Virus record (IMG/VR): IMGVR_UViG_3300025137_004926
Reading direction: 5' to 3' (one strand)
Origin: a virus
Length of the DNA stretch: 64,000 nt
Part shown: positions 1 to 64,000 of the stretch, in pieces
Numbering within the stretch: the stretch's first letter is position 1
Layout of the letters: every line of letters begins with the position of its first letter
Translations under genes and position numbers: made by a program
The notes under the pieces: model-generated
The model's database searches: none
Told to the model about the DNA's origin: nothing
What the model saw: only the letters and a program-made list of their open reading frames with translations

Positions 1-14
1 TCGATGTAGATAAG

Positions 15-2675
15 ATGCATTCAGATAATGTTAAAGATGCTGAGGCATCTAAGAAAAGAAGTAAGGATGCAGAAGATGATTTAAAAGCATTCAGAAAAAA
101 GCATGGGATAAAAGAAGAAACACCTTTTGGTTTAATTGCTCGTAAGGCAAATCATTTAGTTCATAAAAAAGCATATGTTAAAATTGCAGATATGATGCAT
201 GATATACTTACAAGAAAATACAAAGAAACTAATGGTAAACTTAGACATTCACTTGCCTATTATGCACAAATGTTAGCAATGCAGACAAACAACAAAATAA
301 ACTATCGTGAACTTGAGCAAGAATATCTCAATTCGTATGGTAATGCAATGTTTGAAAGTGAATTAGATGTATCATTATCAGCATTAAGGGAAGAAGCATT
401 AAACGTAAAGCCTATCATTACACAAGCTATTCGTAAACTAGATAAAGTATTCAAAAAGAATGGTCATGAAGTTAGAATAGTAGGTGGGGCTGTACGAGAT
501 ATTGCATTAGGTAAAGATCCAAAAGATATTGACTTCGCCACAGATGCTACTCCTGACGAAATGATTGCTATGCTTGATAAAGCAGGCATCAGACACATTC
601 CTACAGGTATAGAACATGGTACAATAACCGCAGTTGTAGATGGAGAAGATTTTGAAATCACAACACTGAGAGCGGACTCAAATACAGACGGCAGACATGC
701 TGATGTAGAGTTTGTGCGTTCATGGGAAGAAGATGCTAAACGTAGAGACTTAACATACAATGCAATGTCAATGGATATTGACGGTACTGTACATGATTAT
801 AATGGTGGTATGGACGACTTACAAGATAAGGTAAGTAGGTTCGTAGGAGATGCAGAAGAAAGAATTAAAGAAGATTATTTGCGTATCTTAAGATACTTTA
901 GATTTCAATCTAAGTTAGATAGTCCAAAGTGGGATGATGATACGTTAAAAGCAATTAAAGATAATGCAGACGGCATGTCAGGGTTATCTGTTGAAAGAAT
1001 TTGGCAAGAAATAGGTAAATTGTTAATGGGGTCAAGTGCCAAAGAAGCACTTGAGTGGATGAACAAGACAGGCGTATCAAGTAAGATTGGACTTGAAGGT
1101 ATCAATCCAGCTAAACTAGGTGAGCCTACAGGACCTATTATTGCACTTGCAAGAATGCTAGACAGTAGTGGTATTGCAAGAGATTGGAAGATGAGCAATT
1201 ACGATAGAGAAATGTTTGACTTCTTAATCAAGCACAAAGGTGAAAACATAAATTCAAAACAAGCACAAGATATGATTATCAAAGGTGCATCACAAGACCA
1301 TTTACTTGCATGGGCAAACATGCATAGCAAGAAGGATGTATATAATACAGTCCAAGGATTTGAACAGCCAGACTTTCCAATTAATGGTAAAGACTTACTA
1401 GCAAGAGGTTATGTTGCTGGTCCTAATCTTGGTAAAATGATTGCTGATTTAAAAGATACATGGATGAAATCTAACTATAAACTAAGCAAGGAAGAATTAC
1501 TAAGTAAAGTTCCAGTTAGAGAAAATACATTATTTGAAGCAGTTGCTAGATTTATGACAGGACATGGTATTACTTACAAGGGTAAGAAGTATGATACAAT
1601 GGATGTAGAAGTAGTAGCAGTTGATAATGAAAAGAGACAATATCAAGTAATGATATTTGAACCAAAAGAACTACTTGGTACAAATGTAATGATGAGTGCA
1701 AAATTTATGCACAGAGGTCCTTGGGTTAAAACTAAGATACCTGATTACATGGGAGCAATAGAAAAAGGTTTAGATAAAGAAAAGACAGATGAATGGATAG
1801 TTCCAGCCGCTCAAGCAGTAGCACATGGTGCCAGAATGGCGGGCCCACATGTAGCGAAGTTTCTGAGAAATGATCCTGCACCTAAGATAGCAGGCGCTCT
1901 TGCGACAACAGGAGGCGTTGCAAATTGGGCAAAAAGCAAGTATAATAGTTGGATGAATAAGAAAAATAAGAAACCAACAACTATAGATGAAGACTTTAAT
2001 AATCTATTTGAAGATAATACTCCTGATGTCTATGTAGATATGGACGGCGTGTTAGTTGATTTCTTTAATGAATGGGCTAGACTAGTAAACGTAAAATCAT
2101 ACAGAGATATACCAAAAAAAGATATAGGTAAAGCACTTAAGAAGATTGTTAATACTCCAAACTTCTGGGAAGACTTGCCAGCATTAGCAGGCTATAAAGA
2201 CTTGCTACAAACTATTAAAGCCACTAAAGGCAATTATAAAATATTAAGTTCCCCTCTAGCAAATGATCCTAATGTAGATCCTGGCAAAAGAGAGTGGGTG
2301 AGAAAAAATTTAAACTTCTTTAAACCAGAGCAAGTTATCATTGACCACAATAAATCAAAGTATGCAAAGAAACAAGACGGTACTCCGAACTTGTTAATTG
2401 ATGATTTTGGTAAGAATGTCAATGCATGGCAATCAGCTGGTGGTATCGCAATTAAGCATCATACATCAACTACTGCAAATACAGTACAAGCAATTAAAAA
2501 AGTATTCAGTAGAAAAGATGTAAAAGAAGCGGCGGGCGTAGGTAGAGTTATACCTGGCATAAATACCACAGTTGACGTAGGACCCAACGAAATTACTAAA
2601 CAAGCTAAAAAGTTTGGTAATGATGTAGACAAAGATGGGAAACCTAAAAAGCTACTGCGTACAAAGAAAAAATGA
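15..2675 (+). CDS. cca: Multidomain protein: class II CCA-adding tRNA nucleotidyltransferase plus HAD 5'(3')-deoxyribonucleotidase-like domain; probably 5'-truncated by the window edge
   Basis: GGAVRD..KDIDF, EITTLR..DGRH, EEDAKRRDLTYNAM, EDYLRILRYFRF motifs; later VYVDMDGVLVDF..LLIDDF HAD motif; frame is open upstream of position 15. Confidence 0.85.
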   Translation: MHSDNVKDAEASKKRSKDAEDDLKAFRKKHGIKEETPFGLIARKANHLVHKKAYVKIADMMHDILTRKYKETNGKLRHSLAYYAQMLAMQTNNKINYRELEQEYLNSYGNAMFESELDVSLSALREEALNVKPIITQAIRKLDKVFKKNGHEVRIVGGAVRDIALGKDPKDIDFATDATPDEMIAMLDKAGIRHIPTGIEHGTITAVVDGEDFEITTLRADSNTDGRHADVEFVRSWEEDAKRRDLTYNAMSMDIDGTVHDYNGGMDDLQDKVSRFVGDAEERIKEDYLRILRYFRFQSKLDSPKWDDDTLKAIKDNADGMSGLSVERIWQEIGKLLMGSSAKEALEWMNKTGVSSKIGLEGINPAKLGEPTGPIIALARMLDSSGIARDWKMSNYDREMFDFLIKHKGENINSKQAQDMIIKGASQDHLLAWANMHSKKDVYNTVQGFEQPDFPINGKDLLARGYVAGPNLGKMIADLKDTWMKSNYKLSKEELLSKVPVRENTLFEAVARFMTGHGITYKGKKYDTMDVEVVAVDNEKRQYQVMIFEPKELLGTNVMMSAKFMHRGPWVKTKIPDYMGAIEKGLDKEKTDEWIVPAAQAVAHGARMAGPHVAKFLRNDPAPKIAGALATTGGVANWAKSKYNSWMNKKNKKPTTIDEDFNNLFEDNTPDVYVDMDGVLVDFFNEWARLVNVKSYRDIPKKDIGKALKKIVNTPNFWEDLPALAGYKDLLQTIKATKGNYKILSSPLANDPNVDPGKREWVRKNLNFFKPEQVIIDHNKSKYAKKQDGTPNLLIDDFGKNVNAWQSAGGIAIKHHTSTTANTVQAIKKVFSRKDVKEAAGVGRVIPGINTTVDVGPNEITKQAKKFGNDVDKDGKPKKLLRTKKK

Positions 2676-3997
2676 ATGAACTAAATCCAAATCTTCATAA
2701 TTTAAAAAATACAATGTGTTTCAAAAACTGGAACGACATTATTATATCCTTACCTCAAAGAACAGTAAAGTGGTGTTGTAAAACACAACATACACCTGAG
2801 CAAATGAAAGAACTGACATTTGATATAGATACACTTACCGAAGATTTTTTATTTAATCATCCTATACTACAAAAACGAAAGTATGAATTAAGTGGAGGCA
2901 CTCGTAGTGCAGATTGTTCGGGTTGTTGGAGAACAGAAGATGCAGGCGGTGAGAGTGTCAGAACATCATATAATAGTAATTACGATTATCCATGGAGAAT
3001 GCGTTTACAAAAAGCAGGTAATCATCCAAACATGGCTAAACAATTTCATAGAGATATGATGGAACGTGATAACTTCAAGTTTATTGAAATAGAATTAACA
3101 AATAAGTGCAACATGGCATGTGTGTATTGTTGGGCTGGTTCTAGTACTCGTTGGCAAAAAGAAGTAGGACAGCGTTTTCCAGATACAGATGATATGATGT
3201 TTGATAAAACACTGCATATTTTAAATGATTATTGGGATAAGAAATTAGTAGGGCAAGGACATGTTAACTTTAGTTTACTAGGCGGTGAGCCGTTCTTTAC
3301 TGACCATATGTTTAAGTTTATTGAAGATTTTATGATAAACATTAATGATACTCACACTGAAGGTCAAATAGTAGTAATTACTGTTACAACAAATTTAAAC
3401 TTCCCTAAAAAGAAATTCGATAAATTTATTGAACTAGTACATAGAACACCAAATATACGTTATGAAATGCAACTATCAGGCGAAGCATTAGATAAGCAGA
3501 GTGAATTAATTAGGTGGGGATTAGATTTTAATAAATGGGATGAAAACTTAGATTTATTTTTTGAGAAGTCAAAGGAAATCGATAACTTAATTATTGGGTT
3601 TGGTTGCGCCCATAATAGTTTAAGTCTTCCTTACTTCAAAGATTTTTTAGTGTATCTTAATGATAAAATAAATAAGTATGAATATGATAAGACAATATTA
3701 ATGCATCAGAATTGGGTAGATAATCCAGTGCATTTAGCAGTAGATTCGTTAGAGCCACATCATGCAGATGCAATAGAAGAACAAATAGAATATTTTCAGA
3801 ATATGTCTGGTAATTTCTATAAAAAACAAAGATATATTAGATTAATGAAGACAATGAAATCACTAGTAGAAAGCGAAGTACCAGTAGAAACTAAGCTAAT
3901 AGCACAAAAACAGTTTAAAATACTAGAAGATAGGCGCAAAATCTCATATTCAGAGTGCTTCCCTCACTTCAATGAACTAATAAATTCAATTAATTAA
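2672..3997 (+). CDS. Radical SAM protein with N-terminal Cys-rich (Twitch/SPASM-like) domain
   Basis: CNMACVYC, LLGGEP; N-terminal C..WCC..CSGC. Confidence 0.85.
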   Translation: MNELNPNLHNLKNTMCFKNWNDIIISLPQRTVKWCCKTQHTPEQMKELTFDIDTLTEDFLFNHPILQKRKYELSGGTRSADCSGCWRTEDAGGESVRTSYNSNYDYPWRMRLQKAGNHPNMAKQFHRDMMERDNFKFIEIELTNKCNMACVYCWAGSSTRWQKEVGQRFPDTDDMMFDKTLHILNDYWDKKLVGQGHVNFSLLGGEPFFTDHMFKFIEDFMININDTHTEGQIVVITVTTNLNFPKKKFDKFIELVHRTPNIRYEMQLSGEALDKQSELIRWGLDFNKWDENLDLFFEKSKEIDNLIIGFGCAHNSLSLPYFKDFLVYLNDKINKYEYDKTILMHQNWVDNPVHLAVDSLEPHHADAIEEQIEYFQNMSGNFYKKQRYIRLMKTMKSLVESEVPVETKLIAQKQFKILEDRRKISYSECFPHFNELINSIN

Positions 3998-4004
3998 TTA
4001 ATTT

Positions 4005-4012
4005 GATAAATA
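4005..4012 (+). promoter_or_regulatory. T4-late-like promoter GATAAATA
   Basis: ATAAATA core 5 nt before ATG 4018; same core recurs upstream of several genes. Confidence 0.5.
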
Positions 4013-4017
4013 GTAAT

Positions 4018-4248
4018 ATGAAACTAACAGAATTATTAGGTGAAAATTTTAGTGGAGCGTTTGCAGGTGTGGCTATGCCAATGACACCTGGCACGAAAGC
4101 TAAAGATGCCAAAAAAGCAGTAGACCCGTTTGGGTATTTGACACCTGGTAAGAAACAAAAGAACTATAAGATGGGTTTTTCTGCCGATGTAGGTAACTTA
4201 GTTTATAATAAGCCTGTCAAGAGTCCAATGATTAAGAGAGCAAAATAA
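4018..4248 (+). CDS. Small hypothetical protein, probably virion/head-associated
   Basis: Likely start MKLTELLGE at 4018 directly after a late-promoter motif; stop overlaps the next start. Confidence 0.6.
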   Translation: MKLTELLGENFSGAFAGVAMPMTPGTKAKDAKKAVDPFGYLTPGKKQKNYKMGFSADVGNLVYNKPVKSPMIKRAK

Positions 4249-6062
4249 TGAAACTTACACAATTAACAGAGAGTTTTGTAATCAATAACGATGAGTTTGA
4301 AGATTACTTAAACCGTGGTACGGAACAACTCAAAACAGAATTAGAAGGTGGAAAGAATGCCCGTGATGCGGTTCATGATTTAGCCTTAACATTTTCACAA
4401 CAACATAATAAATCATATGAGGCATATGAACGTATGTCAGACAGTCTAGCGGCTCGTATGCATACACTAGAATTAGGTAATGAACAAGCTCCAGCTATGG
4501 ATATGCCTGGTGAGATCCCATCGATGGATCCAGAAGCACCAAGCGACATGGACATTGCACCTGATATGGCTCCCGAAGAACCAGAAGATGGTGAAATGAG
4601 CGGTATGGATATGAATGTACCAGACGCAGAAGAAATGCCAGGTGAACAAGACATGGCAGATTATGATGCAGTGATGGCGAATAAGCCAGATGCTGATGCC
4701 GAAGAAGATACAACAGAAGAAAGTATCGAAGAATCTTCAACTGCTCTTTTAAATAAAGAAGATTATATGGCAAAGCGTAAAGCACTAGCAGATATTCAGA
4801 TGGACCCTGACACAGCAAATAACGAAGACCTCAAAAGAGAAGTAATGCGTAGAAAAGCAGAACTTGAAGACCAAGCACAAAAAATGGGTATCAAAGAAGG
4901 TACTATGATTGGTGGACTAATGAAATATGATGGTCAACCAGAAGAAGAATATTCAGAGGCTGTTGCAAAATACAATGAATTTATGGCTACACCTCGTCCA
5001 GCAGGCGAAGATACAAGTGACATGGTTATGTCTTTTGTATTTGACGATGAACTATTAGATGATATGTATGTTGCACAAGAAGAAGGCAACAAAGATGTTA
5101 GACCTATGGTTGCTAAGAGAATGGCAGAACTTGGTCATGCAAATGAATCAGTATCAGAAGCAGATGAAAAACCATACATTTGTGTACATGCTCAAAAAGG
5201 CAAACATGAATGTCATGCGTCTACTTCATATGGAGCGGCTAAAAAAGCGGCTGAACATTGGGGTATGAAATCAACTGCTGGTATCGATGCACATTTGGCA
5301 GTAGATGAAAGCGAAGCAGTTGTTGAAGCAAACGCAATGGATACTATAAAGAAAATTGTAGCAGACAAACAAAATATGCCTGTTAAATTTGATGATGGGT
5401 CTATGAAAGTTGACTTATTCACTGCTAGTGCAGTTTCACAAGTTTATGATAAAGTAAATGACGCAAACAGAGAAAAAATTGACAATATGCTTAAAACAAA
5501 AGCTGGTATGTTAAAGATTGCAGACTTCGCCATGGGTTCTATGAAAGAAGGCAAACTAGATACTGCTATGAACATAGCAAAGAAAGTAGGAAAAGTAGCT
5601 GGTGCAGTCAAAACAGGTGCAGAGAAAGTTGGTAAAGGTGTTAAAGTTGCAAAAGCAGTAGGTAATAGCACAGTCGGAAAAGCAGTAGGCGGCACACTTG
5701 GTAACTTAGCCAAAGCAGTTGGTGTTGGTATGCAGAATAAAGCATCAGATTTAACTGGTGGGCAAATTAAGAAATCTAAAGTAAAAGTATTCAATGCAGA
5801 TGATGTAGCAGACAGAATTGTTAATAATTCGGCTAGAATTGCAATGTCAGAGTACAACGAATTCTACAAAGAACTAGACAAAGCGGCCAAACAAGGCAAA
5901 AAAGCTGGTGACAGTATTTCAGTTGGTGGCAAGAACATCAAATTAAAATCTAATCCAAAGAAAATGTCAGACCTAACTGACTCAGATTTTACAAAGATTG
6001 ACATAGTAGCACAGAAGCTAATGGACGCTTGTGGCGGATCAATGAAAAAATACAAAAAATAA
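4248..6062 (+). CDS. Acidic multi-segment hypothetical protein, putative prohead core or internal head protein
   Basis: 604 aa, N-terminus MKLTQLTES, D/E/M/P-rich linker, segments separated by xxE sites. Confidence 0.55.
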   Translation: MKLTQLTESFVINNDEFEDYLNRGTEQLKTELEGGKNARDAVHDLALTFSQQHNKSYEAYERMSDSLAARMHTLELGNEQAPAMDMPGEIPSMDPEAPSDMDIAPDMAPEEPEDGEMSGMDMNVPDAEEMPGEQDMADYDAVMANKPDADAEEDTTEESIEESSTALLNKEDYMAKRKALADIQMDPDTANNEDLKREVMRRKAELEDQAQKMGIKEGTMIGGLMKYDGQPEEEYSEAVAKYNEFMATPRPAGEDTSDMVMSFVFDDELLDDMYVAQEEGNKDVRPMVAKRMAELGHANESVSEADEKPYICVHAQKGKHECHASTSYGAAKKAAEHWGMKSTAGIDAHLAVDESEAVVEANAMDTIKKIVADKQNMPVKFDDGSMKVDLFTASAVSQVYDKVNDANREKIDNMLKTKAGMLKIADFAMGSMKEGKLDTAMNIAKKVGKVAGAVKTGAEKVGKGVKVAKAVGNSTVGKAVGGTLGNLAKAVGVGMQNKASDLTGGQIKKSKVKVFNADDVADRIVNNSARIAMSEYNEFYKELDKAAKQGKKAGDSISVGGKNIKLKSNPKKMSDLTDSDFTKIDIVAQKLMDACGGSMKKYKK

Positions 6063-6065
6063 GTA

Positions 6066-6094
6066 TTGACTTAGAAAATTACTTATGTTATTAT
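6066..6094 (+). promoter_or_regulatory. Sigma70-type promoter
   Basis: TTGACT-17bp-TATTAT with extended -10 TG. Confidence 0.65.
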
Positions 6095-6127
6095 AAAGAG
6101 TGTCCTAGAAATAGGGCGCTCTTTTTT
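6095..6127 (+). terminator. Rho-independent terminator
   Basis: Stem GAGTGTCCTA-GAAA-TAGGGCGCTC followed by a T-run. Confidence 0.7.
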
Positions 6128-6145
6128 AACCTAAGGAGGAACTAT

Positions 6146-6406
6146 ATGTCAATCGATACATTAAGTACAGAAGACAAAGCTAAATTAAAGCAATTAGTAG
6201 ACGAGGGATGCTCAGTACTACAGGAAGTTGACGACCTAAAAGGTGGTCTACGTGATACAGTTAAAGCAATCGCAGATGAATTTGATATCAAACCAGGTGT
6301 TTTAAACAAAGCGATTAGCCTAGCACATAAGGCAAAATTAACAGAAGCAAAACAAGATTTTGCTGATGTTGAAGAAGTGTTAGAGACTGTAGGACGTACC
6401 CTATAA
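6146..6406 (+). CDS. T4 DsbA/GapR-like double-stranded DNA-binding protein
   Basis: AGGAGG SD before ATG 6146; 86-aa helical protein (..IADEFDIKPGVLNKAISLAHK..) just upstream of the polymerase. Confidence 0.6.
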   Translation: MSIDTLSTEDKAKLKQLVDEGCSVLQEVDDLKGGLRDTVKAIADEFDIKPGVLNKAISLAHKAKLTEAKQDFADVEEVLETVGRTL

Positions 6407-9196
6407 ATGAGTTATGTGGACGCTTATTACAACCGAGATAAAGACATTGTTCAAGTAATAGAACGTGTCGATGGAAAACGTGTCTATAATGATTTCCCTG
6501 CATGGCGTACATTTTATGTCAAAGATCCTAGAGGACAACATTCTAGTATTCATGGCGACAAAGTACGTGAAATTAAGTGTAAGCGACTAAAAGATTTACA
6601 CAAAGAACGAAGAATAAACTCAGGTAAATCTCTATACGAAAGTGATATCAAACCAGAAGTAAGATGTCTAAGTGAGAACTACAACGGCGTAGATTCTCCT
6701 AAACTACATGTTGCATTCTTTGATATCGAGGTAGACTTTGATGCAGATAAGGGATTTGCTCCTCCAGAGGATCCCTTTATGCCTATCACTGCAATTACTG
6801 TATATCTACAGTGGTTAGATAAACTAGTCACGTTTGCTCTTCCTCCTAAACATATGCAAGAGGGAGAAGGGCTAGAGGAAGCAGAACGTATCTGTAAACA
6901 ATTTGATGATACATTTTTATATCTTGATGAAGTAGATATGTTAAATGACTTTATTGCAGTGATTGATGATGCTGATGTTTTATCTGGTTGGAACTCAGAA
7001 GGTTTTGATATTCCATATACAGTTAGACGTATTACTCGTATGATGAGTAAATCACATACACGTAAACTTTGTTTGTGGGACTTATTGCCTCATGAAAGAA
7101 AAGTAGTTAAGTATGGTAGGGATCAAATTACATATGACTTATCAGGTCGTATTCACTTAGACTATCTTGAACTTTATCGTAAGTATACGTATCACGAAAT
7201 GCATTCATATTCACTTAATGCTATTGGTGAGTACGAACTTGGTGATAAGAAAATTGAGTATGAAGGTACACTAGACCAACTATACAACAGAGACTTCTAT
7301 AAGTTTATTGAATACAATAGACAAGACGTTGCACTACTTGGTGAAATGGATAAGAAGCTACAGTTTATTGACTTAGCAAATGAAATTGCACATGATAACA
7401 CAGTTAATATCAAAACAACTATGGGTGCTGTTGCAGTTACAGAACAAGCAATTATTAACGAAGCACATCGTAGAAATATGGTTGTGCCTGATAGAAAAGC
7501 CAAAGATTGGGGAGAAGATGATATCGAACCAACTGATGCAGAATTAGAAGAAGCAGAAAAACAAAAAGCCGCAGGTGCATTTGTGGCAAATCCAAAGACT
7601 GGAATCCAACGTTGGGTATCAGGTATTGATATCAACTCACTTTATCCTTCAATTATTCGTGCATTGAATATGTCTCCAGAAACTATTGTTGCACAACTTG
7701 AACCAACACTAACAGAGAAGATGATTGGTGATAGAATTGCACATGGTAGACGAAATGGTAGTAAGGGTTTCGGTGCGGCACAGGCGTGGGAAGATACATT
7801 TAGTGCAGAAGAATTTAGACTAGTCAATGAGAAAGATAAGACAGAAAAGATTAATCTTAGATTAGAGTCAGGCGAAGTAGCAGACATGACTGGTGCAGAG
7901 ATACATAACTTGGTATTCAATAGCGACCTACAATGGGCTATTACTGCCAATGGTACTGTTCTTAAGCAAGATGTACAAGGTATTATTCCTAGTCTATTAG
8001 AACGTTGGTATGCTGAACGTAAAATATTACAAGCGAACAAGAAGAAAGCTATCGAAGAAGGCGATAAAGAAAAGATTGCATTCTGGGATAAGAGACAACT
8101 TGTTAAAAAGATTAACTTGAATAGTTTATATGGTGCGATTCTAAATCCTGGTTGTCGCTTCTATGATAAACGTATAGGTCAGAGTACAACATTGTCCGGT
8201 CGTTGTATCACAAGACATATGGGTGCTAAGACTAATGAAGTAATCGCTGGTGATTATGACTACAAAGGTGAGTCCATCATCTATGGTGATACAGATAGTA
8301 TCTATTATTCTATGTATCCTGTTTATAAGGAAGACATTGACGCAGGCAAAATTGAGTGGAGTAAAGAAAAAGTTATTGAACTATATGATGAGATTGCAAA
8401 TCAAGTCAATTTAAGTTTTCCAGACTTTATGAAAGACTTCTTTAATTCTCCACGTAAACAAGGTGAGATTATTGCCGCAGGTCGTGAGAACTGTGCAAGT
8501 ATGGGTATCTTCATTAAGAAGAAACGCTATGCAATGCTTATCTTTGATGATGAAGGTGTAAGGAAAGACGTAGATGGCAAACCTGGTAAAGTAAAAGCTA
8601 TGGGTCTTGACTTGAAACGTAGTGACACTCCAGACTATATGCAGAACTTTTTGAGTGATGTTCTTGTTAAAATTCTAACAGACTGTACAGAACAAGACGT
8701 TATCGATATGGTTAAAATATTCAAGAAAGAGTTTAGAGCGAAGCCTGGTTGGGAAAAAGGAACTCCTAAACGTGTTAACAATCTTACTATGTACAGAAAG
8801 AAAGTACAGAAGATTGCAAAAGCACATGGTAGAGAATTTAAACTAACAGGTGCCGAAGACAAAAGAGATAAAGTACATCTTCCGGGTCATGTTAGTGCGG
8901 CTTTAAATTGGAATACTCTACGTGAATTACATGGAGACAAATATTCTATTGAGATTACAGATGGTATGAAAACTATTGTATGTAAACTAAAACCTAATGC
9001 GTTAAAAATGACAAGTATAGGTTATCCAATCGATGAAAAACGAATTCCAGAATGGTTTCAAGAACTTCCGTTTGACGATGAGTTAATGGAAGCAACAATC
9101 ATTGATAAGAAACTAGATAATCTTATTGGTGTTCTTAAGTGGGACTTAAGTGATGCTGATGCATCTGAACAATTTACAAATTTATTTGATTTTTAA
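6407..9196 (+). CDS. Family B DNA polymerase with 3'-5' exonuclease
   Basis: FFDIEVD exonuclease motif, DINSLYPS, KINLNSLYG, YGDTDS, KKRY; C-terminus FTNLFDF. Confidence 0.97.
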   Translation: MSYVDAYYNRDKDIVQVIERVDGKRVYNDFPAWRTFYVKDPRGQHSSIHGDKVREIKCKRLKDLHKERRINSGKSLYESDIKPEVRCLSENYNGVDSPKLHVAFFDIEVDFDADKGFAPPEDPFMPITAITVYLQWLDKLVTFALPPKHMQEGEGLEEAERICKQFDDTFLYLDEVDMLNDFIAVIDDADVLSGWNSEGFDIPYTVRRITRMMSKSHTRKLCLWDLLPHERKVVKYGRDQITYDLSGRIHLDYLELYRKYTYHEMHSYSLNAIGEYELGDKKIEYEGTLDQLYNRDFYKFIEYNRQDVALLGEMDKKLQFIDLANEIAHDNTVNIKTTMGAVAVTEQAIINEAHRRNMVVPDRKAKDWGEDDIEPTDAELEEAEKQKAAGAFVANPKTGIQRWVSGIDINSLYPSIIRALNMSPETIVAQLEPTLTEKMIGDRIAHGRRNGSKGFGAAQAWEDTFSAEEFRLVNEKDKTEKINLRLESGEVADMTGAEIHNLVFNSDLQWAITANGTVLKQDVQGIIPSLLERWYAERKILQANKKKAIEEGDKEKIAFWDKRQLVKKINLNSLYGAILNPGCRFYDKRIGQSTTLSGRCITRHMGAKTNEVIAGDYDYKGESIIYGDTDSIYYSMYPVYKEDIDAGKIEWSKEKVIELYDEIANQVNLSFPDFMKDFFNSPRKQGEIIAAGRENCASMGIFIKKKRYAMLIFDDEGVRKDVDGKPGKVKAMGLDLKRSDTPDYMQNFLSDVLVKILTDCTEQDVIDMVKIFKKEFRAKPGWEKGTPKRVNNLTMYRKKVQKIAKAHGREFKLTGAEDKRDKVHLPGHVSAALNWNTLRELHGDKYSIEITDGMKTIVCKLKPNALKMTSIGYPIDEKRIPEWFQELPFDDELMEATIIDKKLDNLIGVLKWDLSDADASEQFTNLFDF

Positions 9197-9763
9197 ATGT
9201 ATACTGATACAATAAATTCTGTAGAGTTTAAGATTATTGGTAATAATTTGAAAGAGTTTTTACAAGGACTGATTACTAATAATATAAACAATATAGATAA
9301 TGGACCAGTAGAAACATTTATACTTACTCCTCAAGGTAAGATAAAACATCAAGTAACAATAACAGATAAAGGCGACAGCTTTAATATATTATGCACTAAT
9401 GACCAAGGAGATTTGTTTAAGTTTTTAAATATGTATGCAATGCTTAAAAGAATAGTTGTAGAAAAAGTAGATGTACAAAATGTATATGATAAGAAATACT
9501 TCTTAAAACTTTTAGAAAAGGGCAAACTAGATACTAATTTCTTAACACAGCCTTCTTTATATCCTGCTGAGGTAGATGATAGTTTAGTTGATTATAATAA
9601 AGGTTGTTACATAGGTCAAGAGGTTGTTGCAAGAATGCATTATAAACAGAAGAATAAGAAACAAATACTAATAAGAAACAAATTAGACATAATGTATTCA
9701 ACTGCAAAAGTATTACTAGAGATAGAAAATTGGATTATTGTTAAGGTACCAGTAAATGTGTAA
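9197..9763 (+). CDS. ygfZ: YgfZ/Iba57-like Fe-S cluster maturation protein (short form)
   Basis: Signature KGCYIGQE; N-terminal FLQGLITN..LTPQGK. Confidence 0.8.
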   Translation: MYTDTINSVEFKIIGNNLKEFLQGLITNNINNIDNGPVETFILTPQGKIKHQVTITDKGDSFNILCTNDQGDLFKFLNMYAMLKRIVVEKVDVQNVYDKKYFLKLLEKGKLDTNFLTQPSLYPAEVDDSLVDYNKGCYIGQEVVARMHYKQKNKKQILIRNKLDIMYSTAKVLLEIENWIIVKVPVNV

Positions 9764-10538
9764 AGTAGGAATAGTAGGGTCTAGCTATAGTGTAGGTATG
9801 CATCATAACAAAGAGACTGGTGAAAATAATTTAGCATTACCATTTGAGACATGGTTAGAGAAACATACAACAAACATGAGGTTTTTTAACTCAGCATGTT
9901 CTAGTAAAGGTACTGAACTTTACCTAAATAAGATTGTGTACTTAAAAGAAAAGCATAATATTGATGTTTTATTAATGGAGTTAGTAAACAATAGGTCAGA
10001 GTTAAACTTTAAATGTCTTGCAGAACCTTATCTAAAGATAAAGCATGTAACTGATATGTCTATTATAGAAGATGATGTATACAAAAATTCTGCATCCATA
10101 TATGAATTCATGAGAGCATTAACCCAAGACATGGAAGAAGAATGGTTTGCGAAAACTAGAAAGACTTTTCAACATTGGAAAGAAACACAAGAACAAATGG
10201 CGGCAAATCATATGTCACCAGAGTTTTGGGGCATGTTAGATGTATATCAAGCAATTAAGCTATGTAAACTATTAGATATAAAAGTTGTAGCATGGCAGAA
10301 GTCATGGGACTTCTACAACTATCCTGGATTTAAATCAATGCTACAGAAATCAATATATGTAGACTTTGATGGCACAAATGCACATGAATATTATATAAAG
10401 AAATATCCTGATAAAAATATCACATGTGATGAAACACATTTTAATGATGAAACAAATGAAGAAATGATTAAAGATTTCATTGCACCCAAATTAGAACAAG
10501 CAAAACACTTGCTGAATATTAGTAGGATGTCAAAGTAA
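9756..10538 (+). CDS. SGNH/GDSL hydrolase-like protein
   Basis: IVGSSYS N-terminal block and C-terminal DETH. Confidence 0.5.
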   Translation: MCKVGIVGSSYSVGMHHNKETGENNLALPFETWLEKHTTNMRFFNSACSSKGTELYLNKIVYLKEKHNIDVLLMELVNNRSELNFKCLAEPYLKIKHVTDMSIIEDDVYKNSASIYEFMRALTQDMEEEWFAKTRKTFQHWKETQEQMAANHMSPEFWGMLDVYQAIKLCKLLDIKVVAWQKSWDFYNYPGFKSMLQKSIYVDFDGTNAHEYYIKKYPDKNITCDETHFNDETNEEMIKDFIAPKLEQAKHLLNISRMSK

Positions 10539-11089
10539 TGACAAATACATATACTAAACTAATAAATCGTAGAGCAACCAATGAGGCTTCTGACGAATGT
10601 TATACGCCAGAGGACCAAGTTATACCTCTACTAAAATACTTAGATAAGGATAAAACATACTATGAAGCAACTAGCGGAAAAAGTTCAAGCATTCTTTCAG
10701 GATTTACCAAACACGGCTATAATATGGTTGGGTCTGATACTAGGGATTTTTTTGATTGTGAACAGTCTGATATCTTTGATGGTGTTATAACTAATCCGCC
10801 ATATAGCAAGAAAGACCAATTCTTAGAACATTGCTATGCATTAGATAAACCCTTTGCTTTATTACTTCCTGTTACAAGTTTTCAGGGAGCAAGACGAGGA
10901 AAGATGTTTATGGACAAGGGAATGTCTGCACTTGTGTATAACTATAGGATAGATTTTACTGGAAAAGGTGCACCTACTTTTGGAAATGCTTGGTTTATAT
11001 GGGGTTTTATGCCGCCAAATCAAATACATTGGGTAGATAATCCAGTAGCAGGAAAAACTAAAAAGGGTATTGACATTGATAGCAAATAG
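10538..11089 (+). CDS. Putative N6-adenine DNA methyltransferase
   Basis: DECYTP and ITNPPYS motifs. Confidence 0.7.
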   Translation: MTNTYTKLINRRATNEASDECYTPEDQVIPLLKYLDKDKTYYEATSGKSSSILSGFTKHGYNMVGSDTRDFFDCEQSDIFDGVITNPPYSKKDQFLEHCYALDKPFALLLPVTSFQGARRGKMFMDKGMSALVYNYRIDFTGKGAPTFGNAWFIWGFMPPNQIHWVDNPVAGKTKKGIDIDSK

Positions 11090-11098
11090 TGTTAATAT
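11070..11098 (+). promoter_or_regulatory. Sigma70-type promoter
   Basis: TTGACA-17bp-TAATAT with TG extension. Confidence 0.6.
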
Positions 11099-11130
11099 AG
11101 TATTAATAAACCATAAGGAGAACAAATAAC

Positions 11131-11886
11131 ATGCAAGATATTTTAAAAGATATTGTTAAGCATACTCATTCGTTAGGTATCATTCAAGCGGCTAAAGTCA
11201 CTACAGATGATGAAGGAACAACGATTGATGCTATGGATGACGATAGAACTGTGGTATTAAGGGGTAAATTACATACACCAGTCAATGAGTTTAAAGGTAA
11301 GTTTGGTCTTGGTAGACTAGGCGTACTCAGTGGTTATCTTAACTATGAGGGAGAAGATAGAGAAGGTAAAACTGTAAAAGCTGGAGTAGAAGTAGGACAT
11401 GAAGAACGTAATGGTGAAATGGTTCCTACTCAATTATCATTTTCAATTCCAGGTGCAATGCAATCAACTTATCGTGTAATCGTAAGTGAACTAGTAGATG
11501 CACAAATCAAAACTGCAAACTTCAAAGGTGCCAAATGGGACGTTGAAGTTATGCCAACACAAAAAGCAATCAAGGACTTACAATACTTCGCAGGTATTCT
11601 AGGAGCATTTGATCCACTCTTTACTGTTAAGACAGTAGACGGCGTACTGAAATTTTTTATCGGTGACCGTTCAACTGATAGAGTAGAACTTCCATTCGCA
11701 CAGAATGTAAACGGTGAACTAAACACTGGTTGGAGTTTCCCTCTATCAACTGTATTAACAATCTTGAAACTTGGTGATACTAGCACAATGAGTGTTAAGA
11801 TTTCAGACCAAGGTGCAATGATGATACAAGTAGATAGTGGTATTGGACTCTACGAATACATCTTACCAGCTAAATCAGGTAACTAG
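11131..11886 (+). CDS. Putative sliding clamp (gp45/PCNA-like)
   Basis: 251 aa, AMDDDRTVVL segment and C-terminal YEYILPA resemble PCNA-type clamps; lies in the replication module. Confidence 0.65.
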   Translation: MQDILKDIVKHTHSLGIIQAAKVTTDDEGTTIDAMDDDRTVVLRGKLHTPVNEFKGKFGLGRLGVLSGYLNYEGEDREGKTVKAGVEVGHEERNGEMVPTQLSFSIPGAMQSTYRVIVSELVDAQIKTANFKGAKWDVEVMPTQKAIKDLQYFAGILGAFDPLFTVKTVDGVLKFFIGDRSTDRVELPFAQNVNGELNTGWSFPLSTVLTILKLGDTSTMSVKISDQGAMMIQVDSGIGLYEYILPAKSGN

Positions 11887-11889
11887 CAA

Positions 11890-13431
11890 GTGATTGACTT
11901 AGGTAAAAACAATCTAAGTTCCGGTTATGCAATTTTCTTGCCGGCTATTTCAAATTTCTATGTTCGTAAAATCTCTCAACATTATGCGGACAAGACAGAT
12001 ATGTTCCCACCAGAACGTATTCCAAAAGGATTTGAACACGGCTTAGACGGATTGAATATTCTGGATAAGGACAAGGGCTATGTGCATTATTCACATGGTC
12101 TATATTCCGCAGGTCACGCCAATCTCGATTTAGAAGGTTCTAAAATCGATGATGGAATGGTTGTCAATCGTAACAGAGAAAACACAGTACTAGTAGGTGA
12201 TTCAGGAGGCTATCAGATTGGTAGTGGTGCTTGGAAACTTGACTGGTCTCAGTTTGAAAATGGTGCAGATTGGCAAAAGACAAGGTGTGGTATTATGACA
12301 TGGTTAGAAGAATACTGTGATTATAGTATGACACTTGATATTCCCATGTGGGGATATCTTCCACAGTATCGTGACAAGACAGGTTTAAAATCGGCTGATG
12401 AGTGTTTAGAAAAAACAATATTTAATCATAAATTCTTTATCAATAACCGTATTCCTGGCAAAACTAAGTTTCTCAATACACTACATGGTGCTAATTGGGA
12501 TACTAGTGAGAAATGGTATCAAGCAGTCAAACAATTCAATGACCCTAAAGTCTATGGCAATAGAGCATTTGAAGGTTGGGCTATGGCTGGTGACCATGCC
12601 GGTGATGCAGAACTTCTGCTAAGGCGATTAATCACAATGCGTGATGATGGCATGTTAGCAGGTGACGATGTTTGGATACACGTTCTAGGCATTAGTGTTC
12701 TCCCATGGGGTTGTTTCTTAACAGCCATACAAAGACAACTAAGAGAACATGTTAATCCAAATATCACAATATCTTTCGATGCGGCCTCTCCCTATATAAC
12801 TGCATCTAAAGGATTAGCATACGATTATCCTGACTTGAATGCAAATGCTTGGTCTTATAAAACTAAAAAGTTGAACTGGAGACAAGATATTTCTAATCCG
12901 GATCAACCTTGGATGTATGAAGGTGCTATTGGTTCACGACTTAATATGCGTGATATCAACTACATGCAACCAGGTATGTTGAATAGGAACAAGAAAGAAG
13001 CAAAATCAAGTTGGGATAGTCTATCCTATATATTAATCCAAGCACACAACACGGAGTATCATATTCGAGGAATGCAAGATGCATTACGTAGATTCGACCA
13101 CGAATATGAAATGTTGCATGACAAGATTGATATTCATAACATGAATTTAAGCAAAACAAATGTGCTTAGTGATGTTGTGCCTGATACAGTATTGTACTTT
13201 GCAAAGTTTGTAGAAGAACTTTTTGTATCAGATAGACCAATGGACATGTTAAGTGACTTTAAAGCATTTTTACGTAAATGTGAAGGATCACGTGTTCAAA
13301 ACATTTCGACAACTCCAGACTTTATGGAGTTTGAAGAAGCAAACGTAAAAACTGAGGAGTTTGTAGATGCAGTAAAAGGTAAACGTAAAGAATACGAAAC
13401 ACCTGATACTGTAGCAGACTTATTCGGTTAG
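11890..13431 (+). CDS. dpdA: TGT-fold guanine transglycosylase, DpdA-like
   Basis: GDSGGYQ, MTLDIP, LHG, GWAMAG, IHVLG, SFDAASP motifs; clustered with folE and queE. Confidence 0.75.
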   Translation: MIDLGKNNLSSGYAIFLPAISNFYVRKISQHYADKTDMFPPERIPKGFEHGLDGLNILDKDKGYVHYSHGLYSAGHANLDLEGSKIDDGMVVNRNRENTVLVGDSGGYQIGSGAWKLDWSQFENGADWQKTRCGIMTWLEEYCDYSMTLDIPMWGYLPQYRDKTGLKSADECLEKTIFNHKFFINNRIPGKTKFLNTLHGANWDTSEKWYQAVKQFNDPKVYGNRAFEGWAMAGDHAGDAELLLRRLITMRDDGMLAGDDVWIHVLGISVLPWGCFLTAIQRQLREHVNPNITISFDAASPYITASKGLAYDYPDLNANAWSYKTKKLNWRQDISNPDQPWMYEGAIGSRLNMRDINYMQPGMLNRNKKEAKSSWDSLSYILIQAHNTEYHIRGMQDALRRFDHEYEMLHDKIDIHNMNLSKTNVLSDVVPDTVLYFAKFVEELFVSDRPMDMLSDFKAFLRKCEGSRVQNISTTPDFMEFEEANVKTEEFVDAVKGKRKEYETPDTVADLFG

Positions 13432-13451
13432 CGAATAAAGGAGGAAATAAT

Positions 13452-14744
13452 ATGTTAGAAAAACTTTTTGGATTATCTAAGAAGAAAACGACGGTTAAAA
13501 CGGAAGTTATGGCCGGACTTGCGACATTCCTTACTATGGCATATATCACAGTAGTAAACCCTGCGATATTGTCAACTGAAGGTACTGGAATGGAGTTTGG
13601 TGCTGTTTTTACTGCCACAATTATTGCGGCAGTGATTGGTACACTAATCATGGGACTGTGGGCTAATTGGCCCGTAGCACTTGCACCTGGAATGGGACTA
13701 AATGCCTTCTTTGCATTTGGTGTTATTTTTGGTATGGGATATACTTATCAACAAGCACTGGCGGCTGTATTTATTGCAGGTATAGTGTTTCTTGGATTAA
13801 GTTTGACACCAGCAAGAAAGTACATTATCAATAGTATACCGAAAGGTATGAAACTAGGTATAGGAGCAGGTATAGGTCTGTTCTTAGCTATTATCGGTTT
13901 GAAGAATGCAGGTGTTGTGGTTGATAATCCAGCTACATTGGTAGGACTAGGAGATATTTCTAGTTGGCCAGTATTACTTGCAGGTCTAGGTTTTGCTTTA
14001 ATGGCAGTCTTAGATAAACGAGGTATTCCAGGTTCAATTATTATTGGTATTTTATCAGTAAGTGTAATTGCTTGGATAACAGGTATTAGTGATTTAAATG
14101 GTGTTGTGGGGTCGATTCCGAGTCCAGTACATGCATTTACATTGGACTTTAGTTTGATTGCGACTGCCGGATTTATTGGTGTTGCTTTTGCGTTCTTATT
14201 TGTAGACTTTTTTGATACGGCAGGTACACTTACAAGTGTTGCCAACCTTACAGGGAAAGTGAATAAGAAGGGAGAAGTAGAAGGCATTGATAGAGCCTTA
14301 ATGGCGGACTCAACTGCAACTACAGTCGGTGCGTTAATGGGTACTTCTAATACTACATCATACATTGAGTCTGGTGCAGGTATTAAAGAAGGAGGCAAAT
14401 CAGGATTAACTGCGGTTACCGTAGCAATCTTATTTGCAGTGTGTTTGGTCTTAGCACCATTGGCACAAAGCATTCCAGCATTTGCAACGGCTCCAGCATT
14501 AGTCTTTATTGCTACGTATTTCTTACGTAATCTTAAAGATATTGATTGGGACGATGTAAGTGAATATGCACCAGCGGTATTGGCGGCAATTATTATGCCA
14601 CTAACATTTAATATCGCTTATGGTATTGCTTTAGGTTTTATTGCTCATGTAGTAATTAAAGCGGCAAGTGGTAGACATTCAGAACTTAATGCAGGTTCTT
14701 TAGCTATTGCGGCAGTATCAGTACTATATTTTGTAGTACAATAG
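13452..14744 (+). CDS. NCS2/AzgA-family purine permease
   Basis: MAYITVVNP, APGMGLNAFF, FFDTAGTL, YIESGAG; many hydrophobic helices. Confidence 0.92.
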   Translation: MLEKLFGLSKKKTTVKTEVMAGLATFLTMAYITVVNPAILSTEGTGMEFGAVFTATIIAAVIGTLIMGLWANWPVALAPGMGLNAFFAFGVIFGMGYTYQQALAAVFIAGIVFLGLSLTPARKYIINSIPKGMKLGIGAGIGLFLAIIGLKNAGVVVDNPATLVGLGDISSWPVLLAGLGFALMAVLDKRGIPGSIIIGILSVSVIAWITGISDLNGVVGSIPSPVHAFTLDFSLIATAGFIGVAFAFLFVDFFDTAGTLTSVANLTGKVNKKGEVEGIDRALMADSTATTVGALMGTSNTTSYIESGAGIKEGGKSGLTAVTVAILFAVCLVLAPLAQSIPAFATAPALVFIATYFLRNLKDIDWDDVSEYAPAVLAAIIMPLTFNIAYGIALGFIAHVVIKAASGRHSELNAGSLAIAAVSVLYFVVQ

Positions 14745-14755
14745 ATAAGTAAGTT

Positions 14756-14778
14756 TTGTAGGGGCTTGTCCCCTACAA
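14756..14778 (+). terminator. Stem-loop, probable terminator
   Basis: TTGTAGGGG-CTTGT-CCCCTACAA directly after the permease. Confidence 0.55.
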
Positions 14779-14805
14779 TACATTTTTAACTGAAAGGAGG
14801 ACAAA

Positions 14806-15009
14806 ATGGCATCAGGACAAAGAGCATTCGCTAAAAAGAAAGCACACAGACTTGAAAAACTCAGAGCGGTCCATAGGGCACTTGACAAACAAATCAAAAC
14901 AGATTATAATAAGTATCAAGACGTTCAAGGCAAGAAGGTTGAAAAAATGAAATTAAAAGAAGAAATTGTATCCCTAGAAAATCAAATAGGGGAACAACCA
15001 AATGGGTAG
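14806..15009 (+). CDS. Small coiled-coil protein, YdcH/DUF465-like
   Basis: L..HRALDKQI..KVEKMKLKEEI pattern; AGGAGG SD. Confidence 0.55.
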   Translation: MASGQRAFAKKKAHRLEKLRAVHRALDKQIKTDYNKYQDVQGKKVEKMKLKEEIVSLENQIGEQPNG

Positions 15010-15454
15010 TTATTATAACTACATGCTAGACGAAAGTAGAAAGGCAAATATGGCAGACGATATTAAAAAACAAAAACAAAATGCAACAAGATGGATTTGG
15101 GTTACATTTCAAAAAGAAGGTATTCACAAATATCCAGCGGCACTTGATGACCCTGCGTTAGCAACTGGCGATGAGTACGATGTTAGTTTTCTAGGTTATC
15201 CTCACAGACATATCTTTCATTTTCGTGTGGCGATTACAGTGACACATAACGACAGAGACATAGAGTTTATACAATTTAAACGTTGGCTAGAGAAACTTTA
15301 TGCAGAACAAACACTCGTATTAGATTATAAGTCATGTGAAATGATGAGTGATGATTTGTTTGATAAGATTTCAGAGAAATTTCCAGGTCGTAGTGTTAAG
15401 ATTGAAGTATCCGAAGATGGCGAGAATGGGGCTTTGATTGAATATGGAACTTGA
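15002..15454 (+). CDS. QueD-like T-fold protein with LxxxHRHxF motif (DpdL-like)
   Basis: EGIH..FLGYPHRHIF..SCE..VSEDGENG; lacks the QueD CxxxHGH cysteine. Confidence 0.7.
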   Translation: MGSYYNYMLDESRKANMADDIKKQKQNATRWIWVTFQKEGIHKYPAALDDPALATGDEYDVSFLGYPHRHIFHFRVAITVTHNDRDIEFIQFKRWLEKLYAEQTLVLDYKSCEMMSDDLFDKISEKFPGRSVKIEVSEDGENGALIEYGT

Positions 15455-16004
15455 TTATAAAAATTCTCTAGCAGAAGATATACAAGGAATGATTCGGGTA
15501 GTACCGGATCATCCTAAACCTGGCATCATGTATCAAGACATGGCAAGTGTATTTAATCACCAAGATGGATTATCTAAATGCATGACACTTATAAAAGATT
15601 GGATGTATGCTACTCAAGTAGCTTATAATTACACTCGAATCGTAGGATTAGAAGCACGTGGGTTTCCTTTAGCAGGATACTTAAGTGCAGATATGAATAG
15701 ACCATTTGCTATGGCTAGAAAAAAAGGCAAGTTACCAGGACCAACAATTTTTACAGAATACGAACTTGAATACGGTACGGACGAACTACACCTACAATCT
15801 GATTCAGTGTTAGAAGGCGACCGTGTTTTAGTACTTGATGATGTTATTGCAACCGGTGGAACACTGGAAGCAGTAACGTCATTGATTACTCGTATGGGTG
15901 CAGAAACAATAGGGATAGCAAGTATAATGGACTTGACTTTCTTAGGTGGTTCTGATAAACTAAAATCTAAGGGATACAATGTTTATAGTATCTTAAAGGA
16001 GTAG
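15438..16004 (+). CDS. apt: Adenine phosphoribosyltransferase
   Basis: PDHPKPGI, GLEARGF, RKKGKLPG, YELEYG, VLDDVIATGGT. Confidence 0.92.
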   Translation: MNMELDYKNSLAEDIQGMIRVVPDHPKPGIMYQDMASVFNHQDGLSKCMTLIKDWMYATQVAYNYTRIVGLEARGFPLAGYLSADMNRPFAMARKKGKLPGPTIFTEYELEYGTDELHLQSDSVLEGDRVLVLDDVIATGGTLEAVTSLITRMGAETIGIASIMDLTFLGGSDKLKSKGYNVYSILKE

Positions 16005-16005
16005 T

Positions 16006-16437
16006 ATGTTAATTAATATTTTATGGGCTTCAATGACTGGTAATGCAGAAGACGTTGCAGATAATTTTGAAGTGATTGCTAAGAAAAGAAATCATGAGGT
16101 CAACTTAGTTGAACTCAACGATGTAACTGCTGATAAACTACAAGAAATGAAACTTGCAGTTGTGGTTACATCAACTACAGGTGATGGTGATTTGCCTCAT
16201 AATGGTGACGAGTTTTGGGATTGGTTAGAGAATTCAACTAGTCAATTTAAAAATCTTGCATATTCTGTTTGTGCATTAGGTGATAGTTCACATCAGACTT
16301 TTTGTGGAGCAGGTAATAAAATAAACAGTAAACTAGATGAACTAGGTGCAACACGTATTAAAAATATTATAGAATGTGATTGTGGCACTGAAGGTTCAGA
16401 AGAATGGTTTAAAGAACTACTAAAGGAAATTGAATGA
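16006..16437 (+). CDS. Flavodoxin
   Basis: SMTGNAE, TSTTGDG, ALGDSS..FCGA. Confidence 0.9.
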   Translation: MLINILWASMTGNAEDVADNFEVIAKKRNHEVNLVELNDVTADKLQEMKLAVVVTSTTGDGDLPHNGDEFWDWLENSTSQFKNLAYSVCALGDSSHQTFCGAGNKINSKLDELGATRIKNIIECDCGTEGSEEWFKELLKEIE

Positions 16438-17504
16438 TATATCTTGTAGATTTGGAAAGTGTTGAATCCCGCTACACTAAGCAATGGAAGACACATTTCC
16501 CAAAAGTTCTTGGAAGCAACGGTTTGAATGTGACGGTGATAGACGGCCCTAGGGCAGGCATTCCCGAAGCCACTACACCCGGTGCTTTTTTGAATTTTGG
16601 TGGTACTAACATCTACAAGGCGGCACAGATAACAAAGATATCCCAACTGTTTTGCGAAGGCAAGATTAAAGATGGTGATTACTTTTTGTATACTGATGCT
16701 TGGAACCCCACAGTAATACAGTTAAAATATATGGCTGAACTACTTGGGGTGAAAATCCGTATTGGGGGTATGTGGCATGCAGGTTCGTATGACCCTCAAG
16801 ACTTTCTAGGAAGATTGATAGGGAACCAACCATGGGTCCGAAATGCTGAAATGTCAATGTATGAATGTTTTGATGATAACTATTTTGCAACAAAATTCCA
16901 TATTGACCTTTTTACCCAGACATTTTTTGAGGACGATAGGGATATCGACCGGCAACTACTTCACTCAATACGACAAGTTGGTTGGCCTATGGAATATATA
17001 GAAAGCGATTTAGCAGACTATAAAGGTATGGCAAAAGAGGATATGATATTATTTCCTCACAGGTTAGCGCCTGAAAAGCAACCAGAAGTTTTTGACTATC
17101 TAGCAGAGCAAATGCCTGAGTATAATTGGGTAAAATGTCAAGAACTTAATCTATCTAAGGAAGAATACCACACTATGCTTGGTAAAGCAAAAATGGTGTT
17201 TAGTGCCAACTTACAAGAGACTTTAGGTATATCTGTATTTGAAGGACTTGTAGTTGGTGCTATTCCACTAGTGCCAGACAGACTATCGTACACAGAAATG
17301 TGGTCAGATACATTTAAATACCCTAGTGAATGGACAACTAGTTTAGATGCAGTTAAAGAGAACATAGAACAGATTAAGACACATATACATATATTAATGA
17401 ATAAGAACTCAGATATGAGCGAATCTATGAATAAAGAGATTGAAAGTGTACGTAGCTTTTACTCAGTAGACAATTTAGTTAAGGAATTGCATAAATACAG
17501 TTGA
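16434..17504 (+). CDS. GT-B (GT4-like) glycosyltransferase
   Basis: FPHRLAPEKQP and ETLGISVFE (Ex7E) motifs. Confidence 0.75.
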   Translation: MIYLVDLESVESRYTKQWKTHFPKVLGSNGLNVTVIDGPRAGIPEATTPGAFLNFGGTNIYKAAQITKISQLFCEGKIKDGDYFLYTDAWNPTVIQLKYMAELLGVKIRIGGMWHAGSYDPQDFLGRLIGNQPWVRNAEMSMYECFDDNYFATKFHIDLFTQTFFEDDRDIDRQLLHSIRQVGWPMEYIESDLADYKGMAKEDMILFPHRLAPEKQPEVFDYLAEQMPEYNWVKCQELNLSKEEYHTMLGKAKMVFSANLQETLGISVFEGLVVGAIPLVPDRLSYTEMWSDTFKYPSEWTTSLDAVKENIEQIKTHIHILMNKNSDMSESMNKEIESVRSFYSVDNLVKELHKYS

Positions 17505-17547
17505 TAGTGGGTCTCCCACTCGCTATCACTTTATGGGAGAATAAATC

Positions 17548-17847
17548 ATGGCAAGATATAGAACATTGATTATGAATAACGCTGGGCTTGGTCCAAAGGT
17601 TAAAGTAAGACGTTCAATCGATATGCGTGAAATGGCAGACTTTGGTAATATTGCGGACGCTCCGCAAGACTTACCAACGAAAGGCGCTACGCATAGAGGT
17701 GCTTTAGGCTCGACATCAGCCACCAAAGGTTATGTTAATCTATCGACAGTTAATGACTTGGTTGTAGTTGATACACAAGACATGGGTTCTGTTGCTGAAA
17801 CGGCTAGAACTGGTCTTGGTTATAATGACGAACCATATCAATACTAA
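17548..17847 (+). CDS. Hypothetical protein, probably late-expressed
   Basis: GGAG SD; preceded by CATAAATA (17490-17497) and a hairpin. Confidence 0.6.
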   Translation: MARYRTLIMNNAGLGPKVKVRRSIDMREMADFGNIADAPQDLPTKGATHRGALGSTSATKGYVNLSTVNDLVVVDTQDMGSVAETARTGLGYNDEPYQY

Positions 17848-17865
17848 TTTAATTTAAATTAACTA

Positions 17866-17894
17866 TTGACATTACAGACCCACTCGTATATAAT
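17866..17894 (+). promoter_or_regulatory. Consensus sigma70 promoter for folE-queE-metK
   Basis: TTGACA-17bp-TATAAT. Confidence 0.8.
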
Positions 17895-17959
17895 AGTATT
17901 GTATATGGGTGGGTTTTCCACCATACAGACTAAGACTAAAATAAAGGAACATAGTATAA

Positions 17960-18661
17960 ATGAAAAAGACTTCCGAAATATTAAAAGCAAGACTAGAGGC
18001 CAACGGCGCTCGTTATTGGGCTGGAGATAATATAGCAGAGATTATCTACGAAGGCGATAAAGAAAATCTTATAGACGAACTCACTGAAAAGTTTGAAGGT
18101 GTGTTAGACAGTTTAGTAATAGATACGAATACAGATCCAAATTCAATGGATACAGGTAGACGTTTAGCTAAAATGTATGTCAATGAACTCATGGCAGGTA
18201 GGTATGAATTACCCCCTCCTGCAACTGCATTTCCAAATGAACCAGATAATGTTACAAATGAAAAATATGAAGGTTTACTTGTTGTTCGTTCAGAACTAAA
18301 AAGTTTATGTTCACATCATCATCAGCCAGTGGCAGGTGTTGCATACATCGGTTTGATTGCGGCAGACAAACTTATAGGACTATCTAAGTATACACGTATT
18401 GCACAGTGGTGTGCTAGACGTGGAACATTACAAGAAGAACTTGCGATGGAAATTAATAGACAGATTCGTAAAGCAACAGGCTCAAATGATGTAGGTGTTT
18501 ATATTCAAGCAACACATGGTTGTTGTGAGAATAGAGGCATAATGGCTCATAGTTCTCTTACACAAACAACTGTACTCAAAGGTTCATTCTTTGATAATGA
18601 ACATGTGAAGAAAGAATTTATGGATAACATTAAACTACAACAAGAATTTGCACCAAGATGA
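17960..18661 (+). CDS. folE: GTP cyclohydrolase I
   Basis: SLCSHH, IGLSKYTR, LQE, HGCCENRG. Confidence 0.95.
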   Translation: MKKTSEILKARLEANGARYWAGDNIAEIIYEGDKENLIDELTEKFEGVLDSLVIDTNTDPNSMDTGRRLAKMYVNELMAGRYELPPPATAFPNEPDNVTNEKYEGLLVVRSELKSLCSHHHQPVAGVAYIGLIAADKLIGLSKYTRIAQWCARRGTLQEELAMEINRQIRKATGSNDVGVYIQATHGCCENRGIMAHSSLTQTTVLKGSFFDNEHVKKEFMDNIKLQQEFAPR

Positions 18662-19554
18662 AGTTAAGATATTCAGAAGCATTCTATTCTGTACAAGGCG
18701 AAGGCAAATATGTAGGAGTACCTAGTGTATTTTTACGTACTTTCGGTTGTAACTTTCGATGCATGAACTTTGGTTTAGATAGAAGTGAACCAATGCGTGA
18801 TGAAAAACAGAAAATGGGCAATCGTTACAATGACGAAGTAAAAGATTTAATTGACAAGGGAGTACACGAAACTACAAAAGAATTTACAGATTTACCAATC
18901 ATACACACAGGCTGTGATACATATGCAAGTATATATCCTGAATTTAAGAAATTCAATATGCAGAAAAGTGTTGATGAAGTTGTTGAACATTTATTAAGTT
19001 TAACACCTAATGGTAAGTGGGTTCAAGATAACGGGCAAGACGTTCATTTAATTATGACAGGCGGTGAGCCACTGTTAGCATGGCAACGTTTATACATAGA
19101 TTTATTCGAACATGAAAGGATGCAAGATTTAAAAAATGTTACATTTGAAACAAATACTACACAAAGTTTATATCCAGAGTTTAAAGAATATCTCTCAACT
19201 AGGGCAAAATTTAAAACAACATTTAGTTGTTCTCCGAAACTCCCAGTTTCGGGAGAACCTTGGGACACTGCTATCAAACCTGCTATCGCTAGTGATTACA
19301 GTGACGTGGTTGGGTCTAGTTTGTACTTTAAGTTTGTTGTTTCTGATAGTGCAGATGTTGACGATGCTGATAGGGCCGTTAACGAATATCGTGCAGTGGG
19401 TATTGAATGTCCTGTCTATCTTATGCCATTGGGTGGTAGAAGTGAAGAATACAATCTTACAATCAAAGATGTTGCAGAATTATGTATGGCGAAAGGATGG
19501 CGTTTCACACCAAGACTACACATCACCTTATTCGGAAACGCATGGGGCACGTGA
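18658..19554 (+). CDS. queE: 7-carboxy-7-deazaguanine synthase (radical SAM)
   Basis: SEAFYSVQGEG..FLRTFGCNFRC..CDT, TGGEP, ETN, SPK, RLH. Confidence 0.92.
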   Translation: MKLRYSEAFYSVQGEGKYVGVPSVFLRTFGCNFRCMNFGLDRSEPMRDEKQKMGNRYNDEVKDLIDKGVHETTKEFTDLPIIHTGCDTYASIYPEFKKFNMQKSVDEVVEHLLSLTPNGKWVQDNGQDVHLIMTGGEPLLAWQRLYIDLFEHERMQDLKNVTFETNTTQSLYPEFKEYLSTRAKFKTTFSCSPKLPVSGEPWDTAIKPAIASDYSDVVGSSLYFKFVVSDSADVDDADRAVNEYRAVGIECPVYLMPLGGRSEEYNLTIKDVAELCMAKGWRFTPRLHITLFGNAWGT

Positions 19555-19659
19555 TGATGGTACTGCATCTAGGTATGACGATTTAGGCAATGACGTTACA
19601 GTTTCTAAAAATCTTGAACAAAGAATTAGGGAAGCTGGACATTAGGAAAGGAAAAGAAA

Positions 19660-20808
19660 ATGAATAATTATATTTTTACAAGCGAGAGTGTTAGCGAAGG
19701 TCATCCGGACAAAGTAGCAGACCAAATTAGTGATGCATTAGTTGATGCAGGACTAAAGAATGGTGATGAAACAACACGTGTAGCGATTGAAACACTTGTA
19801 ACCACTAACCACGTAACGTTAGCGGGCGAAGTAAAAAACTTTAACGTGAGCAATGATGAGATAAAAGAAATTGTTCGAAACAAAGTTAAAGATATTGGAT
19901 ATGAACAAGAAGGATTTCATTGGGATAAACTAAAAATCTATAATGAAATTCATGCACAGAGTGGTGATATTGGTTTAGGTACAGATAATTTTGGTGCTGG
20001 TGACCAAGGGTTGATGTTTGGATATGCATGTAACCATACAGATAGTATGATGCCTGCACCGATACATTATGCACATGAACTACTAAAAGCATTGAAACGT
20101 TTAAGAGTAGACGAAGGATACGAATACATACAACCTGACTCAAAATCACAAGTAAGTCTACAGTATGAAGGTGGCAAGGTAAAACGTGTAGACCAAGTGG
20201 TGGTCTCGTCACAACATATTCCTCAATACGAACATTCTATCAGAATGCCTCTATCGAACATTGTACACGAAGTATTAGGAGATTTAGTTGACAATGATAC
20301 AGTCAAACATTACAATCCTACAGGAAAATTTGAAATTGGTGGGCCTGACGGTGATACAGGACTTACAGGAAGAAAAATTATTGTGGATACCTATGGTGGT
20401 TTTGCTCCTCACGGTGGGGGTGCTTTTAGTGGAAAAGATCCTACCAAAGTAGATAGAAGTGCGGCATATATGGCACGTTGGATAGCAAAAAACGTTGTAG
20501 CAGATAATATGGCTGATTGGTGTAATATTCAATTAAGTTATGCTATTGGTATTAAAGAACCAACAAGTATCTACATTGATTCAAACGGACACAATCGTAG
20601 TATTGAGAAGTTTATTAAAGAAAATATTGACTTGACACCTAAGGGTATTATTGATAGATTTGATTTATTTAATTTTTATAAGTATAGTGAGAATTGTGTT
20701 TATGGTCACTTTGGTGATAAGAAAGTTCCTTGGGAACACATAGGGTGGAACGGTGTACAGAACGAAGATGCTGATGCACTGGAAGCCGAAATAAATGAAG
20801 GATGTTAG
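19660..20808 (+). CDS. metK: S-adenosylmethionine synthetase
   Basis: FTSESVSEGHPDK, GAGDQG, GGGAFSGKD. Confidence 0.97.
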   Translation: MNNYIFTSESVSEGHPDKVADQISDALVDAGLKNGDETTRVAIETLVTTNHVTLAGEVKNFNVSNDEIKEIVRNKVKDIGYEQEGFHWDKLKIYNEIHAQSGDIGLGTDNFGAGDQGLMFGYACNHTDSMMPAPIHYAHELLKALKRLRVDEGYEYIQPDSKSQVSLQYEGGKVKRVDQVVVSSQHIPQYEHSIRMPLSNIVHEVLGDLVDNDTVKHYNPTGKFEIGGPDGDTGLTGRKIIVDTYGGFAPHGGGAFSGKDPTKVDRSAAYMARWIAKNVVADNMADWCNIQLSYAIGIKEPTSIYIDSNGHNRSIEKFIKENIDLTPKGIIDRFDLFNFYKYSENCVYGHFGDKKVPWEHIGWNGVQNEDADALEAEINEGC

Positions 20809-20811
20809 CAG

Positions 20812-21150
20812 ATGTTTTATAAAACAAATGATGATACATTAGGTATTACAGTTAAAGAATTCGTTGATGAATGGTATGAGAAACAAGATTATATTCTTGT
20901 CGATATCAGAGATACAGAGGAACGTAAAAGTGCAGGTGCTGTTAAACAAACGTTTAACATTTCAATGTATGAGATACCTGACCAAATTGAAATGGCACCC
21001 ACACATATTGTGTGTTTGATGTTATGTCAGGATAGCACTAAAGCAGAACAAGTTACGAAGTATCTCAAAAATAATGGATATAATAATATGATTTATATTG
21101 AGGGAGGGATTGACGAATTAATACAGGCAGTGCCTGAATTGAAAGGATAA
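20812..21150 (+). CDS. Rhodanese-like domain protein
   Basis: LVDIRD..E, active-loop CQDSTKA, YIEGGI. Confidence 0.7.
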   Translation: MFYKTNDDTLGITVKEFVDEWYEKQDYILVDIRDTEERKSAGAVKQTFNISMYEIPDQIEMAPTHIVCLMLCQDSTKAEQVTKYLKNNGYNNMIYIEGGIDELIQAVPELKG

Positions 21151-21154
21151 TATT

Positions 21155-21619
21155 ATGGATATAATGAAACCAAAGACTTGGTTCAAGTCAGAAGAAGAAG
21201 CTGATAGAGACCAAGCTAGATTAATAACAGATGAAAAGAAACGTGACATTGCGTTAGCTGGTATTGATTTAAAATTCGGTCATATTACAAATAATGACCA
21301 TGATAAAAAAGTTGCTACATTAACAGGAGAACCTTGGGTTAAAGTATTAAAGATGGAACTTGAAAAGGATAAACCCGGATCAGGCTTCTTTGAAATTGAC
21401 TTTAATGAAGACTTTGTAGAATATCTTGCAAACAATGGGTATGAAGGCAAAGACAACGATGCTATTGTAGATGGTTGGTTCAATGACTTATGCAAGAACA
21501 TTGTTATGGAAGGTCTTGAAGACGAAGATGGTACAACTAAAAGTGCAGATGTTAAAAGTAAAGATGGTGTAATCATTCAAAGAGTAAAAAGTGAAGATGG
21601 CACTGCCGAATACTCTTGA
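21155..21619 (+). CDS. Hypothetical phage protein
   Basis: 154-aa ORF in the operon. Confidence 0.6.
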   Translation: MDIMKPKTWFKSEEEADRDQARLITDEKKRDIALAGIDLKFGHITNNDHDKKVATLTGEPWVKVLKMELEKDKPGSGFFEIDFNEDFVEYLANNGYEGKDNDAIVDGWFNDLCKNIVMEGLEDEDGTTKSADVKSKDGVIIQRVKSEDGTAEYS

Positions 21620-21644
21620 CAAATGGCACAACCTGTGCTATTCT
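21616..21644 (+). promoter_or_regulatory. Sigma70-type promoter
   Basis: TTGACA-17bp-TATTCT with TG; palindrome GCACA-ACC-TGTGC in the spacer. Confidence 0.6.
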
Positions 21645-21676
21645 AGTATTGTATATAAAACAAAGAGGATCAATTA

Positions 21677-22678
21677 ATGGCTACATTTATTCTTGTTGAT
21701 AGTTTCAACATGTATCATAGAGCAAAGCACGTAGCAATGCGTGGTGCGAATGTCGATATGAAAATCGGTATGGCTTTTCACATTATGATGAGTAGTGTCA
21801 AAATGTGTTATAACAAATTCAATGCCGACCATGCAGTATTTTGTTTAGAAGGACGCAGTTGGCGTAAAGACTTCTATGAACCTTACAAAGCAAATCGTAA
21901 AATTGCACGTGAGGCTTTATCAGTACGTGAACAAGAAGAAAATCAAATCATGTTTGATGCATATGATAGTATGGTTGGGTTCTTAAATGAAAAGACTAAT
22001 TGCACTATGTTGCATAACAAACAAGCAGAAGCAGATGATATGATTGCTTTGTTTATCGAATCACATCCAGATGATGAACATATTATCGTATCAAGTGATA
22101 GTGACTATATGCAACTAATCACAGATAATGTAAGAATTTACGATGGTGTACAAAATCGTATCATTACTAAAGAAGGCTTCTTTAAAGATGATAAGAACAT
22201 GACACCAATGAAAGACAAAAAGACTAAGGAACTTATGCCTGCTCCAGACCCTGAGTGGTTACTGTTTGAGAAATGTATTCGTGGCGATACAAGTGATAAT
22301 ATCTTTAGTGCATATCCAGGTGTGCGTAAGAAAGGATCTCGTAACAAAACAGGAATGCTTGAAGCATATGAAGATAAAGCATCAGGTGGATTCAATTGGA
22401 ATAACTTTATGTTACAGAAATGGACAGACCATAATGGTGTTGAACATACAGTACGTGAAGATTATGAACGTAACGAGAAACTTATCAATTTAACTGCACA
22501 ACCTACAGAATTAAAAGTAGATTTCGTTCAGACTATTGCAGATGCAAGTCAACCTAAGAAAGTAGCCGGTGTAGGTATTAACTTTCTAAAATGGTGCGGT
22601 GAATGGGATTTACAAAATCTATCAAAGGCGCCTGATGAAATGGCGGCTATCTTAAACAAAGCATATCCACATCAATGA
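21677..22678 (+). CDS. T4 RNase H-like 5'-3' exonuclease / flap endonuclease
   Basis: ILVD, WRK..Y..YKANR, EADD, SSDSDYMQL, GDTSDNI. Confidence 0.88.
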   Translation: MATFILVDSFNMYHRAKHVAMRGANVDMKIGMAFHIMMSSVKMCYNKFNADHAVFCLEGRSWRKDFYEPYKANRKIAREALSVREQEENQIMFDAYDSMVGFLNEKTNCTMLHNKQAEADDMIALFIESHPDDEHIIVSSDSDYMQLITDNVRIYDGVQNRIITKEGFFKDDKNMTPMKDKKTKELMPAPDPEWLLFEKCIRGDTSDNIFSAYPGVRKKGSRNKTGMLEAYEDKASGGFNWNNFMLQKWTDHNGVEHTVREDYERNEKLINLTAQPTELKVDFVQTIADASQPKKVAGVGINFLKWCGEWDLQNLSKAPDEMAAILNKAYPHQ

Positions 22679-23385
22679 AACATTACATATTTGATGTAGA
22701 TGGGACACTTACACCAAGCAGAGGTAAAATAGACCATGGCTTCTTAAACTTCTTCAATGAGTTTGTGGAAGAAAACAATGTCTATCTTGCGACAGGTAGT
22801 GATGCACCTAAGACTATTGAACAGATAGGACAACAATTATTTAATTCAGTTATCAAAGTTTATAACTGTAGTGGTAACTCAGTTTGGGAAAAAGGTAATA
22901 ACATTTATAATAACGATTGGACTCTGCCTACTATTCCAAAAATATTTCTACAAAAACAACTTACAGAGAGTAATTTTCCATTAAGAACTGGTACACATTT
23001 TGATACGAGACCAGGCTTATTAAACTTTAGTATAATTGGTAGAGGTGCTGATACAAAACAAAGGGAAGAATACGTTAAGTATGATAACGAAACAAGAGAA
23101 CGATGGATTATAGCAAAAGAATTCAATGAAAATTTTAGAAGTGAGAATGTCGTAGCCCAGGTTGCTGGTGAAACTGGTTTAGACATTATGCCAATTGGTA
23201 AGGGAAAACAACAAATCATTAATAATTTTGATGAGTTGGATACAATCATCTTTATAGGTGATAAGACTATGAAAGGCGGTAACGATTATGACATTTCAGA
23301 AGCAGTGAAGCAAATGAAAAATGGTCAGAGTTACCAAGTGGATGACTATTCAGATACATGGGACTTATTGTGTCGTATAGGCTAA
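22675..23385 (+). CDS. HAD-IIB phosphomannomutase-like enzyme
   Basis: FDVDGTLT, TGSD, NFSIIGR, GDKTMKGGNDY. Confidence 0.8.
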   Translation: MKHYIFDVDGTLTPSRGKIDHGFLNFFNEFVEENNVYLATGSDAPKTIEQIGQQLFNSVIKVYNCSGNSVWEKGNNIYNNDWTLPTIPKIFLQKQLTESNFPLRTGTHFDTRPGLLNFSIIGRGADTKQREEYVKYDNETRERWIIAKEFNENFRSENVVAQVAGETGLDIMPIGKGKQQIINNFDELDTIIFIGDKTMKGGNDYDISEAVKQMKNGQSYQVDDYSDTWDLLCRIG

Positions 23386-23401
23386 TAAAAGAGGATTAAA
23401 A

Positions 23402-24376
23402 ATGTTTAGATTTTTTACACAGAAAGAATGGGCCTTATGGTCCTGGTTAGGGTCAGCATTGATTCTATCATCACTCTGGATACAAGTTGAGATTGATGTT
23501 AAGATTAACGAATGGTTTGGTCAGTTTTACGACATGATTCAAAAAGCCTTAGCAGAACCCAATGCTATCACTATTGGTGAGTATTGGAGTAGTTTAGGAA
23601 CGTTTATCTATCTAGCAATGATATACGTTGCTATTGCGGTTGCAGTAAGTTTCTTTACTGCACACTATTTGTTTAGATGGCGTACATCAATGGTAAATTG
23701 GTATCATTCAGTATATGATAAAGCAAGAACTATTGAGGGTGCCGCACAAAGGGTACAAGAGGATACGATTAAATTTTCACGTATCATGGAAGGATTAGGT
23801 ACAAGTTTCATTGAATCAATTATGATTCTAGTACAGTTTGTTCCTATTCTATTTGGTTTATCAGTAGGTATTCCTATCTTCTTCTTTGGAGATTGGCAGT
23901 ACGGATTGATTACAGGTGCTATTGTTTGGTCAGTAGGTGGTACACTATTCTTAATTGGGATAGGTTGGTTGCTACGTTTAGTAGGAGTTGAGTATGACTT
24001 ACAAAAGAAAGAAGCCGCATATCGAAAGATATTGGTTATTGCAGAAGATGATAAAACAGTAAGACCAAAGACAATTAATGAACTGTTCGAAGGCGTTCGT
24101 TCAATTCACTTCAAATCTTATTTGCGTTATTTGTATTTTAATGTAGGACGTATTACATACTTACAAGCAAACGTATTAAGTGCTTATGTGTTCCTAGCAC
24201 CGGCCATTGTAGCAGGCGTAGTAACACTAGGTGTGATGCAACAGATTATTCGTGCATTCGGTAGAGTAGAAGGCTCACTTCAATATCTATTTAAAGCATG
24301 GCCTACACTTATTGAGTTAATGAGTGTGTTCAAACGTTTACGTGAATTTGAGCGTCAAATAATTGAAAAACAATAG
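23402..24376 (+). CDS. SbmA/BacA-family peptide transporter
   Basis: INEWFGQFYD, FRWRTSM, IEGAAQRVQEDT, EAAYRK, ELMSVFKRLREFE. Confidence 0.85.
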   Translation: MFRFFTQKEWALWSWLGSALILSSLWIQVEIDVKINEWFGQFYDMIQKALAEPNAITIGEYWSSLGTFIYLAMIYVAIAVAVSFFTAHYLFRWRTSMVNWYHSVYDKARTIEGAAQRVQEDTIKFSRIMEGLGTSFIESIMILVQFVPILFGLSVGIPIFFFGDWQYGLITGAIVWSVGGTLFLIGIGWLLRLVGVEYDLQKKEAAYRKILVIAEDDKTVRPKTINELFEGVRSIHFKSYLRYLYFNVGRITYLQANVLSAYVFLAPAIVAGVVTLGVMQQIIRAFGRVEGSLQYLFKAWPTLIELMSVFKRLREFERQIIEKQ

Positions 24377-24433
24377 TGTCAAATAAACCTTACGTAATTT
24401 TTATTGACACAGAAAAAATGACTGACTAGAAAG

Positions 24434-24470
24434 GATAAATACATTTGTACGAAGTTAATTCGTGCAAATG
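24434..24470 (+). promoter_or_regulatory. Late-promoter motif followed by a 12-bp hairpin
   Basis: GATAAATA then CATTTGTACGAA-GTTAA-TTCGTGCAAATG. Confidence 0.5.
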
Positions 24471-24487
24471 GTTTCAATAGGTATTAA

Positions 24488-24982
24488 ATGTATACAACAG
24501 AAATTATAAAAGACAAGTTTTGGATACTGGAAGATGCTGGAGTTAAACTCGGCACTATCAGAAAAGAAGATGGTGATTCCAACTTTGAAGTAATCACGAG
24601 GAGTAAAGGTATTGATTACCTAGACCTCGATGCTCTAACTACAAAGTACGGTAAGGCTATCTTAATACCAAAACTTGTTAATAAGATAGACAGTGTAGAA
24701 TACGGAAAGGCACTTGACGAAGTTAATGGTTATCCGTGCAAACATAAGGCTTGTAACTCAGGTATGGAAGAAAAGTCGGGGAGACACATACCTGTATATA
24801 CAAAAAGTGATACAAGCAAAACGTATTATGCCGCAGGCTATTATGGTTTACATTTTAGTGGTGTTTGGCGTAATACGTATTGTGTCAAATTAGAAACATT
24901 GGATAATTATGAATTCGTCGGTCCATTCAAGACTAAGACAGAACTTGAGGCAGAGGTACTAAAGGCTAGTAAACAAGATTAA
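24488..24982 (+). CDS. Hypothetical phage protein
   Basis: 164-aa ORF after the late motif. Confidence 0.6.
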   Translation: MYTTEIIKDKFWILEDAGVKLGTIRKEDGDSNFEVITRSKGIDYLDLDALTTKYGKAILIPKLVNKIDSVEYGKALDEVNGYPCKHKACNSGMEEKSGRHIPVYTKSDTSKTYYAAGYYGLHFSGVWRNTYCVKLETLDNYEFVGPFKTKTELEAEVLKASKQD

Positions 24983-25170
24983 TGTATAAAAACTTAAAAG
25001 AATTAATCGCCATCATAAATCGAGCAAATTTAAGAGGCGAGACAAGTATCCGTTTGTCAATAGACATTGCAAACGGCGTTGAGAATGAACTAGTTAAATT
25101 ATTACTTGAACTAAAAGAAAGTAGTAAAGACAGTGACCAGGTACTAGACGGAGGCAAATTCCAATCATAA
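24982..25170 (+). CDS. Hypothetical protein
   Basis: 62-aa ORF, TAATG-coupled to the upstream gene. Confidence 0.55.
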   Translation: MYKNLKELIAIINRANLRGETSIRLSIDIANGVENELVKLLLELKESSKDSDQVLDGGKFQS

Positions 25171-25192
25171 AGATTAAGTAAGGAGAATCAGT

Positions 25193-26464
25193 ATGATTCG
25201 TATGATTAAGAATGGGTTGAAGTGGTCAGGAATATTATTAGTTGCAGTGATTTTTTCATTTGTAGCTAACTCTTATGTGAGAGACATACAAGAAAAGATA
25301 CATGAAGGTATCGGTTGGACATACAAAGTTATCGGTGAAGATACCGGTGAATTCCTATATGACCTTAATGGTTGGGTATTCAATGGTAAAGGATTTGATA
25401 GTGAACGTGATATTAAACACGTTATCCACGAAAGCTATAAGAGTATCGTACAAGTAAAATCTAAACCAAGTGATGATGCATTTGTTAATAATTTAGGTGG
25501 CACAGGTACAGGTTTCTTTGCTAAAGTTACAGACACCCATGCTTATATCGTAACGAATTTTCACGTTGTAGAAAGATATGTTGCTCTGCCAATCAATCTT
25601 AAGTTAGAAATTACCACAGCAACAGAATGGTGGCCTTATGAAGGTGAAATCATTGGCTATGATCCAGTAGCCGATATTGCAGTTGTCAGAATAGAAAAGA
25701 AAGACAACGAAGACTGGAAAGCATTAGAGTTTGTTGAAAGTTCAAGAAAAGATATAACTGAAGGTGATCCAGTAGTAGTTATTGGACATGGAATGTCACT
25801 GCCTTATACTGCGACAGTAGGTAGCATTAGTTATACTAATAGATTTGGTACAGGCCCATATACATTACATCTACAGATAGATGCAGTTGTTAATCAGGGT
25901 AACAGTGGTGGTCCAGTAATGACTATGGACGGAAAAGTAGCTGGTGTTATACTTAGTATTCTATCTCCGGGAAGACAAACTCCTGGATGGGATGGAGTAG
26001 GATTAGCAGTACAATCAGAAATTTCACAAAGGGCTGTTGATTACATATTAGAGAATTATGTAGATGGAGAACCTGTTGCTTGGGTCCCTTATTCTGAATT
26101 ACCATTTACATTTAAAATATGGACATACGATGAACTAAAAGAAAGAGAAATTTTAGAGTTACCTCGTAAAGATAGAAAGATGGTATATGTTGATTTAACA
26201 GACCTACCGAATAGTGCGGCCGCAGAAGCTGGCTTACAACAAGGTGATATCTTTTTAGAGATAAATGGTAAAGAATTCTACGGACCTATGAACATTATTG
26301 AAGCAGGATTACATGCGTTTCCTGGTGACACAATGACGCTTAAAGTAAAAAGAGGAGATGAGTTTACAGGGTATGAAGAATTTGAATTTAGTTTCATACT
26401 CAAAGAAAAAGATCCTGCTGTTTTACAATCCTGGCTTGACCAAAGAAAATCAAATACAAGATAA
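25193..26464 (+). CDS. HtrA/DegP-like serine protease with PDZ domain and N-terminal membrane anchor
   Basis: GTGF..VTNFHVV, DIAVV, QIDAVVNQGNSGGP, AAEAGLQQGD. Confidence 0.9.
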   Translation: MIRMIKNGLKWSGILLVAVIFSFVANSYVRDIQEKIHEGIGWTYKVIGEDTGEFLYDLNGWVFNGKGFDSERDIKHVIHESYKSIVQVKSKPSDDAFVNNLGGTGTGFFAKVTDTHAYIVTNFHVVERYVALPINLKLEITTATEWWPYEGEIIGYDPVADIAVVRIEKKDNEDWKALEFVESSRKDITEGDPVVVIGHGMSLPYTATVGSISYTNRFGTGPYTLHLQIDAVVNQGNSGGPVMTMDGKVAGVILSILSPGRQTPGWDGVGLAVQSEISQRAVDYILENYVDGEPVAWVPYSELPFTFKIWTYDELKEREILELPRKDRKMVYVDLTDLPNSAAAEAGLQQGDIFLEINGKEFYGPMNIIEAGLHAFPGDTMTLKVKRGDEFTGYEEFEFSFILKEKDPAVLQSWLDQRKSNTR

Positions 26465-26535
26465 ATATAAGTTAACTACGAATATTTTTCATAAAAATAG
26501 ATAAATACATGTAGTAAATTTAACAAGGAATTCAT

Positions 26536-26826
26536 ATGGCAAGACCTAAACCAACTATTCTACTTGAGCATACAGATAATAAAACTTATCGAAGTGAACA
26601 AGTCTTAAAAGCAGACGCCGTGTATGCGGTATTCCATAAAGGAGTAGCCATAAACCTTCGTAGTTTAAATTCATTAGTCAACTTCCCAGGACCAAAATAT
26701 AAGAAAGTATCGTTCTCTAATCCAGGACATGCTATTAATTTGGCACAGAGATTAAATAATCTATTTCGTTGTGAAGACTTTGAAGTTTACATTTTGACCA
26801 AGGGCGAGAAACTAGAGTTAGACTAG
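26536..26826 (+). CDS. Hypothetical phage protein
   Basis: AAGGA SD; GATAAATA at 26500-26507. Confidence 0.65.
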   Translation: MARPKPTILLEHTDNKTYRSEQVLKADAVYAVFHKGVAINLRSLNSLVNFPGPKYKKVSFSNPGHAINLAQRLNNLFRCEDFEVYILTKGEKLELD

Positions 26827-27215
26827 TGTTAAAAAATGAACTAATCCAGTATCTAAATGTGCATACAAAGGGTCGAAAGGCGGGCCGCAAAGAGTTTCGC
26901 ACAAACGATATTTTCATTAGTTCTTCTGAAAACAATAAAAACTTTAGATTAACATCATTCGGTGCTAAAATACTCAAATCTCATTTCAAAGAGTACGTAA
27001 TCAAAAATACCAATAATGTTGGAGTACATCTTAAGATTGACCACACAGGTAAGATGATTCTTGTACTTGATAGATATCTAAATAGTCCATATATATTGAC
27101 GAATCAGCGACTAAGAGTGTATGAAGAAGCTATTGCGGCTGAAATATCACTACTTGGATTAGAGGATTGGGTCGAACAAAAGCACATTTTATCAGAAATA
27201 CACCAAAATAACTAA
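26826..27215 (+). CDS. Hypothetical protein
   Basis: 129-aa ORF coupled to the upstream stop. Confidence 0.55.
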   Translation: MLKNELIQYLNVHTKGRKAGRKEFRTNDIFISSSENNKNFRLTSFGAKILKSHFKEYVIKNTNNVGVHLKIDHTGKMILVLDRYLNSPYILTNQRLRVYEEAIAAEISLLGLEDWVEQKHILSEIHQNN

Positions 27216-27240
27216 AAAAACTTGATTTAATTTAGGTCAA

Positions 27241-27286
27241 AAACTTGACAGATTAGAGAATCGTGTTATAGTGTATACATAATGAA
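27241..27286 (+). promoter_or_regulatory. Repeated early-type promoter, copy 1
   Basis: AAACTTGACA-N7-GAATCGTGT-TATAGT-GTATACATAATGAA. Confidence 0.7.
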
Positions 27287-27305
27287 TAACAAAGGAAGTG
27301 AAAAT

Positions 27306-28433
27306 ATGTCTGCAAAAGTTTCAACACATGATATGGATGTTCGAATTGTACGTCCTTCTGATATAAAAGCTGAAATCAATTATGCTTTTAATCGTCAACG
27401 ACCCGTCTTTATTTGGGGTCCCCCCGGAGTAGGTAAATCTGAGATAGTAGATACTATCACACAAGAAAGGTCAGGTTATATGATTGACCTTAGACTTGCT
27501 CTTATGGAACCTACTGATTTACGAGGTATCCCATACTATAATGAGAAAACAAACACTATGGATTGGGCAACACCTTCTGACTTACCTAGTCAAGAACTTG
27601 CTGACCAGTTTGAAAACATTGTATTGTTTTTAGATGAAATGAACCAAGCACCGCAATCAGTACAAGCGGCGGCTTATCAACTTATTCTTAATAGGCGTTT
27701 AGGTAATTATACTCTACCTGATAATGTTCTTATTGTTGCCGCTGGTAACAGAGAATCAGATAGAGGTGTTGCTTATAGAATGCCTTCTCCACTTGCTAAC
27801 AGATTTGTACACTTAGAAATGGGTGTTGACTTTGAAGATTGGCAGACTTGGGCATTAGAAAATAAAATCCATGCTGATGTTGTAGGTTACTTAACATCTA
27901 ATAAAATGGACTTGTTTAACTTTGACCCTAGAACTGCTTCAAGGGCTTTCGCAACTCCTAGGTCTTGGACATTTACATCACAGTTGATGCCGATGGAAGG
28001 TGAAACTATTGATGATAGTAAACTACATGACTTGATTGCAGGTACTGTCGGTGATGGTGTTGCTACTAAGTTTATGGCTCACCGAGCGATTTCAGGTAAA
28101 CTCCCTAATCCAACTGATATCTTAAAAGGTAAGGTCAAAACGGTATCTAGGGAAGCTAAGGAAATCTCAGCTATGTTCTCTCTAACTGCTTCACTATGTT
28201 ATGAGTTAAAAGAACATGCCGAGAAAAACAAAGGTAAGATGGATGAGTTATACAAAATGGCTGACAACTTTTTCAGGTTCATGATGGATAACTTTGAAAC
28301 TGAAATGATTGTTCTAGGTGGTAGAACTGCACTAAAAGTTTACAAACTTCCACTAGAGCCTAGGAAGGTTCCTTGTATCGAGGAGTTCTTTAAGAAATAC
28401 GGTAAGTTGATTATCGAGGCTCATAACGCATAA
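27306..28433 (+). CDS. MoxR-like AAA+ ATPase
   Basis: GPPGVGKS, LFLDE, AAGNR, PLANRF, TPRSW. Confidence 0.9.
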   Translation: MSAKVSTHDMDVRIVRPSDIKAEINYAFNRQRPVFIWGPPGVGKSEIVDTITQERSGYMIDLRLALMEPTDLRGIPYYNEKTNTMDWATPSDLPSQELADQFENIVLFLDEMNQAPQSVQAAAYQLILNRRLGNYTLPDNVLIVAAGNRESDRGVAYRMPSPLANRFVHLEMGVDFEDWQTWALENKIHADVVGYLTSNKMDLFNFDPRTASRAFATPRSWTFTSQLMPMEGETIDDSKLHDLIAGTVGDGVATKFMAHRAISGKLPNPTDILKGKVKTVSREAKEISAMFSLTASLCYELKEHAEKNKGKMDELYKMADNFFRFMMDNFETEMIVLGGRTALKVYKLPLEPRKVPCIEEFFKKYGKLIIEAHNA

Positions 28434-28460
28434 GAGCAGACACTTTAATGCGTTTAAGAG

Positions 28461-28500
28461 GGAGAGAGGTCTTGACTTCTCTCCTTTTTTTTGTTATAAT
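28461..28500 (+). promoter_or_regulatory. Overlapping terminator and sigma70 promoter of the acyl operon
   Basis: Stem GGAGAGAGGT-CTTG-ACTTCTCTCC + T8; TTGACT(28472)-17bp-TATAAT(28495). Confidence 0.7.
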
Positions 28501-28505
28501 TAGAT

Positions 28506-29876
28506 ATGATTTGGGAAACAATTAAAGCACAGGCAAAGATCCACGGCAGTAAAACTGCCTTGATATGCCATGATAAAAGTTATACATATAGAGAATTAGT
28601 TGAGAGTGTAGAAAAACTATCGGCTACATTATCTACAGCCATCAGACCTGGTGAGCGAGTATTATTTGCAAGTGAAAAAGAATATCATTATGTAAGAATG
28701 GTTCTGGCATGTGATGCCTTAGGTGTAACATTTATGCCAACGTTTCCCAATTTATCAGATGAAATAGTTGAACGTATAAAGAATGCAAGTCACCCAAATC
28801 ATATAATTCTAAGTGAAGACGATGCACTAAAACTAAAGCCACACAATAAAGGCTTAATGTTTGCCAAAGGTGCAGACGATTTGTATACTGTTATATTTAC
28901 TAGCGGTACTACAGGAGAGCCTAAGGCGGTCCCACATACTAGAATGGCTTGCATTCAAGGTTCAATACAAAACATCTTAATACAAACTTTAACATCCGAT
29001 GATGTAATACTTTCACAACTTCCTCCTTGGACTATTGGTGGACTGTATCTATATACACTTCCAGGTCTAATGAAAGGTTCTACAGTAATTTGTGAAATGT
29101 TTAATCCAAGACGTTATATACAAATATGTAAAGAATATAAACCTACTATAGGTATTATTGTTCCTGCTATGATGTTGGCACTATCTAAAATCAGAGGCTG
29201 GAAAGAAGCAGACTTATCTCACTGGCGTGAGTTAGGGTTCGGTAGTACAGTTTGTCCTAAAGAAATGTTACAAGAACTATTTGACAAGGGAGCACCTGCA
29301 TTAAGAAACTTATATGGTTGTACAGAAACACATGTACCGATGTTTACACATTTGGCAACTCCAGATGATCCACATCCTTTGCAAATTCATATCACTGATA
29401 ACTATGATTTCAAATTAGATAGATATGGTGTTGCTTGGATTAAAGGTGATTGTGTTACAAAAGGATATCTAAATCAAGAGACACCTATAGATGATGATGG
29501 TTATTGGAGTACTGGTGATGTACTAGAAACTCAGCATAATCTTTTATTTTATAAATCACGTAAAACTGATTTAATAAAAGTCAATAGTTATAATGTATCT
29601 CCTGTTAGGATCGAGAATATGTTTCTACCACATACTGATGTTAATGAAGTTTGCGTAACATACCGTGATAGAGAACTAGGAGAGAAAGAAATTGTTGCAG
29701 TAGTCAGTGTGGATAGCAAGATAAATAGTGATGAGTTAATGAAATTTGTTAAAGATAAGCTATTTCAGTACGAATTGCCCAAAGAGATTATTATTACAAC
29801 AGATCCATTACCAAGAAACCCTATGGGAAAAGTTCAGAGACATGTTGTCAGGGAAAAGTTTGTGGAGACAGAATGA
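28506..29876 (+). CDS. AMP-dependent acyl-CoA/acyl-ACP ligase
   Basis: FTSGTTGEPK, YGCTE, TGD, PRNPMGKV. Confidence 0.9.
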   Translation: MIWETIKAQAKIHGSKTALICHDKSYTYRELVESVEKLSATLSTAIRPGERVLFASEKEYHYVRMVLACDALGVTFMPTFPNLSDEIVERIKNASHPNHIILSEDDALKLKPHNKGLMFAKGADDLYTVIFTSGTTGEPKAVPHTRMACIQGSIQNILIQTLTSDDVILSQLPPWTIGGLYLYTLPGLMKGSTVICEMFNPRRYIQICKEYKPTIGIIVPAMMLALSKIRGWKEADLSHWRELGFGSTVCPKEMLQELFDKGAPALRNLYGCTETHVPMFTHLATPDDPHPLQIHITDNYDFKLDRYGVAWIKGDCVTKGYLNQETPIDDDGYWSTGDVLETQHNLLFYKSRKTDLIKVNSYNVSPVRIENMFLPHTDVNEVCVTYRDRELGEKEIVAVVSVDSKINSDELMKFVKDKLFQYELPKEIIITTDPLPRNPMGKVQRHVVREKFVETE

Positions 29877-31567
29877 AGAATAAAGTAAATAAAATTGTCA
29901 TTCTAGGTGGCGGTGCGGCAGGTTGGTTCACTGCTGGATATTTAAAATACAAAAATCCTAATATTGATATAACATTAATTGAAAGTAAAAAGATAGGCAT
30001 CGTTGGTGTAGGCGAAAGTACTATACCTCAACTTGGTGACTTCTTTAAAGAAATGGGCATTGAAGAACGTGACTGGATGAGCCATACAAATTCAATATAC
30101 AAACTAGGTAATAAGTTTGTTGGTTGGAATAAAGAAGGCAACAGAGACCATGTCACTAATCACTGGAACTGTTCTAAATTTGAAGAACAGTATTTTTCAT
30201 TCTCATTTGCTTTACCTGAAAAACATTTAACAACAAGTTTCTATCATCAATTACAAACAAAAGATTTCTTTACTAACTCAAAAGGTGATCCTGGTGTAGA
30301 TGATAAATGGAATGATTACTGGTTGCAATTATGCCGTGATGGCAGAAAGAACTGGTGGGAAATGTCTGAGGATATGCAAGAGCAAACATATTTAATGGAC
30401 ATGAACAAAGCACCATTTGATATGGATGATAATATTCTCATTGGTAACTGGCAGGCAAAAACATATCATGTAGATGCAGAAAGATTTCCAGAAGTAGTTA
30501 GAGATAGAGTTGCATTGCCTAGTGGTGTAAAGCATGTTTGGGGTCACGTAAAAGATATTGTAAAAGATAATGAAGGTTACGTAGAAAAATTAGTATTAGA
30601 AGATGGATCAGAATTTGAAGCAGATTTATTCTGTGATGCAACAGGCTTCAATCGTTTACTAACAGGAACAATGAATAATGGTTGGCATGATTATGACCAT
30701 ATCTTTACACGTGATGCGATTGTAGGTCCAGTAGAATACAAAGATGTGTATTCAGAGTTTAGACCTTACACACAATCATATGCAGGCGATGAAGGTTGGA
30801 CATTTATTATCTCACTATTCAATCGTATGGGTTCAGGATATATCTTTGATAAAACTGAGATAAGCCCAGAAGAAGCTAAAGAAAAGTTTATGAAGTATTG
30901 GGATGGGTATAAGTTTATTAAAGAACCAAGACATATTACATGGGAGTCAGGTCGTATGAAAACTCCTTGGAATAAAAATGTAGTTGGTATCGGAATGGCT
31001 GGTGCGTTTGTAGAACCAATGGAAGCTAATTCGTTGTATGTCGCACAGGCATCTATTCAGTTAGTACATAGAATTATCAATCGTGCTAAAGATGAAGATG
31101 CAGTAATCAATCCTTCGCAACTTTATGCATACAATAGAAACATGTGCCAATTAGAAGATGGTATTGCAGACTTTGTTGCTTATCACTTTACTCTATCAGA
31201 TAGAGAAGACACACCTTTCTGGCGTAAGCAAAAGCAGTTAGGTATAGAAAGAAATCATAAAGAAGCATGTTGGAATGAATATAATAGACCTACAAACCAC
31301 ATAGGTAATGGTGTGTATCCAGACTACATGTGGGCTATGTTAGCCGTGTATTTGAACAAGTTTGATGATAGTGTCAAACTAAATACTAGAAAAGAATTAA
31401 TGGAAAAAGCCAATATCATGTTTGAATACTGTAATAAAATGAGTAAAGAAAACGGCAAGTATGCACCACATGCCTACGATTGGCACCGTAAGTTTTTATT
31501 TGAAGGAAAAGATTACAAACAAGTATTGGAAGAAGCACTAGCAAAAGTATCTAGGAATATTGCATAA
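29873..31567 (+). CDS. Flavin-dependent halogenase, tryptophan-halogenase family
   Basis: GGGAAG, GVGESTIP, YKLG..FVGW, DATGF, GWTFII, FVEPMEA. Confidence 0.85.
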   Translation: MKNKVNKIVILGGGAAGWFTAGYLKYKNPNIDITLIESKKIGIVGVGESTIPQLGDFFKEMGIEERDWMSHTNSIYKLGNKFVGWNKEGNRDHVTNHWNCSKFEEQYFSFSFALPEKHLTTSFYHQLQTKDFFTNSKGDPGVDDKWNDYWLQLCRDGRKNWWEMSEDMQEQTYLMDMNKAPFDMDDNILIGNWQAKTYHVDAERFPEVVRDRVALPSGVKHVWGHVKDIVKDNEGYVEKLVLEDGSEFEADLFCDATGFNRLLTGTMNNGWHDYDHIFTRDAIVGPVEYKDVYSEFRPYTQSYAGDEGWTFIISLFNRMGSGYIFDKTEISPEEAKEKFMKYWDGYKFIKEPRHITWESGRMKTPWNKNVVGIGMAGAFVEPMEANSLYVAQASIQLVHRIINRAKDEDAVINPSQLYAYNRNMCQLEDGIADFVAYHFTLSDREDTPFWRKQKQLGIERNHKEACWNEYNRPTNHIGNGVYPDYMWAMLAVYLNKFDDSVKLNTRKELMEKANIMFEYCNKMSKENGKYAPHAYDWHRKFLFEGKDYKQVLEEALAKVSRNIA

Positions 31568-32292
31568 TGACATACCAAAATAAAGTAACATTGAAAGTAT
31601 TTTTTATGTTAGCAGTAGCCGTGATTGGAATACCTGCTTACTTCTATATGGGCGGTTCATGGCAACTTGCTCTTGCTTTTACTTTATATGGTTGTGTTAC
31701 TAATGCATTATCACAAATTGCATATCATAGATGGTTGTGTCACGACCAGTTTGTTCCACATATACTAGGACGTTTAGCAATGCTATATGGTATTGTTATG
31801 AGTGCTAATGGTAGTCCTATACAATATGTTTACTCACATTTAAATCATCATAAGAATTCAGATAAAGAAAAAGATACACACAATCCAGCAGAGTTAGGAT
31901 TGTTTAAAATGTGGTTAGGTCAGTATAAGACACCAGAAGATTTTATTAGTTTGCGTTTTTTATTAAGAAAACGTGATGTAGTTTTTGTTGATAGACATTA
32001 CTGGAAACTATATGTATTGTTCACATTAATACATTTCATCATAACACCTTGGTTAGTTGTATGGCAAGCATTTAATTTTACTCATATGTGGGTAGCATTA
32101 ACTTGGTTAAACTATGCGGCTCACAAAGATGGTGGACCTAGTAAACTAACTGGCTTTGCAAACGTATGGATGATGGGTGAAGGGTGCCATGATATACATC
32201 ATAATTATGCTAATAGATTAGATATGTCACATGATGATTTAACAGATTGGGCTGGCAGATATTATATACCAGCATTGTTGGCTAAAAGATGA
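31567..32292 (+). CDS. Membrane fatty acid desaturase
   Basis: His boxes HRWLCH, HLNHH, HDIHH. Confidence 0.85.
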   Translation: MTYQNKVTLKVFFMLAVAVIGIPAYFYMGGSWQLALAFTLYGCVTNALSQIAYHRWLCHDQFVPHILGRLAMLYGIVMSANGSPIQYVYSHLNHHKNSDKEKDTHNPAELGLFKMWLGQYKTPEDFISLRFLLRKRDVVFVDRHYWKLYVLFTLIHFIITPWLVVWQAFNFTHMWVALTWLNYAAHKDGGPSKLTGFANVWMMGEGCHDIHHNYANRLDMSHDDLTDWAGRYYIPALLAKR

Positions 32293-32459
32293 GAAGTTTA
32301 TTAAAAATATGGCAGTATGCCTTAGGGTCTTACTCAGATGATAAGACAAAACCTTATGACACACAAATGTTAATCATAAGAACTTTTTGGGTACTACTAC
32401 ACATTACTACATGTGTAATGATTATACTAGGTAACGGTCATTTAATGGGTTGGTGGTAA
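32289..32459 (+). CDS. Small membrane protein, 56 aa (absent from the ORF track)
   Basis: MRSLLKIWQYALGSYSDDKTKPYD..GWW; ATGA and TAATG overlaps on both sides. Confidence 0.65.
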   Translation: MRSLLKIWQYALGSYSDDKTKPYDTQMLIIRTFWVLLHITTCVMIILGNGHLMGWW

Positions 32460-33073
32460 TGAAAGTATTAGAAACATTTACTGGTGCACAAAATTATGAA
32501 TTTAAAGTTGTAGAATACGACAGTAGTATGAAAGCAGACCTAGAAGAATTTTGTCAGAAATGTGACAAGGCAGGCATACTAAATAATGCTAGTCTCAAAG
32601 CATTAAAGTTTGGCAAATGGGGTTCACAAGAGAACTGGTGGTTTGTTTATCATGAGGATAAAATAATATCAATGGCAGGAGCACATTACTTGCCACATGT
32701 ACATGATACATGTTATATGATAAATTATAGATTAGCAACATTACCTGAGTGGCGTAATATGGCAGATGATAGACAGAATACTAGAAGAATGTATCATGAG
32801 TTTGGATTTGCAAGATTAGTTCCTTTTATGGCTGATTGGGCTGTTGAACAAGGTGCAACTGATTGTGTAGTGACTACCGCATCAGAAGACCACAGTGACG
32901 ATAGAAGTGGTACGATGCACAAGATATGGAGATTTGCTTACGTGGCTTGGCCACATGAAGATAAGTTATCTCTATTGCATAAGGATTTCCCATTGTATGG
33001 GATTAAGCAAGATGTATGGAGATTTAATTGGAGAAACTTTCGTACAGGTGAAAGGATAGAATATGCTAGATAA
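32459..33073 (+). CDS. Putative GNAT-fold acyltransferase
   Basis: KIISMAG..YRLATLPEWR pattern resembles GNAT strands and motif A; start MKVLE by TAATG coupling. Confidence 0.45.
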   Translation: MKVLETFTGAQNYEFKVVEYDSSMKADLEEFCQKCDKAGILNNASLKALKFGKWGSQENWWFVYHEDKIISMAGAHYLPHVHDTCYMINYRLATLPEWRNMADDRQNTRRMYHEFGFARLVPFMADWAVEQGATDCVVTTASEDHSDDRSGTMHKIWRFAYVAWPHEDKLSLLHKDFPLYGIKQDVWRFNWRNFRTGERIEYAR

Positions 33074-33839
33074 AATAACATATGGTTGGAAAATGAGAAT
33101 ACTATGGATTGTATTGCATATTGTATTAATTTACAGTATTATATCAGCGCCAGAGTATTTTTGGTATTCATTTGTATGGGGTTGCATAACAACTATGGTA
33201 GGTGGCTTTGCTGGTTGGCATAGATATTGGGCTCATAGAAGTTATCAGACAGGAAGGAAAAGACAAGTACTTCTTCTTTGGTGGGGTGCATTGGGCTTTC
33301 CAGGTAAACCACTTCCTACTCTAGGTGGACATAGATTACATCACAAATATGCAGATGTAGAAGGTATGGATATTCATTCACCAAGAGAAAAATCATGGTG
33401 GGAAAACTTGATGGGTTTTTATGAAGACTTCCCTCCTGAACGTAGAATTTTTAAAGACTTGTATTTGGATCCACAAGTAAGATTTATGCAACGATATTAT
33501 TTTCAAATTATAACAGTTGCAATGATTGTATTATTCTTAATCGATCCAATCTTACCCGGTTACGTATTGGGTATCACAGGTGTATATCAATTTTGGGTAG
33601 GTACATTCGGTATAGTACACTTACTACATATATTTGGTAAATCAGACCATGACACAGGAGACGATAGTAAAAATAGTTGGTTACTTGCAGTGTTTACATT
33701 CGGAGAAGGTTGGCATAACAATCATCATAACAATAGTTTAAGTTATACCACACAAGAAAAATGGTATCAGTTTGACCCGACCGGGTTAGTAATTAAATAT
33801 TTTATAGCAACGGATTTAACACATGACCGTATATATTAA
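33063..33839 (+). CDS. Delta-9-like membrane fatty acid desaturase
   Basis: HRYWAH, HRLHH, GEGWHNNHH. Confidence 0.9.
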   Translation: MLDKITYGWKMRILWIVLHIVLIYSIISAPEYFWYSFVWGCITTMVGGFAGWHRYWAHRSYQTGRKRQVLLLWWGALGFPGKPLPTLGGHRLHHKYADVEGMDIHSPREKSWWENLMGFYEDFPPERRIFKDLYLDPQVRFMQRYYFQIITVAMIVLFLIDPILPGYVLGITGVYQFWVGTFGIVHLLHIFGKSDHDTGDDSKNSWLLAVFTFGEGWHNNHHNNSLSYTTQEKWYQFDPTGLVIKYFIATDLTHDRIY

Positions 33840-34971
33840 TGACCTGTCTTGCTTTACACCTTTCGGTGATTTAGAGCAAACATGGAAGGGCGTAACAGAA
33901 AACAAAGTAGCATATGGACCTATTACTAAGTTTGATCCAAATGAAAGTAGATACACACGAAGCAAAGTAGCAGGTGAGTTTCATTTTAATGCAGAAGATT
34001 ATCCTATCATAACAGAATCAGAACGTGATAGACTTCCAGAATCTAATCAATGGGCGTTAGCATTAGCAAGTAAAATAGATTTAGATACAATAGATAAAAG
34101 TAGAACAGGTGTTATTGTTTCACCAGGCTTTTCAATGTACTTAGAAATACTAAAAGCAAATAAGGATAATGCAGATAACATTTATCATTACTGTCCTGAT
34201 ATGATTGCACACAATATAAACATGAAATATGGTTTAACTGGTGCTAGTGCAATAACATTAACTGCCTGTAGTACAGGTATCTACAGTGTTATATGGGCTT
34301 CTATGATGATTGAAATGGGAATGATAGACCATGCTTTAGCAGGCTCAGTAGATGTAACAATACAACCAGACGCATTCAAACAGATGGGTAAACTAAGAGC
34401 CTTATCAACCAAATATAATGATACACCAAAGAAAGCATCAAGACCATATGATATCGGACGTGATGGATTAGTATTAAGTGAAGGTGGCGCAATATTCTTA
34501 TTAAGTAAAGATAAGACAAATAAAACAATTTGTCAAATAGATGGGTATGCAGTAAACAACGATGCATATCAAACTGTGGCACCACATCCTAACGGAAAAG
34601 AAGTACAAAAATGCATGTCAGATGCGTTGAAAGGTTCAACACCTAGTCTTATTAATGTTCACGGAACATCAACACCAATGGGTGACTATGCAGAACTAGA
34701 TGCTATCAATAGATTAGGATTACAAGATGTACCGATAGTTGCTAACAAATCGCAGTTAGGACACTGTATGGGAGCCGCAGGCTCTGTAGAGTTAGCTATG
34801 TCTATTATGTCTCTAAAACACGCTATTATACCGCCTACGGTCAACGTAGAAGCGTTTGAAGAAGGATATAGTCCAAAGATATACAATACGTCAACTAGTG
34901 CAGAAATAACGTCTGTATTGTGTAATTCTTTCGGTTTTGGCGGTACGAATGCTAGTATTTTAATTAGCTAA
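33823..34971 (+). CDS. fabF: Beta-ketoacyl-ACP synthase (FabF-like)
   Basis: TACSTG, HGTST, KSQLGHCMGAAG, NSFGFGGTN; Cys-His-His triad intact. Confidence 0.9.
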   Translation: MTVYINDLSCFTPFGDLEQTWKGVTENKVAYGPITKFDPNESRYTRSKVAGEFHFNAEDYPIITESERDRLPESNQWALALASKIDLDTIDKSRTGVIVSPGFSMYLEILKANKDNADNIYHYCPDMIAHNINMKYGLTGASAITLTACSTGIYSVIWASMMIEMGMIDHALAGSVDVTIQPDAFKQMGKLRALSTKYNDTPKKASRPYDIGRDGLVLSEGGAIFLLSKDKTNKTICQIDGYAVNNDAYQTVAPHPNGKEVQKCMSDALKGSTPSLINVHGTSTPMGDYAELDAINRLGLQDVPIVANKSQLGHCMGAAGSVELAMSIMSLKHAIIPPTVNVEAFEEGYSPKIYNTSTSAEITSVLCNSFGFGGTNASILIS

Positions 34972-35017
34972 AAACTTGACAATATCACGAATCGTGTTAT
35001 TATGTATACATAATGAA
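34972..35017 (+). promoter_or_regulatory. Repeated early-type promoter, copy 2
   Basis: AAACTTGACA-N7-GAATCGTGT-TATTAT-GTATACATAATGAA. Confidence 0.7.
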
Positions 35018-35036
35018 AGAAAAAGGTGACTCAAAT

Positions 35037-36356
35037 ATGCAAGTAGAAAAAGCACAATCAGTAGACGATATTGTTGATAATGCATTAAAAGGTGCAGGCA
35101 TCGAAATTGATGAAAATTCAAGCGAACCTGTAGTATTCGACTATACTGATAAAGAAGTCAAAGAAATGATTGTCGCTGGTAGAGTAAGAATGCTTATCAA
35201 ACATCCATTCTTTGGTACACTTGCTACAAGATTAAAATTAGTTGAGGCAGAATGGTGTCCAACAGCCGCAGTTGACGGCAAACATTTTTATTATAACTGT
35301 GATTTTTTCAGAACTCTAACATCGGAAGAGATTGACTTTGTAGTAGGTCATGAGGTTCTTCACTGTGTTTATGACCATTGTGGTGAAGGTGGTCGTCTAT
35401 TTGATTTTGATGAAAAGAATCGTGATGCTCAACTTTGGAACGTAGCCGCTGACTATAAAGTTAATCAAGGCTGTGTTGAAAGTAGAATTGGTGTCATGCC
35501 AAAATCTGCATTATTTGATACAAAATATCATGGTAAGTACACTGAGGAAATTTATCAACATCTGAAACAAACAGGTCAAGGTCAAGACAAAAAAACACTT
35601 GACCAACATATCATGGGTAATGGTAATGATTCAACAGGTGGTACTGGTGAAACTGATCCTACAGGACGTAAAGCACCAATCAAAATTTCTAAGGAAGAAG
35701 CAAAACAACTTAAAGACCAAATGAAACAGGCTGTTATTCAAGCGGCTCAAACTGCTGGTGCTGGTAATATGCCTGGTGATATCAAAAGACTTGTTAAGTC
35801 TATGACAGAACCTAAGATGGATTGGCGACAGTTACTTAATACATCTATTCTAAGTTTACTTAAATCAGATTTCACATGGATGAAACAATCAAGAAAATCT
35901 AGGTCAATGGGTGTTTATCTTCCTGGTCAAGATAACGATACTATGATTGATTTAGGTATCGGTCTTGATGTTTCAGGTTCTATTGATAATCAAATGTTGG
36001 CTGACTTCATGGGTGAAGTTGGAGGCATCATGCAACAGTTTCAGGACTTTAGACTTAGAGTTTGGACTTTCGATACTGAGGTTAATGAATTTTCATTCAA
36101 AGAATTTACTCCGATGAATGCAGATGAAATTAAAGACTATGAGATTAAAGGCGGTGGTGGTACTGACTTTGATTGTAACTTTAGTTTCATGGAACAAAAC
36201 GATATCAATCCTGATAAGTTTGTAATGTTTACTGATGGGTATCCATTTGGTAGTTGGGGCAATCCAAACTACTGTGATACACTATTTGTTATTCATGGAA
36301 GTGAATCAATCATCCCACCATTTGGCGAACACGCCTACTATCAAAAAGCCGCATAA
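35037..36356 (+). CDS. Metallopeptidase-like plus VWA domain protein (MoxR partner)
   Basis: HEVLH; MIDAS DVSGS; GGGGTDF; FTDG. Confidence 0.85.
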   Translation: MQVEKAQSVDDIVDNALKGAGIEIDENSSEPVVFDYTDKEVKEMIVAGRVRMLIKHPFFGTLATRLKLVEAEWCPTAAVDGKHFYYNCDFFRTLTSEEIDFVVGHEVLHCVYDHCGEGGRLFDFDEKNRDAQLWNVAADYKVNQGCVESRIGVMPKSALFDTKYHGKYTEEIYQHLKQTGQGQDKKTLDQHIMGNGNDSTGGTGETDPTGRKAPIKISKEEAKQLKDQMKQAVIQAAQTAGAGNMPGDIKRLVKSMTEPKMDWRQLLNTSILSLLKSDFTWMKQSRKSRSMGVYLPGQDNDTMIDLGIGLDVSGSIDNQMLADFMGEVGGIMQQFQDFRLRVWTFDTEVNEFSFKEFTPMNADEIKDYEIKGGGGTDFDCNFSFMEQNDINPDKFVMFTDGYPFGSWGNPNYCDTLFVIHGSESIIPPFGEHAYYQKAA

Positions 36357-36404
36357 ATAGTAGGGAGTAAAAAACTCCCTTTCATAAGAGACTAAATATT
36401 ATTA

Positions 36405-36947
36405 ATGAGCGATACATTACTATTGAATGCGGACTACAAACCTCTCGGACTTTCACCTCTTTCTACATTAACATGGCAAGAAAGCATTAAACTTATCTGG
36501 CTTGATAAGATTAACGTAGTCGAATGGCATGACGATTGGGAAGTACATAGTCCTAGTCACACCATGCGTGTCCCTAGTGTCATTGCAGTACGTGAATATG
36601 TGTCTCAGAATAAAGAAGGTATAAATTTCTCACGTAAAAATGTATTCATACGTGACCATTATACTTGTCAATATTGTTTAGATGCATTCCCTTCAAAAGA
36701 ACTTACACTGGATCATGTTATACCTAGGTCAAAAGGTGGCAAGTCTGGTTGGGATAATATGGTATCTGCATGTAAAAAATGTAATCTAGCAAAGGGTTCA
36801 AGAACTGATATAAGTCCTGTAAGAGTACCAACTAAACCAAATTTTTACAATCTAATGTCTCAAAAGAACTTCACAGTAAGGATAAAACACCGTATTTGGT
36901 TAAATTACCTTGATTGGCCTGAGAAATATGTTGATTTAGTAGCATAA
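36405..36947 (+). CDS. HNH endonuclease
   Basis: RDHYTCQYC, TLDHVIPRSKGG, CKKCN..KG. Confidence 0.9.
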   Translation: MSDTLLLNADYKPLGLSPLSTLTWQESIKLIWLDKINVVEWHDDWEVHSPSHTMRVPSVIAVREYVSQNKEGINFSRKNVFIRDHYTCQYCLDAFPSKELTLDHVIPRSKGGKSGWDNMVSACKKCNLAKGSRTDISPVRVPTKPNFYNLMSQKNFTVRIKHRIWLNYLDWPEKYVDLVA

Positions 36948-36962
36948 TTATTAAATAAAGGC

Positions 36963-36991
36963 TTGACTTCGTTACCCCAATTTGTTATAAT
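36963..36991 (+). promoter_or_regulatory. Sigma70-type promoter
   Basis: TTGACT-17bp-TATAAT with TG. Confidence 0.7.
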
Positions 36992-37038
36992 AGTAGTTGA
37001 ATAATTAAGTTATTCTATTATATATAATAATTAAACTA

Positions 37039-37344
37039 ATGTCAAAGGAGTATACAACAATGACAGAAGAAAATAAACAATCGGAAGCGCCAGCTAGTGC
37101 ACCAGCACCAAGCGAGGCACCAACGGTTACAGTAAATGACTTGGTCAATATTTACAATATTATTGACTTAGCATCAAAACGTGGGGCTTTTCAAGCCGCA
37201 GAGTTATCATCAGTAGGAGCAATCGCTAATAAAGTAAAGGCATTCGTTGACCATGTCCAAGCACAACAAAAAGCGGCGGCAGATGCGGCTGGTGAAAAAG
37301 CTGGTGAACAGCCTGCTGAAACTACAGAAGGTACAGATAGTTAA
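37039..37344 (+). CDS. Hypothetical phage protein
   Basis: ORF with IIDLASKRGAF core; AAGGAG SD suggests a start near 37060. Confidence 0.6.
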   Translation: MSKEYTTMTEENKQSEAPASAPAPSEAPTVTVNDLVNIYNIIDLASKRGAFQAAELSSVGAIANKVKAFVDHVQAQQKAAADAAGEKAGEQPAETTEGTDS

Positions 37345-37346
37345 TT

Positions 37347-37985
37347 ATGGCAATTACTAAACACATTGGTAGACATAAAGGCACAGGTCAACGCCTAAGT
37401 GTAGTCTTTATGCAAATACCAGAAGACAAGGAACATGCTCTAGTAGTTTACTCAGACATGTTACAAGATAAATTCCATGATGATTTCATGGCGGCTATCG
37501 TATCGCCGGAAGGCCAATCTGCAAATAATTTGCATGAGGCACTTCAACGTAAAACGTTTTGGAATGGGGAAACAATGTTAGAATCACTACATACCAGAGG
37601 TCACTTGAAAAAGGTACCAGTGGATGCAGTGATAATGCAACCAACGCCACAACAACAAATCCCACTAGCAGATATTCTTAAAGAAATGAAGAACATCAGT
37701 GAGGGAGCAGTTGCGCCGGATCCTGAATTTGGTGAAATGCCAGGTCAGAGAATTGACGAGCAAGTAGCATTAAACAGGGATCAAGATAATAAAGCAATCG
37801 CACAAAATCTTTTACAACAGGCTGTCCTATTAGAGGATGAAGCTGAAAAGAAAAGAGCGGAAGCAGTTAGGTTTGATCCAACTCTAGCACAAAAGGCGGC
37901 AGAAGCCCCTAAACGTGGAAGAGGTAGACCAAAAGGTACTACTAAAGATGCTATGGCGGCAAAAACAACCTCAGCAGAGGTATAA
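37347..37985 (+). CDS. Hypothetical protein with C-terminal AT-hook-like motif
   Basis: KRGRGRPKG near the C-terminus. Confidence 0.6.
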   Translation: MAITKHIGRHKGTGQRLSVVFMQIPEDKEHALVVYSDMLQDKFHDDFMAAIVSPEGQSANNLHEALQRKTFWNGETMLESLHTRGHLKKVPVDAVIMQPTPQQQIPLADILKEMKNISEGAVAPDPEFGEMPGQRIDEQVALNRDQDNKAIAQNLLQQAVLLEDEAEKKRAEAVRFDPTLAQKAAEAPKRGRGRPKGTTKDAMAAKTTSAEV

Positions 37986-37989
37986 AACT

Positions 37990-38259
37990 ATGAGTAAGCG
38001 TAGTGAAATATTAAATGCAATTACACATGAACGTGAAAAGCATACTGATATGCCTGGTTCAGAATTAGATATTAAGAACACACCCAACGATTGGGTTGCA
38101 ATAGCTTCTTACTATCTTGTACAGAATACAAGGAGAGCCACTATGCTTACTCCACCATCAGCAGAAGATTATAAAGATAACCTGATTAAAGCAGGTGCAG
38201 TAATCTTAGCCGCAATCGAACATATTGATTCGATGAAAGATAAGGATGAATTATCATAA
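37990..38259 (+). CDS. Hypothetical protein
   Basis: Likely start MSKRSE after GAGG SD. Confidence 0.55.
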   Translation: MSKRSEILNAITHEREKHTDMPGSELDIKNTPNDWVAIASYYLVQNTRRATMLTPPSAEDYKDNLIKAGAVILAAIEHIDSMKDKDELS

Positions 38260-38603
38260 TGGAATTCGATAGAGACGGAGAATTCGATAGGGTAATGGAA
38301 GAAATATTTCCCGTAAGTATTCCTTCAGCATTCGTTAAAAGTATCAGTGTTAAATTGGCAAACGGACAACAAGTTGTTTTAAAAGGCGATGAGTTATTAA
38401 ATCCTTTACCTGTTGCAAATGATTTTAGTTGGGATAAACTTGTAGAGCAATTCGATGCTATAGAAGATATCCAAGTGTTTATTGATATGCCTGCCATTAG
38501 GCAGAATGTAGTAATGAACGTTAAAAAAATACTAAATAATCATTTTAAAGACTACTTAGATAAAGAGTCTAAGAAGAAGCAGGAGAAGGACAATGGCGAT
38601 TAG
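38259..38603 (+). CDS. Hypothetical protein
   Basis: 114-aa coupled ORF. Confidence 0.55.
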   Translation: MEFDRDGEFDRVMEEIFPVSIPSAFVKSISVKLANGQQVVLKGDELLNPLPVANDFSWDKLVEQFDAIEDIQVFIDMPAIRQNVVMNVKKILNNHFKDYLDKESKKKQEKDNGD

Positions 38604-39111
38604 CATGATTTTAGCCGCTGATGAATACGGTGGCATAGGATACAAAAACGATTTACCTTGGTCGAAAATAAAATTAGATTTAAAATGGTTTGCAGACCAC
38701 ACAACTGATAATGTAGTTGTAATGGGTTCTAATACTTGGAAGAGTTTAGGAAAAATAGCCCCACTAAAAAATAGAATCAACTACGTAATAACTTCTAAGA
38801 GCATGCCTGAATTCCCAGGTGCTCATGATTGTTATGATTATACTCAATATTCATTAGAAAGTATTGTTACTGCAATTCAATCAAGACACCCTACTAAACA
38901 AATATACATCATAGGTGGTAAACACCTTTACGATGATGCCTATAAATTTTGTAATAAGATATTACTAACTAGAATTGACGGCACCCATTCAGTAGATACT
39001 ACAGTAGATATTGTAGAGTATCTAAAAGACTTCAAAAAAACTAACTCATCAGGATATGTAAACCCACACCCAGAACCTCATTGTACATTTGAGACATGGG
39101 ATAGAAAATAG
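38593..39111 (+). CDS. folA: Dihydrofolate reductase
   Basis: GIGYKNDLPW, DLKWF, VVMGSNTW, PLKNR, IIGG. Confidence 0.92.
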   Translation: MAISMILAADEYGGIGYKNDLPWSKIKLDLKWFADHTTDNVVVMGSNTWKSLGKIAPLKNRINYVITSKSMPEFPGAHDCYDYTQYSLESIVTAIQSRHPTKQIYIIGGKHLYDDAYKFCNKILLTRIDGTHSVDTTVDIVEYLKDFKKTNSSGYVNPHPEPHCTFETWDRK

Positions 39112-39119
39112 GATTGTAA

Positions 39120-40001
39120 ATGGCTAATTGGGAAGAAGAGGAGTACCTTTCTTTATTACAACATGTAATGGATACTGGAGAAAAACGAGACCAAGAACGA
39201 ACAGGTACGGGTACTCGTAGTGTATTCTATGCACATTTAAACTTTCAACTTGAAGCTGGTCTACCTTTATTAACAACTAAAAAAGTAAACTTTAAAGCAG
39301 TACTAAGTGAACTACTTTGGTTCTTAGAAGGTTCTAGTGATGAACGTAGACTAGCAGAAATTCATTATGGTAAACCCAGAGAAGAACTCATAGGTCAAAA
39401 TACTATCTGGACTGATAATGCTGACAAACAAGGCAAAGACTTAGGCTTTACTAACACTGACATAGAAAAGAACTTAGGACCCGTATATGGCGTCCAATGG
39501 CGCTCATACAACGGTGCTAGACGTAAAGTTGACCAGATAGCTGAACTAATAAAAGGTATCAAAGAGAACCCACAATCTCGTAGACATATTCTTAATGCAT
39601 GGAACCCAAGTGATATAGATATGATGGCGTTACCTCCGTGTCATACTATGTCGCAATTTTATGTATCTAATGATAACAAATTACATTGTAATATGTATCA
39701 ACGTAGTGCAGATTTATTTTTAGGAGTTCCTTTTAACATTGCATCATATTCATTATTAACTTATATGGTTGCACATGTTTGTAAGTTAGGTGTTGGTGAA
39801 TTTAATCATATCTTTGGCGACTGTCATGTATATGAGAATCACTTTGATGCAGTAAAAGAACAACTTAAAAGAAAAGCAGAACATTTTCCAAAACTAAGAA
39901 TTAATAGAACTGTAGAGTCTATGAATGATTTTAAAATAGAAGATTTTGAATTGATTAATTATGACCCTCAGCCTTTTATTAAAGCATCGATGTCAGTTTA
40001 G
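39120..40001 (+). CDS. thyA: Thymidylate synthase
   Basis: RTGTGT, LGPVYG, MALPPCH, YQRSAD..LGVPFNIASY. Confidence 0.97.
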   Translation: MANWEEEEYLSLLQHVMDTGEKRDQERTGTGTRSVFYAHLNFQLEAGLPLLTTKKVNFKAVLSELLWFLEGSSDERRLAEIHYGKPREELIGQNTIWTDNADKQGKDLGFTNTDIEKNLGPVYGVQWRSYNGARRKVDQIAELIKGIKENPQSRRHILNAWNPSDIDMMALPPCHTMSQFYVSNDNKLHCNMYQRSADLFLGVPFNIASYSLLTYMVAHVCKLGVGEFNHIFGDCHVYENHFDAVKEQLKRKAEHFPKLRINRTVESMNDFKIEDFELINYDPQPFIKASMSV

Positions 40002-40437
40002 CAATTCTATCTTTATGTCTACCGCCTTCGAATTCAGTAGTTAAGAACTTATCAACAATTTTTAATGCAACTCTTTTAGAAGTAAAGTCTGCACCTAAAC
40101 ATAATACGTTTGCATCATTATGAAGTCTTGCCATTTCTGCTTCTTTAGGAGTGCGAACTGTTACTGCACGAATATGTGGGTATCTATTGGCCGCTATTGC
40201 TACACCAAAACCAGAACCACATACTAAAATGCCTCTAGTAAATACACCTTTCATTTCAAGTGCTAGGCTTTTTACTACATCTGGATAATCTACTTTTGCG
40301 TTTGGATCATAACAACCACAATCTAAATATGTTGTTATATCTTTTTCTATATCTTTGTCAATAGGAACAAGATATTTCTCTATTGCACATTTTAATTCAT
40401 ACCCTCTATGGTCTGAACCTGTAATCAAATCAGTCAT
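39979..40437 (-). CDS. rpiB: Ribose-5-phosphate isomerase B
   Basis: GSDHRG, DYPD, CGSGFG, HNDANVL, FEGGRH. Confidence 0.92.
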   Translation of the reverse strand: MTDLITGSDHRGYELKCAIEKYLVPIDKDIEKDITTYLDCGCYDPNAKVDYPDVVKSLALEMKGVFTRGILVCGSGFGVAIAANRYPHIRAVTVRTPKEAEMARLHNDANVLCLGADFTSKRVALKIVDKFLTTEFEGGRHKDRIAKLTSML

Positions 40438-41047
40438 TTGTTTTTTCCCATGGTAAAGGTTTTGATTTATCTATTTTTGGTTTAGGAAAACAAAATACTA
40501 AATGTGTTCTTAGTATCTTACTTGCATTTATGGCTGTGTGAGTTTTTGTTGTGTCAACTCTATATACTCCACCATATGGTATTCTGCATACTTTATCATC
40601 AATGACCATAAAACAATTATCATCAGTGACTATAGGAATATGTAATCTAGGTGTTTTGTCCTTATGATAAGTCAAGCATGATTTCATACCTAACATCATA
40701 AATCTACCTCTTAGGACTCCATATTCTTCATTTAAAGCGTTTACTATTTCCCCTATATATGTACCCTTCCATACATCACAAAGTAGATTAAACTCATCTT
40801 CTTGTAATATTACATCACGTATTTTAGGTCCAGAGTTTTCATAATCTTTCTCAGGAAAATAATCATCCCAATCATACATCAAACTACCACAACTGTCTAG
40901 TAGTTGTTTCTCTCCCTTAATACCTTCTCTACATTGAACTGCAATTTGTTTCTCATTATCAATAAGTTTCTGTTCAATGCCAAGTCCTTTGAACTCTCCT
41001 ACAAGTCTCTTGTAATCGAATTCTATGTCTAATTTTTCTACACTCAT
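40430..41047 (-). CDS. Asp/Asn beta-hydroxylase-like 2OG-Fe(II) oxygenase
   Basis: RFM..YHKD..RLHIPI..HTAIN..RTHLV. Confidence 0.7.
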   Translation of the reverse strand: MSVEKLDIEFDYKRLVGEFKGLGIEQKLIDNEKQIAVQCREGIKGEKQLLDSCGSLMYDWDDYFPEKDYENSGPKIRDVILQEDEFNLLCDVWKGTYIGEIVNALNEEYGVLRGRFMMLGMKSCLTYHKDKTPRLHIPIVTDDNCFMVIDDKVCRIPYGGVYRVDTTKTHTAINASKILRTHLVFCFPKPKIDKSKPLPWEKTND

Positions 41048-41964
41048 TCAAAGTCCTCGTAATGTTTATCGTGTTCTTGCAAAGCATAAGACAAACATAA
41101 TCTATTAATATATCCGTCTCTTTCAAAATGATTGTCTTTATCTTTTGTACTAATGCCAAAGATAACACTATCACTTGGTTCTATTTCTAGTTCTTTTGCT
41201 AACTCGATTTGTTTCTGTCTATATTTATTACACATATAATCAGGACTGAACTCTTTCATTAATTCTGAATGTATTTTCATTCCCGCCATCTGTGTGTAAA
41301 AGTGTTCGTTTTGTAGTTGTAATGCAGTACGTTCAGTATTTCTTTTGTATAACATACCGGTACGTAATCCTCCAGTAGCAAATGTCTTACTGAAACTAAA
41401 TGCTACATGAGTTATACAATCATGATTTAGATTTAATCTGGGTACTTCTGCTACTCCAAACAAACAACAATCTATGAATACATCTACATTTCTTTTCTTA
41501 CATGTAGCCATTATTCTATCCCAGTCAAAGTGTACGTTCCCAGTAGCACTAAAAGGATAACTTATAATCAAAGATCCACTGTTTGGTATATCTTCATACG
41601 TATCTAATACAGGGATCCCTAGGTCCCTATGATACGTGTACTCACCTCTGAGTACGTTTAAATCTATTGTAGTCTCATAGAAGTCTGTGAATGCATCAGT
41701 TATACCGTTAGTAACTAATCTATTCTTAAACTTATCAAGCCCTTCTATCTTAAACTTTTTACTAGAATGTATCCACTTATCATATTGTTCTATGAATGCA
41801 ATTTGGTCATGTAATATTGAAAAGTCATAAGAGTCATTAAAGATATCAACTGAACTTCCTACTTCAATAACATCTTCGTCTACAATAGCTTTTGCTTTAC
41901 GAATAGCCTGTTGTCTATTCTCACAATGTCTTGTAAATAAATCTATCTTATCTAACTTTTTCAT
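41044..41964 (-). CDS. PLP-dependent fold-type-I enzyme (aminotransferase-like)
   Basis: NGITDAF, PFSATG, FIDC, SFSKTF..LRTG. Confidence 0.7.
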   Translation of the reverse strand: MKKLDKIDLFTRHCENRQQAIRKAKAIVDEDVIEVGSSVDIFNDSYDFSILHDQIAFIEQYDKWIHSSKKFKIEGLDKFKNRLVTNGITDAFTDFYETTIDLNVLRGEYTYHRDLGIPVLDTYEDIPNSGSLIISYPFSATGNVHFDWDRIMATCKKRNVDVFIDCCLFGVAEVPRLNLNHDCITHVAFSFSKTFATGGLRTGMLYKRNTERTALQLQNEHFYTQMAGMKIHSELMKEFSPDYMCNKYRQKQIELAKELEIEPSDSVIFGISTKDKDNHFERDGYINRLCLSYALQEHDKHYEDFE

Positions 41965-43111
41965 TTGGATATATTCTTACTAGGGTTCCTGGTGCTCTTT
42001 TTGGTATCTTACTATCTGCACTTGAAACACAACTTTCACTAATACATGGCTTAGGACTATCAAATAGTTTAAACCCACTTTCGATATATCCTAGTGGTTC
42101 ATCTGCACAACTGTAAGAACGTTTAATACTTCCGTCTGGTTCTCTTATGATAACACCTTTGAAGCCACTAGTACAATCCCAACCTTTGAACTTATTAAAG
42201 TTGAAAGCATTAAATCTTTCTGCTTGGTCTATGTACCACTTCTTGCCTTTGCTATCTTCAAACTCTACTTGCATGATTGGTGGGACACCTTTATCATCAC
42301 CATTCATTACATCTTGATTCCACATAGTCTTTGCTGGCTTAGGTCTTATAATCTTTTTACCTGTTGTCTTTTGTAAATCATCTGTGTATGCACGTTGTGG
42401 CATACCATTCTGCATAATCTCTAATTGCTTATCTGTATAACCTTTAACAACAAAAGAAGCAGTAGGATCAGATTGAGGCTTTAACGTAACATTAATACCT
42501 CTGTTATGAAAGTATAATGCATTATCCCAATCAACATCAAATCTTTCAGGAACAAGAACCATATTAATAGTTACTTGTATATCATATTCCATACATAATA
42601 AAAGTTTGTCTGCAAATTCTTCTGGCTTTGCAAACTCTCTATGATAACTGGCTGTAATACTTGCTCTATGCATTTTACCTACTATCTCAGCATACTTTAT
42701 AAACCAATCTTTTTTACGAGAAATATTACTAGTCATATGAACGCTAGTGTAATTACAATTATCGACATCATCAGCCAAATGTTGTAAGATGTCCAAGTAT
42801 CCTGGATGGAATGTAGGCTCACCACCAGATAAACTAAAATGAAAACTATTAAACCCATTATCACGTGCTTGCCTCTTTATCTCATCAATAGTTGCTAAAC
42901 ACAATTCTGTAGGTCTATGGTCTTTTCTATCTGACCTAGCATAAGGCCAACAGTAACTACATTTGTAATTACAGAAACGACCTAACAACCAAGATACTGA
43001 GAACAAATCTCTATACAATAGAGTACGCTGTCCTACTTTGACAATATCATCAAAGGGTATCTTCGTAAAGTCATACTGTGACCATTTAAGTGATTGTTTA
43101 TCTATTTCCAT
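41948..43111 (-). CDS. Radical SAM protein (type B here)
   Basis: WLLGRFCNYKCSYC, SGGEP, C-terminal Cys cluster. Confidence 0.88.
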   Translation of the reverse strand: MEIDKQSLKWSQYDFTKIPFDDIVKVGQRTLLYRDLFSVSWLLGRFCNYKCSYCWPYARSDRKDHRPTELCLATIDEIKRQARDNGFNSFHFSLSGGEPTFHPGYLDILQHLADDVDNCNYTSVHMTSNISRKKDWFIKYAEIVGKMHRASITASYHREFAKPEEFADKLLLCMEYDIQVTINMVLVPERFDVDWDNALYFHNRGINVTLKPQSDPTASFVVKGYTDKQLEIMQNGMPQRAYTDDLQKTTGKKIIRPKPAKTMWNQDVMNGDDKGVPPIMQVEFEDSKGKKWYIDQAERFNAFNFNKFKGWDCTSGFKGVIIREPDGSIKRSYSCADEPLGYIESGFKLFDSPKPCISESCVSSADSKIPKRAPGTLVRIYPNEKVR

Positions 43112-43112
43112 A

Positions 43113-44561
43113 TTAAACCTTATACTTTTTCATTGCGTTATACAACTCTGGTAATTGTTTTTCCATATTTTCGTTTCTGATCCCATCAAGTTTCTCATTG
43201 TATTGCCAGAACTTTCTATTGTTTTCTTCTGTAAACCAATCTTCATCATACATAAACTTAATATTGTTGTCAAGTAATTGGTCCATTTTCATTATAGCCC
43301 ACTCTTTATTTGCAGGCTTAATCATTCCCATTGCCATAGGATTTTTCTTGGCGAGTGAATGAAAGTCAATGTTATTAACTAAATCTGTTTTAAACTCTGT
43401 TCTAAAGCCTTCCCATTTATCACGTACTTGGTCTTTCACTTCTAATGGTAAGAACCTTGTCGCTAATTCATGTGGTCTATGTATTGGGTGTGCATTAACA
43501 TATGGCTTAGGGTTATTCTTCAACATAGGAGATATAACTGCAAAGTCTTGTTCTAGTTTCCACTTTAAGAAATCACTAAAATGAAATGCATTTAAGGCAC
43601 CAATAGTAAACGCTATCCAGGCTCTGAAATTCATCTTCTCTAAGCCAACTTCATCTAGCTTTAATAAATTCTTTTCCATTAGTTTAGACTTAAGTGGGTT
43701 ACGTACATATTCTAATGTCTCACCTATTCCGTCCATTGATATACCGAACTGAACTTGTTTGAACTGTTTCCATAATTCTAATGCTCTTGGTTGAATATTA
43801 GTTAGGTTTGTGTTGTACTCAAGTGTTATTTCTTTTGCTTTATCTACTTCTACACAATACTTTAAGAAATCATAATGTTCTTCAATAATAAGAGGCTCAC
43901 CTCCCACTAGATATACATGTTGCATACCTGCTACATTTTCTTTTAGGTTCTCCCAGAAGTGATCCTTCTTAACCCAATCGTAATCGTTTGATACAAATCT
44001 ACCTTTGTTATTCTTATACATTTCTACGATACCATGTGTATCTTTAAACTTATTTGTGCCCCACATCTTAACATAATCATCGTACCAAGAACTACTATCC
44101 ATCGGAGAACACATACGACATTTTAAGTTACAGAAATTACCTAAACGAATATCATAGTAAGTTTGTTTTATATGATTTAAATCTATCGTACCATCTTCCG
44201 CGGTATGTTTCTGTGCTTGTTCTAATGTTATATGTTCAGCAAATCTTTCACCATCATTAATACGTCTGGACTTCATGCCTGCTTTTTCTTCACGTAAACA
44301 TCTAATACATTCAGCATGCCATTTATCATCTAAGATTGTCTTACGTATATCTTTAGCAAGAGGAGAGTTAATTGCATCAGTAATCTTATCTTGTTTAAGA
44401 TTATAATTTGTTCCATCTTCTTTCTTATAGATACCTCTAGTAGGTCCTTGATTGGCATGACAACAAACACGTAAATCACCATTAGCACGTGTAGATATGT
44501 TTATCCAAGGTAGAATGCAAAATGTACTAGACATGCTGTCTCCTTGCTTGTTCATGTTCAT
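43113..44561 (-). CDS. Radical SAM protein with N-terminal Twitch-like domain (type A here)
   Basis: FCILPW..CC..CIRC; CNLKCRMC; GGEP. Confidence 0.88.
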   Translation of the reverse strand: MNMNKQGDSMSSTFCILPWINISTRANGDLRVCCHANQGPTRGIYKKEDGTNYNLKQDKITDAINSPLAKDIRKTILDDKWHAECIRCLREEKAGMKSRRINDGERFAEHITLEQAQKHTAEDGTIDLNHIKQTYYDIRLGNFCNLKCRMCSPMDSSSWYDDYVKMWGTNKFKDTHGIVEMYKNNKGRFVSNDYDWVKKDHFWENLKENVAGMQHVYLVGGEPLIIEEHYDFLKYCVEVDKAKEITLEYNTNLTNIQPRALELWKQFKQVQFGISMDGIGETLEYVRNPLKSKLMEKNLLKLDEVGLEKMNFRAWIAFTIGALNAFHFSDFLKWKLEQDFAVISPMLKNNPKPYVNAHPIHRPHELATRFLPLEVKDQVRDKWEGFRTEFKTDLVNNIDFHSLAKKNPMAMGMIKPANKEWAIMKMDQLLDNNIKFMYDEDWFTEENNRKFWQYNEKLDGIRNENMEKQLPELYNAMKKYKV

Positions 44562-45762
44562 TCTCTGTCATTTCTGTATCTTCATAGTTCTTTTTACTGT
44601 TGCCTCTAAAGTCTAAATCTTTTCCACATGTTTTACCACATATAAAAAGACGTTTGCTTTCATTACTCCAGCTTTCAACTAGGTCATTTGAATAGTATGC
44701 TGTATTCAGTATATCAAAAATTGAATGCTTTGACAAGTCATTAAAGTCTTTTCCGTACTTATTTTCTAATTCAACTCTATCATCTATTCTTTTCTGTGTA
44801 CCTTTGTCTTCTCCTACTGTACTGTAGTAATGCCCTTGCCAACAACAAGGCCAAACTTTACCTTTGTAATCTATAAAAATACTTTTATCTCTTGACGTTT
44901 GACAATCAATCTGTGTTGTCTTAACATAATTATCAAAGGTCTTATGTTGTTTTAATATCGTTTCAAAATTCTTTGTAGTGTTAGATGCATCTGTTTTCTT
45001 TGGTGCTTCTAATACTGTTTCTTTTTGCATAGGGTTTTTCTTTTGATGCTGTCTGGATACAAACTTAATAGTTGTTTTCTTTTCAATAGATTCATCTTCT
45101 CTGGTAGTATCTGGATCTGCACTATAATCTTTAGGTATAACATATCTATTTGACTTCTTATATCTAAACTTTATAAAACCCATATCATTTGCTAGTTTTC
45201 TAGCTTCTTCAATCTGGTGTTCATTATGTGCAAATGCAATATAGTCCCATCTAGCAAAACCTCCTGCTCCTATGAATGCTTTTGCATTACGCATTATTAC
45301 ATCCCACTTAGTATTTACTCTATACAAATGATTTGTGTCTTCTAATCCATCAATAGCAAATATAACTTTATCTTGCTTACGCATCATCTTAGCTAAATTA
45401 ATCCACCAGTCTGCTTTATGCACTCCGCCATTTGTACTAAGCGTTACTTGTGGAACGCCAGCGTCAATATACATTTGCATCACTTCTTGTAAATGCGGAT
45501 ACATTATTGGATCCCCAAAGTTACCATTAATAAAAACATGATTAGGCAAGAAAGGTTTCATTTCTTCTAACATATTATAAAGTAACTGTGGATCTGTATC
45601 AACTAATTGCAAGTCATCACGTTTCTTTAGTATTACTCCATCATGGTCTAGTCCTGTGGTTCTGGCACACATAGGACAAAGGGCATTACATCTTGAGGTT
45701 AACTCTAAGTGTAACACACCAACATCAAACTTAATATATTTTAGTTCTTTTTGCTTCGCCAT
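44527..45762 (-). CDS. Radical SAM/SPASM protein (type C here)
   Basis: LELTSRCNALCPMC, GNFGDP, PCC..CGKTC. Confidence 0.88.
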   Translation of the reverse strand: MAKQKELKYIKFDVGVLHLELTSRCNALCPMCARTTGLDHDGVILKKRDDLQLVDTDPQLLYNMLEEMKPFLPNHVFINGNFGDPIMYPHLQEVMQMYIDAGVPQVTLSTNGGVHKADWWINLAKMMRKQDKVIFAIDGLEDTNHLYRVNTKWDVIMRNAKAFIGAGGFARWDYIAFAHNEHQIEEARKLANDMGFIKFRYKKSNRYVIPKDYSADPDTTREDESIEKKTTIKFVSRQHQKKNPMQKETVLEAPKKTDASNTTKNFETILKQHKTFDNYVKTTQIDCQTSRDKSIFIDYKGKVWPCCWQGHYYSTVGEDKGTQKRIDDRVELENKYGKDFNDLSKHSIFDILNTAYYSNDLVESWSNESKRLFICGKTCGKDLDFRGNSKKNYEDTEMTENEHEQARRQHV

Positions 45763-47342
45763 TTTAAAAATAATTCTTCCGGATAGCCATATGCGTGATT
45801 GATTTCTTCTATTTTCATTCCTCTAGTAGGAGAACCATCCCAATCTGCACTATGCAATCTAATATGTTTGTTTTTCTCACACATTTTACTGACTACATCT
45901 TTATAGCCTGCTCTGCGTTCTTCATACGATAGCAACCATGTTGTATACCTTGTAGTAATATAATTACTACTCCACACTACACTATCATATCCTTCTTCAT
46001 GTGGTTGAATTCTATCTATAAGAGGCTGTGCATTTCTACATAAATCAGCAACACCATATGTGATGTTAGGATTATGTTTTACTTTTTCATGCATTGAATA
46101 GAAGTCTTCCATCGTATCAAATATTCTTAGAATACTTTTCTGATATGCCTCTTTTGCTTTCTCTCTTTCACTTTCCCAATTAGGTGACATGAAATCAAAG
46201 TCTTCATAAATTGATATCAGGGCTTTATCAGTCTTATACCATTCATCGTGTAAATAATCTAAGTATTGATTGAAGTCTTGAGGATCCCATTCATTGTGCA
46301 TCCACTTTCTTGCTTCTAAACTATTTGCTGATATATCAAAGTAATTTATTCCTACGTTCTCTACATCAGTATTAGGGTTCCAACCATTTAAGAATGCAAA
46401 TGTTTTAAATCCTGCGGCTACACTATAGATATTCTTTAATGGAAACTTTCTAGGAACAAAGTATACATCATTAACTGATTCTGTATTCATGACCCATATA
46501 GCATCTGGTGAACGTTGAACTGTATAACTTTGATATTGTAAGAATTCTTTTTTAGTTTGACCTAAGTTACTTTCTTCTGGTTTGAACTTAGCACAGTCTT
46601 CTCTAAAGAACTTTTTGAATTCTTCTTGTTCTTCTTTAATCTCTGGATACAAATATGTTTTAGTCTTACGTGCTTGTTCATCAAAGTTTCTTACTGGTAA
46701 ACCTGCCTGTAAACTCTTTGCTATTAAGTTCCAACCAAAGCCTGTTTTATTAATTGTCTCTTGTGCTGGACCAGGAGCCAAATACTTAGGTGTATGTCCG
46801 TCATGGAAGTTTTCCATGCTACGAATGGCTTGTCTAACTTCTTGTTGTTTAACTCCAAAGTCTCCAAACGCTGGTCTTCCCATTTCTTTCCACATAGGAT
46901 AGTTGATAACAAAACATTGTTCATGTAATCTAAACCATCGGTCTTTGTGCTGTTCGTCAAGAATATGTCCCATCAATAGGAATTTATTTGCCTTTGCATC
47001 TTCTAACCAATCATAATTACAATACTCTCTGAATAAACTATACCCATGCTCTAATGGTTGCCATGTGTCATATAATATATTACCATATGCTTGAACTACT
47101 AAAAGAACAATATCATTTTCTTCTGGATCATTAGCCAAGTCTGCTAGTATCTTATCAACTGAATCTTCTTCGTAAATCTTATGTCTGTAATGACTATAAT
47201 TGTTTCTAAGAAAGTTATAAGTTATCTGTTTAGTATATTCAGATACATCATCATCACCAATGGTTTTAGAGGTATCTAACACTGCACATCTAATTGCTTT
47301 AATAAAGTTAGTTGAGCGTTGATGGTCTGTGTGTTTATTCAT
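45741..47342 (-). CDS. Hypothetical two-domain tailoring protein (possible transferase plus Rossmann-like domain)
   Basis: 533 aa; GHILD..LHEQC..HDGHTP; C-terminal VAAGFK..YFDIS. Confidence 0.5.
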   Translation of the reverse strand: MNKHTDHQRSTNFIKAIRCAVLDTSKTIGDDDVSEYTKQITYNFLRNNYSHYRHKIYEEDSVDKILADLANDPEENDIVLLVVQAYGNILYDTWQPLEHGYSLFREYCNYDWLEDAKANKFLLMGHILDEQHKDRWFRLHEQCFVINYPMWKEMGRPAFGDFGVKQQEVRQAIRSMENFHDGHTPKYLAPGPAQETINKTGFGWNLIAKSLQAGLPVRNFDEQARKTKTYLYPEIKEEQEEFKKFFREDCAKFKPEESNLGQTKKEFLQYQSYTVQRSPDAIWVMNTESVNDVYFVPRKFPLKNIYSVAAGFKTFAFLNGWNPNTDVENVGINYFDISANSLEARKWMHNEWDPQDFNQYLDYLHDEWYKTDKALISIYEDFDFMSPNWESEREKAKEAYQKSILRIFDTMEDFYSMHEKVKHNPNITYGVADLCRNAQPLIDRIQPHEEGYDSVVWSSNYITTRYTTWLLSYEERRAGYKDVVSKMCEKNKHIRLHSADWDGSPTRGMKIEEINHAYGYPEELFLKWRSKKN

Positions 47343-47512
47343 TTAAATTTCCTGTCGATCCATTTCTTTCCAATATACATTAGACTTACTACAATAAGTA
47401 GTCCTATTAGTATGCCTGTTTCTACATGTAGGTTACCAGTATCTTCAACCTCAATGCCTTTGGTTGTTATTGCAATTCTACAGTCTTCACATTGTTGTGT
47501 TTCATTATCCAT
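47339..47512 (-). CDS. Small CxxC plus transmembrane protein, 57 aa (absent from the ORF track)
   Basis: MDNETQQCEDCRI..GILIGLLIVVSLMYIGKKW; fills the gap and overlaps both neighbours. Confidence 0.6.
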   Translation of the reverse strand: MDNETQQCEDCRIAITTKGIEVEDTGNLHVETGILIGLLIVVSLMYIGKKWIDRKFK

Positions 47513-48311
47513 TAATTTTATTCCAACTGTTTAACATAATATCTTCATACCCTCTACCACCATACTGCCCGTGAACAATCATATGAACTCTTACTTCATC
47601 TGTATCATTCATCACTGCATGTTGATGTCCTACATTCATTTTAATCATCTTACCAGGCTTCCACGGAACATATGCATTATCATCAATCATTTTAAAATAA
47701 CAATGCTCTGGATTGTTTAGCGATATATTCAATGGTCCTAACTTATTGTGTTCATAATCATTATGAGGAGTAATGTATCCGCCTGGTTCTAAGTACATGT
47801 AACGAACTCTATCGTATGCCATATAACCTGGAATAGACTTAATCATTTCTACTGTCTTAGGACATTTATCTGCAACCTCTGTCCAATGATATGCTTCTCT
47901 TACTTCTTCTTCACTTTTAAAATCAAAGCCCATTGCTTTAACATCTTTACTATCCCAATGCTGAGATACATGTTTACCTAACCCATGTAGTGTTAGAGAG
48001 CGCCAGCCTCTGTGTCCATAGTCATCAGGGTTGCTTTCATCATAATCATTTTTTCTATGTTGAATAGCTTCATCATAAACTGCCATTGCTTCATCATAAC
48101 ATGCTTTCCAATCAAACTCAGGAGTATCTAATACTAACCATGGGATGCCTGATTCATGTGAAACCCATTTTACTTTTCTGAATCTTGCTGACTCTGGAAA
48201 TCTAGGTTCCTTAATTAATGCATCCACAAATGTATCTGGTACAGTATCAAAACTATAACTATGTCTATCTTTGAATGCTTCTTCGATTATGTTTGGATAA
48301 TTAATTGTCAA
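47505..48311 (-). CDS. Asp/Asn beta-hydroxylase-like 2OG-Fe(II) oxygenase
   Basis: GWRSLTLHG, RVRYMYLEPGGYITPHND, HAVMN..RVHMI. Confidence 0.8.
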   Translation of the reverse strand: MTINYPNIIEEAFKDRHSYSFDTVPDTFVDALIKEPRFPESARFRKVKWVSHESGIPWLVLDTPEFDWKACYDEAMAVYDEAIQHRKNDYDESNPDDYGHRGWRSLTLHGLGKHVSQHWDSKDVKAMGFDFKSEEEVREAYHWTEVADKCPKTVEMIKSIPGYMAYDRVRYMYLEPGGYITPHNDYEHNKLGPLNISLNNPEHCYFKMIDDNAYVPWKPGKMIKMNVGHQHAVMNDTDEVRVHMIVHGQYGGRGYEDIMLNSWNKING

Positions 48312-49860
48312 TGTCTAACTCCTGCTGATTTACGTGAAAACCATTGTCTTCTAATTCTTTTAATAGTCTGTCATCAAACTCACCATCCCAATCTTCTCCG
48401 TCATCTGGAGTCCAATCTAGTAATGGTGCCATCTCTGGGAATACATCTCTGAAATTAGTATCACGTATCCCATCCATTTTATTAATATATTCAATGAACT
48501 CTGGCATACGCTGTCTTGACCAGTCGCCGCTCTCTGAGAACTGTAACATACCTTGTAATCTTTTCACACCATATGCGGCTTGACGCCAATCTTCATATGT
48601 TACTGGTGTTAGTGAACCTTTAGTACATAACTCCCAGTTTTCTTCTAACCATTTGATGAAGATATCATATTTCTTATGTGTCATTTCTTTAAACCAGTTA
48701 GGAAGAACTTTGACATTAAGATGTGGTGGGTGATAAACAAAGTGATAGTTAATCATACCTGCACCTAGTGGCCATAAGTTAATCTTCTTAAAGTTTTGTT
48801 CTAGTTTCCACTTAACAAAGTCTGGTAAGTAATAAATGTTTAGAGCCTGAACTGCACATGCTACTGTAACTTCTACATTAGGACCTGTGTTGTCTAATAG
48901 ATGAAACTGTTTTACTGTGTGTTCCCATTCACTTGGATAACGAATATAATCATTCATTATACCAATACTATCTACTGAATAATGAAAACGTACACGCTTG
49001 AACTGTTTCCACAAATCAAATAAACGCTGTGGCATTTCTAATCCATTTGAATTATATCTTAATTCAATACCCGGAGCATAGCCTCTTTCTACAACTTCCT
49101 CAAGCAAAGTATAATGTTCTTCGATAATTGTAGCTTCACCACCAGCAAAGTATAACTGTTTCATATGTGGGATTTGTTCGTACAACTGATCCCAAAATGC
49201 ATCATTCTTTTTATGCCAGTTATATGTTGCACCATCTATCTGACCTTTGTTACCCCATTGCATAGTTTCTTTTAATGATTCGTTTTCAATCTGTGGATGT
49301 AATTTAATCCAATCTTTAACCCACATTGAACTATCGTGAGGTGAACACATAATACATTTAAGATTACATTTAGAACCTAAACGTAAGTCTAAGTATCTAA
49401 TCTTTGGAGGGATTGCACCATCTTCGGCTGTCTCCTCAATTATTTCTTTCATGTCAACTCTACGAGACCAATACTCTGTTTCCCAATATCTTTTTGACAT
49501 ATGGCCTGCGTCTTCCTCTTTGTAACATTTCATACAACTAGGAGGCATTTCGTTATTAAGCATCTGCGTTCTAACATTTTTCATATAATCATTATTCCAA
49601 CTTGACATCAAGTCGCTATGATTTAAGTTTGCAGGTTTACCATCAGCATTTTTTAAAACACCGACTTCTCCGCCATGTTCTTTATCATTAGTAGGACCAA
49701 CTGAACTTGCATTAGCTGTGCAACAAACACGCATATGTCCATTGGGTCGTGTACTTAGATGTACCCAAGGCAAAAGACAGAATGTCTTTGTTGGTGCACC
49801 TGTTCTACGTTGAAATTCTTCTAAGTTTTTCTCTAATTCTGGATTGTTTTTCTTGGACAT
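48301..49860 (-). CDS. Radical SAM protein with N-terminal Twitch-like domain (type A)
   Basis: FCLLPW..CC..CMKC; CNLKCIMC; AGGE. Confidence 0.88.
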   Translation of the reverse strand: MSKKNNPELEKNLEEFQRRTGAPTKTFCLLPWVHLSTRPNGHMRVCCTANASSVGPTNDKEHGGEVGVLKNADGKPANLNHSDLMSSWNNDYMKNVRTQMLNNEMPPSCMKCYKEEDAGHMSKRYWETEYWSRRVDMKEIIEETAEDGAIPPKIRYLDLRLGSKCNLKCIMCSPHDSSMWVKDWIKLHPQIENESLKETMQWGNKGQIDGATYNWHKKNDAFWDQLYEQIPHMKQLYFAGGEATIIEEHYTLLEEVVERGYAPGIELRYNSNGLEMPQRLFDLWKQFKRVRFHYSVDSIGIMNDYIRYPSEWEHTVKQFHLLDNTGPNVEVTVACAVQALNIYYLPDFVKWKLEQNFKKINLWPLGAGMINYHFVYHPPHLNVKVLPNWFKEMTHKKYDIFIKWLEENWELCTKGSLTPVTYEDWRQAAYGVKRLQGMLQFSESGDWSRQRMPEFIEYINKMDGIRDTNFRDVFPEMAPLLDWTPDDGEDWDGEFDDRLLKELEDNGFHVNQQELDIDN

Positions 49861-49867
49861 ACTGTAT

Positions 49868-50938
49868 TTATTTAACCTTAAACTTCGTTACTTCTGTGTC
49901 AGATACACAACTACACCATGTTTGTGGGCATATTCTTCCATCAATAGGGAAGTCTATTTCATCTGGTTTGTTTATATTTCCATGTGATAAGTTTAGAAAA
50001 CAACTATTACCACTTGTGACTGTTCCATTTAAATTGACAACTAATGCTTCTATACCAATCATACACTTCCAGCCTTTCCATGAGTTATGACCTTGTTCCA
50101 TTATATGATTTGCATTCTGAAATGATTCTGATTTGCCTGTCTTTGTGTTTATATATCGCATTTGCTTACCAAAGTTCTTTCTTTTAAACTTCTTTACTGT
50201 CATCATATGCTCAGATACATTTTCAACTGCGTCATCTATCTCTTGTCGATACTTTGTCTGCCCATCCCATTGTCTTAATTTATCAAAGGCACCTTCTGGA
50301 TATACAAATGTATTATCACTGCCTAATGTCTCTTGTAATGCTTTCGAATTATGAACTATGCACTTAGAATTCTCATGGTAATATTGAGCCGCTTCATAAT
50401 TTAATTCTATTAACGGAGGATATATAGCTGACTGAATAGAACATATCGTTCCCTTGTCAGTAAGTATGTTTGATACCTCTGTTACATGTTTATAGTCTGC
50501 ACTTTGTGGATGATAACTTATAATAACTTCATCAAATATGTTTGCATTCTTCTCCCACCATCGTAGGGTTCTTGAACCGTTAGTCAATATTCTTACGCTG
50601 GCATTTGGGTCGTATGCTTTCATCTTATGAAATACTTCCTCAAACTTAGGCCAGACTGTAGGTTCACCACCTAACAAGTTCCATAGTATTCTCTTACCAG
50701 GAGCAACAACTCTATAATGGTCTGTTAATCTTTTAGTGAACTTTAGAAATATATCTACATCAGGCCAAGGCTGACTACCATCATGAAAGTAATCATCACA
50801 ATATGTACAGGCATAGTTACAAGTATTCCCCATCATCCAATCAACGATAATGTAATCATTTCCAGCAATAGGCTCGTATCTATCATACATATCGTGGTAT
50901 GAAGTATTTGCTTTCATCCTGAGTTTTAATTCAGCCAT
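49868..50938 (-). CDS. Radical SAM protein (type B)
   Basis: WMMGNTCNYACTYC, GGEP, C-terminal Cys cluster. Confidence 0.88.
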   Translation of the reverse strand: MAELKLRMKANTSYHDMYDRYEPIAGNDYIIVDWMMGNTCNYACTYCDDYFHDGSQPWPDVDIFLKFTKRLTDHYRVVAPGKRILWNLLGGEPTVWPKFEEVFHKMKAYDPNASVRILTNGSRTLRWWEKNANIFDEVIISYHPQSADYKHVTEVSNILTDKGTICSIQSAIYPPLIELNYEAAQYYHENSKCIVHNSKALQETLGSDNTFVYPEGAFDKLRQWDGQTKYRQEIDDAVENVSEHMMTVKKFKRKNFGKQMRYINTKTGKSESFQNANHIMEQGHNSWKGWKCMIGIEALVVNLNGTVTSGNSCFLNLSHGNINKPDEIDFPIDGRICPQTWCSCVSDTEVTKFKVK

Positions 50939-52026
50939 TACTTGAACTGCTCCGCAAATGCATCAAACTCTTTACCACATTTCTGTGAACATACCATAGG
51001 TTTGCCTGCATGTACATTTGGTTTACTCCAACTATCTACTAATCTATTAGAAAAGTATTCATTGTTTAATACATATTCTATTCCATGTTTCTTTGCATCG
51101 AATTCATCTTTGCCACCTGACTGTTGTATTAATTCCCACACTTGGTTCTCACCAGGCTTCTGCCACCACTTATACATACTACCTGCGACCCAACAACAAG
51201 GAAGAATTAATCCTTCTGCACTAATATACATATTCTTTTCTGCCGCTACTTTACAACTAATCTGTACATTATCAAAATACTTTTCTAGTGATCCGTGTTT
51301 TGTTTTAATCTCTGTAATCTTGTCTAATGCTTTGTTCTGATACTTTACCTCTTTTGGTTGTTGTAGTAATTGTGTTTCAGCACCTTTTCTATTCTTTGCT
51401 TGGTGTTCATCTTTCTTCACTTGTTTCATTGTAGAAAAGAAACGACCTGTTTTCTTTGGTATGAATTTCTTAAAGCCTGTTTTCTCTGCTAATGCTCTGG
51501 CTTCTTCTACTTGATGTTCATTGTGTTCAAAGATTAAATAGTCCCAATGTGCTTTGCCACCTGCTTCAATAAACGCTACTGCATTTTCCCACGCTATATC
51601 CCAATTAACATTTTGTCTATATAAGTGATTTGTATCTTTCAGTCCATCAAATCCAAACTTAACATAACTCCAATTGCCTAATGTCTTTGCTAATTCTCTC
51701 CACCACTCTGGTCTCTTTGCACCAGCGTTGGTATTCATTCCTAGCGTTAACTCTCGCTTCTGTGAACGAAAGTATTGCATAACTTCTAATGTGTCTTTAG
51801 CAACAATCGGATCACCAAAGTTACCACACATATAAATTCTTTCTAACTGCTTTACAAACTCTGGAGGCATCATCTCCTGAACGTCTTGCAATGACAATTC
51901 ATGCATACCAAGATTAGGATTATCTTTACCACCATGTACATTTCTATCGCACATAGGACAAGCGGCCTGACACTTTTCAGTTATTTCTAGGTGTATCGCT
52001 CTTACGTCATTATAACTGTAAATCAT
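50938..52026 (-). CDS. Radical SAM/SPASM protein (type C)
   Basis: LEITEKCQAACPMC, GNFGDP, PCC..CSQKC. Confidence 0.88.
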   Translation of the reverse strand: MIYSYNDVRAIHLEITEKCQAACPMCDRNVHGGKDNPNLGMHELSLQDVQEMMPPEFVKQLERIYMCGNFGDPIVAKDTLEVMQYFRSQKRELTLGMNTNAGAKRPEWWRELAKTLGNWSYVKFGFDGLKDTNHLYRQNVNWDIAWENAVAFIEAGGKAHWDYLIFEHNEHQVEEARALAEKTGFKKFIPKKTGRFFSTMKQVKKDEHQAKNRKGAETQLLQQPKEVKYQNKALDKITEIKTKHGSLEKYFDNVQISCKVAAEKNMYISAEGLILPCCWVAGSMYKWWQKPGENQVWELIQQSGGKDEFDAKKHGIEYVLNNEYFSNRLVDSWSKPNVHAGKPMVCSQKCGKEFDAFAEQFK

Positions 52027-53281
52027 TATAATCCTCTTTAATTATATCCCATACTTGAGGAATAAAATCTTTAATGTGTTGTCCTCTGGCTTTATCGAAT
52101 CTTTTAGTCGCTCTTGCTAAATGTTTTGGATGATATTCTTTATCGTCTGATAACGCTTGATTTAACGAAGGCAGAACTCGTTCAGCAAATACATCGTCCC
52201 ATTCTTTAAATCGCTCAATTAATTGTTGTAAGTATGGTTTTCTTATACTAAGAGGAATACTTCGTATCGAATCCCATTCAGGAGCCCTTAAGATTTCTGG
52301 TCTAATTGTGCATCCTATTTCTTTTGCCCACACAACTGTATCATATAAATTAAATAGATTGTAGGCTTGTAATGTAAAACTTATTTCTGATATATTTCTG
52401 TTTGCAATAGTATGATATATTCTTATAGTTTTGTTTATGGTTGAGAACTTTACTGGTGTTCTGATATATTCTACAACTTTGTCTATACCATCAATACTAT
52501 AATTAAATGATATTGCTGAGAACTTAGATAACTTATCTAAGAACCTTTTATTATTATTAGTACAGTTTGTTGTAAAGTGTATCGGCACATCAAAGTATTT
52601 TTTATCAATAAGAATATCTAAAAACTTATCTACCTCTGGCATAATTGTTGGTTCACCACCTAAGAATTTAATTCTATCGCCTTTGTCCGCGGCTTCTAAT
52701 AAGAATTCTATATTACCATCACGTTGAAACACATCTGATTTTCTTATAATGCCATCACCCAATATTGGTTTCATCAATACTCTGTTGTCTTTTATTTCTT
52801 TCTCCATCTGCGAACTTGATACTGGTCCACACATTCTGCACTTCAAGTTACATAAGTTACCCGGTCTGATATCTAAATCTAATGGAGAATTGTGTTGGTT
52901 TCCTGTTTCAACATTAGGAATTAAGTCATCCATATATGTTTCATTGAAGTTTATTCTATCACTTTTACCACCTGCATCTTCAATATTATAACATTTTACA
53001 CAAATATCAGGCTTTTCGTTTCTTAAAAACTGTTCTCTTATATTTTTATAATAGTCATTACTCCAACGTTTCTCTAAGTCTAACTCTGTATCATCTGTTA
53101 CCAAATTATTTTCAGTAGACATACAACAAACTCTTTGACCTTCATTGCTATGAATATACATATGAGAAAACGGAGCCATACAAATATTATTAGTTTTTAC
53201 TGTACCGTCTTGGTACTGTAGCAACAACTCTTTCCATGCTTTTCTATATTCTATGCTTTTGCTTAGGTCATTTGTAATCAC
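52010..53281 (-). CDS. Radical SAM protein with N-terminal Twitch-like domain (type A)
   Basis: ICMAPF..CC..CVKC; CNLKCRMC; GGEP. Confidence 0.88.
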   Translation of the reverse strand: MITNDLSKSIEYRKAWKELLLQYQDGTVKTNNICMAPFSHMYIHSNEGQRVCCMSTENNLVTDDTELDLEKRWSNDYYKNIREQFLRNEKPDICVKCYNIEDAGGKSDRINFNETYMDDLIPNVETGNQHNSPLDLDIRPGNLCNLKCRMCGPVSSSQMEKEIKDNRVLMKPILGDGIIRKSDVFQRDGNIEFLLEAADKGDRIKFLGGEPTIMPEVDKFLDILIDKKYFDVPIHFTTNCTNNNKRFLDKLSKFSAISFNYSIDGIDKVVEYIRTPVKFSTINKTIRIYHTIANRNISEISFTLQAYNLFNLYDTVVWAKEIGCTIRPEILRAPEWDSIRSIPLSIRKPYLQQLIERFKEWDDVFAERVLPSLNQALSDDKEYHPKHLARATKRFDKARGQHIKDFIPQVWDIIKEDYNDLQL

Positions 53282-54693
53282 TACTTTTCCCCGATAATCA
53301 TATAGCGGTTATAATGCTCCAATTCTAATGTTCCGGTAAATATTTCTTTCGACAGTTTTAACTCTTTTGCCCAAGTATCAACGTCTGTCTTAGTATTAAC
53401 GACTGTATCATCTTCATGCTCAATAAAGTCATTATTTTGTAATATCACTAGAGTACCCTTTGGAATAGCATTCCACCATTTATCAAATTCTGCAATATGT
53501 TCGCAACTTGTATTGATTACACATGTTGGATGACCAATAGTATGTGTTGTATTCATTACTTCGAACTTAAGTGCATCACTGTATTTATAATGATTTATTG
53601 GTAGAGTTTCCTCAGAAAACTTCAATTCTGCTACATCTTTGACAAATGATTTGAATTTCATGCTGTCAATTATATATTCTTTATTGAGTGTGTCTGCTGG
53701 ATTATCTGTAGTAGGATCTATATCAAAGCTATAAATGTTCCCTTCAATCTTGCATCTTTCAAATAATAATGCTGGTAACACTCCATACCAACCTGCACAA
53801 GTGTAAATAGTCTTACCTAAGTTTATATCATAATTATTTACAATGTCAATTAACCACAGTTTAGACTGCAACTGTCCTCGACTGAATGCATCAGTCAATG
53901 ATTGACCTTCAAATCTATTAGTCATTTTTTTCATATTCATAGGAATACTATACTTGCCTTCAGTAAGAGTATGAACTAATTCAAATACTTTTGTTTTAAA
54001 TATTGTTGCACTTTTTACGTTAGCAATATCTTCATTTGACTCATCAAAACCCTGAATAACTTTAAATAATAAATATAAGTCTGGATCAGTATCAACTGCA
54101 ATAATATTTTTTAATGCACTTAATATTTCATCACCAGGATATTCAATGTTCATTATTACTCTGAATAATAATTCTGTTTGTGATTTAATAAAATTATGAT
54201 TACCACAAACATTTTTTAATGCACCTAATCCTTCTTCATCATCTATTATTTTTTCTAGTACATTAAATAATAAAAATACTAAGTCTCTATCAAACTCACC
54301 TTCTTCCGCACAAATAGTATTTTTTAAATCATCTAACGTATCAGTATTATCAGGATACATTCCATTCAAAACTCTAAACACAAGATACATTGATTTTCTA
54401 TCAATAGTTTTACATGCCATAAAGTTTCTTAATGCGTCCAATGAATCATCGTTTTGAGATATTTTGTCTAACACTTTAAACAGGACGAATGTGTTATCAC
54501 AAACTTGTCTCTCATAAACGAGATTCATTAGAGCATTTATATTTGCTCTATGTTTCTTACCTAAGAAATAAGAACATAAAGTAAATACGCTACTGAGTTC
54601 CTCAGTATTAACAACTCTTTCTAATTCAGATAGCATAGGTCTACTATTCCCATAAAGGAGATTTAATCTATCTGCAATTTCATACGGCTTCAT
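53281..54693 (-). CDS. Helical-repeat plus SAM-dependent methyltransferase-like protein
   Basis: N-terminal LFxV..ALKN repeats; AGWYG, SFDID, INTSCEH. Confidence 0.6.
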   Translation of the reverse strand: MKPYEIADRLNLLYGNSRPMLSELERVVNTEELSSVFTLCSYFLGKKHRANINALMNLVYERQVCDNTFVLFKVLDKISQNDDSLDALRNFMACKTIDRKSMYLVFRVLNGMYPDNTDTLDDLKNTICAEEGEFDRDLVFLLFNVLEKIIDDEEGLGALKNVCGNHNFIKSQTELLFRVIMNIEYPGDEILSALKNIIAVDTDPDLYLLFKVIQGFDESNEDIANVKSATIFKTKVFELVHTLTEGKYSIPMNMKKMTNRFEGQSLTDAFSRGQLQSKLWLIDIVNNYDINLGKTIYTCAGWYGVLPALLFERCKIEGNIYSFDIDPTTDNPADTLNKEYIIDSMKFKSFVKDVAELKFSEETLPINHYKYSDALKFEVMNTTHTIGHPTCVINTSCEHIAEFDKWWNAIPKGTLVILQNNDFIEHEDDTVVNTKTDVDTWAKELKLSKEIFTGTLELEHYNRYMIIGEK

Positions 54694-55640
54694 TACTTTA
54701 GCCCCATTTTCATAAAGAATTGTTTTTCTCCAACTGTAATTACTCCACTGTATTGTTCAAATGACATTGGAAATCTTAAGTTGAAATTTTGTGAACTTGG
54801 AAATGGTCTAGGAACATCACCAGTTTCACCAACTACTATTACTCTTTTTGTATCTGGAATCATTTCATACCAATCCTGGAAATTAGTTAAATGACTGACA
54901 CTACAATTAATAATAGTACCTGGTATCTCTGTATACGGACTAGATAATCTACCGTTCTGTAAACGTGTTTGAAACTCATTTTCAATATAATTAACATTGA
55001 ATAAGTCTTGAGTATTCGCTTTAAATCTCCAGTCATGTAATAATTCTTTTTTGTGAAATTCATCTGCTAAGAACTGACACGTTCCATTAATATCAAATGA
55101 ACGAATATTTTCAAATCGCATCTTAGTATCTAAGAACATAGAACCTAATAATCCCATGCCTCCACCTAACAAATAAACTACACCAATATATTTCTGTCCA
55201 TATATGTAAATCATTTGCTGTATAATCCAACTATACAACTTTGCATTGTCTCTGTTTGCAAAAGTACTGATATCCACATTAGGATAATTGTAAATTAAAT
55301 CTTTAAATCTATCTACAATCAAATCATTGTCTGTTAAATTAACGTGTGCTAAGAATTCCATTGCACATCGGTAATTAAATAATTGTTGGCTTACATTTTC
55401 TTTTGAATATTCGACTGCCATCTTCTGATAGTCGTAATCTTTTACAAGTAGGTCACGCTTTTTTCTTGTTCTTTTACTCGTTACTTCTTTTTCTACAATA
55501 GATTGTCCTTCAGGGATTTCAGGCACTAATTCTGAACTGATATCTACTGACGGATCATCTTTGCTTTCATAAAGGTCATCTGATTTAGTAATCTTAGATT
55601 TATCAAACCGTGACTTCCTTCTTTCTTTTATATTACTCAT
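54693..55640 (-). CDS. Methyltransferase-like paralog, possibly degenerate
   Basis: LGGGMG, SFDIN, INCSVSH. Confidence 0.55.
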   Translation of the reverse strand: MSNIKERRKSRFDKSKITKSDDLYESKDDPSVDISSELVPEIPEGQSIVEKEVTSKRTRKKRDLLVKDYDYQKMAVEYSKENVSQQLFNYRCAMEFLAHVNLTDNDLIVDRFKDLIYNYPNVDISTFANRDNAKLYSWIIQQMIYIYGQKYIGVVYLLGGGMGLLGSMFLDTKMRFENIRSFDINGTCQFLADEFHKKELLHDWRFKANTQDLFNVNYIENEFQTRLQNGRLSSPYTEIPGTIINCSVSHLTNFQDWYEMIPDTKRVIVVGETGDVPRPFPSSQNFNLRFPMSFEQYSGVITVGEKQFFMKMGLK

Positions 55641-58600
55641 TGCTAAAGTCCTGTTTAAATTGTGTGGTTAACCAATCATAATCATTGATTAGACCTAGTT
55701 TTTCTGGGTTGTCTGCGTTCTCACTGCCAAACTTTCTACCAGCGTTTGCTCCTGCAAGTGAATACTTACCATGTTTGACGTTCTCATCAGCAACAGTACA
55801 CCAAGTATCCATTCGTTCTTTATCCTCATCTGCTCTGAGATTATGAATAATACCTGAACTTAACTTAGTACACTCTCTGAAAGCAGACTTCCAGGTGTCA
55901 TACGGGTTAGTATTAAATGCGGTGTAGTTAGCAACTACAGGCATAGGTTTAAACTTGTCTGAAATTGACGTTGTAAAGTCAATATTCCAATCTGTTGCAT
56001 CACGCAATAATTGTGTTGGGAATAATTTAAGTCCACCGAAACCATATATTAATCCATTAATAGGATTTTTAGATTTCCACACATGAACTGCATCTTCATC
56101 CCATACAGTAGGAAAGTATTGGAAATCAAACTCATCTAATAGTATTGCATCTGCATCTAGTACATAAAACATCTTAGTATCTGCAACTTCGGCCGCACGT
56201 TTATGAGCATTAAAAATACCTTTAACACCGTGAACTCGTTTTGCATTTGGTACACGTGAAAGCAACTTAGCATAGTTTTCATCTGCTTCTTTTTCACGAT
56301 AGGAAAGAAACACTACATCAAAAGGGATATCGGCTGATGAAGGCGTCTTTGATTTGACTGGCTTTTTATTCTTAAAATTCATCTTACGAATTTTATCATC
56401 ATCCGGCTTCAATTTTTTTAGAGCGGCAGTGGGTATAAGGCTAAGTCCACCATATTGATGAATATAACCAGTGTAGGGATTAGACTTCGGCCATAAATGA
56501 AAATGTGATTTATGGTGTCTGTCTACATAGAATGTTCTACTGAAATCTTTTGTTAATTCTACGTCATTATTAATAGCCCAAAAATAACCTGACTTAGACA
56601 TTCCTGCGGCTTTCAAATATGCTTGTGCAAGACCTTTACTTGCATCAACTACATCAATATTCTCATGGTCGTTAAAGTACTTGGCATGTTCTTTATACAT
56701 GCCTTCATCGAAATAAAATGCAGGATGTCCTACAACTCTACTCGCAACTTCATCAACTCTGATAATATTTTTAAATCTATCGAAGGAGAAGTCTTGTTCA
56801 GTGAGTTTAAACTTATCTAAATGAGGTCTATGAACAAGATATACTCCAGCCTCTTTGCCTTCTTCACTTTTAAATGCAAATACGTTTTCGATAGAAAAGA
56901 TATCCGGATAGTAATCAAACTGAAACTCATCTAATAACTCTACCGCGGTATCTATTACCCAATAAAACACTCTACCCTTTGACTGCTTATATGCTTTGAA
57001 AGGATCACGTGTAAAATACTTTTTAATATTATGTTTATCTGGTATTCTCATACCATAATCATCATGCAGATTAACATTTTTTGGATGATAATCTTTATTA
57101 CTGAATGCTAATCCACCATGACCTAAGTCTTTACCTGTTCTTGCACGTTGTCTCCATATATGTGTTGGACCCAAGTTATATAAATCAGGATAAAAATCAT
57201 CAATCATTGGATTAATTAATTTTAAATCTGGATTAACCATCCAGAAAGTATATTCTTTTGCAAGTTTAACTGCTTCTTCAACTGTTCTTGCTTCTACTAT
57301 TTCTATTTCTTTTAATCTACCTACAATTAAATCAATATCTTTTTGTTTTTCTTCATCAGGATTACGAGGAACAAGTCGCACACCGTTACGCACAGGCATA
57401 CCTGTTGATGTATTAACTTTAAAGTTATGAATTGCGTCACTATCATATAACATAGGATAATAACTACAGTCAAAATCTTTTACATCTTCGTGTATCAACC
57501 AATACATTGCTGTATCAACTTTATAATCTAAATCAAATAAATCTTTAGTCCTGACTATAGGATATTCTACATCACGTATTTGGTCATCTTGTTCATAAAT
57601 GGCTTTACGTTTAAAGTTAAACTTGTCGTACTGACTTTCTGTAAATAAATCAATATCAACTCTAAATAAACCTAAACCATAATATTCTCTAGGAGAACCA
57701 TCTTTATTTGTTCGTTGCCAAACAACTATTTGCTGTCTAGCTTCTTCTGTCATAGAAAAATCAAATTCATAATCAAATTTAAAATCCCATATTGCTGTAT
57801 CTGGTGTAATTATATAATAATAATTATATTTTGATTTATTTCTTGCTTGTTCGTGTACTTCTAATGCATTACCAGACAATTTTTTAATTCTGTGTTTAAA
57901 TTTATCTTGTAATTCTTTGAAATTATCTTCACCCCAACCTTTATCCCAGAAAAATATATCATAGTCTGGAATATATGTCATGTCTAATTCATGCTCTTTA
58001 ATATTAAATTCATCGTATTCGGATGCAATATAAATTAAACCCTTACTTAAGACATGGGCAGATACCATATCATATAAATCTGGATACCAGCCAAAAGTAT
58101 GTTCTAAATTTACTTTAGACTGCACTGCTGGATCCACAATAATAGTAGGATACGTTTCAATACGTGAGAGCCCACCTTTTAACGTGCTTGACCTTATTAC
58201 AGGGACACGCTTAAGCCTACCGATACTATCTTGCATATCTTTTTGTTTGTCGATATCTGCATTTTTAGGGACGAGACGGATGCCATTGCGAACTTCTTTA
58301 TTACCTATTGTTACTTTGAAATTATGTATTAAATCTCTGTCATAACTAAAAGGATAATAATCGGTAGTATATTCTTCAACATCCTCATGAATTAGCCAGT
58401 ACATATCCGCATCAACTTCGTGATTTAAATTATGCATATCACGTGTTCTGATAACCGGAAACTCTAAATCTTTGCACATGGCGTCTTTTTCGTAGACTGC
58501 TTTCTTTTTGAAATTAAATATTTCGTATTCACGTTCTTTGAATATAAGGCCTTCTTTAGGAAATAATCCCAGTCCATGATATTCACGTGTTAAATTAGTA

Positions 58601-59304
58601 ATTGGATTTTGTTTTTGCCATACAACTACTTTCTGTTTTTCTTTATCAAGACCAAAGGCAAAAGAATAATCGAATTTAAATTCATCGTATACTTCTGTGT
58701 TTGGATGAATTAAATAATAAAAATCAGTACGGGCTAATTCTCTGCACTTCTTATGTATACTAATATTACTATTACCACTAACTGTTTTTATTTCAGGATA
58801 TTTCTTACGTAAATTTGTTAGATTGGCTGTTCCAAAGTCTTTCTCCCAATAAAAGATATCATATGTTTCTGTGGTTGGTTTATATTTAATTAATTTAGAA
58901 TTATGTTCTTTGAATTCTCCAGTCAAATAATAAGCATCTTTAATATATGCTTCTGACTGTTTAAGAACTTCGCTAGTCTTGAATAGTTTGACACCAACAA
59001 CTGAACGCCATACATTTCTTTCCTCAGCATTCCAAACATGGGTTAAGTCTTGATCCCATTCATTGGTCTGAAAATCATAATCGAACTGCGGATTTACATC
59101 AACATCTGGATCAATAACCCAAAAGTGTTTAGTATTAGCAACGCTACCAATTTTCTTGATTGCTGACGTTATCTTAGGGTCATTCCAATCTTCTAAATTG
59201 ATTTTAACCATACGAAAGTTGGGATACTTTTTCTGTATCCTGTCATACCTTTCATTGGTTTCTCTATCGTTCTTATAGGTTAGAAAGAATCCATCGTAAG
59301 CCAT
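55633..59304 (-). CDS. Large protein of about 10 tandem GT-A-like glycosyltransferase modules
   Basis: Repeated (F/Y)(W/Y)xxxxD..(H/V)xW..GxxL units; last unit FDVVFLSY..FYVLDADA. Confidence 0.65.
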   Translation of the reverse strand: MAYDGFFLTYKNDRETNERYDRIQKKYPNFRMVKINLEDWNDPKITSAIKKIGSVANTKHFWVIDPDVDVNPQFDYDFQTNEWDQDLTHVWNAEERNVWRSVVGVKLFKTSEVLKQSEAYIKDAYYLTGEFKEHNSKLIKYKPTTETYDIFYWEKDFGTANLTNLRKKYPEIKTVSGNSNISIHKKCRELARTDFYYLIHPNTEVYDEFKFDYSFAFGLDKEKQKVVVWQKQNPITNLTREYHGLGLFPKEGLIFKEREYEIFNFKKKAVYEKDAMCKDLEFPVIRTRDMHNLNHEVDADMYWLIHEDVEEYTTDYYPFSYDRDLIHNFKVTIGNKEVRNGIRLVPKNADIDKQKDMQDSIGRLKRVPVIRSSTLKGGLSRIETYPTIIVDPAVQSKVNLEHTFGWYPDLYDMVSAHVLSKGLIYIASEYDEFNIKEHELDMTYIPDYDIFFWDKGWGEDNFKELQDKFKHRIKKLSGNALEVHEQARNKSKYNYYYIITPDTAIWDFKFDYEFDFSMTEEARQQIVVWQRTNKDGSPREYYGLGLFRVDIDLFTESQYDKFNFKRKAIYEQDDQIRDVEYPIVRTKDLFDLDYKVDTAMYWLIHEDVKDFDCSYYPMLYDSDAIHNFKVNTSTGMPVRNGVRLVPRNPDEEKQKDIDLIVGRLKEIEIVEARTVEEAVKLAKEYTFWMVNPDLKLINPMIDDFYPDLYNLGPTHIWRQRARTGKDLGHGGLAFSNKDYHPKNVNLHDDYGMRIPDKHNIKKYFTRDPFKAYKQSKGRVFYWVIDTAVELLDEFQFDYYPDIFSIENVFAFKSEEGKEAGVYLVHRPHLDKFKLTEQDFSFDRFKNIIRVDEVASRVVGHPAFYFDEGMYKEHAKYFNDHENIDVVDASKGLAQAYLKAAGMSKSGYFWAINNDVELTKDFSRTFYVDRHHKSHFHLWPKSNPYTGYIHQYGGLSLIPTAALKKLKPDDDKIRKMNFKNKKPVKSKTPSSADIPFDVVFLSYREKEADENYAKLLSRVPNAKRVHGVKGIFNAHKRAAEVADTKMFYVLDADAILLDEFDFQYFPTVWDEDAVHVWKSKNPINGLIYGFGGLKLFPTQLLRDATDWNIDFTTSISDKFKPMPVVANYTAFNTNPYDTWKSAFRECTKLSSGIIHNLRADEDKERMDTWCTVADENVKHGKYSLAGANAGRKFGSENADNPEKLGLINDYDWLTTQFKQDFSNE

Positions 59305-59341
59305 TGTTGTCCTGTCATGTTCATACTGTTATTATAGCAGA

Positions 59342-60907
59342 TTAAGTCTTGCTTGTAAAGACCAAAGTTTTATAATAAGTCGCAAAATCCTTAGCATCTT
59401 GCTCATTATTGACGATTGGCATACCCTTGATATTGAGTGATGTATTAACTAACATAGGACAACCAGTTTTATCATGAAATCGTGTTAATAATTCATGTAG
59501 ACCTGCATGTTGTTCTTTGTTAACTGTTTGCACACGTGAAGTACCGTCTTTGTGAATAATTGCTGGGAAGTCTTTTGGATGCTTACATTTTGCAATAAAT
59601 TGCATGTAAGGACCTGATGGACCGTCAAAGTATTCATCGACATATTCTTCTAATATCATAGGAGCAAATGGTCTAAACTTTTGTCTGCGTTTTATTTCAT
59701 TCAGTGTATCTTTTATATCATTGCCTCTAGGATCTGCACACAATGTACGATTGCCTAATGCACGTGGACCAAACTCTGCACGACCTGATGCAATACCACA
59801 AATAGACCCTTTGAGTACGGCATTTAATACATCTTCGACAGGATACTTTCCAGGTATGTCATGTCCAAGATATGGGTTGTTCCATTTAATTCTTTCACTT
59901 GAATATTTCTGAGTGACACCGATACAACTACCTGCATCACCTGGATTAGGCATAATCCATACTGACTTGAAATAATCTTTTATTATACTATTCGCACTAC
60001 AATTTAAAGCACAACCACCCATAAGAACTAAGTTCTCTGAGTGACATTTTAATTTAGCTTTAATTAATATTTCGGATAGTATCATTTCATACACATACTG
60101 CGTTGCGGCGGCTATGTCGAATAAATCTTGTTCTTCTGTTAATTCAGGTAAGAACCATCGACAACCACGATGCAAATTCTGTGTAAATTTAATTAGGGTA
60201 GAATTCGGCACAGTATATCCAACTAACCCAGATTCATGTAGAATACCGAACTCATCATATATATGTTGAATTAATTCTTTACCTTCATGCAATCTATGTG
60301 GATCACCATAAGCGGCCATACCCATTAAAATATATTCATCTTCTTGTGGCTTTAATCCAAGACGTTGAGTCATTGCTGAATAGAATAAACCTATTGAACT
60401 TGGATATGCTTGAGAATATACTTTCTCTAATCTCATTCCACGTCCTTTCCAGAACGTAAGTGTTTCGAATTCTCCTATTGAATCGATAACAACTATCGTA
60501 GCTTCATCATACGGCGAAGTAAAGTAACCACTTGCGGCATGAGTATAATGATGCTTTTGATATTTAATTGGAATATGTTTTAATTGTGGAAACTTTTCTA
60601 AGTATTGACTCGGTAATTCTTTAGTATCTAAACTTAAATTCCATTGACCTGCACGTAATTGACGTAATTTTTTAAGCATTGGCTTCTCATACCAAGCAAT
60701 TATATCAGGCTTACCACCATAACTAATAGCATCATTTAATAATGCTTCATTTAAATCAGGGTCGTTTTTCTTTTTTGAGTATCTTTCTGCATGACCGGCA
60801 AATTTAATATCGCCCTCATGAACGATAGCAACTGCGGCATCGTGGTTAATAGCACCACTGATACCCATTATAACAGGCTCTCGCCTATTTATAAATGAAT
60901 GGATCAC
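59342..60907 (-). CDS. Carbamoyltransferase (NodU/CmcH family)
   Basis: HDAA..ERYS, HHYTHAAS, DSIGE, MGMAAYG, GGCALN, EFGPRALGNR, NTSLN; true start may be ATG 60868. Confidence 0.93.
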   Translation of the reverse strand: MIHSFINRREPVIMGISGAINHDAAVAIVHEGDIKFAGHAERYSKKKNDPDLNEALLNDAISYGGKPDIIAWYEKPMLKKLRQLRAGQWNLSLDTKELPSQYLEKFPQLKHIPIKYQKHHYTHAASGYFTSPYDEATIVVIDSIGEFETLTFWKGRGMRLEKVYSQAYPSSIGLFYSAMTQRLGLKPQEDEYILMGMAAYGDPHRLHEGKELIQHIYDEFGILHESGLVGYTVPNSTLIKFTQNLHRGCRWFLPELTEEQDLFDIAAATQYVYEMILSEILIKAKLKCHSENLVLMGGCALNCSANSIIKDYFKSVWIMPNPGDAGSCIGVTQKYSSERIKWNNPYLGHDIPGKYPVEDVLNAVLKGSICGIASGRAEFGPRALGNRTLCADPRGNDIKDTLNEIKRRQKFRPFAPMILEEYVDEYFDGPSGPYMQFIAKCKHPKDFPAIIHKDGTSRVQTVNKEQHAGLHELLTRFHDKTGCPMLVNTSLNIKGMPIVNNEQDAKDFATYYKTLVFTSKT

Positions 60908-61001
60908 GTTTTTTCAATTCCTCTAATCTCTTTTTCATTTCTCTGCGTCTTTTAAACTCTGTCCAAGGGAAAAGAATAATATCAATTATCTTTCTAATCA
61001 T
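60885..61001 (-). CDS. Small basic protein, 38 aa (absent from the ORF track)
   Basis: MIRKIIDIILFPWTEFKRRREMKKRLEELKKRDPFIYK; ATGA-coupled to the upstream gene. Confidence 0.6.
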   Translation of the reverse strand: MIRKIIDIILFPWTEFKRRREMKKRLEELKKRDPFIYK

Positions 61002-61717
61002 GATTTATTTCCTTTTATATCTGCATGTAATATTTCAGCCCATTCTCTATGAGCCTCTTCATCTGGATGCATATAGCGTTCATCTCCTTCTACAGGAAAG
61101 AACTTTTTATTGTCATACATATAAGTAAAAAACGTTTGGTCTTCGTATATTTTACTCATATCTAATTGTTTATAAACTGAAACCATATCACTTTGCTCAC
61201 ATAACTCTGTAAACTTTGTTGGCTCTAGTAAATTAGGTGTTAAATTAAGTGAATTAAATATTAAATAAGGTATATTATTAGCAGTAAAGAAATTCTGGAG
61301 TGTTAATATATTAATTAAATATGAATGAAAATCATATACTGGTGACCAGAAATGCTTCATATATAACTGATTAAACAAATCTAAATCACGATTGGATTGC
61401 TCATCTAAATTAATATTCCCATGATACTCATGTGATGGAATATTATGAACTAATAAATTCTTTTTCTCAATAAAATGCTCTCTGCGATTAGGAGCGGTCA
61501 TACCAATAGCTACAAAATCAACTGCTTCACCACTAACTAGTTTATCACTTACAGTAGTAACGGTATTACGAACAATGTAATTATTCGATACACCACGTTG
61601 AGCCTCAGTTTCTACTCCACTAATATTCATCTTTTCAGCAAGTATAAAAGGCCATGCTCTGTCTTTGTGGGCTAGACCAGTTCCATATGTGAAACTACAT
61701 CCGTTTGCATATAACAT
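60998..61717 (-). CDS. SGNH hydrolase/acyltransferase-like protein
   Basis: LYANGCSFTYG, GVSN, HPDEEAH. Confidence 0.65.
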   Translation of the reverse strand: MLYANGCSFTYGTGLAHKDRAWPFILAEKMNISGVETEAQRGVSNNYIVRNTVTTVSDKLVSGEAVDFVAIGMTAPNRREHFIEKKNLLVHNIPSHEYHGNINLDEQSNRDLDLFNQLYMKHFWSPVYDFHSYLINILTLQNFFTANNIPYLIFNSLNLTPNLLEPTKFTELCEQSDMVSVYKQLDMSKIYEDQTFFTYMYDNKKFFPVEGDERYMHPDEEAHREWAEILHADIKGNKS

Positions 61718-61731
61718 ATTTTATTCCTTAT

Positions 61732-62307
61732 TTAATTATTATACTTGAAACAGCCAAGTAATGCAAGTCTTTTCTCACCTGAATTAACTACTTGATGTTC
61801 CCAATTAGTATTAACGTACCAGACTTCTCCGGGAGTTTGCGTAGTAGATACTACCGCTTTCCGTTTCTTTATCTCAAATTGCTGGACGCCATTTAATACA
61901 CATATGAATCTATCTAACGCTGGTTGGTCTATATGCCAGGGTAGAGTCTCATTTGGCTCCATTACTGCATATCTTAGACGATATACTGGACCACTCAAAA
62001 TGCTTTCTAACTCTGAAATTGCTGGTTTTAAACGTAAAAATCTTTCATCTATGTAATTAAAATCTGTTTCTACTGGATCATTAACAAGAGAGGTTTGAAT
62101 ATCACGCTGGTCATACCCATCAGGCATATAAGAATCTTCTTCTTTATACATACCTGAACGTGAACGTAATGCACTAGTAGACACCATAGAAGAACTCGCA
62201 TTAAAGAAATGTTCTCTAAAAAGAGCGATAGAAGAACTCGCTATAGTACCCATATTATTGGTTAATGGTAACTTAATTCTTTTATTTGCTATTGCTCTAC
62301 GATCCAT
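61732..62307 (-). CDS. Asp/Asn beta-hydroxylase-like 2OG-Fe(II) oxygenase
   Basis: RLRYAVMEP..WHID..HQVVN..RLAL. Confidence 0.7.
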   Translation of the reverse strand: MDRRAIANKRIKLPLTNNMGTIASSSIALFREHFFNASSSMVSTSALRSRSGMYKEEDSYMPDGYDQRDIQTSLVNDPVETDFNYIDERFLRLKPAISELESILSGPVYRLRYAVMEPNETLPWHIDQPALDRFICVLNGVQQFEIKKRKAVVSTTQTPGEVWYVNTNWEHQVVNSGEKRLALLGCFKYNN

Positions 62308-62320
62308 CTAAAACTCCTTT

Positions 62321-62352
62321 GATAAATAATATCTGTATATAATGTATTTATA
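62321..62352. promoter_or_regulatory. Pair of oppositely oriented late-promoter motifs
   Basis: GATAAATA on + (62321-62328) toward ACP; TATAAATA on - (62345-62352) toward the tailoring operon. Confidence 0.5.
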
Positions 62353-62364
62353 CAAGAAGGGATT

Positions 62365-62601
62365 ATGAGTAAAACACTAAAAGTACTTAAAGAATTAGCA
62401 CTACGAGACCATGAAGTAACTCTAACACCAGACCATATTACTGCTGGAACTAAGTTTTCAGAACTAGGAATAGACAGTTTGGACTCAATAGAAATGATGG
62501 TATCACTAGAAGACGAACTTGATATAGAACTCAACAACGACAAGCTAGAACGAATAGAGAACATCGCACAGCTAGTAGAGTATCTAAGAGAGTTTGATTA
62601 A
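62365..62601 (+). CDS. acpP: Acyl carrier protein
   Basis: Acidic 78 aa; LGIDSLDSIEMMVSLEDE phosphopantetheine site. Confidence 0.9.
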   Translation: MSKTLKVLKELALRDHEVTLTPDHITAGTKFSELGIDSLDSIEMMVSLEDELDIELNNDKLERIENIAQLVEYLREFD

Positions 62602-62614
62602 AAAGAAAGAACTA

Positions 62615-62636
62615 GGGCGAAGCCCGGAGCGAAGCG
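62615..62636. repeat. Two tandem GCGAAGC mini-hairpin motifs
   Basis: GGGCGAAGCCC (62615-62625) and GCGAAGC (62629-62635). Confidence 0.6.
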
Positions 62637-62682
62637 ACCTCTCGGCAAATTTTTTTGAACTAATTAACAACTGACTTTTGAC

Positions 62683-62901
62683 ATGAGCATTAAAACCTTA
62701 ACCAATGCAGATAATCAAGTATACCTTGACCGTAGAGTCACAGTAGAATACAGTAGACTATGGGGTAGATACATGCTGAACCAGGGTAGTATGAACATCT
62801 TAGATACTTACAACCGTGGACTAGCTTATTCAGTTTATCGTAAACGCACTGGATTAGATATTACTCTTAAAGAATTCTTGACTTTGGTTAAATACACATA
62901 A
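62683..62901 (+). CDS. Hypothetical protein
   Basis: 72-aa ORF, weak support. Confidence 0.35.
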   Translation: MSIKTLTNADNQVYLDRRVTVEYSRLWGRYMLNQGSMNILDTYNRGLAYSVYRKRTGLDITLKEFLTLVKYT

Positions 62902-62963
62902 CAGACTATTAACGATAGAGGATATAGTAACAAACAGAACTAGACCACACACTGAGATAAACT

Positions 62964-63257
62964 ATGAAAACAACCTATACACGGGAGGCTTCAAGATACA
63001 GAAGTTTCACTCTACATCATGAACATCACAGTAGTGGTTACAGACATACTGCTTATCTTAATTCAAGAGTAATAATGATTACTCATTCTCTACCACTACT
63101 ATACAGATACTTACACACTCTTTCGCCAGCTAATAGTGACACCACTGACCGGGACAGGATTATCACACACAAGTATATTACTAACAGAATATCTAAATCA
63201 GACGATATCACACTAATGAATACTAAGAGAGAACTCAATGAAGATACTACCAAGTGA
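62964..63257 (+). CDS. Hypothetical protein
   Basis: 97-aa ORF in a compositionally odd region, weak support. Confidence 0.3.
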   Translation: MKTTYTREASRYRSFTLHHEHHSSGYRHTAYLNSRVIMITHSLPLLYRYLHTLSPANSDTTDRDRIITHKYITNRISKSDDITLMNTKRELNEDTTK

Positions 63258-63399
63258 CGATTTAAATCACAATCCAGACTATAACAAACACTATAAGAGA
63301 TACTTCCCTGAACTGCACCCTGACTACACAGTTAAGCACAGTATACCGGAAAGGTTCTACAATGCTATGCGTAGGGTTATAGCACAGTTGTGGAAATAA
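63238..63399 (+). CDS. Small hypothetical protein, 53 aa
   Basis: MKILPSDDLNHNPDYNKHYKRYFPELHP..; purine-rich upstream sequence. Confidence 0.3.
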   Translation: MKILPSDDLNHNPDYNKHYKRYFPELHPDYTVKHSIPERFYNAMRRVIAQLWK

Positions 63400-63634
63400 A
63401 CGATTAATTAATTAATTAATTTAATATCTGAGATTCCTTTTAGGAACAACGTCCCTCCTTCCGCGGTAATTAATTTATTTTCCTGCAACGTATGGGCTAT
63501 ATGTACCTTTAAGACGCCTTAGAGCGTGATACAGCGTGATTCGCCACCATTCTGGTATACTATTATACACTATACCTAAACGTTTCTCTACGTTGCTTAT
63601 ATAGGGTTATCTATAGTATAATTAATTAATCCAA

Positions 63635-63666
63635 AAACTTGACAAATCCACGAATCAGTGTATACT
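63635..63666 (+). promoter_or_regulatory. Repeated early-type promoter, copy 3
   Basis: AAACTTGACA-N7-GAATC-AGTG-TATACT. Confidence 0.65.
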
Positions 63667-63698
63667 GTAAGTATAGAATGAAAGATGAGGGAACAAAT

Positions 63699-64000
63699 AT
63701 GCAAGAACAGTTAGACAATTTAATTCAGAATATTAAGAATGATTACTTAAAGTGGACTTCACGTAACGGTACGAAAGAGTTAACAGAAGTAAACACCAAT
63801 ATGATTGCTGAATTTAATTCAAAGATTACCCTTAAAGAGGGTCAAAAGTATATCAAAGTTATCAGCGGAGGTTCAGTATGGGGCTTTATCGCTAAGGATG
63901 ACTTTAATAAAGGAAGTAAGTGTTTTAATAAAGGTGATATCTTAAAAGCCGCTGGATGGCAGGCTCCTGCTCTCAATGCCGCAAGAGGTAATATCTTTGA
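63699..64000 (+). CDS. Phage hypothetical protein, runs off the window
   Basis: GAGG SD; MQEQLD..KYIKVI..SVWGFI..GDILKAAGWQAPA..ARGNIF, no stop before the window end. Confidence 0.7.
   Translation, partial: MQEQLDNLIQNIKNDYLKWTSRNGTKELTEVNTNMIAEFNSKITLKEGQKYIKVISGGSVWGFIAKDDFNKGSKCFNKGDILKAAGWQAPALNAARGNIF

Follow-up and report, generated by a model that had tools for sequence, protein, structure and literature searches.

The window, the whole 64,000-nt stretch of viral DNA analyzed here, contains a compact run of enzyme genes at positions 28506-34971. The question raised by this locus is whether these genes encode one pathway and, if so, what it makes. The preliminary description read the locus as an assembly line that loads, extends, desaturates, possibly halogenates and transfers an acyl group.

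Layout of the locus

An ORF check confirmed seven plus-strand ORFs at 28506-34971. The features of the locus, its flanks and the carrier gene are as follows.

27239-27308, +: promoter/leader repeat (family D1), copy 1, 5′ of the AAA gene, including GAATC
27282-28433, +: MoxR-type AAA+ ATPase, upstream flank (Pfam AAA_5/AAA; phrog_1297, 2.6e-99)
28456-28489, +: terminator-like hairpin with T-run, closing the AAA gene
28472-28500, +: predicted cassette promoter, TTGACT-N17-TATAAT with TG-extended -10 (11/12 matches)
28506-29876, +: ANL-superfamily acid-CoA/carrier ligase, 456 aa (Pfam AMP-binding, 2.2e-49, and AMP-binding_C)
29873-31567, +: flavin-dependent halogenase, Trp-halogenase class (variant A), 564 aa (PF04820, 2.4e-90, 304 bits)
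31567-32292, +: membrane desaturase A, 241 aa, lineage-specific accessory (His boxes, BLASTP)
32289-32459, +: small hydrophobic ORF, 56 aa, optional insert, non-enzyme (phrog_1679, 3.5e-9)
32459-33073, +: GNAT-fold acyltransferase, 204 aa from ATG, core gene (AF2 model, structure searches)
33063-33839, +: membrane desaturase B, 258 aa, SCD/delta-9 type, lineage-specific accessory (PF00487, 6.5e-10, 39.6 bits)
33823-34971, +: FabF-like elongating ketosynthase (KS), 382 aa, core gene (Pfam ketoacyl-synt N and C domains, ~1e-26)
34970-35039, +: promoter/leader repeat (family D1), copy 2, 5′ of the VWA gene
35013-36356, +: DUF2201/VWA-like partner of the AAA gene, downstream flank (Pfam; phrog_1314)
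62365-62601, +: acyl carrier protein (ACP), 78 aa, candidate cassette carrier (PF00550, 45.3 bits)

The earlier gene list was correct for the ligase, the halogenase, the two desaturases, the GNAT and the ketosynthase, and the catalytic motifs of the enzymes are intact on inspection, as had been claimed; the seventh gene, of 56 aa, is a non-enzyme. All junctions overlap, from 5′ to 3′ by 4, 1, 4, 1, 11 and 17 nt. The ORF finder started the GNAT gene at a TTG (32450); with that start instead of the ATG at 32459, the fourth overlap, between the 56-aa ORF and the GNAT gene, would be 10 nt instead of 1. The claim of seven overlapping genes with their own promoter was likewise borne out, with the promoter as a prediction whose position is kept in nine lineages. 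Since it ends 5 nt 5′ of the ligase ATG, the mRNA is predicted to be leaderless or nearly so. The 3′ arm of the hairpin includes the -35 box, and thus promoter and hairpin overlap; the stem is preserved through compensatory changes across nine lineages. A second promoter of this type was found at 36962-36991. The D1 copies detected by a repeat search of the window are 70 nt long and 76% identical. The VWA gene carries a copy of the AAA-gene promoter and leader upstream.

In the Sinorhizobium phage Phosso, the AAA gene directly adjoins the VWA homologue without the cassette, and in PA5oct a homing endonuclease occupies the slot where the cassette sits in other phages. Thus, the AAA/VWA slot looks like an insertion hot spot.

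The enzymes of the cassette

The ligase possesses the motifs TSGTTGEPK (A3), TGD and PRNPMGK (A10 Lys). Its nearest PDB relatives are feruloyl- and fatty-acyl-CoA synthetases (4e-31). Solved CoA ligases (feruloyl, 4CL, MatB, FadD13) are matched at ~1e-31, whereas carrier-loading adenylases are matched at ~1e-18; FAAL structures are absent from the upper ranks of the PDB matches, and the ligase scores under all NCBIfam cut-offs. The enzyme resembles CoA ligases, and these matches argue against its proposed role as an ACP loader of the JamABC type.

The halogenase matches Trp halogenases in the PDB at 1e-62 to 1e-34, whereas E was only 0.2-0.25 against PltA and CndH. It therefore resembles the free-substrate Trp type, not the carrier-dependent type, and halogenation of an ACP-tethered saturated chain, which the preliminary description had considered possible, is unlikely. 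GxGxxG, Lys77 and a Glu are conserved. The WxWxIP motif reads W-x-F-x-I-S in the window, and a second signature motif is also variant (FxEPME[AG]N). Since two signature motifs vary (PMC8407142), halogenase rather than monooxygenase chemistry is putative. The flavin-dependent halogenase VirX1 of cyanophage Syn10 (PDB 6QGM) is handled as a single enzyme without an assigned pathway in a review (PMC8407142). It is also virus-encoded and of the Trp-halogenase class, free-substrate variant A (sequence match 9.2e-54), with the lysine (K79; K77 in the phage cassette) and the glutamate conserved. The cassette enzyme differs in its length (~564 aa), a ~40 aa insertion, the W-x-F-x-I-[SPT] motif found across lineages, and its place in a conserved four-enzyme operon. 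Between lineages the halogenase ORF has been replaced cleanly, as a whole-gene allele. A T4-like phage independently pairs a halogenase with a short adenylating enzyme, and another virus-like contig carries one alongside a fused GNAT relative.

The GNAT protein gave only a weak Pfam match (E=0.05) and no detectable sequence similarity to any solved GNAT. Its identity was nevertheless borne out by the predicted fold: the AF2 model (pLDDT 89.6) matched exclusively GNATs in Foldseek (prob 1.00), and VIA returned only GNAT structures (Z 11-12 over ~150 residues). The family comprises 136 clusters. The closest structures are those of ordinary N-acetyltransferases, with Z tied at ~11 throughout. Nominally first comes the PAT domain, an acetylating enzyme of acyl-CoA synthetases, in complex with a domain of an acetyl-CoA synthetase (4u5y, Z 11.8); PatZ likewise appears among the neighbours listed. 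A regulatory or amide-forming role of the modeled protein would be equally compatible with these neighbours. On an unrelated contig, the protein P0129 joins an AMP-binding domain (Pfam 9.4e-16) to a member of this GNAT family (hhalign 96%, E 2.4e-9); a KS gene follows immediately, and its product lacks the second His. This arrangement supports the order ligase, GNAT, KS.

The KS has the fold, the Cys-His-His triad and the FGFGG gate of KAS II (FabF). Cys149, His280, His314 and the gate are conserved in eight lineages, and the best PDB match is 4jga (annotated 3-oxoacyl-ACP synthase 2; 1.7e-53). Unlike FabF, it is ~40 aa shorter and groups in a phage-only clade (54-99% identity), next to which stand bacterial FabF proteins at 33-35%; among cellular proteins, alphaproteobacterial FabF comes nearest. 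It scores under the NCBIfam FabF cut-offs (246 bits against 494 for TIGR03150).

Desaturase A possesses hydrophobic segments and the His boxes HRWLCH, HLNHH and HDIHH (residues 54, 91 and 208). It has no Pfam match and no PDB sequence match, and was connected to desaturase B by BLASTP (~1e-15). Desaturase B (HRYWAH, HRLHH, HNNHH) aligns full-length with the stearoyl-CoA desaturase 4ymk (2.7e-19).

Conservation, carriers and host functions

The genes for ligase, halogenase, GNAT and KS keep one order in all 30 related phage loci, at KS identities down to 55%, and are always flanked by the MoxR-type AAA gene and the partner VWA gene. Co-occurrence in relatives had been set as a test of the original proposal, and it was found. 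Every cassette gene is under purifying selection (dN/dS 0.05-0.17). Conserved order and purifying selection place the cassette far beyond chance. These comparisons support a single phage-borne cassette whose enzyme genes are conserved, co-transcribed and intact at their active sites. It is carried by marine jumbo phages of the T4 superfamily that form a clade; the cassette was not found in any GenBank phage or in the literature searched.

Around this core, the slot holds variable tailoring genes: zero, one or two desaturases, an ORF with an HxD...H motif, and unidentified ORFs. Desaturases are missing in 15 of the 30 cassettes, and their number and position vary in the rest. Thus, they are accessory, and the JamABC-like alkyne/polyene logic earlier placed at the center is not core. 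The 56-aa ORF is limited to the window and its closest relatives (L003/L004-type loci; dN/dS 0.07).

The cassette itself contains no ACP. The one at 62365 is real, as earlier noted (PF00550 match and the DSL serine within GIDSLD), with a TIGR00517 score of 47 bits, under the cut-off; its gene, 27 kb from the cassette, is oriented divergently from a radical-SAM operon. In a complete relative of 342.6 kb (G001), an AcpS-type PPTase and three ACPs are encoded in the phage genome itself. The three phage ACPs, among them the one at 62365, each adjoin genes of another kind (radical-SAM operons, a nitroreductase-family gene), so they may serve pathways other than the cassette. Among five partial contigs of divergent lineages, ACPs were found in four and a PPTase in one; the cassette-less Phosso and PA5oct have neither. 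No FabD, FabG/I, FabZ or PF01613 flavin reductase was found in G001, which sets the phage apart from a type II fatty-acid synthase (FabD, FabG, FabZ, FabI). For FabD, the reductive-cycle enzymes and flavin reductase, the phage thus appears to depend on the host. The suggestion that host enzymes are borrowed seems to hold for the latter two, but not for the PPTase.

Proposed pathway and alternatives

On balance, we favor a single virus-encoded pathway that yields a halogenated acyl compound, laid out as an early-transcribed unit with the fixed four-enzyme core ligase-halogenase-GNAT-KS. The assembly line originally proposed is thereby retained as one conserved enzyme cassette, but not its desaturase-centered logic with ACP-tethered halogenation. 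From the gene set, motifs, conservation, co-occurrence, fusion and allele replacement, we infer substrate, step order, carrier and product as follows. The phage clade would have inserted the cassette as a single early-transcribed unit between the MoxR-AAA and VWA genes. The ligase would activate a carboxylic acid, with a CoA thioester as the most likely result. The GNAT would take the acyl group, in the favored reading to prime holo-ACP from CoA, or alternatively to transfer it to an amine; the KS would add two carbons from malonyl-ACP. The halogenase would introduce Cl, Br or I at an electron-rich group, such as an aromatic, enol or alkyne, of a free precursor or product. In the window lineage, two SCD-type di-iron membrane desaturases might add double bonds as optional tailoring. 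ACPs and the AcpS-type PPTase would come from the phage; the host would have to provide malonyl-ACP (FabD), reduced flavin, electron donors for the desaturases and whatever ketoreduction or dehydration takes place. The expected product is a halogenated acyl or aryl-acyl compound or conjugate, unsaturated in the window lineage. The position assigned to the GNAT is likened to GNAT domains preceding the KS in CurA-type PKS loading modules. An account of CurA (Gu et al. 2007, via PMC3701320) gives the order GNAT-like domain, ACP, KS; a GNAT-fold unit directly 5′ of the KS for primer preparation parallels the phage GNAT-KS and P0129 arrangements, whereas the phage proteins stand alone and the CurA domain, in that account, acts on malonyl units.

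The GNAT might instead act last, as an N-acyltransferase that releases the chain by transfer to an amine, for example an amino acid, a polyamine or the head group of an aminolipid. It would use the acyl-CoA from the ligase or a beta-ketoacyl thioester from the KS, and would yield a halogenated N-acyl amide or lipoamino acid. An ANL ligase and a GNAT are a standard acid-plus-amine-to-amide pair, such as acyl-CoA ligase with glycine N-acyltransferase. The top structural neighbours are all N-acyl/N-acetyltransferases, the P0129 fusion fits consecutive ligase and GNAT steps, and no thioesterase or other release enzyme was found in the cassette. However, ligase and GNAT are fused elsewhere, which leaves the KS without a clear place between them, no long-chain N-acyl synthase of the LuxI, FeeM or OlsB type was among the 50 neighbours listed in either VIA search, and the GNAT matched no Pfam family of such synthases even at E<=10; we regard this variant as rather unlikely. 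Remodeling of membrane lipids by auxiliary genes is improbable. In that case, the ligase would recycle free fatty acids, the KS would boost or alter the elongation of host fatty acids and the desaturases would raise host-lipid unsaturation during infection, with halogenase and GNAT doing something unrelated. Desaturases are known auxiliary genes in cyanophages. Phage lipid desaturases and ACPs are known as such (phrog_5934), the desaturases here are SCD-type, and the KS, with its full triad, has alphaproteobacterial FabF as nearest cellular relatives. It is, however, the halogenase and GNAT that are always kept and the desaturases that are not; the low KS identity to any FabF and its sub-threshold scores also speak against this reading, and the tight coupling and the recurrence of ligase-GNAT-KS elsewhere point to one dedicated pathway.

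In the cyanobacterial jamaicamide starter cassette, JamA-JamB-JamC with the halogenase JamD, a set of acid-activating ligase, membrane desaturase, ACP and flavin halogenase with a KS downstream, form a halogenated unsaturated acyl starter, and flavin halogenases such as JamD can act on alkynes. By analogy, a FAAL would load a fatty acid on the phage ACP, the desaturases would make a terminal alkene, alkyne or polyene on the carrier, a JamD-like halogenation would follow and the KS would pass the chain on. The window lineage indeed combines a ligase, two membrane desaturases, a flavin halogenase and a downstream KS with phage ACPs. The phage genes differ, however, in the optional, variously placed and SCD/delta-9-like desaturases, the CoA-ligase-like ligase with no FAAL near its top matches, the invariant GNAT, their viral nature and the lack of an ACP in the cassette, and we consider this model quite improbable. 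Least probable of all is a modification or regulation of macromolecules with no free small molecule as goal, in which the GNAT would acylate a protein, by Pat-like acetylation of the ligase A10 lysine or by attaching a lipid to a protein of the phage or the host, with a possible tie to the flanking MoxR-VWA chaperone pair. The nominal top neighbour 4u5y, the listing of PatZ, the Pat-targeted PX4GK motif of the ligase (PRNPMGK) and the invariable AAA/VWA location are in its favor; but dozens of unrelated GNATs reach equal Z scores, the slots of Phosso and PA5oct suggest an insertion hot spot, and it is not evident what a KS and a halogenase would do in protein acetylation.

The preferred reading, one pathway to a halogenated acyl compound, looks like a candidate small natural-product pathway of viral origin. 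Phage-borne biosynthetic clusters are, according to the preprint of Dragos et al. (10.1101/2020.10.01.322628), mainly those of temperate phages of commensal or pathogenic bacteria. The present one is likewise a biosynthetic cluster on a phage genome; compared with those clusters, it differs in being a KS and halogenase enzyme pathway of T4-superfamily marine jumbo phages.

Source phage and organization of the cassette

Positions 39709-103021 of G000, an IMG/VR viral contig of 103 kb with an estimated completeness of about 28%, are near-identical to the window. The shared part contained 28 mismatches, and positions 63314-64000 of the window (its last 687 bases) lie beyond G000. Therefore, the window derives from another assembly of this phage, one that is longer and differs slightly. 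Among its genes are those for a family-B DNA polymerase (phrog_262, 1e-191) and a tail protein, together with others of phage type, and the polymerase shares 48% identity with that of Sinorhizobium phage Phosso and 45% with that of Agrobacterium phage Atu_ph07. This places the source, which is uncultured, among the jumbo phages of the T4 superfamily. The genome of a close relative, G001, is complete (342,607 bp) and has terminal repeats. Relatives of the cassette genes originate in Tara and other marine metagenomes.

The cassette (28506-34971, + strand) is filled by seven ORFs on the + strand with an overlap at each junction. The preliminary description had reported seven overlapping genes with intact catalytic motifs, and this was borne out, since the motifs of the ligase, the halogenase, the desaturases and the ketosynthase (KS) are conserved. 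The dN/dS values were 0.05-0.17 across all cassette genes, and the flanking core genes fell in the same range. A cluster search across viral relatives, which the same description had proposed, yielded 28 IMG/VR loci (from KS-seeded and KS-profile searches) and three loci from ENA assemblies. Upstream DNA was included in 30 loci, and in each of these the core genes co-occurred in one order, AAA / ligase-halogenase-GNAT-KS / variable genes / VWA, at KS identities down to 55%.

Desaturase genes varied among the loci. Two flank the GNAT gene in nine loci and in the window, one precedes the GNAT gene in four, one follows the KS gene in two, and 15 have none. Since the desaturases are variable and ligase-halogenase-GNAT-KS is fixed, the cassette core comprises four enzymes, with the desaturases as tailoring genes. 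None of the loci has an acyl carrier protein (ACP) gene in the AAA-VWA interval. A JamABC-type cassette would have a desaturase and an ACP as obligate clustered members, and the cassette departs from this type, because the desaturases are missing in half of the 30 loci and the ACP is missing from this interval.

Other genes also occupy the variable positions. A 56-aa ORF encoding a small hydrophobic protein (phrog_1679) was found in the closest relatives only. Accessory ORFs of about 245 aa, 3′ of the KS gene, carry an HxD...H pattern (NAPHID ... WPH) at two loci:

L029, 11778-12515: accessory ORF with the HxD...H pattern
L011, 11550-12275: accessory ORF with the HxD...H pattern

Neither ORF had a Pfam match; the pattern hints at a 2-oxoglutarate/Fe(II) oxygenase. 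The most frequent accessory gene, which encodes about 266 aa and is located 3′ of the KS gene in desaturase-free lineages, likewise had no Pfam match, and its AF2 model, built from nine sequences, reached a pLDDT of only 54.5. Several ORFs of other types fill the slot at further loci.

In Phosso, a relative lacking the cassette, the AAA and VWA genes are directly adjacent, and in PA5oct, another such phage, a homing endonuclease lies between them. The cassette site appears to be an insertion hot spot. Because PA5oct carries a homing endonuclease there, the AAA/VWA region seems prone to mobile insertions. An HNH endonuclease gene (window 36405-36947) is located immediately 3′ of the VWA gene in all relatives.

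The cassette was also said to lie behind its own promoter, and a predicted near-consensus, TG-extended element at 28472-28500 agrees with this. The element is placed within the terminator-like hairpin that ends the AAA gene, and its position is kept in nine lineages, where the hairpin is maintained by compensatory changes. The end of the -10 box is always 4-6 nt 5′ of the ligase ATG, which suggests a leaderless transcript for the ligase and the cassette. The AAA and VWA genes have a common promoter/leader unlike that of the cassette, a 70-nt repeat (76% identical) with a GAATC box. Three strong sigma-70-like promoters were predicted:

27245-27282: promoter of the AAA gene, GAATC in the spacer
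28472-28506: promoter of the ligase gene
34976-35013: promoter of the VWA gene, GAATC in the spacer

They end 5-9 nt before the ATG, and no Shine-Dalgarno sequence was found at the AAA, ligase and VWA starts. This arrangement implies that the early mRNAs from these promoters would be leaderless or near-leaderless.

Enzymes of the cassette

Ligase: The protein scored 168.7 bits against PF00501 (cut-off 29.9) and has the A3 P-loop TSGTTGEPK (residue 132) and the A10 lysine in PRNPMGK (residue 436) of ANL ligases. It is short, at 456 aa. The best solved relatives were feruloyl/fatty-acyl CoA ligases (4e-31), 4CL, MatB, FadD13 and MenE, and carrier-loading adenylases followed at about 1e-18. As for FAAL enzymes of the JamA/FadD32 type, the best 60 solved relatives were CoA ligases and luciferases, with only FadD10 as a partial match (8e-19). 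Upstream of the window, a nine-gene minus-strand operon (G000:C1:25054-31196) contains QueC/PP-loop-like and sulfotransferase-like genes and a short, fragment-like AMP-binding gene (29975-30673, 232 aa). The short gene was considered as a partner of the cassette, and no link was found. This operon is about 5 kb from a second ACP gene (G000 20417-20617), which is two genes downstream of a nitroreductase-family flavoprotein.

Halogenase: The PF04820 score was 304 bits (cut-off 21). Among solved structures, 30 Trp-type halogenases matched at E values of 4e-62 to 4e-34, followed by 5bva (4e-5), CmlS (4e-4), CndH (0.21) and PltA (0.25). Carrier-dependent and free-substrate classes have been defined, and PltA and CndH are carrier-dependent (PMC8407142). 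The enzyme is accordingly placed, by sequence, as a predicted member of the free-substrate Trp-halogenase class (variant A). The GxGxxG flavin motif (GGGAAGW), the lysine in YK77LGNKF (K79 of PrnA/VirX1 being the reference catalytic lysine) and the glutamate in EPMEAN show little or no variation among 11 sequences. The WxWxIP motif, which blocks monooxygenation (PMC8407142), is altered: the clade carries GW-x-F-[IV]-I-[SPT], with the second Trp replaced by Phe and, in the window, Pro by Ser. Because some active FDHs are without WxWxIP (PMC8407142), the variant probably lowers strict class membership and not the likelihood of a halogenase-like mechanism. The Fx.Px.Sx.G tunnel motif (PMC8407142) probably corresponds, in an approximate register, to FVEPMEANS; F and P are retained, and the Ser position is Ala/Gly clade-wide.

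The viral halogenase clade extends to about 41% identity, the next relatives are at 34-36%, and bacterial enzymes follow at about 30%. At the halogenase ORF alone, DNA identity to locus L003 drops (about 93% to about 70%), and identity to L010 increases (about 76% to about 95%). This exchange is a clean whole-gene allele swap. The halogenase also has independent pairings: its partner in a T4-like phage is a short adenylating enzyme, and in another case it is a fused GNAT relative. On the T4-like contig L033, a 193-aa ORF after the halogenase-ligase pair was rejected as a cassette GNAT (hhalign probability 0.3%). On a virus-like contig (L024, 8001-10290), the C-terminal half of a 414-aa protein falls within the cassette GNAT family; directly after its gene come a short Trp_halogenase-family gene (351 aa) and a class IV aminotransferase gene.

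GNAT-fold protein: The 204-aa protein scored 14.3 bits against Acetyltransf_1 (E 0.049), below the Pfam sequence threshold of 20.7. The AF2 model from 17 aligned homologues had a pLDDT of 89.6 and a pTM of 0.87. Foldseek gave 155 matches at E<=1e-3, with GNATs leading at a probability of 1.00. In VIA, Z was 11-12 over about 150 residues (best 11.8, rmsd 3.4 Å, 151 residues aligned), and the listed neighbours were GNATs. The model thus predicts a GNAT fold. The family profile did not match solved GNATs among PDB sequences. The family comprises 136 representative clusters, and one scan of 185,579 species genomes with two peptide patterns detected no relatives. Each of the two VIA searches listed 50 neighbours, and these included no LuxI, FeeM, OlsB or CurA-type GNAT; the listed scores were tied at Z of about 11, so this absence argues against none of these types. 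The analogy to the CurA-type GNAT_L loading domain is positional (GNAT before KS; fusion to the ligase).

This fusion, P0129, is a natural one of an AMP-binding domain to a cassette-type GNAT, with a KS gene immediately next to it, on an unrelated, non-phage-looking contig. It argues that the ligase and the GNAT would act consecutively, with the KS next. A comparable logic is seen in CurA-type loading modules, in which a GNAT likewise precedes a KS (PMC3701320). In L067 (Logan SRR12901017 contig, 903-8588), the fusion and KS genes are near genes for a lactonase-like beta-propeller, a DUF305 protein and an iodothyronine-deiodinase-family protein (PF00837), the last being a possible halogen link; this contig looks cellular. 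Distant members of the GNAT family were also found at the ends of radical-SAM gene arrays on other viral contigs (L022 and L023).

Ketosynthase: Pfam recognized both the N- and the C-terminal KS domain. The Cys-His-His triad and the gate Phe (TACSTG, H(G/A)TSTPMGD, KSQLGH, NSFGFGG) are retained in eight lineages. The scores were below the NCBIfam cut-offs (246.4 bits vs 493.75 for TIGR03150; 252.1 vs 387 for PRK07314), and the enzyme is classed as FabF-like, probably not FabF. The clade is found in metagenomes only (about 90 clusters, contigs up to 338 kb). Outside it, identity drops sharply to bacterial FabF at 33-35%, the named ones being alphaproteobacterial. A tblastn search of 50,697 GenBank phage records gave matches of at most 36% identity, in unannotated or contaminated records only.

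Desaturases: The second desaturase, g6 (33063-33839), scored 39.6 bits against PF00487 (cut-off 29.7), matched stearoyl-CoA desaturase 4ymk along its entire length (2.7e-19) and has all three His boxes. It is thereby assigned to the membrane desaturases of the SCD/delta-9 type. The first, g3 (31567-32292, 241 aa), had no Pfam or PDB sequence match of its own; it has three His boxes (HxxxxH, HxxHH, HxxHH) and is homologous to g6 (about 1e-15).

Carriers, proposed pathway and significance

The complete relative G001 encodes an AcpS-type PPTase, three ACPs and a single KS. It lacks PF00698 (FabD), PF13561 (FabG/I, SDR), PF07977 (FabA/Z) and PF01613 (flavin reductase). The preliminary description had supposed that the PPTase and the reductases might be borrowed from the host. 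The AcpS-type PPTase of G001 contradicts the former part, and the absence of PF13561 and PF01613 is in agreement with the latter. ACPs are present in desaturase-free cassette lineages too, and were absent from Phosso and PA5oct. In the window, the ACP gene at 62365 adjoins a long operon on the minus strand (39979-62307), which has many radical-SAM genes and a carbamoyltransferase gene.

We conclude that the cassette is one viral pathway; its substrate, carrier and product we infer. The ligase would activate a carboxylic acid, and the GNAT would hand the acyl group over. Priming of an ACP is favoured for this step, and amide formation is the main alternative. The KS would then extend the chain by C2 with host malonyl-ACP. 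An electron-rich free intermediate or the product may be halogenated, and desaturation would occur in the window's lineage.

Three other explanations were weighed against this pathway. The earlier proposal of an assembly line starting in the JamABC manner, a remodelling of bulk lipids, and protein acylation or a Pat-like regulation all become less probable, given that the desaturases are dispensable, that the halogenase and the GNAT are invariant, and that the ligase-GNAT-KS set recurs. As a broader and tentative reading, which we hold with less than even confidence, marine T4-superfamily jumbo phages may make their own halogenated polyketide- or fatty-acyl-type product during infection. Priming and extension would proceed via a virus-specific ligase-GNAT-KS module with phage ACPs and PPTase, and phages would diversify the product during co-infection by exchanging tailoring genes and alleles of the halogenase. 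If so, the virus would encode a small-molecule pathway that is evolving, and the product might serve as a signal or be directed as a weapon at competitors or grazers.

Viruses carry single metabolic genes, and biosynthetic gene clusters are present in some temperate phages. What would be new is a conserved multi-enzyme pathway in large oceanic T4-superfamily phages that combines a KS and a halogenase with carrier-protein machinery of its own. No description of the cassette was found in the literature searched, and blastn against the 50,697 GenBank phage records gave no match. With such a pathway, infected cells would produce virus-specified halogenated compounds, with consequences for the chemistry of marine organohalogens, for conflicts of phages with hosts and with one another, and for enzyme discovery. 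Of particular interest among the enzymes are the phage-only KS clade, the halogenase clade with the altered signature motif, and the GNAT family without a bacterial counterpart in one pattern-based scan. Because the cassette is short (6.5 kb) and its helper genes have been identified, it is directly testable by expression.
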